Source of the DNA: an uncultured Planctomycetaceae bacterium
GTDB lineage: Bacteria; Planctomycetota; Planctomycetia; Planctomycetales; Planctomycetaceae
Assembly (NCBI GenBank): GCA_963815195.1
Contig: CAWFGE010000021.1
Location: 212,609-276,608 of the forward strand
DNA: 64,000 bases
Direction: 5' to 3'
The notes below the pieces were generated by a model, which saw only the letters and a program-made list of their open reading frames with translations, made no database searches and was not told where the DNA came from. A program made the position numbers and the translations under genes. Shown piece by piece: positions 1-64,000 of this stretch (positions within the stretch are counted from its first letter, which is position 1; each line of letters begins with the position of its first letter).

Positions 1-1380
1 CGGGCCGAGGCGGATTGTGGAGCCGAAGGCCTCGAGCATGGTATTGTAAACGTCAAGGCCTTCGGCACCGACATCCATGATCTGGCCGGTCTTGAAGCGG
101 CCGTTCGCACTGGAAATGCAGTGGAACACGCCGGACAGTTCGCGCTTGACGTCGTTATGCCGGCCATCTCCCGATTCGGTCGAGATGGTGATCAGCGAGT
201 TTTCGAGGATGGTGCGGCCGTTGGGTTCCTTGCACTCGACCGTGTCCAAAGCCTTCAGGAAATAGGCGATCTCGCGCATTTTCATGTGAGCGTGCGCCCG
301 CAGCGCCTCGTTCTTTTGCTTCTCGTTGAACTTGTGCCACCACTCGTGGCTGCAACCTTTGTCGCCGCTGGCGTTGTGCTGTTTGGCATCGTCGAATCGC
401 CAGCGTTTTTCGCCGTGATAACTGTAATCACCGGTCAAGCGGATGCGTTCGCCGGCCGCCAGGAAGGTCAGCGACCCAAAACGCACGCGGTCCATTTGGA
501 CCGCGAGCGCATAGATGTCGGTGAGCAACCGCCACTCGGTCGAGAGTTCTTCCAGCGTGATGTCGATGCCTTGGCCGCCCGGATCGGCCGGACCGCCGTG
601 CGGGATGGCCGAGCGCGGCGGCAGCTTCGGCCCCTCGGTATTCTTGTGCTTCATCGCCAAAGCGCGCTGTTCGAACTCACGGATGCGGTCGAGGTGATCG
701 GCCACGCGGGCTTTGGACGCGCTGCCCAGCGGCGAGTTGGGACCGGTGTAGAAGCGGTAGTCCTCGACCACCGTATCCAAGACGCTATGCCGCAGCCGCT
801 GGTTCAGATCTCCCTTGGCGACGGCGACGCCTCCGAAGACGCGCTCGAACAGATCGCGCGGCTTCTCCTGAATCGTGGCGGCCACCGTGCCGTCCAAGTT
901 GTAGCTGTGCACGTACCGTCCCACCCGGCTGCGGCGAAAGAATGTCCCGCCGATCAAAGTCGGCACCATGCCTTGGGGCAGTCCCTGAGGATAACAGGTC
1001 TTGCGGATGACCTGATCGATCGACGGCCCGCCGGATTTGGCTTCGCCGTCGGGCGGTTCCGCGGTGAAGGCCCCGGACGCCCCGTCATAGTGCGCGTTGA
1101 TGCCTTTTTCGTCGCAGCGGACCTGATCGACGTTCCGCATGATGAGCAGCTTCTTGCTCAGCGGTTCGAGCGGTTCCAACACGCCTTTAAAGCCTTCCTT
1201 TTGCAAGGGGGCGGGAATTCCCAGCCCGAAGAAGACGTTAAACGCCCGCACGGGACTCTCCGGCTGAGGAGCCGCAAGTAGGCGGGATGAAAGCATCTCT
1301 TCGAGCAGCGGCAATCCGATGGTGGCGGTTCCCAGGCTCTTGAGCATTGTCCGGCGGCTAATGGGTGTGTGAGGCATCAT
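1..1380 (-). CDS. DUF1552 domain-containing protein (partial, runs off left edge)
   Basis: Manual translation from ATG at 1380: MMPHTPISRRTMLKSLGTATIGLPLLEEM..., the typical DUF1552 twin-Arg N-terminus. It lies directly downstream of a DUF1592-family gene. It is absent from the ORF track because there is no stop in the window. Confidence 0.85.
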   Translation of the reverse strand, partial: MMPHTPISRRTMLKSLGTATIGLPLLEEMLSSRLLAAPQPESPVRAFNVFFGLGIPAPLQKEGFKGVLEPLEPLSKKLLIMRNVDQVRCDEKGINAHYDGASGAFTAEPPDGEAKSGGPSIDQVIRKTCYPQGLPQGMVPTLIGGTFFRRSRVGRYVHSYNLDGTVAATIQEKPRDLFERVFGGVAVAKGDLNQRLRHSVLDTVVEDYRFYTGPNSPLGSASKARVADHLDRIREFEQRALAMKHKNTEGPKLPPRSAIPHGGPADPGGQGIDITLEELSTEWRLLTDIYALAVQMDRVRFGSLTFLAAGERIRLTGDYSYHGEKRWRFDDAKQHNASGDKGCSHEWWHKFNEKQKNEALRAHAHMKMREIAYFLKALDTVECKEPNGRTILENSLITISTESGDGRHNDVKRELSGVFHCISSANGRFKTGQIMDVGAEGLDVYNTMLEAFGSTIRLGP

Positions 1381-1473
1381 GATTCTCCATTGGTGTTTGG
1401 CAAGGGGCAATGGAACAAAAGCCGGCGAACCGGCTGCGATTTACAACGGGTTTGAAAACGGACCGTCGCAAAC

Positions 1474-1665
1474 GTGAGGGGTACGGGGCTAGCCGCCGGG
1501 CTTGACGTTGACAACACCACGTCATCGACGCCGGAGGCTAGCGCGTACCGCTCACATTTTCAAGCCGGAGGCTAGCGCCTACCGCTCACTTTTTCAAGCC
1601 GGAGGCTAGCGCCTACCGCTCACTTTTTCAAGCCGGAGGCTAGCGCCTACCGCTCACATTTTCAA
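1474..1665. repeat. REP-like palindrome whose right arm is expanded into 4 tandem 34-bp copies
   Basis: Unit gccggaggctagcgc(c/g)taccgctcac(a/t)ttttcaa starts at 1530, 1564, 1598 and 1632. Left arm gctagccgccgg at ~1488. Related arms occur at 12120-12262 and 29947-30045. Confidence 0.9.
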
Positions 1666-1684
1666 GTTCTTAGACTTACAAGCG

Positions 1685-4600
1685 TCAGTTCTGTGTTCGC
1701 GCCTTCTGCACGAGATCGCTCATCACGATCGCCGTGATTAAGGCGGGATAGCTTCCCCGCTGTTCGAGGGCCGTTTTATGGATCCGCTCGACCTCCGCGG
1801 CGTCGGCGGCGCCCAGCGGTCGTCCGAGGGCAAATTGCGTGAGCTTCCAGGTGAGCGTCTCTTGGACCCGATCGCTTTTCGCCAACAGGTCCATCAACTC
1901 GGAGCATGTCTTGTACTTTATGGTCTTGGCGGTTCCCGGGAACAGAATTTCCCCATCGGCCCGCAGCCGATTCCCGAACTCGTCCTTCGCATGAAATGCT
2001 CCGAGTCCATCGAACTGCTCCAAACCGAAGGCGAGCGGTTCGAACTTCTGATGGCAGCTGCCGCACGCCATGTTGGCGATGCGTTGCTCGGCGATGTCCC
2101 GCAGCGTCATGCCCGGCTTGGCGGGGACGGGCGTCGTATCGACTCCCGGCGGCGGGGCCCCGATCACGCCCCGCAGAACATCTTTCAGCACAAACAGCCC
2201 GCGCGTGACCATCGACGCATCGTCGCCGCCAATCGTCAGCACGCTCCCCTGGGTCAAGAGACCGCCGCGGGAAGCGACTTTCGAGAGGTCGTACCGCTGG
2301 AGTCCGTCGCCCTTGGGCTTTAGGCCGTAATGCCGGGCCAATCGCGGCGTGGCGTAGGTGAACTGGGCGTTGAACAAATCGCGGAGCGGCCGGTTTTCCT
2401 TCCAGGCCACCTCCTCGAAAAAGGCCAGCGTCTCGTCGCGCATGTCGCGCCCCAACGCCTGTTCCCAATTCGGATAGCGTTTCGCGTTCGGCTGCATATT
2501 GCCCAGCCGGTCGAGATTGAGCCAATCCGAGACGAACTGTTTTGAACGCAACACCGCCCGCGGATCCTTGAGCATCCGCTGGATCTCCGCGCGGCATTGG
2601 TCGCGGTTGGAAAGCCGGCCTTCGCGCGCCGCTTGGAACAGTTCCACATCCGGCGGGCCGCCCCAGAGAATATAACTCATCCGCGAGGCGAGTTCATAGT
2701 CGCCCACGCGCCGTTCGCCGCCGGGGCCGCGCTGCCGTTCGATGCGGTAGATAAATCGCGGCGATTGGAGCATCGCTTCCACCATCAGCGAAACGCCTTG
2801 CTCATAACTCCCGCCGGCACTCGCGACCGCTGTGAGGATGCCGCTGAAGTTGGTGACTTCGCGGTCGTCGAGCGGCCCGCGGAGCAGCCATTCGCCCGCA
2901 GCGGCGACGAATTTTCGCGCGGTGGCATCGGTATTCAGGCTCCGCGACTTCGAGAACCGGCCGGCGAACTTCAGCACATCCATCCGCGCGGCGATTAACT
3001 GAGCCAACTGCGAATAGGCTTCGACATGCTTCAGATCGACGTTCAAATTGTAGGCGGTGTTGCTGAATCCATCGGCTCTGAGGTCCGGAGGCAACAACTC
3101 GCGGGCCTCGTTGGCAATGTTGACGCCAACGGCGCTCCGGACCGTTTCGATGTACTCATCCACGGTCAGCCGCTGCACCCAAGCCTCACTCGCGCCGGGA
3201 CTGCTTCTGTAAACCGCCGGGTCGATAAGTTCGACGGACCAAACCGCCCCTTCGTCGATCCACTGTTTCAGCAGTCCCTTTTCGGCTGAAGACAGTGACG
3301 GGCCCTTGGGCGGCATTTCGCCGGAGGCCACGCGTTCCCAGAGCAGGCTGCCCTCCGATTTGCCGGGGACGATCACCTTGCCGCTCTCGCCGCCGGCGAA
3401 CGCGGCTTCTTTTTGCGACAAATCGAGACCGCCTTTTTTGAGGGTCGGGTCGTGGCATTCGAGGCAATTGCGGGCGATCACCGGGGCCACTTGGGTGGCA
3501 AACGTTCGCGCGGCTTGCGCGTGGGCGAGTCTCTCGGCGGCGTGCGGATCCATTCCGGCCCGCGGCCCCGCGCGAAAGTTCTGGATCACTTCCTCCGAAT
3601 CGAGCGCTCGGTGATAAATCGCGACGAGATGAATTTCCCCCAGCCAGGGCCGATCCGATGTTCTCTCGTTGGCCAGCACCAGCGGAAAGCCGCCGTCCCA
3701 GTTGGAAAGGTTTCCCGCAACCTTCTTGGCGGCGCGCTGTTTTCCGTCCAGGTACACCCGCGCGTCGCCGGCTTTGTCCCGCGTGTAAACGATGTGGGTC
3801 AGCCGGGAAGCTGCGGTGCGGGCTCCGCTGTCGGTTTCGGGAATCCCGTTTTCACTGGTGGCCGTGGTGCGGAAGCGAATGTGATAGTGATCGCGTTCCT
3901 GCCCCAACGTGAAGTTGCGGAAACCGGAATCGTTCGAAAGCGAAACGATGCGGGCGGGGCCGTTCTGCGAATCGTTCGCCGGCGTGACCCAGGCTTCGAT
4001 CGTCGCCGCCCCCGATTGCTTGAGAGCATCGACAATCTTCCGGGCCGCTGCGACCGATTGAATCTTCGTCGCCGACCGCACCACCAGAGAACGGTCGCCC
4101 CACTGGATGGCCGAAGGCTTTTCGATCTTCAAGTCGAGCGGTTCGCCTTGTCCCGAACGATCTTTGACGAGGTCCCCGCGGCCGGCTTCAAATGTGTAGA
4201 AGGCGGAGAGGCCCTGACTGACGCGCGGCGAAGTTGTGGGAGCATTCCGAACAAGCATCGGCGTCTCAGCGGGGCCGTCACGACCTGCGGCGAAGTTCCG
4301 CGTGACTTCGTTCGCCGAGAGAGCCCGGTCGTAAATCGCAACCAGATGCAATTCCCCAAGCCAGGGGCGATCGCCGGTGACTTCGTTGGCCAGCGACAGC
4401 CGGAAGTTCTTGTCCCATCCCGAAAGCCCGCCGGCGACCTTCTTGGATGTTTTGGGCTTGCCATCGATGAAAATCCGAACGCTGCCGTCGGGGCTGCGTG
4501 TGAAGACGACATGCGTCAGCGATGTGGCCGCCGATTGGTCCGGGGCGCTCGTGGAGGGGATTCCATTCGTGCTGGTCGAGGTCGTCCGCAGCCGCACATC

Positions 4601-5074
4601 GTACCGCCGGCCGTCTTGCCCCAGCGTGAAATTGCGTTGGTTGGGGTCGGCGGAAAGGGAAACAATCCGCGCGGGACCGTCCTGCGTTTCCCGCTCCGGC
4701 TTGATCCAGGCTTCGATGGTGAGCGCATTCGTCCGCCGGATGGCATCGATGATCTTCCGGGCCGGTCCCGTGGAATGGATAAGCGTCGACGAGCGAACTC
4801 TCAACCCCGCTTTCCGCCACTCGACGGCCGAAGTGTTTTCGATCTTCAAATCGAGCGCGCTGCCGACCCCCGACCGATCGCGGATGAGGTCGCCTTGGCC
4901 CTCGTCAAATGTGTAGAGCACTTGCAAACCGTCCGTGACCCGCCCCGCATCCGCCGCGCGTATTCCGGGAATGGAGGACATTGACAGGAGCATCAAGACC
5001 GAAAGGGACAGGCTTCGTCCGACCGTCCTCATTTTCCGATTCGAACTGCTCAAGGTGTGGAGTCGATCGATCAT
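1685..5074 (-). CDS. DUF1592/1588/1587/1595/1585 protein with two N-terminal LamG-like domains and planctomycete cytochrome c
   Basis: Two ~220-aa repeats (LYTFDEG...TIEAW...PARIVSLS...WLGE.HLVAIY.RAL), heme motifs CLECH and CGSCH, and the motifs RLTVDEY, LQSPRFIYR and YELASRMSY.LW. The start is uncertain (ORF open to 5104). Confidence 0.88.
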   Translation of the reverse strand: MIDRLHTLSSSNRKMRTVGRSLSLSVLMLLSMSSIPGIRAADAGRVTDGLQVLYTFDEGQGDLIRDRSGVGSALDLKIENTSAVEWRKAGLRVRSSTLIHSTGPARKIIDAIRRTNALTIEAWIKPERETQDGPARIVSLSADPNQRNFTLGQDGRRYDVRLRTTSTSTNGIPSTSAPDQSAATSLTHVVFTRSPDGSVRIFIDGKPKTSKKVAGGLSGWDKNFRLSLANEVTGDRPWLGELHLVAIYDRALSANEVTRNFAAGRDGPAETPMLVRNAPTTSPRVSQGLSAFYTFEAGRGDLVKDRSGQGEPLDLKIEKPSAIQWGDRSLVVRSATKIQSVAAARKIVDALKQSGAATIEAWVTPANDSQNGPARIVSLSNDSGFRNFTLGQERDHYHIRFRTTATSENGIPETDSGARTAASRLTHIVYTRDKAGDARVYLDGKQRAAKKVAGNLSNWDGGFPLVLANERTSDRPWLGEIHLVAIYHRALDSEEVIQNFRAGPRAGMDPHAAERLAHAQAARTFATQVAPVIARNCLECHDPTLKKGGLDLSQKEAAFAGGESGKVIVPGKSEGSLLWERVASGEMPPKGPSLSSAEKGLLKQWIDEGAVWSVELIDPAVYRSSPGASEAWVQRLTVDEYIETVRSAVGVNIANEARELLPPDLRADGFSNTAYNLNVDLKHVEAYSQLAQLIAARMDVLKFAGRFSKSRSLNTDATARKFVAAAGEWLLRGPLDDREVTNFSGILTAVASAGGSYEQGVSLMVEAMLQSPRFIYRIERQRGPGGERRVGDYELASRMSYILWGGPPDVELFQAAREGRLSNRDQCRAEIQRMLKDPRAVLRSKQFVSDWLNLDRLGNMQPNAKRYPNWEQALGRDMRDETLAFFEEVAWKENRPLRDLFNAQFTYATPRLARHYGLKPKGDGLQRYDLSKVASRGGLLTQGSVLTIGGDDASMVTRGLFVLKDVLRGVIGAPPPGVDTTPVPAKPGMTLRDIAEQRIANMACGSCHQKFEPLAFGLEQFDGLGAFHAKDEFGNRLRADGEILFPGTAKTIKYKTCSELMDLLAKSDRVQETLTWKLTQFALGRPLGAADAAEVERIHKTALEQRGSYPALITAIVMSDLVQKARTQN

Positions 5075-5136
5075 GTTTCGTTTCCCTGTCTTGGTTTCAA
5101 TCACACAAACGGCGGCCGGCGGATCTTGAGGAAGCT

Positions 5137-5811
5137 TTACACATCAGTCCAGAACCGCCGCAACCCGCGCTCGAGATGCTCACTCGCGAGACTCGCGGCC
5201 CGCGCCCCGTCGCCCGCGACCAACGCCTCCAGAATCGCCTGATGTTCGTCGCACGACTCCGCCATCCGCTCGGGCGTTTTTTGCGAAATCTGATAGATCA
5301 CCCGCCGGATCCTGTCGCTAAGACGCTGAAGCACCCGGGTGATTTCCTCGTTTCCGAAGAAGTCGAACAACATCCGATGAAACTCGGCATCGCATTCCAC
5401 CACATCGTCCACCTGCTGTTTTCGCGTTGCCTCGCGATACCGCGTTTGGTTCTCGCGCAGTTGGCGAATTTGATCCTTCGATAACCGGCCGGCCAGGCGA
5501 TTGAGGACAAATGGCTCGAGCGCCTGCCGGATTTGGTAATGATTGACGACGTCCTGGAGGGACATCTCCCGCACGATCACCCCGTGCTGCGGGGCGAGCG
5601 AGACCAGCCCATCGGCCTCCAGGCGTTCGATCGCGGCGTGCACGGGCGTCCGGCTCATCTTGAGTTGCACCGCCAGTTGCCGGACAGAAAGCACCGCGCC
5701 CGCGGTGAGTTCACCGGCCAGAATCAGCCGTTTCAGCTTCAGATACGCTTGTTGCTTCAAAGACGCATTGCTTGCCGGGACAAGCTTTGAAGTGGTTTGG
5801 GGCATTACCAT
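5137..5811 (-). CDS. GntR family transcriptional regulator (FCD C-terminal domain)
   Basis: wHTH LSVRQLAVQLKMSRTPVHAAIERLEADGLV and FCD motifs DAEFH and EHQAILEAL. The start is uncertain (ORF open to 5874). Confidence 0.92.
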   Translation of the reverse strand: MVMPQTTSKLVPASNASLKQQAYLKLKRLILAGELTAGAVLSVRQLAVQLKMSRTPVHAAIERLEADGLVSLAPQHGVIVREMSLQDVVNHYQIRQALEPFVLNRLAGRLSKDQIRQLRENQTRYREATRKQQVDDVVECDAEFHRMLFDFFGNEEITRVLQRLSDRIRRVIYQISQKTPERMAESCDEHQAILEALVAGDGARAASLASEHLERGLRRFWTDV

Positions 5812-6007
5812 GGGAAAGGTCCATTGGTCGTCATCGGGACAACGCGGCTTTGATTTAGGCAGCATAACTGGCATGCCAGCGGCGTGTCAACCGAGTGTCC
5901 GTGAATCGCAAACATGAACGAAAGCGCAACTGACAACAGAAATTGAAAGCGGCAAAGCGACCTCTTTTGCAAAACGAATGCGCGAATCGCCCGTGAGGAT
6001 CAATGAC

Positions 6008-6032
6008 CGGATCGGATCGGATCGGATCGGAT
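6008..6032. repeat. (CGGAT)x5 microsatellite
   Basis: Five perfect CGGAT units, intergenic upstream of the GntR gene. Confidence 0.9.
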
Positions 6033-6084
6033 CAAAAACATCCCACGGGCGTCGGCAAGCAGAAGGTCGGGGCCTGACCTATCG

Positions 6085-6348
6085 TCAGACGTGGCTTTCG
6101 ACGTCTTTGAGTTTGGGGGTGAGGTAATCGACGGTGCTGCTCATGCTGGCGAGATGGACGTAGTCTTCTTCGGGGATCTGGACGCGGTATTGTTTGCGCA
6201 ACTCCATCACGATGTCCAGAAAATCCATGCTGTCCAGTTCCATTTGCTCGCGGAACGGCTCTTGGTCTTCCAGGTTCGTCAGGTCTTCATCGGGGGCGAT
6301 GCGCTCTAAGATGTCGAGGATAACCTGCCTGATTTGTCCCGAATTCAT
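6085..6348 (-). CDS. acyl carrier protein
   Basis: 87-aa acidic protein with the phosphopantetheine motif ELDSMDFLDIV, next to a ketosynthase. Confidence 0.93.
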   Translation of the reverse strand: MNSGQIRQVILDILERIAPDEDLTNLEDQEPFREQMELDSMDFLDIVMELRKQYRVQIPEEDYVHLASMSSTVDYLTPKLKDVESHV

Positions 6349-6401
6349 TCAGTGGCTCCAGCGGATGGTTGCGTTGTGTCTCGGATCGGGTGGGTTTTAG
6401 G

Positions 6402-6455
6402 AGCCCGAAGCGCAAGCGAGGGATTTTCGTTTTTCCCTCGCTTGCGCCTCGGGCT
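6402..6455. repeat. REP-like palindrome (AGCCCGAAGCGCAAGCGAGGGA...TCCCTCGCTTGCGCCTCGGGCT)
   Basis: 22-bp near-perfect inverted repeat in an intergenic region. Confidence 0.85.
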
Positions 6456-6481
6456 GGTGTGTTTAGGTTTCGGATTGAGAA

Positions 6482-7736
6482 TCAATCCCCTTCGTATTTT
6501 TTGAGGATCACCACGGAGTTGATCCCTAGCATTCCGAACGAGTTGTTCAGAATGTAGCGGACCGGCCCGACTTCGCGGGGTTCGTTGGCGACGATGTTTC
6601 GGAGCGGACACTTGGGATCCAAGTGATTCAGATTGATTGTAGCGTGTGCGATCCCATCGTCAAACGAAGGCAGATTTCCCAAAAGCTCCAAAGCCCCGGC
6701 GGCGCCCATCGCGTGGCCGATGAAACTCTTGGTGTTGTTGACCACGGCTTTCGTGTCGTCGCCGAAGACTTCGTGGAGAGCCAAGGCCTCTTCCAAATCG
6801 CCCTGCTCGGTGGCGGTGGCGTGGCTGCTGACGATGTCGATTTCGCCCGGCTTCAAATTCGCCCGCCCGAGAGCCAGGCGGATGCACTCCGCCTGTCGGC
6901 CGTGGTGAGGCAGGACGAAATCGTGGGCGTCGGAATTCATCGCATAACCCACGATCTCTCCGTAAATCGTCGCGCCGCGGGCCAAGGCGTCGGGCAGGCG
7001 TTCCAGGGTGCACAGGGCGCCGCCCTCGGCCACGACGATGCCGTTGCGGTCCCGATCGAAAGGCCGGCAGGCTTGGGCGGGATCTTCGTGGCGGGCCAGG
7101 GCCCCCTGGCTTTGAAAGCTCGCAAAAATCCCGAAGGTGTGAATGCTCTCCGAAACACCCCCGGCGATCGCCAGATCGACCTCGCCCAAACGCAGCATTT
7201 GCGCGGCTTGAATGTAACCCGCATTCCCCGCGGCACACGCGGCCCCGATCGTCAAATGGGGGCCGGTGATTTTGAGGCTCAGCGTGATCTCGCCCGCCGG
7301 GTTGTTGGCGACGGTACGGGGGTTGTGGTGATGCGACCAGACTTTGGTGTCGTAGTCGAATTTCGAGATTTCGTAGATTTCGTTTTCGGTCTCGACGTTG
7401 CCGTGCTCGGTGATGCCCACATACACGCCCACGCGGTTTCGCGGGACGGTTTCCCAATCCAGCCCGGCGTGGCGGATGGCTTCGTTCGCGCAGTATACGC
7501 CGATGGACCCGGCCCGCGTGCCCCGGCGGACTTCCTTCCGCTTCTGATAACGAAGTTCATCGAAGTGGCAGACCCCGGCGAGCACCGGCCCCATGATAGC
7601 GGGTTTCGTACGGGATCACGCCGGACCGCCCCGAGAGCAAAGCCGCCCGGAACTCCGCGAGGTTATTCCCGTTGGGAGCCGTCAGACCGATGCCCGTGAG
7701 GACGATCCGGTCCCGATCAGATGGAGAAGTCTGCAT
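6482..7736 (-). CDS. beta-ketoacyl-ACP synthase (FabF/FabB-like), frameshift near 7595
   Basis: N-terminus RIVLTGIGLTAPNG in ORF 7557..7766. The rest, with catalytic C (AACAAG), H (SSHATAT), K/H (TKSFIGHAMGAAG) and NSFG, is in ORF 6482..7594. One extra base in TAT-C-ATG. Confidence 0.9.
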
Positions 7737-8092
7737 CCGTTCTACCGCACGCTCGCCGGACCGCAATGCCGCCCGGCGCGAAAAACGAGGAACTGCTTAT
7801 GAGGGTTGGACTTACGAAAAATGGTTCGGAATGAAGCCGGGAGCGCGAAACTGTGTATTTTAGGAGATTAACCTGTTCCCCACCGGCTCGCAAGCGGGGG
7901 CAAATTCCAATTTCCGGGTTTTCTCTGAAGTTCCGGTCCGAAAGGCTTCCCTTGCCCCGCGGTTTCCGGGGATGAATCCTCGAAAAATCCGGTCTTGCAT
8001 TAAAGTTTGGGTTTCGCATAATCCCCGCGTGCCTGGTCAGATTCTCCGCGGCGAAACCGCCGCGGCCCCATTGAAGCACGGAATGAGTCCGC

Positions 8093-8989
8093 ATGTGGTG
8101 CACGAAGTGTCAAGCGGAGGTGGCGGCGGAAATGGCTCCGGACAACCGCCGGCTGTTATGTGCGAGCTGCGGTTCGCCGGTTCGCACTGTGCCGCTTTCG
8201 CCCACGGAGGACAAAACCCGCCAGGCGCGGGAACTTCTGGAGCGCTGGTCCAAAACCCGCTGGTCCGAACCCGCCGCGGATCCGGCGGATTCCCTGCGGC
8301 TGAATTTCGCGCCCTCGCCGCAAATGTCGAATGAAGGCCCGGCGGCCCGGGTGCCGCCCGGCTCCACATTCCGCGTGGACGATCCCCACCCCGACCGCGG
8401 CACCGCGACCGACGCCGACACGCGGAAGGAAACTCGCCAGGCCGCGGAAGCACCAAAGCCGGCGGCTGCTCGGCAGGAATCTTACAGTCCGCCCCCGTCG
8501 CGGACGCACCATCCGCACGGCGTCTCGGCTCCGCCACCGCATTTTCCTGCCGAGCCTCCGCCCGCGATAGATTTTTCCGACGACATCCCCCGCAGCACGT
8601 CGTCCAAGCTGCAAGCGTTTTGGGGGCAGATGCTGGCCTACGCGGGCGTGTTGGCCCTCACCATCGGGGCGGTGTTCGTGCTCTTGGGATACTTCGGCGG
8701 CGCCCAATGGCAGTCCTACACGCCCACCGGCTGGCTGGTAACGACCATCGGCCAGATGCTGCTGTTTCTGGGCGTCGTGACGCTGGTTTCCGGGGGAATG
8801 GAGCAAACCACCGAAGAAGTCGCCCGGCGGATTGATCGGCTTGGCCAACGCATCATCCGCATCGAATGGGCCGCGGGAAACCATGTCCTCAAAGGCCCCA
8901 ATTTGCCCGCCGAGCAATTCCAGGCAAACGCCGACGGGCAAACCAGCGGCCAAACCGCCGGGCAGAGCGAAACTCAGAAAACGTCTTAA
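8093..8989 (+). CDS. hypothetical membrane protein with N-terminal zinc ribbon
   Basis: CxxC...CxxC at the N-terminus, a Pro-rich linker and two hydrophobic helices near the C-terminus. Confidence 0.75.
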   Translation: MWCTKCQAEVAAEMAPDNRRLLCASCGSPVRTVPLSPTEDKTRQARELLERWSKTRWSEPAADPADSLRLNFAPSPQMSNEGPAARVPPGSTFRVDDPHPDRGTATDADTRKETRQAAEAPKPAAARQESYSPPPSRTHHPHGVSAPPPHFPAEPPPAIDFSDDIPRSTSSKLQAFWGQMLAYAGVLALTIGAVFVLLGYFGGAQWQSYTPTGWLVTTIGQMLLFLGVVTLVSGGMEQTTEEVARRIDRLGQRIIRIEWAAGNHVLKGPNLPAEQFQANADGQTSGQTAGQSETQKTS

Positions 8990-9081
8990 GCAGAACCAGG
9001 GAAGCCGTCGGGGAAGTTTCTGGGGTTTTTGTGAGTGATCAGCCAGCTTGCGCTGGCCGTTCGCCTTGCTGGTTTTTCACG

Positions 9082-9579
9082 TCACGGGGCGATGAAGGCC
9101 AGGTAATAAAACAACAGGCCGGTGATCGAGGTCAGCGTGAGGTCGATCGTGGAAATCCAGCCCAGCGTCTTGTGAAGCCCGCTGTGCACTCCGGGAGCGG
9201 GCGGCTTGGGGAACCGCCGGAGGGCCAGAGCGATCGTGACCGCCCACAGAATCGGCGTCGTCACCGCAAAGCACAAATGCACGTAAAGCATGCTGCGGAT
9301 GCGGGCCATCTCCTCGGCCGATCGGCGCGGGGCGTCGGGGTTCTTGTTGACCACGTTTTCCCAGCCGCCGTGGACAAGTTGCACGTCCACCTCAAACGCC
9401 GCGACCGCAAACAACAACACGCCGGCGAGAGTCAATTGCAGAAATTTATGCCGGGGGTAGTTCTGCCGCTTTTTGACGAGAAATATGCTATAGATCAGGG
9501 CGGGCACGACCAGCACCAGCGCGCACACCACCACGTCCAGCATAAACGTCGTCTGATAGCCCAAAAATCCCTCGGCCAT
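9082..9579 (-). CDS. DUF420 family membrane protein
   Basis: Four TM helices with conserved His residues (RHKFLQL, YVHLCFA, HKTLGW). Confidence 0.8.
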   Translation of the reverse strand: MAEGFLGYQTTFMLDVVVCALVLVVPALIYSIFLVKKRQNYPRHKFLQLTLAGVLLFAVAAFEVDVQLVHGGWENVVNKNPDAPRRSAEEMARIRSMLYVHLCFAVTTPILWAVTIALALRRFPKPPAPGVHSGLHKTLGWISTIDLTLTSITGLLFYYLAFIAP

Positions 9580-9661
9580 GGTCGCTCCTTGTCAGAAATT
9601 CACCTGGAGAGACATTAGCAAAAGCGCCCGCGTTGTCCAGCGGCAAAGATCCCGCGGTGGG

Positions 9662-9821
9662 AAATCCGAAATCCGAAGCACGAAATCCGAAAAAAAATCC
9701 CAATCACTGAAATCCAAAGATCCAAACTTTGCGCGTCGGGTGTGGTAATGAATGGAGGGATTTGTTGGGATATTCGGATTTGGGATTTGTTTCGGATTTC
9801 GGATTTCGTCCTTCGGGTTTG
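9662..9821. repeat. inverted repeat built from AAATCCG-like heptamers
   Basis: aaatccgaaatccgaagcacgaaatccga... paired with ...tcggatttcggatttcgtccttcgggttt. A related copy lies at 23390-23510. Confidence 0.8.
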
Positions 9822-9976
9822 AGGTCTCGAAAGAAATCGCCAAGCGGGGTGGGGAATTGCCCCCGGTCTGATTGCTCCCCTGGGCCGGGTTTTGTAACCT
9901 GCAACTTCGCGTATAGAATTGATCTGACCTCCTCTCGCTGGAGAGAGTGACCGCTAACGGAGTACAAAAGCCCGAT

Positions 9977-11932
9977 ATGTCCGCCCCGCCTCCGGAGAAA
10001 CCCGCCCCGCCGCCCGGCAAACGCCCGCCTTCCCGCCGCGACAGCGGAGACGAAGCCCCGCGTCCCGGCTTTTCCAGCGGCTGGCTGATTGTGATCGTCC
10101 TTTTGGGTTTTCTGATGATCTATTTGTATCAGCAGAATCCCGAAAACTCGGGACGCACGGTGGCGTATTCGCTGTTCCTCGAACAGGTCGAAAAGAAAAA
10201 CGTCAGCGAGGTTACGTTTCACGGCGAGGTCCTCACCGGGAAATGGAAAAAACCGCCCCAGGATCCCGATGACACCAAGGAGCCCCTGCCGGACGACTTC
10301 AACACGGTCGTCCCCCCGCCGGCTCTGCAGGACTCCAAACTCAACACGAAACTCGAGGATGCGGGCGTCCAAATCGTCGCGAAGGCCACCGGCACGGGCA
10401 TGGGGACGCAACTTGTGTTCTGGATGCTCGGGCCGATCTTGCTGATCGGGTTTTTCTGGTTCATGATGCGCCGCTCGAGCGATCCGATGGGCGGCGGCAT
10501 GATGGGCAATTTCATCCGCAGCCAGGCCAAGCGGTTCCAAGCCTCCGACCAGCGGACCACCTTCGACGACGTGGCCGCGATGGAACAGGCCAAGATGGAG
10601 ATGCAGGAACTGGTCGAATACCTCAAAAGCCCCGCCAAGTTCCAACGCCTGGGGGCGACGATTCCCAAAGGCGTGCTCTTGATGGGGGCACCCGGCACCG
10701 GCAAAACTCTGATCGCGCGGGCCACGGCGGGCGAAGCCGGCGTGCCGTTTTATTCGATCAACGGTTCCGAGTTCATCCAGATGTTCGTCGGCGTGGGGGC
10801 GAGCCGGGTCCGCGATCTGTTCCGCACCGCCAAGGACAACGCGCCCTGCATCATCTTTATTGATGAGATCGACGCCGTCGGCCGGGTTCGCGGAGCGGGC
10901 GTCGGCGGCGGGCACGATGAACGCGAGCAAACGCTGAACCAGATCCTCAGCGAGATGGACGGTTTTACGCCCACGGAAGCTCTGATCGTGATGGCCGCCA
11001 CCAACCGCCCCGACGTGCTCGATCCCGCGCTTTTGCGGCCGGGCCGGTTCGATCGGCACATCACCATCGACCGCCCCACCAAAGCGGGCCGGCTCGGCAT
11101 CTTGAAAGTCCACTGCCGCAAAGTCCCGCTGGGCGAAGATGTGAACCTCGAAGAAATCGCCGCCGCCACGATCGGGTTCTCGGGGGCGGAACTTAAAAAC
11201 CTCGTGAACGAGGCGGCCCTAAACGCCGCCCGCAGTTCGCAAAGCGTGGTCAAGCGGGACGATTTCGATTATGCCCGCGACCGCGTGCTGATGGGGCCGC
11301 GCCGCGAGGAAATCCTCAACGCCCACGAACGCGAGATGACGGCTTACCACGAAGCCGGCCACGCTTTGTTGGGCTGGATCCTTCCCGAAGCCGATCCTGT
11401 GCACAAAGTCACGATCATTCCCCGCGGCCGGGCGCTGGGCGTCACGCAGTTCTTGCCGGACGACGACCGCTACAGCATCGGCGAACGCCGCTTGCAAACG
11501 CAGCTCATCGTTGCCCTGGGCGGCCGGGCCGCCGAGAAATTGGTGTTCGACGAATACACCGCCGGCGGCGAAGGCGACCTCAAACAAGTCACCCAAATCG
11601 CGCGCCGCATGGTCGCCAACTGGGGCATGAGCGACGTGATCGGACCCGTCGCATTCACGCAGTCGGAAGAGCATCCGTTCCTCGGCAAGGAAATCCACGA
11701 GCAGCGGACCTACAGCGATGAAACCGCCCGCATCATCGATCAGGAAGTGCAGCGGTTTCTCGTCGGGGCGTCCAACAAAGCCCAGCAAATCCTCAAAGAG
11801 CACCGCGACCAACTCGACGCCCTGGCCCACGCCCTCCAAGAACACGAAAGCGTGGATGCGAAAATGCTCCTGGACCTCATCGGCAAAGCCGGCCAATACA
11901 AACTCGAAGAAACCAACGGCAAACCCGCCTGA
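9977..11932 (+). CDS. ftsH: ATP-dependent zinc metalloprotease FtsH
   Basis: Two TM segments, Walker A GAPGTGKT, Walker [12 protein letters not shown] region [10 protein letters not shown] and HEAGH zinc motif. Confidence 0.97.
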
Positions 11933-12119
11933 GGGTTATTCGTCAGCGGTTTGGGAACGCACTCGTCGCCAGGGCTCTGGCTCCCGGCGATGCGCGCACT
12001 GCGAGTTTCCCGCGATCTTGGTGCGGCCCGTTTGCCGATGCGCTGGCCGGCGGTGGCGTTTGCCGGGGGTTTCTCCGGTCTGTCTATCCGCCGTCCCCCC
12101 GATTTCTCCAGGCACTTCG

Positions 12120-12262
12120 CTTTGCCATACTGATTTTAGAACGTGTTTGAAAATCTCAGCGGTAGGCGCTAGCCTCCGGCTTCGATGAAACTTTGCCATA
12201 CTGATTTTAGAACGTGTTTGAAAATCTCAGCGGTAGGCGCTAGCCTCCGGCTTCGATGAAAC
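12120..12262. repeat. 71-bp tandem duplication containing a REP arm
   Basis: ctttgccatac...gcggtaggcgctagcctccggcttcgatgaaa at 12120 and 12191. The core closely matches the reverse complement of the 34-bp unit at 1530-1665. Confidence 0.9.
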
Positions 12263-12304
12263 GAGATTCACAAAATCAAATCGCAATAGGGAAGGGAGTG
12301 CGTC

Positions 12305-12901
12305 ATGGGTCAGCAAGTTTGGAATGGGTGCGCGGTTTTATTGAGCGTTGTCGGACTGGCCGTCGGCGTTGCGGAAACGGAGCAAGCCCGTCAAGAAGTG
12401 CAAAAAGCCCAGGGAGCCCAGCCCAAAGCCGCGGTGGCGGTGCTCGCTCCCACGCAGGGGTCTTCAGCCGAGGGTTCGATCCTGCTCACCCAAGAGCAGG
12501 ACGGCGTCCGGCTCCAAGGCAGCGTGCGGCATCTGGCCCCCGGCGAGCACGGGTTCCACATCCACGAGTTCGGCGATCTCCGCGACCGGGCCGGCCAATC
12601 CGCGGGCGGGCACTACAGCCCCCAAGGCCATAAGCACGGCGGTCCCGAATCCGCCGAACATCACGCCGGCGACTTGGGCAACATCACCGCGAACAAGCAA
12701 GGCGTGGCCGAAGTGGACAAGCTTGCCAAAGGACTAAAGCTCCAGCGGATCGTCGGCCGCGCGATTGTCGTTCATGCCGGCCAGGACGACATGACGAGCC
12801 AGCCGTCCGGCAACGCGGGAGCGCGCGTGGCCGTCGGCGTGATCGGCATTGCGCAGCCGAAAGCCAAAACCGCCTCGCAGTCGCCCACGGCGAAGCCATA
12901 A
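12305..12901 (+). CDS. sodC: Cu/Zn superoxide dismutase, exported
   Basis: Signal peptide plus HGFHIHEFGD, SAGGHY, HAGDLGNI, GRAIVVHA and GNAGARVAVGVIG. Confidence 0.95.
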   Translation: MGQQVWNGCAVLLSVVGLAVGVAETEQARQEVQKAQGAQPKAAVAVLAPTQGSSAEGSILLTQEQDGVRLQGSVRHLAPGEHGFHIHEFGDLRDRAGQSAGGHYSPQGHKHGGPESAEHHAGDLGNITANKQGVAEVDKLAKGLKLQRIVGRAIVVHAGQDDMTSQPSGNAGARVAVGVIGIAQPKAKTASQSPTAKP

Positions 12902-12971
12902 CCATCATGGGGAACGAACCGCCGCGCGCACCATTTTTTGGGACTCTTTTTGAGGATGAAGAGACCGACCG

Positions 12972-13670
12972 ATGGAGTACCAACCAGAATCCGTCAGCAG
13001 TACCGGGTTGGAATTTCGCTGTCCCCATTGCAAGCGCATTGTGGAGGTGAACGAGCATCTTTTGGGGACGACGATCGATTGCCCCAACCCGGATTGCCGG
13101 CAGCCCTTTGTGGCGAAGGCTCCACTCGCGGAGCCCGTGCCGTCTTCCGAAAACTCCGCCGAGCCCCAGGCGGACTTTCACGTCGATGAGCTTTCGAAAG
13201 ACGACGAGGAAGTCTTGAAGTCCGTTCATCCGTCGATGTGGCGGCCGCACCCCCTGCGCTTCGCCGGCGTCTCGCTGCTGCTCGTCGCGGGGATTTCGTT
13301 TTCGATCATGGCGTACCTGCTGGAGGATTCGGCGTTCGGCCTCGACCTCGGCGTCCAAGGCATTCTGGGATTGATTTTCCTTGTTGGCAGCGGCGTGATG
13401 CTGTTGACCTGGTGGTTGTCCGCCCGGTGCACCACGCTGATCATCACCAACAAGCGCACCACCTACCGCGTGGGAATCCTCTCCCGTGAGGTCAGCGAGA
13501 TTCGCCACCAGGACGTGCGAAATCTGCAAATCGATCAAAACGCCTTTCAGCGGATTATGGCCGTCGGGGACATCGGCATTTCGAGTGCCGGCCAGGAAGA
13601 CATCGAGATCGAAGCCAAGAACATCCCGCATCCCAACAGCATTGCCGACACCATCCGCCAGTTGCAGTGA
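12972..13670 (+). CDS. bacterial PH (bPH_2) domain membrane protein with N-terminal zinc ribbon
   Basis: CPHC...CPNPDC, two TM helices, then ITNKR...GILSR...QRIMAVGDIGISSAG. Confidence 0.82.
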   Translation: MEYQPESVSSTGLEFRCPHCKRIVEVNEHLLGTTIDCPNPDCRQPFVAKAPLAEPVPSSENSAEPQADFHVDELSKDDEEVLKSVHPSMWRPHPLRFAGVSLLLVAGISFSIMAYLLEDSAFGLDLGVQGILGLIFLVGSGVMLLTWWLSARCTTLIITNKRTTYRVGILSREVSEIRHQDVRNLQIDQNAFQRIMAVGDIGISSAGQEDIEIEAKNIPHPNSIADTIRQLQ

Positions 13671-13674
13671 AGGA

Positions 13675-14049
13675 ATGAAAACCATGACAAACGTAGCGCT
13701 CCAAGGCCGCGAAATGCAGCTCCGCGCAATGCGCGACCGATTGCGTGCGGAAATCCAGGACCGCGTCGAGACGGTGCCCGAATATCTCCACGCCACGGGC
13801 GATGTGACGGATTTGCCCACCCATCGGGCCGATCACGATGCCGAGGGCATCGACCAGGAAATCGGCACGGGACGGGTGCAAACCCAGACGCTCGCGGACG
13901 TGGACGCGGCGCTCAAACGCATCGAAAACGGGACCTACGGCGAGTGCATCTCCTGCGGCGTTCCGATCGCCGAGGAACGGCTCGACGCGCTGCCCTTCAC
14001 GGCCCTGTGCATCGACTGCGAACACGAGCGGGAAACGTCCGAAACGTAA
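13675..14049 (+). CDS. TraR/DksA family C4 zinc-finger protein
   Basis: ALKRIENGTYGECISCGVPIAEERLDALPFTALCIDC. The start is at 13675 or 13684. Confidence 0.92.
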   Translation: MKTMTNVALQGREMQLRAMRDRLRAEIQDRVETVPEYLHATGDVTDLPTHRADHDAEGIDQEIGTGRVQTQTLADVDAALKRIENGTYGECISCGVPIAEERLDALPFTALCIDCEHERETSET

Positions 14050-14094
14050 ACACCGCTATGGAAGATCCACGCACCATTTCGCCACGCGCCCGCT

Positions 14095-14760
14095 TCATGC
14101 GTCATCCAATAACCGCTCGATCAACTCTGCGACCCCGGCTCCCCGCTCGCCTCGGGTGACTCGGTCGGCCTTGGCTTTCAGCGCGGGGAGGGCATTGCCG
14201 ACGGCGACTTTGTATCCGCACATCGCCAGCAACGCCTCATCGTTCTCCGCGTCCCCGACCGCCACGGTGTTACGCGCGGACAAACCGAGTTCCCGGAGGG
14301 CCGCCTCCAGACCGCTCGCTTTATCGATCCCCGCCGGCAAAACCATCACCGCACCTTTGTTGTAGATCATCGTCAGATCCAACCGCTGCTCGCGAAGCAC
14401 CTCTTGAACTTTCGCGGCATAGGGCGTCCAGGTGGCGACAATCACGCGGCCCGTTTCAAACGGAACCCCGCGGTCGCGAAGGGTTTTCACGAATTCCGGC
14501 GGAGGCGGGCCGGCAAGCATCTGTTCCTGCCCGCTGCCCGGCCGATACAGCAAACCCCCGTTCTCCGCCACCACGAGATGAAATACGTCGATCTGCGGGA
14601 AAACCTCCAACAAGGGATCCAATCGCCGGCCCGTCGCCAGGATCAAATGCCAGCCCGGAGAAGTCCGCAACCGCACGAGGCTTTCGACCGTGGCCTCATC
14701 GACTTGCCCGTCCGTTGCGAGCGTCCCATCATAATCCACCGCCAAAACCTGATACCGCAT
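14095..14760 (-). CDS. HAD-superfamily hydrolase (Cof/IIB-like)
   Basis: Motifs DYDGTL, ATGR, DKASGL and GDAEND. Confidence 0.92.
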   Translation of the reverse strand: MRYQVLAVDYDGTLATDGQVDEATVESLVRLRTSPGWHLILATGRRLDPLLEVFPQIDVFHLVVAENGGLLYRPGSGQEQMLAGPPPPEFVKTLRDRGVPFETGRVIVATWTPYAAKVQEVLREQRLDLTMIYNKGAVMVLPAGIDKASGLEAALRELGLSARNTVAVGDAENDEALLAMCGYKVAVGNALPALKAKADRVTRGERGAGVAELIERLLDDA

Positions 14761-14955
14761 CGCCCCACCTTTCGGAAGTTCCGTTCGTTCCTGGATGAAG
14801 AAATCTCTCAGACATTCCCTGATGTCATGGGATCATAAAACATCCGTGCGTGGTTTTCTCCGTCTTTCTCCGTGATCTCCGTTCCCCCGCGGTAAAACGT
14901 CTTCAGGAATAACCGCCCCTCATTGTGTGTGTTTTACAAAAGTCGTTAGGAACTT

Positions 14956-15033
14956 GGGTGGCACGCCCTGAGGAACGAAGGGCGCGGCCGAAGGGTCGCC
15001 ACGCCCTTCGCTACGCTCAGGGACGTGCCACCC
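14956..15033. repeat. REP-like palindrome (GGGTGGCACG...CGTGCCACCC)
   Basis: Long imperfect inverted repeat with GGGTG ends, in an intergenic region. Confidence 0.8.
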
Positions 15034-15246
15034 GATCCACTTGAAACTAGGGCGAAAGATGATCCACCGACTTTTGTGACGTACACGGCGCATGATCTTC
15101 CGCGGCGGATTGCGCTTCCCTTCCAGGCGGAGTCGTGGAAGAATGGACGGAATAACCGTTTTCCCGGATTCGTCGGCGATCGCTGGGGAAGCCCGGCACC
15201 GGCGGATGGGACGCGGCGATTTTTGATTAGACCTTAAGGACCTTCG

Positions 15247-16752
15247 ATGGCGGACTCTCCTTCTTCTTCGGATCTGTCTTTCGGGGATGCGACTCCGAAT
15301 AAGTCTGAGGGGACGTTATATTGTGCCGGCTGCAACGAACGGTTTTACGCCGTCCGCAAACCCGGGGTCTGTCCGCGGTGCGGGGCGGCGGTCACGTCGG
15401 TCTCCAGCACCTCGCTCGCCGAAACGCTGGTGCTCGCCGATTCCACCACCGGCGGCGAGTCCGCGCCCGTCCACGTCACCCAGCCGTCCACCCGGAAGTC
15501 GGCCCTGGAAGCCGCCCACGAAGATCCCCTCGTCGGCACGCGGCTGCACGTGTATCACTGCGAATCGCTGTTGGGCTGCGGCGGGATGGGCCGGGTGTAT
15601 CTGGCCCGGCACACCGATCTTGGCCGCAAGTGCGCCCTCAAGGTGCTCGCCCCGCGCGTGTCCTCGACCGATCAGGATTTCATCAACCGCTTCATGCAGG
15701 AAGGCCGGGCGACCGCGGCCCTCGTGCATCCCAACATCGTCACCATCCACGCCATCGGCGAAGCGGGCGGGCATCATTTCCTGGAGATGGAATTTATCCG
15801 CGGCAAAACCCTCCAGCAGCTTGTGGACAGCGAAGGCCGGTTGACGCCGCTCCGGGCCACGTCCCTCGCCACGCAGGTCGCCCAAGGTCTCGCCGCCGCC
15901 CATCGGGAAGGCATCATCCACCGCGATTTGAAGCTCGACAACGTGCTGCTCACCGAGCAAGGCGTCCCCAAGCTCGCGGACTTCGGCCTCGCCAAACGCG
16001 TGAGAAAAAGCGGCACCAAAGGCCGGGAGGAACTCGCCGGCACGCCCAACTACATGGCCCCGGAACTCTTCCACGGCCAGCCGGCGACCACGGCCAGCGA
16101 CGTGTACGCGCTGGGCGTCTCTTACTTCGTGATGCTCACCGGCCGCTTGCCCTTCGTGGGCAACTCGCTCAATGACTTGATGAAAATCGTCACCGAGGAT
16201 CCGCCCCCGAACATTCGCGGCGAGTTCCCCGACATCCCCTTGGAAATGGCCGAGTGCCTGGGAATCCTGCTCGCAAAAAGTCCCGCCAATCGCCCGCAGT
16301 CCGGCATCGAAGCCGCCCAACTTCTCCACGCGATCTGGGGACAAGTGCAGGACATCGAAACCCTCCTCAAAGAGGCCTTCCTCGATTATGGCGGCATTAC
16401 CTGGACCCGCGAAGCCGGCCGCTATCAAATCCAGCTCGAGTTCCCCGACGGCCGCCGTCAGTCGGTGTTCGTGGAAAACAGCGAGCACTCCACCACAGAG
16501 CGGCTGCTCCTCATTTACAGCCTCTGCTGCGAGGCCCAGTCGGAATATTACGAAGACGCCCTCCGCTTAAACGCGGTGATGGCCCACGGCGGCCTCGCCC
16601 TCCGCAACTTCGAGGGCCGGGACATGTTCTGCGTCATCGACACCTTCCCCCGCGCCTCCGTCGACGCCCTCGACGTCCGCCGCAGCGTCCTGGAAGTCGG
16701 CTACCGCGCGGACAGCGTCGAAAAACTCCTCACAGGCAAGGATGAGCACTAG
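15247..16752 (+). CDS. Ser/Thr protein kinase with N-terminal zinc ribbon and C-terminal YbjN/CesT-like domain
   Basis: LGCGGMGRVY, HRDLKLDN, DFG and GTPNYMAPE; N-terminal CAGC...CPRC. The C-terminal motifs GRRQSVFV...ALRLNA...GGLAL...ADSVEKLLTGKDEH give a less certain domain call. Confidence 0.9.
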   Translation: MADSPSSSDLSFGDATPNKSEGTLYCAGCNERFYAVRKPGVCPRCGAAVTSVSSTSLAETLVLADSTTGGESAPVHVTQPSTRKSALEAAHEDPLVGTRLHVYHCESLLGCGGMGRVYLARHTDLGRKCALKVLAPRVSSTDQDFINRFMQEGRATAALVHPNIVTIHAIGEAGGHHFLEMEFIRGKTLQQLVDSEGRLTPLRATSLATQVAQGLAAAHREGIIHRDLKLDNVLLTEQGVPKLADFGLAKRVRKSGTKGREELAGTPNYMAPELFHGQPATTASDVYALGVSYFVMLTGRLPFVGNSLNDLMKIVTEDPPPNIRGEFPDIPLEMAECLGILLAKSPANRPQSGIEAAQLLHAIWGQVQDIETLLKEAFLDYGGITWTREAGRYQIQLEFPDGRRQSVFVENSEHSTTERLLLIYSLCCEAQSEYYEDALRLNAVMAHGGLALRNFEGRDMFCVIDTFPRASVDALDVRRSVLEVGYRADSVEKLLTGKDEH

Positions 16753-16800
16753 AGCAGACCGGGGCATCCCCGTGTCTTATTCGCGCGCAAAAAGCAAGGG

Positions 16801-17091
16801 CGTGTACCGCCCAACCATACGTTCCTCATTCGATGATAGCAGCCAAGCCAAGTCCAAAATGGCAGACAACTGATGTCTTTTCAAGAGCCTTCCTCAATTC
16901 CCCCAATGAACCGAGTCCAAAATGGCAGGCAGGAGCCTGCCCTACACGAACTCAATTCCCCCAATGAACCGAGTCCAAAATGGCAGGCAGGAGCCTGCCC
17001 TACACGAACTGATGTCTTTTCGAGAGCCTTCCTCAATTCCCCCAATGAACCGAGTCCAAAATGGCAGGCAGGAGCCTGCCCTACACGAACT
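16801..17091. repeat. GTAG-type REP array (distal part of composite module A, internally expanded)
   Basis: Three copies of ctcaattcccccaatgaaccgagtccaaaatggcaggcaggagcctgccctacacgaact. The minus strand reads GTAG-GGCAGG-CT-CCTGCC. Confidence 0.88.
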
Positions 17092-17265
17092 AGGAATTTG
17101 CTATTGAGCGTAGCTGCGATTGGATTTGACGGGGCATCAATTTATGAGGCAGTCAGCAAGTATTTTTACGTGACAGTAAATCCGCCTATGCGGATAAACT
17201 TGCCGAATTGGATTCCTCAGCCACCACAATGAAAGTAGTATGAAACGGGGACAGGGCGAAATAAT

Positions 17266-17583
17266 ATGCTGCGCGAATTAAACTTCGTTGGCAAGCTCGT
17301 CTACGGAACCACCTGGATCTTATGCTCCAGTATCTGGTTTGCATCGTTATTCACCAATACTGCGAGCAAGCCATTTACTTTATTAGGGATTTTCATGCTA
17401 ATTGCAGCGCTGATTAGCCTTGTTTTTTTTCTTATGATCTTTCTAAACAAAACGGCGAGAGACATCTTTGTTCGAGAGGAAGTGCTGCCAAACACCATTT
17501 TTGTTAAGATGCTTTTGCCTACATCGGCACATCTCGCGATCGCCCTCCTTATTACATTTATCTTTCTTCAAACCGACCTATAG
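17266..17583 (+). CDS. small AT-rich membrane protein, hypothetical
   Basis: 105 aa with three hydrophobic helices and a purine-rich upstream segment; visibly lower GC than its neighbours. Confidence 0.7.
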   Translation: MLRELNFVGKLVYGTTWILCSSIWFASLFTNTASKPFTLLGIFMLIAALISLVFFLMIFLNKTARDIFVREEVLPNTIFVKMLLPTSAHLAIALLITFIFLQTDL

Positions 17584-17851
17584 TAAGATAGCCGAGTAGG
17601 GTCCGCTGTGCGGACCGTTCGGATTGATTGCCGTATGACAGCGGCTGGGTGGCACTGTCAGCCCGGGTTATTGTTGAGAGTCTTTCGGCGGGTGGCTGGG
17701 GTCAGTTTGGCGGGAATTGCCTGGAATCAAAAGAACGTTGAATCGACAAACTGCCCCCAGCGATGCGCGTATTGGCTCGTCTGGGGGCAGGCTGCCGATA
17801 CCGTTGCCTTCTGATTCAATACCCGTTCCGGCAGCCTGACCCCAGCCACCC

Positions 17852-18180
17852 CGGCGGGGTGGCACTGTCAGCGGGGGTTGTTGCTAACAGTCTTTCGGGT
17901 GCCACTGGCAACTTGTTGCCAGTGCTTTCCAGCAGCATGGAATCGGGGGGCGTTTCAAAACTCGATTGGTTCATCCGATTCACACTGGCAGGCAAGCTGC
18001 CAGTGGCACCCGGCGTGCACCGCCCAACCATACGTTCCTCATTCGATGATAGCAGCCAAGCCAAGTCCAAAATGGCAGGCAGGAGCCTGCCCTACTACTG
18101 AGGTCTTTTCAAGAGCCTTCCTCAATTCCCCCAATGAACCGAGTCCAAAATGGCAGGCAGGAGCCTGCCCTAGACGAACT
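17852..18180 (+). repeat. composite REP module A
   Basis: 113-bp block X (17852-17964) opening a GGGTGCCACTGGC...GCCAGTGGCACCC pair, then GTAG REPs. A near-identical inverted copy at 38843-38987 plus 40614-40786 is split by IS3. Confidence 0.88.
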
Positions 18181-18490
18181 CCAAAAATCTGGCCGGTTGC
18201 AAGATGGCGATCCCCTGATAGGGATACACGGCCAAGAGGTGCTGATTGCATCCGCTTGGGTAGGGCACTTCAGCCAACCCGGAACGGACGATTTGGAACT
18301 TTTCCTAAGAAAAAGGACTTTTCTGCGTAGAATCGCCGACCGGATGGGGACTATAGGGTAGGAAAGTCCAAGAGACCCCATGGCCAACCGCTGCCTCACT
18401 GCCGGAAGTTTTGTCGTTGCAGGGTTTTATAGCCAAGCAGGATCTCGCAACTTTGCCAAATCCGAAAAGTCCTGTTCTGGGAGAGTGCCC

Positions 18491-19087
18491 GTGAACTCTG
18501 TGCAGTCCAACATCGACAGCCTAATTGTGCGAGCCCGGTGTGGCGACGCCGAGGCCCTGGGTGAACTGCTGGAGCGGCACCGGGGATACCTCAAGGTACT
18601 CGCGCAGCGGATGCTGGATGGCCGGATGCGGGCCCGGCTGGATGCCTCCGACTTGGTGCAGCGAACCTGCCTCTCAGTTCATCGAGCGATCAGCGAGTTT
18701 CGCGGTGAGACGACCGCCGAGTTCCTCACCTGGTTGCAACAGGTTCACGCGGGAAACGTCCAGAACGCTCTGCGGGAGCATTTGGCCCAGCGACGCGACG
18801 TCGCCCGCGAGCAATTTACCACCCCGGAGCAAATCGCCGCGCTCGTTGCCGACGTGACGCAGTCCACACCGAGCCAGCGCATTCTTCGCGATGAGCGGGC
18901 CGTCGAACTGACCGCCGCCTTCGAGGAACTTCCCGACGACCAGCGGGAGGCCGTGCGACTGAGGTATTTGGAGGGGTGGTCCCTTCAGGAAGTCGGGCAG
19001 GCAATGCAGCGTTCGGATAAGGCTGCTGCGGCCCTGATCCTCCGCGGACTGAATGCCCTCCGTCGAATCCTTCGAGAACAACCCTAA
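18491..19087 (+). CDS. ECF sigma-70 factor, planctomycete kinase-associated type
   Basis: ARCGDAEALGELLERHRGYL...LDASDLVQ...FLTWL...TPSQ...LPDDQREAVRLRYLEG; immediately followed by a Ser/Thr kinase. Confidence 0.93.
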   Translation: MNSVQSNIDSLIVRARCGDAEALGELLERHRGYLKVLAQRMLDGRMRARLDASDLVQRTCLSVHRAISEFRGETTAEFLTWLQQVHAGNVQNALREHLAQRRDVAREQFTTPEQIAALVADVTQSTPSQRILRDERAVELTAAFEELPDDQREAVRLRYLEGWSLQEVGQAMQRSDKAAAALILRGLNALRRILREQP

Positions 19088-19101
19088 GTGGGAGTGCCCC
19101 C

Positions 19102-21862
19102 ATGGCCAAGACTGGAACAAACAAAGTGAACCATCAGGATCTCTTAGAGGAAGCGTTCTGCGAGTACCTGCGACGGGTGGATGCCGGGGAGGATGTCGAT
19201 CGGCAGGCGTTCGTTTCGCGCTACCCGGACGTGGCCAATGTTCTGGCAGAACACCTCGACGCTGACTCCGTCGTGCGGCGGATGGCCGGACCGACCTACG
19301 CGGAGGCGACCGCTCATGGCGAGATCGATGCGACGATCACGGGAGATGTCCCGATCGGCGAGGGGGACATGGAAGATGCCGACTCCGGTTCGGACTTCAT
19401 TCCCGCCGGGCGGTCTGTTGCGGAGCAGGACACCGTCATTGCCTCTCAGTCCAACGACACCCATCCCGGCGGGGAAGCTCGGCAGAGCGACATCCCCGCC
19501 CAGTTCGGGCGCTATCGGGTCGAGAAGCTACTTGGGCAGGGGGCGATGGGCTCGGTCTATCTGGCCCACGACACGCAGCTCGACCGCCGCGTGGCACTGA
19601 AGATCCCCAAGTTCGACCAAGCCTCCGATGCTGACATGCTCGAACGCTTCTACCGCGAAGCGCGGGCGGTCGCGACACTGCACCACCCGAACATTTGCCC
19701 GGTCTATGACGTGGGCGAGATCGACGGGCAAACCTTCTTGAGCATGGCCTACCTCGAGGGGCGCCCGCTCTCGGACTACACAAAGTCGCAGAAGAAACAG
19801 GGCGAGCGGTCCGTGGCCAAGCTGGTGATGAAGCTGGCCCGTGCACTCCAAGAGGCCCATGAAATCGGCGTGGTTCATCGGGACCTCAAGCCGGCGAACA
19901 TCATGGTCGGCAAAAAGGGCGAACCGGTGGTCATGGACTTCGGCTTGGCCCGGCGGTTGGACTCGAATGACACCCGCGTGACCAAGAGCGGCACGATCGT
20001 CGGTACGCCGGCTTACATGTCCCCCGAGCAGGTCGAGGGCGATCCCGATGCGGTGGGCCCCGGCAGCGACCAGTTCAGTCTCGGTGTGATTCTCTACGAA
20101 ATGCTCGCCGGGCAGTTGCCGTTCCAGGGCACCATGCTTTCGGTGATCGGCCAGATCGCTCACAAGGCTCCGCGGGGTATTGAGGAACTCCGACCGGATG
20201 TCGACCCCCGCCTCGCGGCCATCTGCGGACGGATGATGAGCAAGAACCCGGCCGACCGATTTCAAAACATGGCGGCCGCTGCCGATGCGCTCCATCAATA
20301 CCTCACCGAATCGAAAACGGGGGTCTCGGCGGAGGTCTCGCAGTGGGATGTGGTTCCCGCCGACCAACCACTGCCACCAAAGCCACGCCGCCGGACGGCA
20401 ACTGCCTCCACAGTCTCATTCGCCAAGCAGTCCGCGAAGCGAAGCCAACGCCGCAAGAGACATCATCCGCCTCCGTGGCAGATTTGGACGGCGGTGGGCG
20501 TGTTGTCGCTTGTCGCGATCTTCGCTGCCGTGGTGCTGTTTCTGCAAACACCCGAGGGCACCGTCCGCATCGAGATCACCGACCCGGACACCCACGTCGA
20601 GTTTGCCGGCCAAACCTTCACGTTCGACGACAACGGCGCGGAAGTCGAAGTCACTCCGGGTAAGCACGCTTTGCACGTCAAACGCGGCTCGCTGTCTTTC
20701 ACCACCCAGGAGTTCACCGTCGAGAAGGACAGCGATGTCGCGATCAAAGTAACTTGGCAGGACAGCGAGCTGCTTGCAAAGCGCGGCGATGAGACAATCG
20801 GCCGCAAGCGAAAACCGGCTGCGATGGCAGCCAACGTCACCAAGTCAAATGAAACAACTCCGAACCTGGGGCAAATCACGCGGGCAGCGACCCTGAAGGG
20901 ACTGGCCGGCGGGGTTGAAGACGTGGCCTATGCAGACGATGGGAAATCGGTCGTCGCCGTTGCTGGGAAGGAAGTCCGTCGTTGGAGTACCGAGGATGGC
21001 AAGCCGTTGCAGGTGTACCATCTGGACAAGGCAGGGGCTGGCATCAACAGCCTGCTCCCGCTGCGGGACGGCAGACGCATGGTGACGGGCACAGCTCCCG
21101 GTGGCCGGGGGCTTCAGCTCTTGGGATCTCCAGACCCTCAAGGTCTCGCGGGAGTTTCCAGGTCACGACACCGGCAGTCACATCCTGGCCCGCGCCCTCT
21201 CTCCCGATGAGGAGTTGCTGCTCTCCAGCGGGGGGGACAATACTGTGAAGTTGTGGAACCTAGAGACCGGCAAACAACTGCACCAGATCGACGGCAATTA
21301 TGCCAGTGCCGCCGCTTTCAATGCGGATGGCACGCGGTGGGCCAGCGCGAACTGGAACGTCGTGACCATCCTTGATGTCCAGACCGCTGAAGTCGTGCGG
21401 CGAATCAGCCCCGTGGGCCGCGGGGCCATTTTGGACATGGCTTTTTCGCCCGATGGCCGGCTTCTGCTGACCGCGGGCAATAATCCGGGTGGCCTTTCGC
21501 TCCACGAAGTTGCCACCGGGCGAAAGCTGCTCGACATCGGCTTGCCCGAGGAAGTTCGGAGCTGCGCGTTCCTGCCGGACGGACGGCACTTCGTCGCCGG
21601 GTGTCGCGACAAGACGATTCGCGTCTGGCAAACGCAATCTGGCGAGGAGGTCCTCCGCGTCGCGACGGAAAGTTACGCCACGAATTACGTGGCCGTCGCC
21701 CCGGATGGCCGCTCGCTCGCCAGCGGGGGCGGAAAGTACTGGGCAGAGCCCGGAAAAGGAGCTTTCGACGGCGACGCGAACATCTATCTTTGGCGGCTAC
21801 CCAAGAGTGTCTGGCCGCAACAACAAACAAACGATCCAGGAGTGGGCACCGTTGGCCAGTGA
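19102..21862 (+). CDS. membrane Ser/Thr kinase with C-terminal WD40 beta-propeller, frameshift near 21105
   Basis: Kinase motifs (LGQGAMGSVY, HRDLKPAN, DFG, GTPAYMSPE) and a TM helix. WD40 repeats begin in ORF 19102..21210 and continue in ORF 21101..21862. Confidence 0.88.
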
Positions 21863-22286
21863 CAAACCCATGGATAACAACGCCGTATTGATCCTTCACA
21901 CATGAAAAAGTCCGCGGGTACATGATGGAAAACGTGAACGCGACTCGCCGTCAGCCCCCGTACAGTTTCGTTGCAAGAGCTAAGAAAAAGTCCCCCGCCG
22001 CCCGGCCACAGGGGCCGGGCAACAGGAGCACATTTCATAGGCAGCGGTTATCGCCGACGACGGCGTGTTCGATGATTTTGGGGATTACCACGTCGAGTTT
22101 GGGATAAGTGTTGTAAGCCGGCCTGGTGCCCGGCATAGCCTGCCGCGGCAAGCAAGGCGATTCCGAAAATCATTTCCATAAAACGCCTCCTCTCAGAGTC
22201 TGGGACGAATGGCACTGTCTAGTTCGGATTGCTGATGAAATTGCGGATGTTGCCTTGCACCGGAGCGGTTTGATCCTTTATTTTGC

Positions 22287-22540
22287 CGGCGGGGTGGCAC
22301 TGTCAGCGGGGGTTGTTGCTAACAGTCTTTTGGGTGCCACTGGCAACTTGTTGCCAGTGCTTTCCAGCAGCATGGAATCGGGGGGCGTTTCAAAACTCGG
22401 CAGGGTGGCATGCTCATGGCTTTGCATGAGCATGGTTTCCGAACGTGATGTGGCATGGCCCCTGTGTTTTTCGATTCCAAGAAATCAAAGTTTCATCCAA
22501 GTGCATGCTCATGCCAAGCCATGAGCATGCCACCCCGCCG
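22287..22540 (+). repeat. composite REP module B
   Basis: Block X (22287-22399) plus a GGGTGGCATGCTCATGGC...GCCATGAGCATGCCACCC palindrome. A near-identical inverted copy lies at 41617-41869. Confidence 0.9.
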
Positions 22541-22926
22541 AACACCCGCGCTGGGGGCAGGTTGTCGATCATGCGCGAGACACGATTGACATCGTCTCCG
22601 ACCACCTGACCCCAGCCACCCCTCCGAACTGAAGATTGACGCGGTCTCCGACAACCTGACCCCGGGCACTCCTCCGACAACTTGCCCCCCAGCGGGCATC
22701 GACACCCTCCCCAAAAGGCTCCGCCCATGAGGAATCGACATCGGCGATCTTTCGGGCAAAGAGAAAATCCCGCTCGTCCCGATTTTTTGCTTGCATAATC
22801 GGCGAGTTTCGGGAACGATGATCAGGGGTTGCTTTCCCACCGGAACCAACCCCCTTTTCAAAAGCGTTTCCTGGGCACGTAGGGCTTTGCTCACGACATC
22901 TTTGTTTTTGCTTTGGGAGAGTTTCC

Positions 22927-23346
22927 GTGAAGACGGTCGTTTTACTTACGCTGGCGGGAATGGGTTTGTTTCTGGGGAATTCCAAGGCCTGGGCGGTCGA
23001 TTTGACCAAGACCCTGGTCGTCGAGGCCGACACCGACAAAACGTCCAAGGACATCGACGTCAAATTCGAGCTGCAGCGCACGACTTGGGCGGGGGAAAAC
23101 CTGCAGATTTTCGCCAAGCTCAAGAACGAAACGGATAAAGACTACCGCTACGTGGAGGCGATCATCACCGTTTACGACAAGGAAGGCAACTTCATCACCC
23201 GCTCCACGTCGAGCACCTATCCGGAACTCCTCGGCAAGAAGAAAGTCGGTTATTTGGACGCCAATTACGTCGAGACCGGAGACCAAATCCCGGCCCGCGT
23301 GACGATCAAGCTGACCGGCGAGGAAGACGACGGCAATAACTTTTGA
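22927..23346 (+). CDS. exported protein, FxLYD-like domain
   Basis: Signal peptide; LKNETDKDYRYVEAIITVYDKEGNFI resembles the FxLYD family. Confidence 0.7.
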   Translation: MKTVVLLTLAGMGLFLGNSKAWAVDLTKTLVVEADTDKTSKDIDVKFELQRTTWAGENLQIFAKLKNETDKDYRYVEAIITVYDKEGNFITRSTSSTYPELLGKKKVGYLDANYVETGDQIPARVTIKLTGEEDDGNNF

Positions 23347-23389
23347 TGTTCAGCCGCAATTGAAGCCTGGGCGAAAGCGATTCCGCGCC

Positions 23390-23510
23390 GGAAAATCCGA
23401 AATCCGAATATCCCAACCCTGAGTGTCCGGTGGGTTGTGTAGAAGGGACAGATTGGTTTGGAGCATTTGGATTTGGGATTCGTTTCGGATTTCGTGCTTC
23501 GGATTTGGGC
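23390..23510. repeat. inverted repeat built from AAATCCG-like heptamers (second copy)
   Basis: aaatccgaaatccgaatatccca...gggattcgtttcggatttcgtgcttcggattt, between convergent genes. Confidence 0.75.
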
Positions 23511-23534
23511 TAGAAAACGCGCAGACTGATTTCA

Positions 23535-24515
23535 TCATGGGGGCGTGGCCATTGGGGTGTCGGTCATGGACGGTGCGGTGCGTTCGGCGACGCTGTAGGT
23601 GTCGCTGTCGCGGCCGGTGTTCGAGACGATCAACTCGGCCAATAACCCCAGCGAAATCGCCTGGGCCCCCAACAGCGTGGAGGCAATGGAGTAGGCCAAC
23701 AGCGGGCGGGTGCCGATGGGATCGAAATCCATCCCGCCCACGTTGGTTAAGAGCCAAATCCCCGTGAGGGCGGCCAGTCCTAAAAAGCCCAGGGCGAACA
23801 AGAGGACGCCGAAGGCTCCGAGCATGTGCTGCGGGCGCTGGCCGAATCCGGTGAGGAATTTCACCGTGAGCAAATCCAGAAAGCCCCTTAGGAATCGGCG
23901 GATGCCGTATTTGGAATGCCCGAACTGCCGCTCGCGGTGATGCACGGTTTGCTCGGTGACGCGAAAGCCGCGCGCGTGGGCGAGCACGGCGATGAAGCGG
24001 TGCAATTCGCCGTAGATACGGATTTCCTTGGCCACGTCCGAGCGGAACAGTTTGAGGCCGCAGTTGTGATCGTGCAACTTCAGCCCGGTCAGCCGGCTGA
24101 CCATCCAGTTGAAGACCCGGCTGGGATACACCTTATGCCAGGGATCGAGCCGACGTTCTTTCCAGCCGTTGACCACGTCGAAACCTTGGTTCGCTTTGGC
24201 GAGGAATTTGGGGATCTCGGCGGGGTCGTCCTGGAGGTCGGCGTCCATCATCATGATCCAATTTCCCCGCGCCGCGCGCATGCCGGCGGTGAGCGCGGCC
24301 GCCTTGCCGAAGTTCCGGCGGAACCGAATCCCCGACACGCCCTCATCCTGGGCGGACAGCTCGGAAATCACCTGCCACGATTCATCCGTGGAGCCGTCGT
24401 CGATGAACACGACTTCCACATCGATATTTTCCGCATCGCAGGTGGAGCGGATTTCTCGATGCAGCTGGCCGAGGCTGGGGGCTTCGTTCAAAACGGGGAC
24501 GATAATCGAAAGCAT
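23535..24515 (-). CDS. GT2 polyprenol-phosphate glycosyltransferase (ArnC/GtrB-like)
   Basis: [39 protein letters not shown] and two C-terminal TM helices. Confidence 0.93.
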
Positions 24516-24561
24516 GAGCGGCGTCTCTCGGGCGGATTCTCTGACAATTTGGATCGTAATC

Positions 24562-25624
24562 TTAAATTATCGGCGGGGGTTGGGAGGTGGATTGCAGTTC
24601 GCGGTCTGTTTTGAGGGCCTTGGGCCGGACACAGTAGTATAACACACTCGCCATGCAGATTTCACTCGCAAACCACACCGCCCGGAGCAACAACGGCACA
24701 ACGACCGCTTGGCCGGGCGTGACATCCGGCTGCATCCGCAAAACTTCCAGAAGCAACCCTTCCCGCACGCCCAACCCGCCCGGCGCGAACAGGGCCGCAA
24801 AGCCGACGACCGTTGCCCCGGCGACGGCGCCCGACCAAACCGGCCAGGCGGTCCAATCGACGGATTCGCTCACGGCCCGTAGCGTGAAGCCCAGGGAGAG
24901 GCCGTGGAGCGTCCAACTGCCGGCGAACGCGGCGAGGCCTTGAATGACCAGCTTGGGCGTGATCCGCACGCGGTTTTCGCCTTCCATCATGCCTTGCGGG
25001 GTGAACTTGACGGCGAACCAGGTCAGCGTCTTGGCGATGAACGGGGCGAGCGAGCAACTGGCGGCGACGACGGTCAAAGCCGGCAGCCAGCGGACGCCGA
25101 CCATCCACCGTCCCCAAACCGGCCAGCCGGCGGTGTGCTCGGGGCGGAGCAGCCAAGGCGAGAGGGCGACGGCCATCGCGGCTCCGGTGGCCATCATCAT
25201 CAACGTTTCGCAGGTCGCGGTGAGGACGGACACCGTCACCGGCGCCCCGCGGTCTTTGAGCAAGGCCGAGCGGATCACCAGCACGGTCGCCTTGCCGGGG
25301 ACGTACTTTCCCAAATGCCCGCAGTAATAGGCGCGGGCGGCATCGTCGAACCGCACATCCCCGCCGACGCGGTGGATCATCCGCCGCCAGAACCACACCG
25401 AAGGCAGCCAGCCGGCCGAATAGGCCAAACCCGCGAGCACAAGCCAGCCCCACTCGAAGGGAATGCTGCTCCAATCTTCCCGCTGCCAAAGCTGCCAACC
25501 CCGGCGTCCGACAAACGCCAGCACCAACAGGCACAAGCCCCACTTCACCGCGCCACGCCCAGCGCTTGGCGGACGACGAAGAAACGGGTTCGCTTCCCAT
25601 TGCGTTTGAATTGGAAACAGTCAT
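24562..25624 (-). CDS. lysylphosphatidylglycerol-synthase-TM (flippase-like) membrane protein, probable frameshift near 25549
   Basis: GKYVPGK and PGGLGVRE motifs with many TM helices. The N-terminus MTVSNS...AKRWAWR is in another frame just upstream of VKWGLCL. Confidence 0.85.
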
Positions 25625-26021
25625 GAAAAACCACGGACCGCGCGAGGCAAATTGCAGAAGTGCCCAGTTTATCGAATGGAAGAAAACGCCTCTAGAGAGT
25701 TCTCGGCGTTGCGTTGGGGCGGAAAGCGAGGCCGGGGTGCACGTCAGCTTTTGCGGGCTTGCGACGGGTTGAAAAATCGTCAATAGGAGAAATTGGGGAT
25801 TTGCGTTAAGCTGCGGGGAGTGGCTTAAAGGAAAGTCCGTCAGCCAAAAACGCCGGCTTCTCGTACCGACTCGCAACAGGGCGGGCGCAGAATGACTTGG
25901 GTCAGCGGCCGAATCGGGGCTTGCCGAATGACAGAGTTTTGAGGGATTATTGGATTCCTTTCGCCGCTTAAACCACCGGGCGGGTGGAACCGTTAAAGTC
26001 AAACGCCAGGGGTCTATTGAC

Positions 26022-28373
26022 TTATTTGCCTTTGCCCTGTCGATTGGCGAATTGTAGAAACAGTTTCCAGTCTTCGGGCCGAGCGCGATGACCTTGTGAG
26101 TGATAATGGAAGGCTAAATCACCTGACGTGACGGGATGGTCCAACTGAGGCAGTTGATCGGTTCGCAGGCCTGTCGCGCCGAGCAGGCGGTACACGGGGC
26201 CGGCGGCAACCAAAGCGAGAAACTCGCCCTTGGGATCGCTCCACTGGTCGGTAACACCGCCGTTCACATACACCCGCCGCGGCGCGATCAACGAAATCAA
26301 CATGTGCTGGTCAATGGGGAGTTCATTCCATTTCCCAACCCAGTGTTGAAGATTGCCGGCGAACTGCCACGGAAAGTTTTGCGACATGTCGTCCAGCGTT
26401 TCTCCCCAATCGCGACGGATTAACGATGCCCCCATTTCTCCCGGAACGACGCTGAACACGCTGCTGATGCGTTCGTCCTTTGCGGCGGCCCACAAGACCG
26501 TCTTGCCGAGGCGAGAGGCCCCGGTGATCGCAATCCGTTCGCTGTCGATCGCCTTGTCGGTCTCCAAATAGTCGATCACTCGGCTCGCTCCCCAAGCCCA
26601 CGCACTGATCGTGCCCCATTCATCGGGAGCCGGTTTTGTTTGGCCCGGTTTGAGTGTCATGCCGATCACGCCCCGCTGCCACTGGTTGGCCCGGTCCGGC
26701 TGTATATCGCCGTAGCCGATTTGTGCATAAGCCCAGCCCTTGGAGAGAACTTCTGCGATCGGATCAAACGGTGCCGCAGCGTTTCCCTCGAGACGCCGCC
26801 GAACGTCTGCACTGAAGAACGAAAGGTGCAAGAGCACCGGCACGCGTCCCCCGGCATTTTTCGGCACGTGCAAGGTCACACGCAGTTTCGGCGAGGTTTC
26901 GTCGTTGATCGCCCGAGAGCCCATCCGGCCTTCGATCTTCCTGGTAATCGCCGTCCCGCTCCGCGAGTTGGCATCGGTTTCCATGACTTTCCATTGAACC
27001 GGCGGCGCATTTTCCGGCACGCGTCCGTAGATTTGCTCTTCGTAAAACCGAAGGATCTCGGCTCGACGAACCTTCCATTCCTCGGCCGTCGCGACGCGCC
27101 GACCGCTCGACATGATTAACGGGTCGGGGAGCGAATAGTCTGGCACCTTGGCCTCATCGTAGTTCGAAACGTGTCCCGTTCGTTTTGCCAGTCGAACCGG
27201 ATTTCCCCGTTGATCCCGGCCGCCGATAAATAAAACATTGTCGGCATTGCCGGCGGCTCCGGGCGGCGGCGCGGCGGCTTGAAAGAGCTTGGGGGCAAGC
27301 GTTGCGAAATACCGGCGCCAAACCGCATAGTTATGGACTCCCGCGGTGATGTGGAGTTCATGGTCGATGCCTTTTTGCTTCAATGTCTTGGAAACTGCTT
27401 TGTTCCGCTCCAACGGAAAATCGTCCTGACCGCAACCGATCCAGAAGAGATCCAGGGCGTCGTTCACCGTTTTCGCATCGTTAAGAATCTGCCCGAGCCG
27501 CTCGACGCCCGCTTGCGGCACACCCCCGCTAAACGAGCCGATCGCGCTAAACTTGTCGAGATTCTTTAGGCCGATCGTGACCGCTTGCCCTGCGCCCATC
27601 GACAAACCGGCGATCGCGCGGTCCTTATTCGTTTTGAGCACACGATATTTTTTTTCGACCAGCGGAATCACATCGCCAAGCAAATAGGATTCAAACTTTT
27701 CGGTGTTCGTCTGCTGCACGTCGCGCGGTGAACCGTGGGGCACCGCATGGCCGAACGGCATAACGACGATCATCTCTTTCGCCGACCCATCGGCGATCAG
27801 ATTGTCCATGATGAAGTTCGCCGCACCAATCATCACCCAGCCGATCGCCGTGTCGTTCGAGCCGTGCAGCAAATAGAGCACGGGATAGAATTTATCCGTG
27901 TTCCCGTGGTACGACGGCGGTGTGTAAACCGAAAACCAACGTGTATCTCCCAGCGTTTTGGAATGATGAAAGTTGATTTCCACGTTGCCATGAGGCACAT
28001 CCGCAGGCTCCCAAAGGGCTTCGCCGGGTATGTGGAAAAACGAACCGGCTCGGGATGCTCGCAGCTTGACCGATGAGTTTTCCGGATCGGGGACTTGAAC
28101 ACCATCAATCTCGAAGCCGTAAATGTGATTTCCGGGAGGAAACGGGCCGGCCGTCGCGGTCCAAACGCCGTCGTCCCCCTTCGTCATGGCGAGTTCCTCA
28201 CCCTGCTTCAACCAGTCGCCTAATAACAGCACTTTGTCGGACTTCGGCGCGGAAACGCGAAACGTGACGCGGGCATCCTCGTGGACTTCTGGGGAATTGC
28301 CCGCCGTGCAGACGTTGGCCGATGAGAAGACGAGGTGCAGAACGAACAGAGAAATCAGCAAATCTCGATTCAT
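26022..28373 (-). CDS. exported bifunctional carbohydrate esterase: CBM48-like + CE1-like esterase + CE15-like (glucuronoyl esterase-type) domain
   Basis: SPEVHEDARVTFR Ig/CBM48-like start; YPVLYLLHG and GLSMGA nucleophile elbow. The second hydrolase has NYDEAKVPDYSLPDPL, WGTISAWAWGASR, GASRLGK and LPIDQHMLISLIAPR. Confidence 0.88.
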   Translation of the reverse strand: MNRDLLISLFVLHLVFSSANVCTAGNSPEVHEDARVTFRVSAPKSDKVLLLGDWLKQGEELAMTKGDDGVWTATAGPFPPGNHIYGFEIDGVQVPDPENSSVKLRASRAGSFFHIPGEALWEPADVPHGNVEINFHHSKTLGDTRWFSVYTPPSYHGNTDKFYPVLYLLHGSNDTAIGWVMIGAANFIMDNLIADGSAKEMIVVMPFGHAVPHGSPRDVQQTNTEKFESYLLGDVIPLVEKKYRVLKTNKDRAIAGLSMGAGQAVTIGLKNLDKFSAIGSFSGGVPQAGVERLGQILNDAKTVNDALDLFWIGCGQDDFPLERNKAVSKTLKQKGIDHELHITAGVHNYAVWRRYFATLAPKLFQAAAPPPGAAGNADNVLFIGGRDQRGNPVRLAKRTGHVSNYDEAKVPDYSLPDPLIMSSGRRVATAEEWKVRRAEILRFYEEQIYGRVPENAPPVQWKVMETDANSRSGTAITRKIEGRMGSRAINDETSPKLRVTLHVPKNAGGRVPVLLHLSFFSADVRRRLEGNAAAPFDPIAEVLSKGWAYAQIGYGDIQPDRANQWQRGVIGMTLKPGQTKPAPDEWGTISAWAWGASRVIDYLETDKAIDSERIAITGASRLGKTVLWAAAKDERISSVFSVVPGEMGASLIRRDWGETLDDMSQNFPWQFAGNLQHWVGKWNELPIDQHMLISLIAPRRVYVNGGVTDQWSDPKGEFLALVAAGPVYRLLGATGLRTDQLPQLDHPVTSGDLAFHYHSQGHRARPEDWKLFLQFANRQGKGK

Positions 28374-28628
28374 GGCAGGCTCCCAACAGAGATGGACGGT
28401 CGCACCAACTCCACAGTGTATCCAAATAGTCGAACGGCGATGAAGTGAGAGACATCATAAATCCAAATAGGGTTCCCATAAACGCGCTTTCGCACTCCAC
28501 TCGGTGACGGAAATCCCGCAAGTCATTAAAAACGGCGGATACGCAGACGACGTCCGGTGGCGTGGGAGGACGGCGGGGGCGACCCCGCCTCTCGGCCCGA
28601 TTCCCGAAATCCGCCGGCAGGCAACGGC

Positions 28629-29887
28629 TCACGAGGTGACCGCCGGTTCCATCGGCTCCTCCGCGGTGGATTTCTCGGCCTCACGTTGTTGGGCCAGTTC
28701 CTCCGCCAGGCGGTCGAGCTGGGATTTGAGAGTGGATTCCAATTCCTGCATCAAGGGATCGGCTTTCGCTCCCTTGGGACGTTTCGGGCTGACTTCGATC
28801 GCTTCGCCGATGTCGATGATCAGCTTCATCGGACCGTGCACGCGGGCCGCATCGGTCAGGTCCTCCTCGAACCGCTCCACCGTTTCCAAGAGGCGCTCGG
28901 GCGGGCTGTCGGGCATCACGTAGTTCCGGGGATAAAGCGAGAGCGCCTGGGCGAGATACACATCCTCCAACTGCCGCCAGCGCCGTCGCGCTCGGCTTCG
29001 GGAAGCTCGGACTTGATCATGTCCGGCAGGATCGCGATCCGCAGCGCCTTGACCCGCGCCACCACGTCGCCCTCGCGGTTTCCGCCCAGCCATTCCTCTT
29101 CGAGCGGCACCAATAGCCCATCGATCAAATGGTCCAGCCGTTTGTAAAGGGAACCCGTTTGCGGCCGGCCGAGGTATTCGACTTCCTTGAGCGTCAGAAG
29201 TGCCGTGCCCAGTTTGCGGATGCGTTGGATCAGAGTCAACTGCCGCTGCGGCCGCCAGGAGAGGCGGGTTTCGATGTCGGTCAGCACCGACGTGATGGTC
29301 GCCTCCAGGTCGCCTAAAAATTGATACCGCATGGCGACGGGATGAATGACCACCTGACCCGGCGGATCGAGTTTTTCCCGGCGTTTGGCGGCCGTGCGGG
29401 CGATGAAGGCCGTGCCTTCCATCAAGACGCCCAAGCGGTCGTTCGCGCGGGTGATCACACCTTCGGGATAAATCACCAGCGGGCGGTCGGCTTGCTCGAG
29501 GACCTCGATCGCACAGTTGAGGGCCTGCCGATCCATGCCTTCCCGATACACCGAAAACGCCCCCAGCCGCCTGGTGACGAAGCCCGTCAGCCAGTCGGCT
29601 TTGAACACGTGCCAGCTCGCCATCGTAAACAGGTGGATCTTCATGGTCCGGTTGATGAGGCCGACCGCCATCGGGTCGGAGGGCCGGCAGTGATTGGGCG
29701 CGAGCACGATGCCATGCCCGGCGTCCAGGGATTCCCGCAGCCGCTCGGTGCCCCGGCATTCGCTTTCGACGATGGCGTAGCTCCGCCGGAGATACCAAGG
29801 CAGCACATACCGAAACGCCGACGACCAAAACGTCCCCCGGTACGGCGGAATGAACGTGTAAGCCTCTTCAAATACGACCGGTTGCAT
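28629..29887 (-). CDS. 1-acyl-sn-glycerol-3-phosphate acyltransferase family, frameshift near 28985
   Basis: NHCRPSD (NHx4D), GAFSVYREG and IYPEG. The C-terminus RRWRQLEDVYLAQ is in a second frame. Confidence 0.85.
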
Positions 29888-29946
29888 ATTCTTCCTTTGC
29901 CCGTTGTGCTTTTCCCTTTGAAATCGGTCCGCCCCCGGAACGTACG

Positions 29947-30045
29947 CGAGCGGCTGGGCGCTAGCCGCCGGTCTTGACGTTGGGATCATCGCTTCATCGA
30001 AACCGAAGGCGAGCGCCTACCGCTCAGATTTTCAAACACGTTCTC
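29947..30045. repeat. REP-like palindrome (same family as 1474-1665)
   Basis: gagcggctgggcgctagccgccggtcttgacgttg...gcgcctaccgctcagattttcaaacacgttct. Confidence 0.8.
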
Positions 30046-30181
30046 AGATTCTCGATGGAACGCCAATCAACTGTTTTGTACAACACGTATTATATACTGG
30101 AAAACAGCATCCGAAGCGCCCCTGTTTCGGTCCGCAATGTGCAAAACGAAATCCTAACGATAAGAAATTGAAGGAGCCGAC

Positions 30182-32081
30182 ATGACGGAAACCCACGACA
30201 AGCAACAATTCTCGTTTCAAACCGAAATTAAGCAACTGCTGCATTTGTTGTCGCATTCGCTGTATCAAAACAAAGAGATCACGATCCGCGAACTGGTCTC
30301 CAACGCCTCGGATGCCCTGGACAAGATGCGGTATTTGCAATTGACCGACGAAAAATACCGCGATGACGCCCCGCTGGAAATCACCCTCGTCCCCAACAAA
30401 GACGAGCGCGTTCTCTCCATCAAAGATACCGGCATCGGCCTGACCCACGATGAGTTGATCGAAAACCTGGGCACGATCGCCCATAGCGGGTCGCTCGAGT
30501 TTCTGCAAAAATTCTCCGGCGACAAAAAAGCCGACCTGTCGCTGATCGGGCAGTTCGGCGTCGGGTTTTACTCGGCGTTCATGCTGGCCGACCGCGTGGA
30601 AGTCCTCACCAGAAGCTATCAGGAAACCGCCGGCTGGCGGTGGGAGTCCGAAGGCACGGGCGAGTTCACCATCGAACCGGCCGAGGGTTTGGATCGAGGC
30701 ACCGAAATCCGCCTGCATCTCAAAAAAGATCTCGACGAGTTCACAGAACGCCCACCGGCTGAAGCACATCATCCGCAAGTATTCCACCTTCATTCCGCAT
30801 CCGATCAAGATCGACGGCGAGCAACTCAACGATCAGCGCCCGATCTGGGTCGAGCCCAAAAGCCAGCTCGAAGAAGAGCAGTACGTCCAATTCTATCAGC
30901 ACCTCTCGCACCACACCGAGGAAAAACCGCTGTGGCATCTGCATCTCTCGGCCGACTCCCCGATCCAGTTCCACGCGATTCTGTACTGCCCGCAAACCAG
31001 CTTCGAACTGATGGGCTTCGGCCGCAGCGAGCATGGGCTGCATCTGTGTGCCAAGCGGATTCTCGTCCAGGACAACAACCGCGATCTGTTGCCGGAGTAT
31101 CTGCGGTTTCTGTATGGCCTCGTGGATTCGGCCGACTTGCCGCTGAACGTCTCCCGCGAGTCGCTGCAGGACAACACGATCTTCCGCAAGATTCGCAAAG
31201 TCCTCGTCAAGCGCGTCCTGGAGCATCTCGCGAAACTCGCCGAGGACGAACCCGAGCGCTACGGGCAGTTCTTCCAACAGTTCGGCCCCATTTTACGGGA
31301 AGGCGTGGCGACCGATTTCGAAAACCGCGAAGCCGTCGCCCGGCTGCTCCGGTTTCAAAGTTCCCAGAGCGATGAGCCGACCGTCCTCGATGCCTACATC
31401 GAACGGGCCGGCGAGAAGCAAAAACCGATTTACTACCTGGGCGGCCCGGACCTGGCTTCGATCAAGAAAAGCCCGAACCTGGAACTCTTCCAGAAGCGAG
31501 GCGTGGAAGTATTGTTTCTGACCGATCCGCTGGACGAGGTCGTTCTGTCAAACCTGGGCCAGTATGCCGAGCACCCGCTGGTGTCGATCGACGCCGCCGA
31601 TGTGGAACTCCCCGAAGCCGAGGAACAGGAAGAGAAGGCCGAGGAAGATAAGGACAAAGCCGAGGAGAAGGAGGAAGTCCCGACCGGTTTCGAGCGGGTG
31701 TTGACGTTGTTCCGCGATGCGTTGGGCGATGAAGTCGAAGAAGTCAAACGTTCGCGTCGCTTGATCGAGAGCCCGTGCTGCCTGGTCAATCCGAGCGGCG
31801 CGGTCAGCACGCAAATGCAAAAGGTGATGCACCTCGCCCACAAAGATTTCGCGATGCCGAAGCGGATCTTCGAGATCAATCCGCAAGCCCCGTTGATCCG
31901 CCGACTGGCCGAGCTGACCGCGAACGCCGACCACGACAATTTCGTGAGGGACTGCGGCCGGCAGCTTTTCGCGAACGCCCTCTTAATGGAAGGCCTCGCC
32001 CCCGACACCGAAGGCACCGTGCAGCGCGTGCACCAATTCATGACCGAACTCGCCACGAAACGCTCGCCGATCGTGACGTGA
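30182..32081 (+). CDS. htpG: molecular chaperone HtpG (Hsp90), frameshift near 30749
   Basis: SLYQNKEITIRELVSNASDALDK, DTGIG, IGQFGVGFYSAF and LPLNVSRESLQ. Removing one A at acagAacgcc restores the frame. Confidence 0.95.
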
Positions 32082-32269
32082 TGGCGGCAAGTTCGGGAGA
32101 AGGGGAGATCGGGAGAAGGGGAAATGCATTTGATCGGGCAGCTAGGAAGGTTCTTGTTCGGCGGTGAGTTCATTTCGTAGAATCGGTGTTACCTGCTGCA
32201 ATCTGTGGAAGGTTCGTAGACAAACGCAGGGGTCTCCGGTTACGCTATGTAGTGAGAGTTTTCAGGGGC

Positions 32270-32544
32270 AGGATATTACAAAGCGAGTGACCGCTCATAC
32301 GTTTCGGCACAGCTTCGCGACGCACCTGATCGAAGCGGGCTACGACATTCGCACTGTGCAGGAACTCCTGGGACACAAGGATGTTAGAACGACGATGATT
32401 TACACGCACGTTTTGAACAAGGGTGGCCGAGGCGTAAAAAGTCCGGCCGATTTTTTGCCGCCCATGCACGATAACGCGCCGCGCGTTATCGTGCACGAGG
32501 CGCATGATAAACACTATATCGTCGAGGTATGGGCGCGACTGTAA
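32270..32544 (+). pseudogene. intI: integron integrase, C-terminal remnant
   Basis: [59 protein letters not shown], the IntI-type C-terminus with HxxR, H and catalytic Y. The N-terminal bulk of the integrase is absent. attC sites follow. Confidence 0.88.
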
Positions 32545-32560
32545 CGCTGAGGCGGCCATC

Positions 32561-32675
32561 GCCTAACCAGTCGCTGCAGTTGACCCGCGGGTTCGTCTCG
32601 CATTTGGCTCGTTCACTTCAGTCACGCTACAATGACCTTCAACCCTGCTCACCGCGGGGGGCAACGAGGTTATGC
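32561..32675 (+). other. attC-like site (degenerate or shortened)
   Basis: R'' GCCTAAC with the same start as attC 34077 (gcctaacca...ctgcagttgacc), a ccgcgg stem, and R' GTTATGC complementary to GCATAAC ending cassette 1. The L'-R' spacer is short. Confidence 0.65.
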
Positions 32676-32696
32676 ATTAAAGGCAGCCGCTCTGTC

Positions 32697-33590
32697 GTGT
32701 CGAAATCAGACCGAAAAACACCGACAGCCCTCATTCTTTACTTCACGCCAGAGCGATGGGGTGAACTCGATCGCTTTCGCAATTTCTATTCCACGACGCA
32801 TCGCTTCGACCGACGCACAACTGATCGTGTTCGTGGCATCTCAAGCCACTTCCACAAAGCACACACTCTACACTCACTCGCCGTCCGCCTGCGCCCTTCA
32901 CTTGCACAAGACAATGAGCGGCTAGAAGCCGAAGGATATAGTCCGGCAACAAACGCCCGCGAGCTCAACGCAGTCATCGAGACGATTCTGTGCGAACTTT
33001 ACGCGTCGCTCGACTGCACCGCTCAACTTTTGCGTGCTCTCTATGGCAATTTGCCGGGCGTTCCAAGCAAATCAACTCGCAAATTGTTCGCCAACGCCGT
33101 GGATGGAAAAATCGACGGCCGGTTTCCAGAAACACTCTTAGACGCGATCGTGACCGCCGCACCGTGGGTTGCCGATCTCCGGCACCTTCGCGACACCATC
33201 GCCCATTCTGACACAGGATCTTGTCACCTTGACAGCGAATCAGATGTTGTTCGCTATATGAATTCCGCAATGGGTCCATCAAACCGGGCACACGTCATTG
33301 ATGACATCTTCTCCGACGTTGAACAATACTTTTCGTCGGTGAATCAATTGCTCGGCGTCATCTTCCGCTTCCTCAACTCCCAACTCAACGATTCCGAGAC
33401 CCAACAGTTTTGCGGGGTCTTCTTTGGTAGAATGTACACGCGGCTTGTACGGCCGTCCGAAGCAATCGATTTTCATGCCGGGCGTTGCCAATCGCATCGC
33501 TGGTTCGACAAGGAAGAGAATTCGACTTGCCCATTCGTCGATAAGTGCGGTGCCTACCAACGCAAGGTTCCGCCAGAGGAAAATGCATAA
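32697..33590 (+). CDS. integron cassette: HEPN-like (RxxxxH) protein with Cys-rich C-terminus
   Basis: Helical protein with LRHLRDTIAH and four C-terminal Cys. The stop codon overlaps R'' of the following attC. Confidence 0.7.
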   Translation: MSKSDRKTPTALILYFTPERWGELDRFRNFYSTTHRFDRRTTDRVRGISSHFHKAHTLHSLAVRLRPSLAQDNERLEAEGYSPATNARELNAVIETILCELYASLDCTAQLLRALYGNLPGVPSKSTRKLFANAVDGKIDGRFPETLLDAIVTAAPWVADLRHLRDTIAHSDTGSCHLDSESDVVRYMNSAMGPSNRAHVIDDIFSDVEQYFSSVNQLLGVIFRFLNSQLNDSETQQFCGVFFGRMYTRLVRPSEAIDFHAGRCQSHRWFDKEENSTCPFVDKCGAYQRKVPPEENA

Positions 33591-33675
33591 CCAAGCGTTG
33601 CACGCGAGCGGGCGGCAGCGTCGGTTCTGAAAATCAACTTCGCACGCGCCCGCCGCGTGAACTTTGTCGTTAGCC
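33585..33675 (+). other. attC site
   Basis: GCATAAC...gttgcacgcgagcgggcg...cgcccgccgcgtgaac...GTTAGCC, an imperfect palindrome of 91 bp. Confidence 0.9.
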
Positions 33676-33851
33676 CCGTTGTCGCGGACTGTTCGATGAT
33701 CCTGGCTTGCCGATCCTGCATCGACGCGCGATGGTACCCATATGCTGGGACTCGTCACGTACCGCCCGCTGTGCTGAGCGGGATTGCACGATAGGCGATT
33801 TGGCAAGGACGTCACCCTCATCAACACCGCATTGATCTGTGCAACGCTGCT

Positions 33852-34082
33852 TTGGAATCTGTTCGTTTACGCATTCCCGAGGACTTCTATCGCGACGTTT
33901 ACGATTACATCAACCGCCACAATGAATGGGGACTCGGTCTCGAAATCCTGATTGACCAGATCATTGAATACGAGATCAAGATCGCCCCAGACCACTTTGC
34001 CAAGATTCACGAAGCAATGAGTTCAATGGGCTTGGCTGAGACCGAGCGTGTCAAAAGCCTTCGAGAAGAAGTGGTCGCCTAA
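33852..34082 (+). CDS. integron cassette: small immunity-like protein (MafI-like); start uncertain
   Basis: HNEWGLGLEILIDQIIEYEIKI resembles MafI-family immunity proteins. The frame is open upstream to 33795 without an ATG. The stop lies inside R''. Confidence 0.6.
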   Translation: MESVRLRIPEDFYRDVYDYINRHNEWGLGLEILIDQIIEYEIKIAPDHFAKIHEAMSSMGLAETERVKSLREEVVA

Positions 34083-34184
34083 CCACCGTCTGCAGTTGAC
34101 CGGCGACGCCCGCGATGGATAATGAGTTGTCGGTTGTGAGTCTGCTCCCGCGGGCGGCCGGCAACTGAGCCTTTTACGTTGGGC
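34077..34184 (+). other. attC site
   Basis: GCCTAAC...cagttgaccggc...gccggcaactga...GTTGGGC, 108 bp. Confidence 0.92.
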
Positions 34185-34200
34185 CGCAGATGGGATCGAC

Positions 34201-35262
34201 ATGGTCGCTCGGAAGACTTGCCCAGCCTGCCAGAAGCGCCTCTCGGCGGCGGCGTTCAATGACTCGGGACGAACCGCCGACGGCCTGGCGCGGACGTGCC
34301 GGGCTTGCACGAATGCTCGTCGGCGGGAGCGGGGTCGTTCGCGCAAAGAGTGTCGCGAGCCCGCCAGCAATCTGGCGTCAGTGCTGCGGGAAGGCGATAT
34401 TCAGGCGGCGCGGAAACGAATGCGCTCCGGCGAGTTGCCCCAATGGGACTGGATCTGCGAGACCATGCGCGAAGGGCATCTCGCAATGGCTGAGATGCTG
34501 GTGGAATCCGGTGTCGAGCGAAACATCTTCACGATGGCTGCGATGGGCGACCTAGCGGGATTGCGACGCAGGCTCCGTCGAAAGCCCGCCGACGCCCGGC
34601 TGGCCGTCGACATGGAACCGGGCAGCCGCGACGTCACACCGTTTCACGTGGCGTGTGCTTCCGATTGGAAGTCTCACGGACACGACCGGATGGGAGCCCA
34701 GGTCGAAGCCGCCAGACTGTTGAAGGAGTCCGGCGCTGATGTGAATGCCCACGCCCACTATCGGGGGATCGACGATGCGACGCCTCTTTTTTGCGCTTGC
34801 TGGACCTCGGGAAACGTCGCGCTGGTCCGGTGGCTGCTGGACCACGGAGCGATCGCCACAGATCACGATCTGATGGCCGGTCTCGGCCACTTCCAGCGTC
34901 ACGGCCGAGCGGCCTACGACATCGCGGAAGCGCTTCTGGACTGGGGATTGCCGGTCGACGGCCGCGTGGCCGGGGATCGCACACCATTACAAGCGTTCGC
35001 TCATCAGGCGGCGCACAAGACGGTTTCGTGGCTGATCGCCCACGGCGCGGACATCGGCGCACGCGGCCCGGGTGGCCGGACAGCAGCCCATCTGGCCGCC
35101 GAGAGAAACACGCGCCCGACCACCCTGGCAATCCTCGTTGACGCCGGAGCCGATCTTGCAATCCACGATGACGACGGCCACACACCACTGGACATTGCCA
35201 GCCTGAGCGAGAAGGCTCGCGTTGTTGAGTGGATCGAGAAGATTCGCCCGAACGTCCGATGA
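34201..35262 (+). CDS. integron cassette: ankyrin-repeat protein with N-terminal CxxC...CxxC zinc finger
   Basis: Ankyrin motifs TPFHVA, TPLFCA, TPLQAF, TAAHLAA and TPLDIA; N-terminus KTCPAC...TCRAC. Confidence 0.88.
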   Translation: MVARKTCPACQKRLSAAAFNDSGRTADGLARTCRACTNARRRERGRSRKECREPASNLASVLREGDIQAARKRMRSGELPQWDWICETMREGHLAMAEMLVESGVERNIFTMAAMGDLAGLRRRLRRKPADARLAVDMEPGSRDVTPFHVACASDWKSHGHDRMGAQVEAARLLKESGADVNAHAHYRGIDDATPLFCACWTSGNVALVRWLLDHGAIATDHDLMAGLGHFQRHGRAAYDIAEALLDWGLPVDGRVAGDRTPLQAFAHQAAHKTVSWLIAHGADIGARGPGGRTAAHLAAERNTRPTTLAILVDAGADLAIHDDDGHTPLDIASLSEKARVVEWIEKIRPNVR

Positions 35263-35264
35263 CT

Positions 35265-35370
35265 GCCCAACCAAACGCTCAACCTGACCCGGTGCTGCCG
35301 GGCGGGTTTTGTGGTAGAATCCGTGTCGAGTGGCCCGGCAGCACCGGGCAGGTTAGCTTCAACGTTAGGG
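35265..35370 (+). other. attC site
   Basis: GCCCAAC...aacctgacccggtgctgccggg...cccggcagcaccgggcaggtt...GTTAGGG, 106 bp. Confidence 0.93.
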
Positions 35371-35378
35371 AGCAAGCA

Positions 35379-35957
35379 ATGCATCACCGAGTCGTGACCG
35401 CCGTGACGTGTTTGTCACTGCTGATCTTCGTCGCTGGCTGTCAAAAGTCCGCACCTGCACCAGAACTACCAATATCGGCTGGTGGACTCTTGCCTCTATC
35501 GTGGTCGCCAACTGACGCGAATCCGATGCCCGGAATTGATCAGGCCTATATCAGCACTTTTTGGATTCCGCAGTTCACAAAGAGCCGTCATCCCGTGCTC
35601 TTGCTTTGGTTCGATACCTATGGTGCTAAAGCGGCGTGGCACGAAAGGACGGATGGCTTTGACGGCAAACTTGGCGATATCGCGATCGAATTCCATCTCG
35701 CTTCTGAGACCTCGGATGATGGAACGGTCACGATCGCTGGCACGGATTACGATACAAAGAAAGGTTCGCTGTTCTTGATCTCCACCGAACGGGAAGATCC
35801 TGTTGTTAAACAATTGGATCGCAGTGTTGCAGACCTTGATATTCTGACTGTTGGTGAATCCAGCACTGACAAAGACAAGCTGAAGGCACTCGCAAGAAGC
35901 GATTCGGACATCTCAACGTTCTTTCGTGACGCAGCGCACAAACCAGAAGCTCCCTAA
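35379..35957 (+). CDS. integron cassette: putative lipoprotein
   Basis: MHHRVVTAVTCLSLLIFVAG-C lipobox. The stop lies inside R'' CCCTAAC. Confidence 0.8.
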   Translation: MHHRVVTAVTCLSLLIFVAGCQKSAPAPELPISAGGLLPLSWSPTDANPMPGIDQAYISTFWIPQFTKSRHPVLLLWFDTYGAKAAWHERTDGFDGKLGDIAIEFHLASETSDDGTVTIAGTDYDTKKGSLFLISTEREDPVVKQLDRSVADLDILTVGESSTDKDKLKALARSDSDISTFFRDAAHKPEAP

Positions 35958-36041
35958 CAAATCGGTGAACGGGAGGGCTCGGCGCAGTCGGTCCTGAAAT
36001 CAAGCTCCTCTCCTCGCCCCCCGTTACCTCGGTCGTTATCA
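35952..36041 (+). other. attC site
   Basis: CCCTAAC...ggtgaacgggaggg...ccccccgttacc...GTTATCA, 90 bp. Confidence 0.9.
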
Positions 36042-36053
36042 GAAAGAAGTCAC

Positions 36054-36572
36054 ATGTTCGCAGGCGTTGACTTTAGCGCATTCTGGACTCTGGGAGAGTA
36101 CCCAGAAAGTCTTATCGAGCCTTCGCCAACGGATGCAATGATTTCCGAGATCGAAGCGGAAATGGGATATCGACTGCCCAAATCATACATCGCGCTGTCG
36201 CGTATTCAGAACGGCGGCTTGCCCCAATATCGGTTCCATTCCTCGCCGTCACCGACATCATATGGAGCAGACGATCACATCGAGATTGCAGAAATCTATG
36301 CGATTGGCCATTCGGCTCCCTGGGCTTTGGGTCGAACTGGGTGCAACAACGCGTTTTGGATCAACGAATGCAACTATCCAGCGATCGGCGTATATTTCGG
36401 GAACTGTCCCGATAGTGGCCATCAGATGCTCGCCTTGGATTACCGAACCTGCGGTAACACTGGGGAGCCCTCCGTAGTGCTTGTCGATGAAATTGAGGAT
36501 TACAACATTGTACCGTTAGCAAAAGACTTCGAGACGTTCATCCGAGGTCTACGAACCGAATGGACTGCATAA
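36054..36572 (+). CDS. integron cassette: SMI1/KNR4 (SUKH) family protein
   Basis: IEAEMGYRLPKSYIAL...NGG...YPAIGVYFGNCPDSGHQMLALDYR...GEPSVV...LAKDFETFIRGL. Confidence 0.92.
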   Translation: MFAGVDFSAFWTLGEYPESLIEPSPTDAMISEIEAEMGYRLPKSYIALSRIQNGGLPQYRFHSSPSPTSYGADDHIEIAEIYAIGHSAPWALGRTGCNNAFWINECNYPAIGVYFGNCPDSGHQMLALDYRTCGNTGEPSVVLVDEIEDYNIVPLAKDFETFIRGLRTEWTA

Positions 36573-36587
36573 ATCATTGAATCTGAT

Positions 36588-38365
36588 CCCGGATTATTCA
36601 TCAGGTTCGTGCGTGGTGAGTATTTCCGTGGCGGAAAGTGCACCGGGTGGTTGGGGAGCGGAGGATGGGCGGACCGCCCCCTTTCCCCCTGGGGCCTGGC
36701 GATCGTTGGGTGAGTGAAGGAAAGAAACAGAAAGGCGGATGCCACGATGGCGAACTGCTCAGTCCCGAAGAACCAGTTGCTCATGGGCGTGACGTGGGAG
36801 AGGTGTGTAGGGCCGCGGGCGAGCTCCACGCGGACGTGGCCAGAGGTTGGCCAGACGCAGCGATCGGATGCGGGAAGACATCGCGGCCCAAAACGCGCTC
36901 ACGCTTTCCTCAATGTAAATCACGAGGCGGCGGGAGTGCTTCACGACCCGCGCTCCTGTCCGCAGCACCGACTGCTGGAAACGATGCAAGTCCCAGCAAC
37001 CGCCCAACTCGTCCTCGAACTCGATCCGCAGCATCGACGCCAGGTTGAACGCCAGCAGGCCCAACAGCAACGTCACTTCGTTCTCCGCAAACACCGATGA
37101 CGAAAGACGGCAGCCAATCACCGCGTTGAATTCGCCCAGCCGGTCCTCGAACGTGCCGCGCTTGCGGTAGTGCGACAACACCTCATCCGCCGAGCGTTGC
37201 TCCTCGGTCCAGTTTGTGATCAGGAAGAAGTAACGCGGAAACAGAGCCAGTTGGCCCGTCTTCGCCTCCGGCTTGTCGACGATGACCAGAATCACCCGCT
37301 GCGGATGACGCCAGCCCTCGGCTTGGTACTTTCCGAGTTCGATCACGTCCTCATATCCGCCTTTGGGCGGCCGGCCTACGGGACGTGTCAGATAGGGCGC
37401 GGCCATCTCTTCCAGCACGTTGTTCTTCTTGATTCTCCCGCAAAAACGGATGTTTTCGTCGGTCAACTCATCCAACACCGGGCCGGCGATGAAACCCGCA
37501 TCGATCCGGAGGTCGAAGCTCCACGCCAGTTGCCGGGCCTTGCCGACCACGTTGCGAATAAACCGCCGGATGCCATTGGCCGTATGCACGCTGCCTTGCC
37601 GCAGGATGGCATGAATGAAGCCGTTGCCCAGCCGCTGGCCTTCCCGCGCGCTATCGTAGTCGCCGCCGACCGAGAAACTAGCGACCAGCGGATGATAGAC
37701 GGTCTCCTTGTAGTAACCGTTGTAGCGGGCCCCCGGCTGCTGGCCATAAACCTGCATTGGGAAACTGTCAATGTCGATGGTGGCGTAGCGGACGCGGCGG
37801 TCGCTGTCGCCGGTGCTTTTGATGTGCCGATGGATCCAGTCGAACAAGGCGCTCCGCACGGCCTCGAGATTCGTCTTGCAGTCGGCCAGCCAATCGATGA
37901 GCCGGGATTGAGTGGGTTGGCTGGCCAGGCGTTGGTTGAGCACTTCTTCGCCGGGCCGGTCCCACGCGGCCATCTTCATAGCGGGATCATGGGCGAGCCG
38001 GTCGAGATCATCCTGATCGGACTCTCCCAGGGCCATGGCGTAGATTCTTTCCCGCAGCAGTTCGACGCCTTGATAGCGGACGCGGTCTTGCCGGCGAGGA
38101 TCGATCAGTCGATCGGCAAGGGATTCGGTGAGTCCGAGCCGATGATCGAAGTCCCGCAGCAGAACGGCACCGGCGTGTGACGTGAGCCGCCCATCGACGG
38201 CCTTGACCTTGATGGAACGATTGAAATCGGGCTCGAAAATGTTAGGCTGAACTTCACCCATCGCGTGTTTCCTCCGTAGGGTTTCGGGATTAGATATAAC
38301 CCTTAAACGCACAGGGTCACGCGATGGTTCCTTCTTTTTTCAGCTTTTTTGGTGAATAATCCGGG
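36588..38365 (-). mobile_element. IS1380-family insertion sequence
   Basis: Terminal IRs CCCGGATTATTCA / TGAATAATCCGGG enclosing one transposase gene; no matching target duplication. Confidence 0.9.
36759..38261 (-). CDS. IS1380-family DDE transposase
   Basis: LTSHAGAVLL, LASQPTQSR, TIDIDS...G.Q.GARYNGYY, RIDAGF and YRKRGTFEDRLGE. The likely start is MGEVQ at 38261. Confidence 0.92.
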   Translation of the reverse strand: MGEVQPNIFEPDFNRSIKVKAVDGRLTSHAGAVLLRDFDHRLGLTESLADRLIDPRRQDRVRYQGVELLRERIYAMALGESDQDDLDRLAHDPAMKMAAWDRPGEEVLNQRLASQPTQSRLIDWLADCKTNLEAVRSALFDWIHRHIKSTGDSDRRVRYATIDIDSFPMQVYGQQPGARYNGYYKETVYHPLVASFSVGGDYDSAREGQRLGNGFIHAILRQGSVHTANGIRRFIRNVVGKARQLAWSFDLRIDAGFIAGPVLDELTDENIRFCGRIKKNNVLEEMAAPYLTRPVGRPPKGGYEDVIELGKYQAEGWRHPQRVILVIVDKPEAKTGQLALFPRYFFLITNWTEEQRSADEVLSHYRKRGTFEDRLGEFNAVIGCRLSSSVFAENEVTLLLGLLAFNLASMLRIEFEDELGGCWDLHRFQQSVLRTGARVVKHSRRLVIYIEESVSAFWAAMSSRIRSLRLANLWPRPRGARPRPYTPLPRHAHEQLVLRD

Positions 38366-38528
38366 ATGACTGGTCGAAGTAAACCGAATTGAATCGCTTT
38401 TCCGTAAGATCAATAATGTATTTCATGACTTAATTAGTAACACCTTGACTATATATTCAGGAACCGAAGAAAGAAAAACGAACTCAAATGCTTGGCGATC
38501 ACTCATATTGATATAATGTATGCTCTTC

Positions 38529-38842
38529 CTAGAACCCAAACAAGTATTTTTTCTTGTATTCAATCTGTCGGGCATTTTTCATTGAAAACGTAGGATGAGC
38601 AGGGTTTAGTACAATTGTAAACGAACCTTCCATACTCTTGAATCGTTCCTCAGCCTCAATTGAGAGTCCATGCACTCCCTTACCGCTTGGTTTGGTTGGC
38701 ACAACTTTTGTAAATCCCAAACTATCGATCACGTCTTCTCCATCGCCGACCGCCCAAATGAGGGATTTTGCTGTCTTCAGGCCAACCAAAATAAGCCGCC
38801 CACCAGATTTTAAAACCGGAGCCGCAGTCTCAAAAATCCAAG
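38529..38842 (-). pseudogene. AT-rich ORF fragment, 5' end cut at a REP boundary
   Basis: The open frame SWIFETAAPVLK...KKKYLFGF* begins exactly at the REP end. A following ORF (MKYIIDLTEKAIQF..., ATG at 38426) is cut by IS1380. Confidence 0.5.
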
Positions 38843-38987
38843 AGTTCGTGTAGGGCAGGCTCCTGCCTGCCATTTTGGACTCGGTTCATTGGGGGAATTG
38901 AGGAAGGCTCTTGAAAAGACCTCAGTAGCCTGCCATTTTGGACTTGGCTTGGCTGCTTTCATCGAATGAGGAACGTATGGTTGGGCG
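38843..38987 (-). repeat. composite REP module A, distal part
   Basis: Reverse-complement match to ~18021-18180; interrupted at 38988 by IS3. Confidence 0.88.
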
Positions 38988-40613
38988 TGTAACGGCTCAG
39001 TTCGAACTGGAATTTCTGGCTGGTTGGGTTAGTCTATTCTTATGAGAGGACCGACCCATGAGCAACAGCAAACGACGTCATTTTACGCCCGAGCAGAAAG
39101 CCGAGGTTGTCAGGCGGCATCTGTCGGGGAAGGAACCCGTCTCCAAACTCGCTGAGGAGCTTGGGGTGCAGCCGAGCCAGATTCATGCGTGGGTGAACCT
39201 GGTTCTGGCGCAGGCGGAGCGGGCATTCGAGAAGTCTCAGCAGAATGGACGCGCGCGGACGGACAAGGTCAAGGACCGCCGCATCGAACAGCTCGAAGGT
39301 AAGATCGCCGACAAGAACGAAGTGATCGCCGAGTTAATGGAGGCGAACGTTCGCGCAAAAAAAGAGCTTGGGGAACTCTAAAAGGAGGCTGGGTTCCCCA
39401 CGACACGCGCGACGAAATCGTGGATTACATCACGTATTGGACGGACCGCGCCGAGATTCCCGCCAAAACCCTTTTGGGTTGGTTGGAACTGGGCACGAGC
39501 AAGTACCACTCGTGGAAAGACCGCTACGGAAAAGCCAACGAGCACAACGGGAAGATTCCCCGGGATCATTGGCTGGAGGATTGGGAGAAGGCGGCGATCG
39601 TCGACTATTTTGACCAGCATCCCTTGGAAGGCTATCGCCGGCTGACGTTCATGATGCTCGATGATGACATCGTCGCCACAAGCCCGGCGACGGTGTATCG
39701 CGTGCTCAAAGCGAACCGGCGATTGGACCGCAGGAAGTTCTCGCCGTCCAAGAAAGGCACAGGCTTCGTGCAGCCCTTAAAACCCCACGAACACTGGCAC
39801 ATCGACGTGTCTTACATCAACGTGGAAGGCACGTTTTACTACCTGACCAGCGTCTTGGATGGCTGCAGCCGGGCCATTTTGCACTGGGACCTCAAGGAGT
39901 CGATGACCGAACAGGACGTGGAAGTTATTCTGCAAAAAGCGATCGAGACCTACCCCGGCGAATCGCCGCGGATCATCTCGGACAACGGGCCGCAGTTCAT
40001 CGCGCGGGACTTCAAAGAGTTCATCCGCCTCGTGGGCGCCACACACGTGCGGACCAGTCCGTACTATCCCCAATCGAACGGCAAGATCGAACGTTGGCAC
40101 GGAAGTTTGAAGTCCGAATGTATCCGGCCGAGTTGTCCGGCCAACGTCGAGGAAGCCCGGCGAAAGATTCAAAGCTATGTGGATCATTACAATAATGTGC
40201 GGCTGCATTCGGCCATCGGCTATGTGACGCCCGCCGATAAACTGGCGGGCATCGAACAGGAGATCTTCACCGAACGCGACCGCAAGTTGGAAACCGCCCG
40301 AACGCGCCGTCAGGCCGCCCGGCAATTCGCGCGACAGGAGGTTGCTTGATGACAAGCCGCATGGCACAATCGAATGCGACCTGGGCGGAGGATACGGCTC
40401 TGCTGAGGAGCACCCGGAGCGCCGCCCCAGGGGCCAAGACCGGAGGCGGGATCAAGCCCCTTCCCTTGATCCCGCCCGTTTCGAAAACCCTCCGGGATTG
40501 GCACCAAAGCGAAAAACCTTCGCGGCAGGATGCCGCGAAATCCGCGACAGGAGGTCACCTTCCACTGACTAACACCAACACGCCCAAATTCCACTTACCG
40601 CTGAACCAGGACA
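38988..40613 (+). mobile_element. IS3-family insertion sequence, 1626 bp, 4-bp target duplication GGCG
   Basis: Imperfect IRs TGTAACGGCTCAG...TGGAATTT / AAATTCCA...CTGAACCAGGACA. GGCG at 38984-38987 and 40614-40617. The empty site is visible at ~18010-18030. Confidence 0.95.
39058..40349 (+). CDS. IS3 transposase OrfA (39058-39381) / OrfB joined by programmed -1 frameshift
   Basis: OrfA HTH RRHFTPEQKAEVV; OrfB WHIDVSY, SDNGPQF and NGKIERWH. Slippery A7G at 39357-39364 followed by a TGGGGAAC...GTTCCCCA hairpin. Confidence 0.93.
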
Positions 40614-40786
40614 GGCGGTGCACGCCGGGTGCCACTGGCAGCTTGCCTGCCAGTGTGAATCGGATGAACCAATCGAGTTTTGAAACGCCCCCCGATTCCA
40701 TGCTGCTGGAAAGCACTGGCAACAAGTTGCCAGTGGCACCCGAAAGACTGTTAGCAACAACCCCCGCTGACAGTGCCACCCCGCCG
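40614..40786 (-). repeat. composite REP module A, proximal part
   Basis: Reverse complement of 17852-18024. Confidence 0.9.
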
Positions 40787-41618
40787 TTGAATTCGCCCAG
40801 CCGGTCCTCGAACGTGCCGCGCTTGCGGTAGTGCGACAACACCTCATCCGCCGAGCGTTGCTCCTCGGTCCAGTTTGTGATCAGGAAGAAGTAACGCGGA
40901 AACAGAGCCAGTTGGCCCGTCTTCGCCTCCGGCTTGTCGACGATGACCAGAATCACCCGCTGCGGATGACGCCAGCCCTCGGCTTGGTACTTTCCGAGTT
41001 CGATCACGTCCTCATATCCCCCTTTGGGCGGCCGGCCCGCGGGACGTGTCAGGTAGGGCGCGGCCATCTCTTCCAGCACGTTGTTCTTCTTGATTCTCCC
41101 GCAAAAACGGATGTTTTCGTCGGTCAACTCATCCAACACCGGCCCGGCGATGAAACCCGCATCGATCCGCAGGTCGAAGCTCCACGCCAGTTGCCGGGCC
41201 TTGCCGACCACGTTGCGAATAAACCGCCGGATGCCATTGGCCGTATGCACGCTGCCTTGCCGCAGGATGGCATGAATGAAGCCGTTGCCCAGCCGCTGGC
41301 CTTCCCGCGCGTATCGTAGCCGCCGCCCACCGAGAAACTCGCGACCAGCGGATGATAGACCGTCTCTTTATAGTAACCGTTATAGCGGGCCCCCGGTTGC
41401 TTGCCGTAAACCTGCATCGGGAAACTGTCGATGTCGATGGTCGCATAGCGAATGCGGCGGTCGCTGTCACCGGTGCTTTTGATGTGCCGATGGTTCCAGT
41501 CGAACAAGGCGCTCCGCACGGCCTCGAGATTCGTCTTGCAGTCGGCCAGCCAATCGATGAGCCGGGATTGGGTGGGCTGGCTGGCCAGGCGTTGGTTGAG
41601 CACTTCTTCGCCGGGCCG
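40787..41618 (-). pseudogene. internal fragment of a second, slightly diverged IS1380 transposase
   Basis: Matches ~37127-37959 with substitutions and an indel near 41311. Both ends abut REP modules. Confidence 0.92.
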
Positions 41619-41869
41619 GCGGGTGGCATGCTCATGGCTTGGCATGAGCATGCACTTGGATGAAACTTTGATTTCTTGGAATCGAAAAACACAGGGGCCA
41701 TGCCACATCACGTTCGGAAACCATGCTCATGCAAAGCCACGAGCATGCCACCCTGCCGAGTTTTGAAACGCCCCCCGATTCCATGCTGCTGGAAAGCACT
41801 GGCAACAAGTTGCCAGTAGCACCCAAAAGACTGTTAGCAACAACCCCCGCTGACAGTGCCACCCCGCCG
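41617..41869 (-). repeat. composite REP module B (inverted copy)
   Basis: Reverse complement of 22287-22540 with a few differences. Confidence 0.9.
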
Positions 41870-41995
41870 CACGCCGCCGCTGAAATTGGTGTAGGCGAGG
41901 AACTGACCTAAGAGCGTGCCGCCCGAGGGATCGGCGCCGTCATAGCCCTTGACGTGAGGCGAACCGCCCTCATCCGCCCCGGTCACCAGAAGCTT
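41868..41995 (-). pseudogene. orphan fragment of a planctomycete FG-GAP-like repeat protein
   Basis: Manual translation KLLVTGADEGGSPHVKGYDGADPSGGTLLGQFLAYTNFSGGVR; no start or own stop. Confidence 0.7.
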
Positions 41996-42010
41996 GGTGG
42001 GCAATGCCCA

Positions 42011-43481
42011 CCCACCCCTTTCAACATGTCACTTACCCCTGGATTTGGCCAGAGTTCGCGCGGTGGAGATATGGTGATTCCGTTTGCCGCTCTTTTTTCG
42101 AGGCTGTGGTTTTTTCGGCCCGCGTTTCTTTTTGGGGTAACGCGTCAGGTCGATGCGTTTCGCGAGTCGCACCAACTCGATCGCGAGTTTTCGAGGTGGC
42201 ATGATTTGATAGCCCTCCCAGATTTCCGCGTCCACGGCAATGTTCATGCCCACCGTCGTGGCTGTCACGTCCTGCGTCAGATGATAGTCCGACAGTTGTT
42301 CGTCGATCGTTTCTTCACCGTGAACGGACCGCAGGGCCGCTTTCACGACGGCATAAGTGTTATAGGCCAATACCGCCGTGGCGAAGGCGAACAGCGCAGC
42401 CTTGGGGTAGCCCAGCGTCTCCACTTCGCAACGCAACACCTCGGTCAGAGTTTGGAAGGCTTCTTCAATCGTCCAGCGCTTGCGATACAGAAAAGCCACT
42501 TTTGCGCATTGGCGACTTTGACAGGCAAGTTGGTCAGGATGTGAATCTCAGTGTCACCATTCTCTGTGGGCGTATCCAATTGGATGGTGATCCGCCGGAC
42601 TCGCAACGTCTCTTCACCCTGGGACAGCTCGGCCGACTGCTCGAAAACAACACCCGTTTCGATGCGTCCGATGCGTTTCCGGCGACCGACGAGTTTCCAG
42701 GTGAGTGTCGAAGCGTGTTGGCGAATGACAAAGTAGGCCGACTGCTTGACAATTCCAAACAGAAACTTGGTCGTGCAGAAGTTCCGGTCGGCGATTGTCA
42801 CCGTCTCGGCCCGGATCCATTCCAGAAGCTCCGGCAGAAGCGAACGTTCCTGAGCATGCCCGTCTTCACACGGGAGCAGTTCCGAAATCAGATCCCGCTG
42901 CGCGTCCAGAAGCGCCAAGGTCTGGCCGGGCAAAGGGCCTTCCCGCGTGACGCGCAATTCCGCCAGCCGATGCTCAGTCGCCGCCAAATGATTCCCGTCC
43001 AAATACTGCACGTGATAGCCCGGCAAAAGTTCGCGGCATGCTCCCGGCATGGCATCGATGACTTGAGCCGCGTCCTGGCTCGTTTCCCGGATCATCGTCG
43101 CCGAAAGGCCGGGTTCCAGACGGTTCAACTTGCCATAAAGTGCGGCCGGCGAAACCGCCAGTTGCTCCTTGGCCGCCAAGTACCCGGCATGGACCGACTT
43201 GTGCGTCCGCGTCGCCACGCCCATCATCAGGGCCACCACTTGCGAAAACAGCAATTCTTTCTCGTATTGTCTCTGCGAAGCGTCGGCGAAAATCTCATCC
43301 AGTCGATCCGGCGACACAAGATTCTCGAGCGTCGCTCGAACCATCACTGCCGCTGGACATTCTTCCACAAAACGATCAAGCACAGCGTCGGGCCACATCC
43401 TTGCCGCCTCCATAAGGTTTGATACAACAATCCCTGTAGAAGCGACTTATAGCAAAAAACTAACATGTTGAAAGGGGTGGG
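42011..43481 (-). mobile_element. IS4-family insertion sequence
   Basis: Perfect 19-bp IRs CCCACCCCTTTCAACATGT / ACATGTTGAAAGGGGTGGG; no target duplication. Confidence 0.88.
42029..43413 (-). CDS. IS4-family transposase, frameshift near 42493
   Basis: YLDGNHL, IADRNFC, ILTNLP and LYRKRWTIEEAF (Y-R-E signature). One A is missing in an A-run. Confidence 0.88.
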
Positions 43482-46037
43482 TTCTGGGGGGCCATCGTCA
43501 TCAATCGCCGCCGCTGTTCGATCTCGTCGCGAAACGATTGCTCGGCTTCGCTGGTCCGACCGGCCGTCTTCAATAGGTTCGCATAGGTTCGCCGGCCCAC
43601 CGCCAACGCCAAGGTGAGATCTTCCCGCTCCGGATCTTCTTGAGCCAATTCTTCCTGGTGCGTCAGAAACTCCATGAAGGGGTCCTCGAAATTCTCTTTC
43701 TGAATGTCGCCCCCTTTGAGAACGGCGAGAAGGTTGAGGGCATGCGCCAAATCCTCCCGGTAACTCGTAATCTCGGGCTCGGCATCCACCAAGACCTTCA
43801 AGTCCTCAATCGCGAGTTTATAGAGTTTCTCCGCCTCGTCCGTTTGTCCGGACAGCGAACGGATCAGACCCAACTCGTGCCGGCAAACGGCCAGTTGCCG
43901 ACGCAATTCCGACCGGTCCGCAACAGGCTTGTCCAGCAGTTTTTCCATAGCATCCTTCGCACGGAGCAGTTCCGGTTCCGCATCTTTGTTTCGGCCGTCT
44001 TGCAACAGGGATCGGCCCAATTCCATCCGCGTGGAAACCCTTTGGACTTGCCAGTCCAGGTTATCGGGCACCAAGGCCGAAAGTTCCGACCAGATTTCCA
44101 CAGCCCGCCGCATCGATTCGATGGCCAGAGCATGCTGATTCAATTGACGTTGAATCAAGCCCACACGGGCGGCGGCGTTCGCCAGCGCGATGCGTGTCTC
44201 TACGTCCGTTCCCTTTTGATTGGAGAACGACTCATAAAACGGCAACGCATTGAGTAAGAACTGACGATCCGCCGCATCCAGTTCGGACTTCGTCGCCAGA
44301 CTCTCCCGAGCGAATTGGAGGTAGACTTCATCCAAAGCCTCGATCCCAAGTTTGACCATGGCCGCCAATTCCCGGCTTTGAGTTTCCGCCTGCTCCTTGG
44401 CTTGTTCCGCGTTGGTTTGTGCCTGTTTGGCCTTTGTCTCGGAAGTTTGGGCGTTCTGTTTGTCCTTCACGGATTGATTCGCCAACTCCCGAAACGAGTT
44501 CGCTACAATCGCCGAACCCACCGCCGCCACGACCAGTAGCACTGCGATCGTCGATGTCAAGCCGGCGATCGCCGGGTTTCGTTTGCACCAGCGACCGAAG
44601 CGGACCGCGAGCGAAGTTCGCCGGGCCTGGATCGGTTCATCATGCAGGAAACGCTCAAGATCCTCGGCAAGTTCTCTGGCCGTTTGGTAGCGGTGGCCAG
44701 GATCGGGATCGATTGCTTTGTGGATGATCGTGACGAGATCCCTAGGAATCGACGGATCCACAGTCCGCAGACGTTCAGGAGTTTGGGTCGTCACTTGTTT
44801 TATTAGTTTATTCCGATCACGCTCATCGAAGGCCGGTTTCAGCGCCAACATTTCGTAGAGCGTCAATCCCAACGAATACAGATCACTTCGCTTATCCGTC
44901 TGACCTTCAAACTGTTCCGGGGCCATGTAACGCAGCGTGCCCAGCAGGTCGCCGGTTTTGGTGAGGTCCTGCTGATCCGTGGATTTGGCCAAACCGAAGT
45001 CCGTAATCCAAAGAGTTCCGCCTGTGTCTAAGAGCAAGTTTCCTGGCTTGATGTCTCGATGAATGATTCCCTGATCGTGGGCATATTGCAGAGCCTCGCC
45101 CGCTTGCATCCCCATCCGTGCCACGCTCTCCCAATAGACTCGAAGGGGATTTTTATGCGAGTCAACATTCTTTTGTCCCGGAAAAACAAATGACCCAACC
45201 TCGCCCGTCTCCGACAACTGGCCCACCGCGGTATCGCGCATCAAATCTTCCGACGCATTCGATTCCTGATCCGCACCAGGTGGCGGATCAATGACTGTGG
45301 TTCCGCAGGCGGGCTGTCCGGCAGAATCGTGGGGATGGATCCAACTGGAATCGGAGCCGGGCAAGACTTGGTTGATAAACTGACCGCTCAACAAAGACTG
45401 TGCGACCGCGATCGCGGAGACCTCGCCGCCCCGTTTGGCTCGTGGACCGACCAAGACAGACCCCGGTTCGGCTTGCAGCGGATTCTCTTGCCGAGATTTC
45501 GCGGAGGCGTTTGACTTCCAAGAGCACCTGATCCAGGCCCAAGCCCTGGATGAATTGCATGACGTAATAGTGCACGCCTTCCTGCTCGCCCACACCGAAC
45601 ACCGGAACGATATTTGTATGGTGCAACCGTGCGGCGGCTTTTGCTTCCCGGACGAATCGTTTCTTGTATTGGGAGTCGAGCAGCGTCTGCTTGGGAAGAA
45701 CCTTCAGAGCCACCCTCCGGCCCAGCGAGACCTGCTCCGCTTCATAGACGATTCCCATGCCGCCCCGGCCAACTTCCCGGATAATGCGAAAGTCTCCCAA
45801 CTGTTTGAACGCGGGGACATCGTCCGTTTCGTCGCTTGGCAAATCGTTCTGTTGAATTGCATGGTCGACTTGTTCCATCATCACAAGTGCGGGAAACAGA
45901 TCGCGAATTTCGTCTGCCAAGTCCGGGTAATCGGCCACATATTCCGAAATGGACGGCCGTTTGCCCTCACGAATCTGGGCAGCAAACTCTTCGGCCAGTA
46001 GATCCAGCCGGGATTGAGGTGATTGTGAATCGCTCAT
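43482..46037 (-). pseudogene. Ser/Thr kinase with TM helix and TPR-like repeats; frameshift near 45480 and C-terminus cut by IS4
   Basis: ORF 45288..46037 has VGRGGMGIVY, VALKVL and HTNIVPV. ORF 43460..45595 has HRDIKPGN, TDFGLAK, GTLRYMAPE and helical repeats, and its reading frame runs into the IS4 IR. Confidence 0.85.
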
Positions 46038-46157
46038 CAGCGCGTCCTGGGGTCTCGAAATCGATTGGTTCTTTTGAAGTCGGCTAAAGAATTATGAAAC
46101 GTAAAGACAACTCATTCCAGTACGTCAAAGCATCCATTATTCCAGCTGGGGATGGGA

Positions 46158-49100
46158 TTAGTGGTTCGCAACGAGAAGGAGCTGGTCGAACAATTCGTCT
46201 TCCAGATTCGCGAAAAGTGAATCTCGAGGGTTTCCGTCCTCGTTTTCGAACACAACAAATTCTAGCATCTTCTCCTCGGGGATCTCATCTCCCAGTTCAT
46301 CGGGCGGAGAGGTGGCTGCCAAACTCAGTCGCTCGATTTGGGGGCTGATTGGAATGCGGACAAGTTCCTCTCGATTTGCAGACTCACTTGGTACAACGGT
46401 CGAGTCGCCGACCAACACAACGAAGGTCTCAGATGGAACATCCAACTTCGAGGTCAGCATTTCCTCCTCGCTCGCCGCAGAGACTTCCGATAAGTTGTCG
46501 GCTGCGTTTGTCGCAGTGGCAACGATTTCACCAGCTTGGGCATCCACAACTTGAGTGTTGAAGCCCGGGGTCCCGAAGTTATCTGAGGGGCCATAGGAAA
46601 AGTGAAGGCGATCAAATTCCAAGGCGAGCCAGTCACTTTGCGAATCGGCGGTCTGGAAGGAGGCCACGCGCACTTGGTCGAGTGAAATTTGGAAAACCTC
46701 CAGTGGCATAGAATCGCGGATAGCGACGAGATCCACGACTGAAAACACGAGTCCCTGAGCAACCGCTGCAAACAGTTGGGGCGATGCTTGGCTGGCGTCC
46801 GTTTGAAAGGTCAGGAGCGAACCCACGGGATCGGTACTGTTTGCAGGATGGGCAAATTGGAAGGCAAACGAGTCGAGCTCGATCCAATCGGCATATCCCT
46901 TTCGCGTCGAGTCGCCCGTCACACCCGGCAGATGCACGAGCAATGTCACATCCGATGGCAGAAGGAGTTCGGGCAATAGTGGCGGCCCCACATCGATCAG
47001 CTCGGTATCCGTCGATTCCAGATTCCAGGCCACCGTTATTGGTGGCAGTGGCCCTCCTTTGATTAACTCGGGAGTCCAGGTAAATGCCAGTTCATTGAAG
47101 GCGATGGAAAACCCATCAGTCCACCCCGAATCGGTGCTATAGGAAGTGATGGTGGCTCCGTTCAAGACCCAAGTGGCCACCTCGTGGGGGCCGGCTTTGT
47201 CGATGTGGACGGTCGCAATTCGAATCGGATCCCCCTCCGAGAAGACTCGTCCATCCAGCACGGCTTCGAGCAGTTGCGGCGAAGCGATGTCGGTGTCCGT
47301 CAAGAATTGAAATGCCGTGGCGTATGAGTTGCTGAGTGTCCCTTGGCGAGTGCGGAGCGCTGAAAAGCGGGCCATATCGACTTCGATCCACCCGGCGTAG
47401 CCGACCAGTTGCGAAGATCCCACAATGCCCGGAATCTGCACCAAGACGCGGAAATTTTCGGGGATCTCCGGCACCGGAGGCGTTAGTTCGTCGGTAACAA
47501 AAATCGCTTCTTGGAGAGATCGATCCCATCGGGCTGACACGGGAATCAATACACCGCTCTTGGCCGCCCGCCGATAGTAGGTATATTCCAGCGAGGCAAA
47601 CGTCAGCGAAAACGCATCGCCCAGGCCGCTTTCGGTCGCGAAGCCCGCGATCTGCCCATCGCTGAACGACCAACGGCTAAGCACCGTCACCTTCGATCCA
47701 CCTGTTTGCTTCACCGCGACGAGTTGAACGCCTTTGATCAATTCCCCGGTCGTCAGTCGCCTGAGGATTTCCGGTGATGCGTTGCTCGAATGGGCGTTAA
47801 ACCGGAAGGGGTAAGGCGTGGGCGGGGAATCCAGCGCGAACGAACGGGACAACTCGAATTGGAAGGAGTCCACGGGAATCCAACCGCTGTATCCGACCCA
47901 GTTGGACGAACCTGTGATTCCCGGAATGTTGACCAACAGCACGACCCCGTCCGCAAGCGTCGGTTCCTCGGGAAGATCGAGCGGAGCATCGTTCACCGCG
48001 CCCCCGTTCCCCAAATTCAATTCCCCCGTGATCGGGGGAAGCGTGGTTTTTCCATCAGGTGGAAGGAACTGTGATTGAACCGACTCGAATCCCAGCGTGA
48101 AGCTGTCCAGCACGGCACTCGCGGTGGCGAAGTGTCCGAGCATCGCGCCATTGAGCGACCAGCGGGCGAATTCGTTCAGCGTGCCTTTCAGTGGGCTTGT
48201 GAGTGCCAACTCAACCGGTTCATTCAAAGTTTCGCCGGTCACGAGCAATTCAAAAAGTTTGGGAGACGCGATGTCGGTGGACGTCGTGAATCGAAAGCTC
48301 GACGCCTCGAGCCCCGACGGCGATTGATCCTCGGGAGAACGTTCGACCGCAAAGCGGAATTCATCAATCGGAATCCAGCCAGCGTAGTCCGTGGTCTGTG
48401 AAGGACCTTCCACGCCGGGAATGTAAAGGAACGTCTCCACCGCGGGCAAATTCTCTGTCGCCTGATCGAGATCAATCGGTGTGATCGCGAACTTCGTGCC
48501 GCTATCGGCCAGGTTCCAGTCCGCCGTCACTTTGTCCATCGTACCATCATCCCTGAAATCGACTGCCGTGTAGTGCACGGCATCGAATGCGAGAGAAAAA
48601 CCATCCACGAGTCCGCTGACGGTTTGATAGGCCACGATTCGACCGTAATCCAGGTTCCAGCTTGCCACTTCCACCGGACCGATTTTGGAATCACGGGTCG
48701 CGACAATCTCGATGGGCGACGTGAAGATGTCGCCATCGGCAAGTGACTGCAGCAAAAGAGACGAAGCACTTCCGGACTGAGCGATAAAATTGAAAGTGGA
48801 CGCCCGGGCTGTTGTTGCTGAACTGATCTCGGGGCCACGCACTCCGAACTCAAAGGAGCTCGCCTCAATCCAATCCGCGTAGTTTTTCTGAGTCGCATCG
48901 CCGGGAATGCCGGGGATATTCACATAGTAATGGAATGTATCGACCGGTGATGGCAACTCGCTGAGGTTGGGAAATGTCTGTGCGACAACGCCACCACTGG
49001 CGGTGACATCCCACGTTCCCACAACGGGCGTGCCCGGAAAGCCCCGCGCGTCCAGGGGAGTAAATGAGTATTGCACGGCATCATACAAGAGCGTGAATTG

Positions 49101-52100
49101 GTCCTGCTGTGCTCCCAGCTCGGCAAAAGAACCCAAAATGGCATCATCCAACGACCAGCGGGCAAACTCAAAAGGCACTCCGTTAATCGTGCTGGAGCCC
49201 ACGAGTTCAATGTGTCCCAACTGTTGGCCTTGAGCGGCTGCCATCAACAACAGTGGGGAGAGGGCACTCGCCTCCGCCGAGAGTTTGAAGGGGAGGCCAA
49301 TGGGCGGACCACCGCTCTCGGGATGTTGGATTGCCGCCAAAAAGGTCTCGACATCAATTTCGGTGCCCGCCAGTTCCGAACTCGCCACACTGACAAGTTG
49401 GACGTCGAGGTTCACAGTCTCGCCGAGTGTCCCTCCGTCGAGTGTTGGAATCTGCAACACAAAAGTATCGGGGCCGCGGTTCCCTTTTCCCGATTTGATT
49501 TGATAAGCGGCCGAGAACTCCGAGGTGTCGGCGAAGACCAATGGCGTCGCGGGATCGCCATCGTTATCGATGAGTCGCGTGGCGGTCGCGGTGATCCATT
49601 CGCCGCCGTAAGTAGTCGCCGGCAGAGAGAGTTTGAAATGGGCCACGCCTTCGTCATTGGGGATGACATCCACAATGCCCTGCGTCGAGCCCAGCCAACG
49701 CTTACCCTCGCCGTAGCCCATGGGGTCGGCTGTCGCGTTGGCATAAAAGTCAATCACAAAACTCGCACCCGGCGTGCTGCGAAGAATACCCGTCACTTGC
49801 GTCTCCAACCCCGGCTGCACGTTGGAAATCTCGGGGAAGTTCTGCAGGGTGTTGGCACCCGTGTCTTCATCCGGAAAGATGCCCGCGGCGAGATCGCCTT
49901 TGTCGTTCGGCGTGACACCATCGCCGCCGAGATCGATGCCCAAGCCGCCATTGGCGTAGATGGAATTTCCACGGATGGTATTCCCGACCGCGTTCCCCGT
50001 GACCGAGATCCCGTTCCCCAAGTTGCCTGAGATCAGATTCGCTGCAGGCTCTTCCGTTCCGCCGATCTGCACACCGTTGGCATCTTGGATCAAAATGCCG
50101 GAAGCACCGTTCCCGATGGCACCGTCGCCGTCAATATCGGTGCCGATCAAGTTACCCTGGATTCGAATCTCGGATGCACCTTCGCCGCGAACGAGAATTC
50201 CCTGCGTTGCATTCCCGGAAATCAGGTTGCCGGCTCCGGGAGCGAGACCGCCGATCGTGGCGTCAACGACTTGGCAGCCGGCGCTACCGGTCACTTGAAT
50301 ACCAATGTTGTTCCCCAACGCCTCTCGGCCGTCCGCATTCGTGCCGATGCGGTTCCCCTCCACCCGCGTCGAACGAGTGGCGATCGTCGCGCCCATCGCG
50401 ATTCCAACGCCGTTCCCCGAGATGAGGTTGCCCGCTTCGGGATGTGTACCGCCGATGACAGTATCGGTCGTCGCCAGCAGAATAACACCGACCGAACGGT
50501 TGGCGACAGCCAGCGTTCCGGTCGCGTCGGTGCCGATGTAGTTCCCCTGAATCCATGTCGATTCGGTCCCGGTGACGAAAAGCCCGGCCCTGGTGTTACC
50601 GGAAATCACATTTCGTTCGCCTACGGACATTCCACCGATGAGATTCTCCGCGGCATCACCGGAAACGACAACTCCGTCGAGGTTTTCCACCCTAGTCACG
50701 CCGTCGCTTCCCACACCGATGTAATTTGCAGAAACGTGGTTCTCCCTGGCCAACGGTCCCTCGATCGCGACGCCGGCCGAATTTCCGGAAATTACATTCC
50801 GCGACTCGTCTCCCACGCCGCCAATGAGAAGTTCGCTAGCATTCTCGACTTGCACACCCGAGCCGCCGTTCCCCAACGCTGACGTGCCATCGGCTATAGT
50901 GCCAATGTAGTTACCTTCTACGACGTCGCCCGTGGCTCCATTGAAGAAATAGACGCCGTGAAGGCCGTTGCCCGAGATGATGTTTCGATCGGCGTCGGTC
51001 AATCCGCCAATCGTTCGACCCGTCCCGCTATCGATGGAGATTCCATAGCCCAGGTTGGCCACGGCCGCATTGCCTGAAGCATTTGTGCCCACAAAGTTGC
51101 CCTGGATCACCGTACCTGAAGTGTCGCCAGTGGCCGGATTGCCGCCATAGATGGCGATGCCCGCAAAGCCCAGATTGCCAGAAACGACGTTGTCCAGAAT
51201 ATGCGTATTGGTCGGACCGGGAACAAAGATCCCACTCAAGCGATTCCCGATGGCGTCCGTTCCGCTGGCATTCACACCGATGAAGTTGCCTTGAATGATG
51301 TTGGCATCCGAGAGGCTGCCAAAGATCTCGATCCCTTCACCGAGGTTTCCCGAGATGACGTTGCGGGCCTCGGCAGTCGAGCCGCCGATGAGGCTGCCCA
51401 CCGTATCGTTGATGGAGATCCCCTCACCCAAGTTGGGAACCGCTTGGTCTCCAACGGCGTTGGTTCCAACATAATTCCCCTGGATCACAGTACCGGTCGC
51501 ATCGCCTGTGGCAGGATTGCCGCCATAAATGGCGATTCCTGCAAAGCCGAGATTGCCAGAGACGACGTTGTCCAGAATGTCTGTGTTGGTCGCACCTGGA
51601 ATAAAGATGCCGCTCAATCGATTCCCGATGGCGTCCGTCCCGCTGGCGTTCAAACCGATGTAGTTGCCTTGGATCACATTCTCGTCGGCAAATTCACCAA
51701 TCACCTTAATGCCTTCCCCATCATTGCCGGAGATCACATTGCGGTCGAAATCGCCGGGACCACCGATAAGGTTGCCGCTGGAATCGACAATGCGGATGCC
51801 GTCGCCGACGTTCGCCAAAGCCGACATACCATCGGACGTTGTGCCGATGTAGTTGCCTTGAACGACGTTGGGCAGCGGAATGAACAGAACATCCTCTGGG
51901 AGACCAGGCGGTAAAACGGGCACGTAATCACCAAGAATCTGGATGCCGTTTCCACCGTTCCCGGAAATCACATTGCGAGAACTCTCGGTGGTGCCGCCAA
52001 TCATGTTGCCGATGGAACTCACGATCCGCACGCCGTCGCCGCCGTTGCCACCGTCGTTGATGACATACTCCCAGCCGGCGTTGCTAGTGGGGTCTGCGAA

Positions 52101-55100
52101 ACCGTACTGCAGGTGGTCAATTTCGAGCGTGCTGTTTCCACCGGGATTCCGCAGCACGATTTTCGAAATCCCCCGTGGGTCAATGACGCCGAAGAAGCGA
52201 TCCTCACTGGTTGTGCCCGAGACGGATGCATCGCTGATCTTCACCGGCCCAACGATTCCCAGCGGTTCTCCTGACGGGCCGAACGCCTCGAACAGCGTCG
52301 TGCTGTTCACGTTTCCGTCAGTCCACACGATGCCGACATGCGTGGGAAGGCCACCGAGGACGCTCGCATCGAATTCATACTTGTGGCCGTAGCTGTCTCC
52401 GCCGTCATTCGCGAGGGCCGCGAAACTATGCCCGCTCAGTCCGGAACCATCGATGACACCGTCGTCCGCGTCCACGGAATCGACGTAGCCCCGCTCGGGA
52501 CCGAACACTCCCAGCAGACTTCCGCCCGGCTTGTTGTTCGTGGCAATCACGCCCGGTACGTTCAGGGCGCCATCTTCAAAGTCCTCCAGATAGAATTGCG
52601 AAAAATCGAAGTCCCGGAATGGGCTGTCGTCAAAACTGAGGTAGGGGGTCGGTCCCAGAAGCCGGGGAGCGATCGTCCTCCTGTCGTTTGTGCCGATGGA
52701 GTTGCCGGTCAGCGTGTTGTAATTTCCGCCAACGAAGATGCCATCACCGCTGAATTGCTGGATGTTCAACCCATGGACGAGATTGTTTGACGATGACAGC
52801 ACCAGGCCGTTGGCCAGCATGGCGAGCGACTCGATTTCGGCCGCCGAGAGCGCCTGGTTGTAGATGCCAACTTCGTCAATCACACCATTCCAGGTCCTCG
52901 CGTAGTTGACGGCTCGGAATGGATACGCGCTCGACCCGATTGTCCAAGGCACAAAGGGACTATAGTCGATCGTTTTGGTGAGAGCCAATTCTCCTTCGAG
53001 TTGACCGTTCACATAGAGCTTGAAGGTCGTTCCATCGTATGTGCCGGCGACGTGATGATACTGACCGGGGGCAAATGTATTGGACGAAACAATTCGACCG
53101 CTCTCAGTAAAGACATTCCCGAACCCGAACAGGAACCGGTTCGTTTGCGAGCTATACGACAGTTGCACGGAGACGGTCGTGTTGCCCAATGACGGCGGAA
53201 GGTTCTTGCCTATGATGACGCTGCCGTGGAAGTCGCCGTTGGGGCCCGGACCCTCGGGGCGGACCCAGGCACTCAAAGTGAAGATCTGCTGATCAAGTTC
53301 TTCGGAATCGGGAATCTCGATATAGCCGCCGGGGTCGAATGTCACACCCTGACCGATTTGACCCTCCACAAAGTGTATACCCGACGTGGCCGAGGGTTCG
53401 TTGTCGCCTGCGTCGTCTTCCACTGTCCCGTTGAATCGGTAATGGCTGACCAACCCTGGGAGTTCCGACTGTCCAACTGCGGAACTGCCTTCCAGAACAA
53501 TCTCCGGACCGAAGGGATTCGTATCGCCGGTGAGGTTCTGTTGGGATTGGCCGTTGATGACGATGTCCCCCCGGGTGAGGGCCGGGAGTTGTGTCAGTGG
53601 GCTGATAACGAATACGTCGGGTGTCAATGTCGCTTGAACAAGGTTATCGTTGCCGGCGGGATCGGCATCGTGCGTTCCATACAACACGCTCGAACCATCC
53701 GGACTCATTCTGACAGAGATGCCGGTGTAAGTTCGATTGATTCGAGTGTCGCCGTGCGTCAATTGCTCAAATGTTCCGGACAGAGTGTCGTAGACAAAGG
53801 CCTGATTGATACGCTCTGGGTTTTCACCCGCGAGATCATGACGGGATCCGAACGAGATGTACCGGCCTACATCGTCCATCGAATTCGAAATTTCGGCACC
53901 CAACCCGGTCGTGTCGGTCACTTGATGCACGCCTGCGCCGACGTCGAGATAGAAGAGTTCGATATTGCCATCGGCATTGCCGACCGATGGGTCAAGATCA
54001 TCCACTGATTGAAACGAAACCCGAGTGGCGTCCGCGTTCATGGCGATGTACTCGCCAGAGATATTGAGAGATGTTGTCTGCTGGGTTGTCAGGTCGTAAA
54101 CGTAGAGACCATAGCCGAGATCGTCCGTCGTTGGGGTCAGGTCGGCCGAGTCGGTGAAGACCAATTTGGTGCCAGCCGCGTCGAGGAGAACTAGATCGCA
54201 TTCGCCGTCGGCGCTATCAGTCACCTGCCGGATCGTATCGGTTTTCGCATCGTACAAAAACGCCTCGAGCAACCCATCTGCATTGCCAACGCTCGGATCA
54301 AGATTCTGGTCTGACGTAAAGGCGACAAGCGTCCCATCGCTGCTGATCGACGGCTCAACGTACTTGGATAAGTTTGAACCGTGGTCTGCGGTGGTTTGCG
54401 CGATCTGCGTCACCAATCCAGTCGCCGTGTCCGCCAGGAACAGGACCCAGGCACCTCTTGCGTTTTCAGACAAAAAGGTCACGTGCGACCCGTCGCGGCT
54501 GATGATCGGAACCCACGAATACATTGCGGGATCGCTCAGTTGTGTGATCTGGCCGGTCTCTACGTTGAACAAAAAGATCTGCAAGTTGCCGTTCGGATTT
54601 TCCCCGGTCAAGTCAGCGGCGGAGACGAATGCGATCCGGGATCCATCCACGCTCATTGAGGGCTGATCAATGAAGCTCCCAGGAGCCAGATCAAGGAGAG
54701 GTAACTCATCATGCGACCCGTCAAGATCGATGGCCCCAGGATCCGTTTCCGGAATGGCAAACGTGATCACGGCGAGGCCGTCTTCTGTCCAAGCGTTGGC
54801 GGCTTCGATGGCCGCCCGAAGTGATCCTTCACCGGAATCCAACGTGTTGGTGACCACGAAACTCTTGTACTGTTGTGCGGTGGGATCAATGCCCGTTCCA
54901 ATGAACTCAGGCGCGGTGAAGATCACGTTGCCCTCGGTGTGAAGTCGGGTCTCGCCCCCAGGGTTCTGCAGCTGGAGATACACTTCATCCCCAACCGCAT
55001 CGTCATTGTTCACGATGTCGAGCTCCACGGACGCTTGCTGCGTCTGGTAGTCGATATTCAAGGCCCCTTCGACGTTCGTCTTGGTCACCATCACATCCGC

Positions 55101-58100
55101 ATGGCCGGACTCGCCGCCGAGGATCCGCAGCGTCGCATCCTGCTCAAAAGTGGAATCTTGAAAGATAAAATTGGATATTTCTTGCGCAGCCTCCCGTTCG
55201 TGGTTTACGGTGAGATTGAAATCCCCAGCGAACGCCACACCGTCGATAACATAATTTCCCTCGCTGCCGTGGTAGCTGTAGTTGAGCGAAAGGTCTCGCG
55301 TAAGAGTGTCAGATAGCATGTCATCCCGGCCCACAGTGAGATCCACCCGGGACGCATCGACAAAACTTGTCGTCAAGTCATTATCGTGCCTCACCAGTAG
55401 GTTTCCGGTCCGAAACTCGCCGTAGCTCGGTGTGAGCAACTCCCGGACGGGTTCCAGCAATCCGATCAGAATCGCCGCGGGATCGGGGGCCAGATCGATC
55501 CTTTCAACGCTCTGCGAGTCAATCACCAGACTGCGGAAATCGGGTTCTGGATACTCAACAGCCAGCATGTCATCGCCTCCGCCGCCGTCGGTGAGGAGGG
55601 TCGTCAAATACTGGTCGGCAGAGATGACAAGGTCGCGTCCAATGTCGTCCCGGTTGACCGAATCGATCTGCAAACCACCGTCCGAGAAGGTAGTCACCAA
55701 GAGCAGCTTCGGGGTCGCTGGATCCAATGACGTCCAGCAGTTCGATATTCCTCAAGCTGACGGGCAGAGGCATCAGCATACCCTGATCCAGTGAGACAGG
55801 ACGTGTGATGCTCGCATGATTCTCGACGGTGGGATCACCAACAAATCCCTCTGCGGGAGAGGCCCCCATGGGGCCCGTCATGATGTCGTAACCCAGTCGC
55901 GCCAAAAGGCCACCCGTATAAACCACAAGCAACTCGATCTTGTCGTACCCATCGTCGAAGCTCAGGTTGAAATCGGTTGGTAACGGAGTGCCATCGATGC
56001 CTGTCGCGCCGGCAAAGGAAATTCGATCTTCGGGCCCGAAACCCGAGATTTCGACGGGACTCAACGGCGGCTCGGGTTGCGGACCCGCCAGGAAGGGAGC
56101 GAGCACAATGTTGTTGGGACCCAACGGCGGTTCGGGTTGCGGGCCGGCGGATACCCTGGGAGCCCGTGTGAACGCGGCCCCCCCCAACTCAAGTCGGGTG
56201 TTTCCGGAAACGACGAAATTGAGAGCACTCTCGAGTTGATCGACCTCCATGTCAACGGATGCCCGATTCGGGGCGACGAAAGTCTGGCGGGTACCGACGG
56301 CATCCGTACGAAGTGTTGTATCCGCGGTCACCAGATTCACATTCTTTTGCGGATCGACGATGGTCAGCGATTCGATGCCCCGGGAATTGACCAAGCCGTT
56401 GTCGAAGGTCAACAGGGTGTCGAATTCGTCGAGGAGTTCGATATTCAGCATGTCGGACGAGTTGCCGATCATGCGCACGTGGTCGGTTCCCTCCCCGCCG
56501 CGGATAATGACCTGACGGACACCGGCTTCAAAGATCGCGCCGTCGATTGTGATCTCATCGTCCCCGCCGCCGAGGCTGACCATGTAAGTTTTCGGAATCG
56601 GAGTGCGGATCGTTCGACCGTTGTATGTCGTCTCGATTTGGCCGTAAGCGACACCAATCGTGGCAATATCGGAGCCGTGCGTTAACGTCTGTCGAGTCAA
56701 ATAGTAGCCGAGATAGGTCAGACCGCAGCCAATATTTCCGAAATCGATGCCATCGATCGTGTCGCCACTGGATAACGACACGAGATGAAATCCATTGTCC
56801 GGCGTGGTCTGGACCCAACAGGAGAATGGATCGTCGGGAATGACTTCACGCACCTGGTACTCACCCGGACGGAGCCCTGTAAATTGATAATTGCCATTGC
56901 TGTCCGTTACATCGGTTGGTTCGAGCAGGTCAAATTCGATGGACCAGGAATTGAGAACGCCGCGCGGCAACGGACTGCCGTCGGACATCTCGGCCTCCCA
57001 ATACCAGATCTCGTTCGGGTCGTCGCCGACCAAGGCTTCGAGCGTGACTTCCGGTGCGATTTCCAAAGGAATCGGCTCGAATTCTCCGTAACGCAGATAG
57101 ATGCGGAACTCCGGAGGGAGAATTCCAATATCGTCGAGACTGAAGTCTTGGCTGACTCGGATTCGCTCAATCGTTCCTTGCAATCCGCGGACGAGAACGG
57201 GGAATCGGACTCGGTCGATCAACGGCTCGCCGTCAGCCTGTTCCTCCGGCGAAATTTGCAGCGGCTTGGGAACATCCACCGACGAAAAGCGAGGAGAGGG
57301 ATTGCTATCCAAAACGCCGTTCTCGTTGAGGTCCAGGTAGATCTGCCATCCCTCCAAACCTAGTTCGGTGTCGGGGTCGCGTACGCCGTCCTGATCGCTG
57401 TCGAGGAACTTGACGCCTTGAATACTCGCTGCCTGCGCATTGGCAAAATCCTCGTCCGAGATTTGGTCGCCGCTCATGACCGTCACATCGCGAATTCCGG
57501 AGAAGGGGTTGACTGGGACCACTCCAAATGCCATCAAGTCGGAGGTTGCCTCGGTAATGGAATGGGTCCCTGGGGGCAGGCCCCCAAATCGATAGGCTCC
57601 CTGGCTATCGGTGCGGGTAAACTGTTCGCCGGTGTTGATATCGAGCGTCCAGGAGGCAATGTTGATATCAAACAGAGAGGTGTAGTCTCTGACCTGCAAC
57701 TGCCAGACGCCGTTCGCATCCTGCCCGTCCAGAGTTCCCAGCACCGTTTGTGGTTGATACCTCCCCAAAAAGGGTCCATCATCGAAATAGGAAATGGTCC
57801 GCGTCGCTTCATCATCAAACATGGTGTTGGCGTAGTCATCGACGTCGGTAAAGGAGAAACCGCGCGGGCTCGCAAGTGTGACAACAGTCCCGGAAGGACT
57901 AACCAGTTGCACGTCGAGTCTGACAAATCTCGGGTGCTGAATGTGGACCGTCACATTCACGTCCGTGATCGGTCCTTCGATGCCGGTGACCTCCAATTGG
58001 GAGACCACTACGGATCCTGTTCCTTGGTCAGCAATTGGCGTGTCCGTGGAATTCCATCGCGTGGGCTTTGCATCGAGGACGCCATCGTGGTTCGTATCGA

Positions 58101-61100
58101 TGAAGAAGAGCCAATCTTGATAATTGACTTCACCGGCATCCTGCACGCCGTTGCCGTTGATGTCTTCAAATTTCGTCCCCTGGATGCTGGCGGGAAGCGA
58201 GTTTGCGAAGTCGAGGACTTCCACCCCGCCCCCGGAAAACGAGCTAAAGACCACTTCGCCGACTCCACCCTGGGGCGAGACAGTCAACCAATCGCCGGGT
58301 GAGGGAAGGTCCTGTTGACGCACCGAATAGCGCCCCGGCGGAAGATTCGGGAACTCGTACGTCCCGTCCATCCCGGTTGCGATCGAAGGCTCCTCGCTAT
58401 CGAGCATATTGTTGTGATTGAGGTCGAGGAAAATGGTCACATCCTGAGTCTGGTCCACCCCGGCGTCAAACTTGCGGTCACCGTTCATGTCCTGAAAAGC
58501 TGTGCCTCGAATCGTGCTCGGCTCCACTGTGATGGAGGCGAGTAACGGCTTCACCCACACACCTCGTCCAAACGTGGCGGCGGTGAGTGTATCGGTCTGC
58601 GGTTCGTAGTGCAGATCGGTCACGAGTACGCTGGGAAGCCTCTCACGTCGGAACTCATTCAGTTCCTGATCCCTTACGTCACCGTAGGGATGCCAAATCG
58701 GCCATTCGCCATTTAATTCGCTGGGCTTATTCGTCTCCGGGTTGACGACGGCAAACACGCCGCCGGATTGGGGATCTTTTGGCAGTCCCCCGACCCACAC
58801 GATGTCGGCCCCACTCCGATTCGACATCGTGATGGTCCGGAAGTCCTTCAACTGCAGACTCAACGTCCCCGTGATTTTGTCCCACGATTCTCCCGCATCC
58901 TCAGTCATGAAAACGTTGTTCTCATCAACGACGTAGGCGATCCGCCAGTTATCCGGGTGGACGACGATATCCCGGATCGTGCTGTTATCCGCTGTGCCGT
59001 CTCCGTCCGCATCGATCATCTTCAGATTGAACCCGCCGGCGACAGTTTCGCGCACGAAGACTTGCCCGCTGTTGTCCGTGACATAGGCCACCTCCGGCTT
59101 GGCGACGCCGTCTTCCATGCCTCCATAGGCCATCGCGACCGGGCTGGTCATCGTGGGCGGGATGATGTTCGTCACATAATTGCCGCGGGTGGTACTTTCA
59201 TAGAGGCCATCGATCCCGCCCAACAACAGACGCTCGGAATCAACGCTATTCAAGACAAAGGGAAAGATTCGAAAATCGTCATAGTCCCGGTCGGCCTCCG
59301 TGAGCCCCGAATAATCCCCTTGTCCAGGGTATTCCTCACTTGTCAGCCGAATTCTTTCCGAGCCGACAAATTCATTATTCGAGTTGTAGGTGCGACGGTA
59401 GAAGTAGCGCAGGTTGTTCGCCATTACGTAACGAATGGAGTTCTCTCCGCTATTGTCCACTGCAACCGTGTTGCCATCTCCGCCCAAAACAGATTCCCAC
59501 TGAGCGGGAGTGAGCCCCCTTTCCCTTTGAACGACCCCGTTGTCCTGGGTACCGCCGATCCATTCTTCCACCGTTGAGCCGAGAAGGTCTTGGGCCACGC
59601 TGTAGAATTCCGTGATCCGCAGGCCGTTATTGAGTGACTCCCATCCGCCCTCTTGCAGATTTCTTGCATAGACTCCGCCGTCGTCAGCCTCGAGCAAAAC
59701 AAGCGGATCGTCAGGTGAGGTGCGTGAGAGGAAGACAAGATCGCGCGTATCCGGATGCGGCTGGGGGCTGCCCATAATGCTCACCCATTGATCGTTCTGA
59801 CCCGGGCCGGGGTCGAACTGGACTTTATACCCGCCGGTCGTGCCTCGCAGGTACACGGTGTAAGGATCAATCGGATCCGCGACCATCGCGAAGTGGATCG
59901 ATCCCTGCTCCGACTCGCCGGGATTGGTTTGAACCAGATTGGTTGCTTGACGCCAGTGAGCGCCCTGGTCGGAGGATCGGAACAATGCCCGCAGACGGAC
60001 GCCATCGGTGATTGGATCGCCGTTCTCATCGTTTCCCAATTTCGCGGTGCTCAGCAGGGCCGCGTAGAGGACTCCGCCCTGGCTGCTGCTGTGATAGGCA
60101 AGCTCGATCCGATCGGCTTTGGTCACGTCCTCGTCAGATTCGTCCACGTTGATGTCAGCAAAAGTGACTTGGCCATCGCCGTTCAGGTCACCCACGATGG
60201 CCAGGTCCTTGGAGTCCAGAACCCCATCATTGTTAATATCGATGCCGTCGTTGTCGTTGTCGAATCCATCGTTGCTGAGTGTGAGTTCACCCGAAGTCGG
60301 AAACCACGTCACGCCAGCGTTCGATGATCGGTAAACGCCTTGGCCAACGATCGCCACGAAGAGTTTGCTGGTATCGAGCGGGTCCACGATCAAATGGCTG
60401 GCACCTCCTGAGGGTAAACCAGCGGACACCCACGTCTTGCCGCCATTATCGCTTCGGAAGACGCCCCCAGAGCCACTATTGACGCCATCCCAGGTCGCGG
60501 CCAAAACGACCTGATTGTTTGGCAATGCCCCCTCGGAGAGTGGATTTCCATCAGCGTCGATACCCGTTGGGATGATGTTCTGAATCGTTTGGCCATTAAA
60601 GAATCCAACGTCGATGGTCTCCCAGGATTCGCCGCCATTGACACTGCGAAGAATTCCTCGCCCCTCACCGCCTCGATACCCAGAGGCTGAAGGTCCCAGC
60701 GTCCCCTGTCCCGGCAAAAATGACATTCCCATTCACAGGGCTGATCGCCAGAGCGCTAATGGAAAGGGAGGTCTCATAGTCGGTCAACGGTTCCCAGCGG
60801 CCAATGGTTTCAATCTGAGACACATGCTCGGTCTTCCAGACCCCACCGTTCACCGCCCCCACATAAACCCTCTCGGCGTTGTTCGGGTCCACCGCAATCG
60901 CTTGGACCGCTCCGACGGCATTTCCAAATGACGAGTCGTTCGTGATGGAATTGGGACCGATTTCGAGCCATGTGGTCGCCAATGTAAACAGCAGCGTGCG
61001 GTCCTCTAAGATTTCCGGTTCACGGGGGAAGGCCGTATCCACTTGATGCCCCCTTACGGAACAGACCCGCCGGGTTCGACGAATTCGTTTTCGCGAACCA

Positions 61101-61144
61101 AACAGGCTTTGTTTCAATCCGGAAAGCCAATGGAAAAGCAGCAT
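46158..61144 (-). CDS. giant (~5,000 aa) exported multidomain protein ending in six tandem Hcp-like domains; two frameshifts (~60690, ~55700)
   Basis: Three overlapping same-strand ORFs (60665..61144, 55570..60732, 46158..55727). In order: basic N-terminus with EILEDRTLL, Asp-box/BNR propeller (RSVNGGESW, RSDNGGKTW), SdrD-B-like and P-domain modules, TolB-like propeller, LamG, NVISGN beta-helix repeats, six Hcp-like repeats, acidic tail. Confidence 0.85.
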
Positions 61145-61305
61145 GGTGGTATCTCGCTTGGGTTAGAGCGGTCCGCGAGATCGTGTGAAGACATACCAAT
61201 CCGAGGGCGCGAACCAATTCCTCGGAGCAGGACGTGAACGAGTTCCAGAGCGTTCCGCGTTGGTTGATGCGATCCGGTGACCCGCCGATTTTTGACAAGC
61301 CGACG

Positions 61306-62445
61306 TTACTGATTCGGAATCATGATGAAACCACGAGTCACGCCGTCGAACTTGCCGTGGCCGGTGATGACTCCAGCGTTTGTAATTCGATACGCGATCC
61401 AGAGTACGTCCCAATTGTTGTCGTTGTGTAATTGATTTAGGTCGATGGCTCCGGTGTCGACATGCCATAGGATTGGATATTCTTTATCCACTAGGTTTGC
61501 CCCCTTCTTGTAATTAATATGGACATAGCCCACGATGTATCCCGAGTCGTTGATGTCGAAGGCGTATCCGTCGGAGGTGTTACGCGGCACGGGCAACGCT
61601 TGCATATTGCCGCCGGCAGGCAAGAGAAAAGGCATCAGGTCAGACCGTCCGCAGACGTCTCCGTAACCGTTGATGCCGTATCCGTCCGAGTACGACTGAA
61701 AATATCCCAGGCCTGTTGGCGGTCCGGCTTGGAGTTCCCCTGGCCCGTTGACGCTCACAGACCAAACGACGGCTTCCTCGTTCGGACCGCCTGGACTTGT
61801 TCTCCAGGAGTCACCCAGAACAATTGTCGGCCCCTCCACCGGATCGTTCACTCGGACGGCCACGGATGTGGCATCGCCATTAAGCGGCGACAATACCACG
61901 GGTCCCTGGATCGTGATGGCCCCTTGCCCATTAACAATGGCCCGCCACGCAACCGCTGTGTTCCCGCCGGGTGTGCCCGCAACTCGTGAGTAGCCAACGA
62001 TGATTCGATCATCATTGATATCCACGGCAATGCTGACATCATCTCCCGCGAGGGGCAGCAGGGAAATCGGATCGGCCCCCAGACCCGGGATGAAGTAGGC
62101 GGTTCCATTGGAGGTGGTGACGATTTCTCCCTCGTTGTTGATCGCATTCCCGCCTAAAGGCAGTTGCGTGTATGTTCCCGTAGTCAGATTGAGGTGCCAG
62201 TTTGTGTATGCGTTATCACTCGATTCGGCAAAGCCGATGACTTCGCCCACATTATTCACGTCCGTGACGCCTGTCCGTTGTGAACCCGTACCGAGGGGAG
62301 CAAGCGGCATAATCGTGTAGATGGGACCGCCCCCACCACCACCTCCCCCGGTGGGTTTCTTAGCCAGGACGATTGAGGTGCAGGCAAGTCCGATTGCCAA
62401 CGACATAGACAACACGACATGTTTGGCAGTAGTTCTTGTGAACAT
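61306..62445 (-). CDS. exported HAF-repeat-like protein
   Basis: Signal peptide, Gly linker, and repeats DVNNVGEVIG, AINNEGEIV, DINDDRIIVG, GINGYGDVCG and DINDSGYIVG. Confidence 0.8.
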   Translation of the reverse strand: MFTRTTAKHVVLSMSLAIGLACTSIVLAKKPTGGGGGGGGPIYTIMPLAPLGTGSQRTGVTDVNNVGEVIGFAESSDNAYTNWHLNLTTGTYTQLPLGGNAINNEGEIVTTSNGTAYFIPGLGADPISLLPLAGDDVSIAVDINDDRIIVGYSRVAGTPGGNTAVAWRAIVNGQGAITIQGPVVLSPLNGDATSVAVRVNDPVEGPTIVLGDSWRTSPGGPNEEAVVWSVSVNGPGELQAGPPTGLGYFQSYSDGYGINGYGDVCGRSDLMPFLLPAGGNMQALPVPRNTSDGYAFDINDSGYIVGYVHINYKKGANLVDKEYPILWHVDTGAIDLNQLHNDNNWDVLWIAYRITNAGVITGHGKFDGVTRGFIMIPNQ

Positions 62446-62509
62446 GAGATTGCTCCTGATGGATGTTGCTGAACTGGGAATCAATACCGGGGATACAAGA
62501 CACGCGAAA

Positions 62510-63516
62510 CTAGGGGGCAATCAACTTATAGCCGTCGGGGGGCGCTTGGTTGACCAGGCACTCCATCTGCGCCCACGCGGCTTCTTCCTCGATCGTCTGG
62601 TTGGCGTCCTTGCTCTTGTCATGTGGCACCACGACGGCGCAGCAATCGACGGATTCTCCTCCCTCTCCATCCCGTGTCACCGCGACGACCAGATACACGC
62701 GTCCGAACCCGTTGCCGCTCCGATCGGCTCGCAACAGCAAGCCTCCGTTCGCATTGAGGGCGGCGTCGGCCGAATTTTCCGACGGTTCGTTACTGAAAAC
62801 GAGCAGTTCCTGCGTTGGGGCGACACTCAGGCCGACGCTGACCATCTGTTGATCGGGGGGCCACAAATAAGTGCAAGCCGCGGCCTCGACAGGATTAGGC
62901 GTGGCAGGCGTGCCGAGAGTGTTCACACGGACGTGCGAGACCGACCCGTGATCGACCGTCAGCATGAGTTGCCAGTCGGCGTGGTCGGCGGGCGACCCGT
63001 CCGCGGCATAGAATGCGGGTCCGACGATCCGGTAGTCAATGTAGCCGGCGAGAGCGTTTTCCGGTGTCAGGAAGTAGCCATTCGCCGAGATGGCAAGCGT
63101 GTAGGTGCCTGCCTCTTCGAAGGTGTAGTTAAAGTTGCCGTCGTAGAAGCCGATGCCCGGTCCCCGGGCGTGTCGTCAATTTGGGCCAGAACATCTTGAT
63201 TCGAGTCGAACAGCACCATGCCCCCGTCCGCGCGGGTGATTTCCCCGTCGCCGTTGAGGTCGCCGCCGGCGTAAATGCTCTCGTAAATCAGAGCATCGAA
63301 GTTGACCGTCGTGCGGGCGGCAACGTCGAACGTGATCCAGTCGATCGAGGCTTCATCCACCAAACCGTCACCATCAAGGTCGGCAAGAATAAATTCACCG
63401 CTGGTGATGATCGGGGGCTGCGGTGGAGCGGCGAAAAGGGATTGCGCAGGCGGGAGTGCGGCTGCCGCGAGTACGAGTGCCGTACAAAACCATTGGTCGA
63501 ATGCGGAGCGGTTCAT
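62510..63516 (-). CDS. exported protein (PPC/DVUA0089-like N-part, LWPP...LRA.RSG.G.GRVY Ig-like C-part); frameshift near 63165
   Basis: Signal peptide in ORF 63067..63516. After a cccgggg run the alternative frame PGIGFYDGNFNYTFEEAGTYTLAIS runs in frame into ORF 62510..62965. Confidence 0.75.
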
Positions 63517-63729
63517 GTTTGTCCTTTCGAGGCGAGAAGGGTCTGCGGTACAATAAAAAACGCCGTCCGCTCGGGGCGCAGACCGTGTCCCCGGCGGTTG
63601 GCTTCCTGCGCCCGGTGAGAACTTTCCGTGGCGGTAACAGCTCGCCGGGCGATTCTTCTGGCGGTTCGTTTTTTCCTGCCTGAGAATCAGTCCGTCATTT
63701 TCAATTCTTGAATCATTTAAACCGAGGGC

Positions 63730-64000
63730 TCAGGGCAGGTCTCTGAACTGTGGCTTTTTCGTCAGTAACTCCCTTTCCGGACGTCGACGGAAATGTCGAG
63801 AATCTCGCTCTCTTTGACCGTCAGCTTTTTGCCGCTCTGGGCCCGCACGAGGCTCTGGAAGGCGGTGAGAAACATGTCGCGGACTTCGAAGTCGCCGTAG
63901 GATTCGGCCTCGGCTGCGTCCTGCAGTTTGACGAGGAGCGCATTTCCAGGCCCGCGTGGGTCTTTAAGCTCATCGTCAAATCGGCGAGATTCTCGTAAGA
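63730..64000 (-). CDS. C-terminus of a protein entering from the right edge (FIMAH-like helical domain)
   Basis: Manual translation ...GNALLVKLQDAAEAESYGDFEVRDMFLTAFQSLVRAQSGKKLTVKESEIL...FRDLP*. Confidence 0.6.

Follow-up and report, generated by a model that had tools for sequence, protein, structure and literature searches.

The stretch of DNA analysed here (64,000 nucleotides, referred to as the window) carries, on the minus strand, a giant gene of a soil planctomycete that starts at 61144 and encodes a product of about 4,990 aa, or roughly 0.5 MDa. The earlier note had taken ORF 46158..55727 (-) as uninterrupted, which is correct for the frame itself, a single open one of 3189 aa, but not for the full gene, which is extended in the 5' direction by two more frames, 55570..60732 (-) and 60665..61144 (-). 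The two frameshifts within the gene look like assembly errors: in run X1 a short-read contig is one base shorter at 60685, near which one of the shifts is located, and an X1 contig is likewise one base shorter at 55705. The Ser/Thr kinase-TPR gene downstream (43460..46037, -; Pfam) is also split in the assembly, and there an X1 contig carries two extra bases at 45499.

The true 5' end (60665..61144) encodes a basic N-terminus with a motif that, by eye, resembles the planctomycete extracellular LExRxLL-type signature (PF07595), with no Pfam match; the array homologues L044 and P0066 match PF07595 weakly. By Pfam, the middle piece (55570..60732) encodes a sortilin/BNR-type propeller, SdrD_B and P-proprotein domains, and the 3' piece (46158..55727) a PD40-type propeller, a LamG/concanavalin-like domain (52833..53330, -; PF13385, E 6e-29), a right-handed beta-helix whose top-scoring part lies at 51282..51812 (-; PF13229, E 2e-10), an Ig-like domain, an array of six Hcp domains and an acidic C-terminal tail (46158..46520, -), which matches no Pfam family and is also kept in the relative P0004. 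With SdrD_B, sortilin/BNR, P-proprotein, LamG and beta-helix all being extracellular repeat or adhesion types, and with the export motif recognized by eye, the giant protein is predicted to be an exported surface protein.

The six repeats, all on the minus strand, were scanned singly against the Hcp profile PF05638 (cut-off 23.5 bits). Repeats 2 (48510..48935, 46.3 bits), 3 (48010..48440, 56.7 bits), 4 (47520..47945, 45.3 bits), 5 (47020..47453, 44.1 bits) and 6 (46535..46949, 52.4 bits) all score at 44-57 bits, and the divergent repeat 1 (49005..49472) falls just below the cut-off (21.7 bits, E 2.6e-4); it contains an insertion (residues 16-35, of low model confidence) and possesses the tube-domain fold in the structural model. 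The Hcp identity proposed in the earlier note is supported for all six repeats, five of them above the profile's cut-off, with the whole protein scoring 228.5 bits. The TssD model TIGR03344 (cut-off 58.9 bits) is missed by the array at 49 bits and is exceeded by the homologue L075. The repeat ends, which are approximate, were read off the model secondary structure, as were the inter-repeat linkers of about 23-25 aa; the boundaries given earlier all agree to within about 15 nt. The previously described helix motif has six occurrences across the 3189-aa frame, none of them outside the array, and the start motif has five, in repeats 2-6. The WxL-type strand was said to mark all six repeats, but in repeat 6 it lacks the W. 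Pairwise identity among the repeats is 28-32%.

A single-sequence AlphaFold2 run gave no usable model of the array (pLDDT 34.6), and the alignment-based run over its 986 residues gave a pLDDT of 90.5 and a pTM of 0.86, the five models all at 88-90. The model shows the beta-barrel plus helix fold of Hcp (Z 18-19, rmsd 1.6-1.9 to solved Hcps), with repeat 6 matching Hcp1 1y12 at Z 18.3 (rmsd 1.8 over 142 residues) and repeat 4 matching Hcp 3v4h at Z 14.0 (rmsd 1.2 over 125 residues). When the model was used in fold searches, repeat pairs 1-2 and 5-6 superposed as units on two-domain tail-tube chains, a repeat pair matching the P74-26 chain at Z 11.9 (240 residues, rmsd 4.6) and the T5 chain at Z 11.2 (210 residues, rmsd 3.6). 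Three two-domain hub chains span the model from residues 1-5 to residues 955-959 with 151-163 residues aligned (rmsd 3.2-3.8); since these chains align to both array ends with so few residues, repeats 1 and 6 should be neighbours, the Z scores of 5.1-5.4 being weak and of a size that may mean a shared arrangement only. Repeats lying side by side and a contact between repeats 6 and 1, as implied by these matches, would together make a closed ring, and on the strength of the predicted structure we consider it very probable that the six repeats form one closed covalent ring, as the earlier note had suggested in proposing a pseudo-hexamer. Among the matches listed, the solved chains have at most two tube domains.

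The number of copies is fixed at six, with exceptions. Among uncut arrays with at least three copies, drawn from the best 150 of 350 matches to a query that itself has six copies, both of which may favour six-copy proteins, 43 of 54 have six, the others having three (8 arrays), four (1), five (1) or seven (1, P0097), and none more than seven. A further 14 uncut records have two copies, and many of the uncut records with fewer than six resemble fragments by eye. Six copies are also present in 12 of the 14 arrays flanked by other sequence at both ends, and in all eight intact frames of an independent scan of genomic DNA, in which L047 proved to be a frameshifted three-copy gene. The enrichment of six on which the earlier note wanted a survey is borne out by these counts. 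The repeats diverge quickly, and their relations vary: in 52 six-copy arrays, 43 have evenly diverged repeats, five near-identical ones and four an alternating ABABAB pattern, and in 25 of 51 arrays the six repeats form a clade of their own. Arrays have arrived at six through different duplication patterns, and many lineages retain six where the repeats have been re-amplified or homogenised.

Arrays of six Hcp domains are present in giant proteins of planctomycetes, where the module is rare and its distribution patchy, and in RTX/Ig proteins of Alphaproteobacteria, so that what the earlier note saw as a planctomycete feature is found there but not only there. The domains fused to the arrays are of surface-protein types (Ig/Big, RTX, dockerin, cadherin). 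In the giant protein the array is C-terminal, in nine RTX-repeat proteins it is N-terminal with the RTX repeats C-terminal, and elsewhere it lies within the protein or makes up all of it, the stand-alone six-copy proteins P0035, L049, L058 and L056 having short tails only. The same genome encodes a second, unrelated six-Hcp gene (C18), whose array seems to be inserted ahead of the last strand of a Big_9 (Ig) domain, the Big_9 half C-terminal of it scoring just E 0.066. Cultured carriers are Novosphingobium aquiterrae and Pirellulaceae SH467. Word-index protein searches returned the protein itself alone or three proteins, the alignment of array proteins has no conserved stretch usable as a search probe, single array proteins used in locus searches gave no match in viral contigs or genomes, and the ESM Atlas clusters listed are just single-domain Hcps. 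From a DNA pattern scan, 22 of 38 loci were rejected for having no Hcp and three as conventional T6SS clusters carrying three single hcp genes; the six Hcp-like frames of G036 were likewise rejected, being separate genes of a T6SS locus.

A gene for a surface-protein lysine methyltransferase (PF10119, mostly with PF21782) flanks 7 of 12 array loci. The giant-gene locus has no such neighbour, the single copy in the genome adjoining a different giant protein. That this gene is specific to Hcp holds in part: in 60 methyltransferase loci sampled regardless of Hcp, with 0-1 kb flanks, Hcp-like sequence is found near one (G069, a known array locus), and of 30 alphaproteobacterial loci five adjoin tssG, while others adjoin unrelated genes. 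Known outer-membrane protein lysine methyltransferases include Rickettsia PKMT1/2 and Acinetobacter KmtA, whose substrate is the adhesin AtaA (PMC11784438); these enzymes are relatives of the PF10119 gene beside the arrays, but no Hcp substrate is reported in the accessible part of that paper.

As to known systems, the array shares with T6SS Hcp/TssD (PF05638, TIGR03344; 1y12, 3eaa, 4tv4) the family and fold of each repeat and the predicted six-membered ring, but it consists of six diverged domains in one chain, within a predicted exported surface protein that lacks the glycine-rich loop motif, in a genome with no T6SS gene matches. Two-domain tail-tube proteins (T5 pb6, P74-26, SH-Ab15497) and gp27/gp44/VgrG-type hubs likewise build pseudo-sixfold rings from fused tube domains, and neighbouring array repeats superpose on them, but they have two domains per chain rather than six, assemble as trimers, and belong to phage tails or injection machines rather than to adhesins. 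Natural Hcp-toxin fusion proteins (PMC3482391, accessible part) and engineered Hcp1 scaffolds (4ksr, 7o42) also demonstrate that Hcp accepts fused domains, but with one Hcp per chain, and they are either delivered by a T6SS or engineered. Giant planctomycete exoproteins and T1SS RTX/Ig adhesins resemble the array proteins in their propellers, LamG, beta-helix, SdrD_B, Big, cadherin, dockerin and RTX domains, but the literature searched describes no Hcp module in such proteins, and our searches found no description of a single-chain six-Hcp architecture.

Our preferred reading, to which we assign a probability of roughly 0.55, is that the array forms a single-chain pseudo-hexameric ring, is exported on a surface protein of ~0.5 MDa, and serves as a module for binding or self-association outside the cell, with no dependence on T6SS. 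The six repeats would fold as one covalent, asymmetric Hcp ring that leaves the cell as part of the giant protein and works outside without any T6SS; with six subunits linked, assembly of the ring after export would not depend on concentration, and each giant chain would carry one ring. The ring may bind a protein partner in its lumen or on its faces or, alternatively, pair with other rings, linking cells or matrix. This last step is the least certain, a binding or self-association role being somewhat favoured once a ring is granted. Hcp rings do bind proteins, Hcp-effector complexes being among the solved structures (9qpe, 9vnd, from their titles).

The genome, 94.6% complete, agrees with the absence of a T6SS context noted earlier within the window: VipB (PF05943), VgrG-type (PF05954), TssF (PF05947) and sheath (PF04984) profiles found no match in it while matching their controls, PF06841 matching neither the genome nor its controls, and all Hcp matches fall within the two six-copy frames, with no free single-domain gene. 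That the array joins or caps a T6SS or eCIS tube, with the giant protein as cargo, a form of the tube role raised earlier, is very improbable because no sheath match was found in this genome or in 10 of 12 array-bearing genomes. The Hcp fold is genuine, the remaining two of the 12 have a sheath gene, and Hcp-toxin fusions are known (PMC3482391, accessible part), but in both genomes with a T6SS the array is located away from it, and array proteins carry other export signatures. A membrane-pore role, also raised earlier, is without support; an anchor or a stacking base stays a candidate. It is similarly hard to credit that the Hcp domains are inert spacers, beads on a string with six as an inherited accident: closure does rest on a predicted model and structural matches, and relatives do share copy number through descent, but the pTM is high (0.86) and many lineages keep six despite re-amplification or homogenisation.

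Three other readings retain a claim of graded strength. Extracellular nanotubes or fibres of rings stacked head to tail, displaying Ig, RTX or lectin domains and amounting to a sheath-free tube made by one gene, are rather unlikely. Stacking of Hcp rings via an extended loop (PMC4650826, accessible part), the stand-alone proteins with short tails, the glycine-rich loop motif kept in several other arrays and the tubes built from two-domain tail-tube chains (structure titles) speak for them; against them, the giant-protein array has no match to the loop motif, the array loop appears, from a comparison of two proteins by eye, to be shorter by 5-8 residues than that of the L085 T6SS Hcp, and a passenger of 4,000 residues would crowd the tube. 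A decoy that mimics a T6SS or phage tube and captures arriving effectors, spikes or tail parts on the cell surface is unlikely. It would fit carriers mostly without a T6SS sheath, a patchy module with quickly diverging repeats like those of conflict genes, effectors bound in Hcp lumens (structure titles) and a flanking methyltransferase family also found in T6SS operons, but direct evidence is lacking and giant adhesin genes are commonly patchy. Moreover, effectors are loaded onto Hcp in the cytoplasm of the attacking cell. In LapA-type adhesins, N-terminal retention modules tether the adhesin at the outer-membrane channel, and a ring too wide for such a channel, folding inside, could act as a plug of this kind. 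The nine RTX proteins with N-terminal arrays have the matching layout, but the giant protein's array is C-terminal, others are internal or entire proteins, and that of C18 lies within an Ig domain, making a plug improbable.

In conclusion, Hcp counts as a hallmark of T6SS and array proteins receive T6SS component names in databases. The array would provide an Hcp ring that is natural, asymmetric and addressable by position, an aid to studies of ring stacking and lumen binding, and the cultured carriers make its function directly testable. More broadly, and tentatively, Hcp may be exported by non-T6SS routes as self-closing six-domain rings in at least two phyla, often with a dedicated lysine methyltransferase, forming a new kind of ring on the cell surface, or a nanotube without a sheath, that serves binding or defence, fused to adhesins or stand-alone, possibly with 2x3 or 3x2 forms and leader-bearing Hcp-fragment peptides. 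A one-chain ring whose six copies are kept in many sheath-less lineages would imply a second selected function for the fold, and would mean that Hcp matches over-call T6SS. The presence of the six-copy module in surface proteins of unrelated bacteria, mostly without signs of T6SS, suggests that Hcp has a further, so far undescribed role.

The six Hcp-like repeats described in the earlier note as lying in one uninterrupted frame are real: the open frame at 46158..55727 (minus strand) spans 3189 aa and ends with the repeats (about 46535..49472). When each repeat was scanned separately against the Pfam Hcp model (PF05638), repeats 2-6 scored above the cut-off, at 44-57 bits, and repeat 1 scored 21.7 bits, slightly under the cut-off of 23.5. 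In a sequence search of solved structures, the array matches Hcp entry 7fcf (E 5e-5). Identity among the six repeats is just 28-32%, which marks the array as old, and the repeats are position-by-position orthologous to those of two related proteins, P0004 (87%) and P0005 (45%). The array is lysine-poor (1.7%), without a glycine-rich loop motif.

This frame is the 3' portion of a bigger gene, whose upstream frames, at 55570..60732 and 60665..61144, overlap each other and the 46158..55727 frame. Contigs of the short-read run X1, which may be the source sample (majority at least 99% alike), are shorter by one base at both 55705 and 60685 (a single contig per site, depth 2.5-4.5) and longer by two bases at 45499, in the split downstream kinase gene (a single contig, depth 2.5-4.5). 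As these contigs differ by single or double bases at the break sites, the breaks in the giant gene are probably assembly errors, and its product is probably about 4,990 aa long, with, from the N-terminus, a basic segment, a sortilin/BNR propeller, SdrD_B and P-proprotein domains, a PD40 propeller, LamG, a beta-helix, the array and an acidic tail. The split of the kinase-TPR gene (43460-46037) at 45499 is also a probable assembly error. The neighbourhood, with its PSCyt/PSD genes and ECF-kinase pairs, looks planctomycete-like. The giant gene is absent from all three same-genus genomes examined; in one of them the upstream gene is retained, with other genes after it. The gene at 61306-62520, upstream of the giant gene, encodes an exported-looking repeat protein with a weak DUF3466 match; at the DNA level it is 88% conserved in a same-genus genome where the giant gene is missing from that place. 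A cluster of transposase genes, some fragmentary (DDE_Tnp_1_4, rve, DDE_Tnp_1; 36759-43413), lies a short way downstream of the giant gene and the kinase, in keeping with the patchy occurrence of the locus.

A single-sequence model of the array was unusable (pLDDT 34.6). A second model of the 986-residue array, from a 67-row alignment checked for register, reached pLDDT 90.5 and pTM 0.86, with largely ordered linkers, and its single repeats match solved Hcps (Z 18-19, rmsd 1.6-1.9). Repeats 1 and 2 together, and likewise repeats 5 and 6, superpose as one unit on tail-tube chains from phages P74-26 and T5 (Z 11-12, 210-240 residues), arguing that adjacent repeats pack as in a tube ring; these chains hold two tube domains each, whereas the window array holds six Hcp domains. 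Two-domain hub chains 1wru, 8v3w and 9h4p span the model from its first residues to 955-959 in weak matches (Z 5.1-5.4; 151-163 residues, rmsd 3.2-3.8), so compact as to suggest that repeats 1 and 6 lie side by side. The single-chain ring suggested earlier thus agrees with the prediction as to Hcp folds and tube-like packing of neighbours, and from these weak matches we infer its closure, repeat 6 against repeat 1.

A second, unrelated six-Hcp gene is found on another contig of this genome (C18, L011:5879-10632), in a frame of 1228 aa whose six Hcp matches make up a separate clade and lack the usual N-terminal Hcp motif; it is frameshift-split and divergent from an ECF sigma-kinase pair. Using a profile built from four Big_9 domains of this genome, we matched the stretch preceding this array to profile positions 4-81 (E 2e-16) and the stretch following it, weakly, to positions 83-99 (E 0.066, a better score than those of 17 control slices). 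Apparently, judging by these matches, the array is nested within a Big_9 domain, and insertion inside one Ig domain would require its two ends to lie near each other, as they do in a ring.

The enrichment of six copies, raised as a question in the earlier note, is found in both surveys of homologues. Among 152 proteins counted (the best 150 of 350 matches in a search of 1.84 billion representatives, plus two proteins of this genome), 96 of those listed possess at least two Hcp domains. With 28 records cut inside an end repeat left out, the 54 uncut arrays of at least three copies among the matches listed include 43 with six, eight with three, and single cases of four, five and seven copies; a further 14 uncut records listed have two copies. 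Arrays listed with at least 60 other residues on both sides number 14, of which 12 have six copies and two have two. Many short records terminate in what by eye appears to be frameshifted sequence, and a few two-copy records with signal-like beginnings may be genuine. By eye, signal-like N-termini precede the two Hcp domains of P0070, P0088 and P0105; P0118 has three Hcp domains and DUF4114, and P0097 has seven, all possible 2x3, 3x2 or seven-membered variants. An independent DNA scan of GTDB genomes, requiring two adjacent motifs only, returned 38 loci: 12 arrays, three ordinary T6SS clusters, one locus with two single domains and 22 without Hcp. Each of the eight arrays whose frame is intact has six copies; of the other four, L052 is broken and sums to six, L053 and L070 are truncated, whether at a contig end or by a stop, and L047 is frameshifted, with three copies. 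The recorded hosts are Planctomycetota and Alphaproteobacteria.

Repeat sequences indicate that six copies are attained or maintained via different routes. In a set of 52 arrays (P0012 and L044 being one protein), five have near-identical repeats, four show ABABAB alternation and the remaining 43 have diverged evenly. In 25 of 51 arrays the six repeats group as a clade by themselves, mostly well supported, and 181 of 306 repeats have their closest repeat in the same protein, which shows repeated amplification or homogenisation; the clade pattern would fit independent origins and concerted evolution alike. The module is rare: neither a set of 60 relatives nor the 150 of 178 matches listed for 400 genomes of the phylum includes another multi-Hcp frame. 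Domains fused to arrays include Big_13, Big_9, cadherin, PKD, Calx-beta, dockerin, SdrD_B, Hint and RTX repeats; certain arrays stand alone, with short tails only. The literature searched, mostly open-access main texts, contains no description of a natural six-Hcp single-chain ring, as the earlier note had supposed; the Hcp domain is already known, and what appears new is such a ring in surface proteins.

A methyltransferase gene (PF10119) adjoins seven of the 12 array loci, the majority also having PF21782. Rickettsia PKMTs and KmtA are reported to belong to the same family, KmtA methylating lysines of the adhesin AtaA (PMC11784438). The gene also lies within T6SS clusters, both at L085:1236-6738 (order hcp-impE-methyltransferase-tssE-tssF) and at L102, L104, L109, L110 and L118, and it directly adjoins tssG in five of 30 sampled alphaproteobacterial loci, which suggests lysine methylation of T6SS parts. 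Two results weigh against specificity for Hcp: Hcp-like sequence occurs in the short flanks of just one of 60 sampled methyltransferase loci, and the single PF10119 copy of this genome is away from the array locus. We regard the association as supporting a surface location and as worth following, rather than as a component of the window locus. That copy (C10 447994-464830; L079:8995-19901) lies upstream of a gene whose exported product, of 4261 aa, has Big_9/cadherin repeats and a long stalk rich in Ser/Thr and, as judged by eye, a Hint domain with a C-terminal tip resembling polymorphic toxins. In two alphaproteobacterial genomes, the methyltransferase is flanked by small genes with, by eye, double-glycine-type leaders (L087: 6298-6486, 6561-6767, 6846-7034 and 9877-10086, plus strand, and 10252-10440, minus strand; L086: 6984-7229, plus strand), whose core peptides are pieces of the Hcp fold, from its N-terminal strand, its loop-helix and its C-terminal strand; they may form a split-Hcp system that is RiPP-like or exported. 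In others (L091:6794-7735, L103, L107, L113), it adjoins genes for repetitive proteins that are rich in Lys/Asp, share a short C-terminal motif and are likely substrates.

As to what the array does, that it serves as T6SS cargo or as a cap is highly improbable. The absence of a T6SS context, noted earlier for the window, extends to the genome (94.6% complete): the models for VipB, VgrG-type proteins, TssF and phage sheath had no hit there, controls matching, and no free Hcp gene was found; VipB is present in two of 13 genomes behind the scan loci and absent from 10 of 12 array carriers (completeness not given). A planctomycete T6SS locus (L080:8436-13864) has, beside vgrG, six successive divergent single Hcp-like genes, a possible hetero-hexamer set, and two typical ones on the opposite strand. 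Stacking of the rings into tubes is unlikely: in one studied Hcp, stacking is reported to require an extended loop (PMC4650826), and by eye this loop is 5-8 residues shorter in the window array than in one T6SS Hcp. A decoy ring is doubtful, and a ring acting as a retention plug is improbable. That the Hcp domains are inert beads we consider highly improbable too.

Hcp functions as a hexamer, and export pathways transport unfolded chains. With six domains linked, the ring would close whatever the concentration, and each giant protein would carry one. We consider it somewhat probable (about 0.55) that this ring serves as a binding or self-association module.
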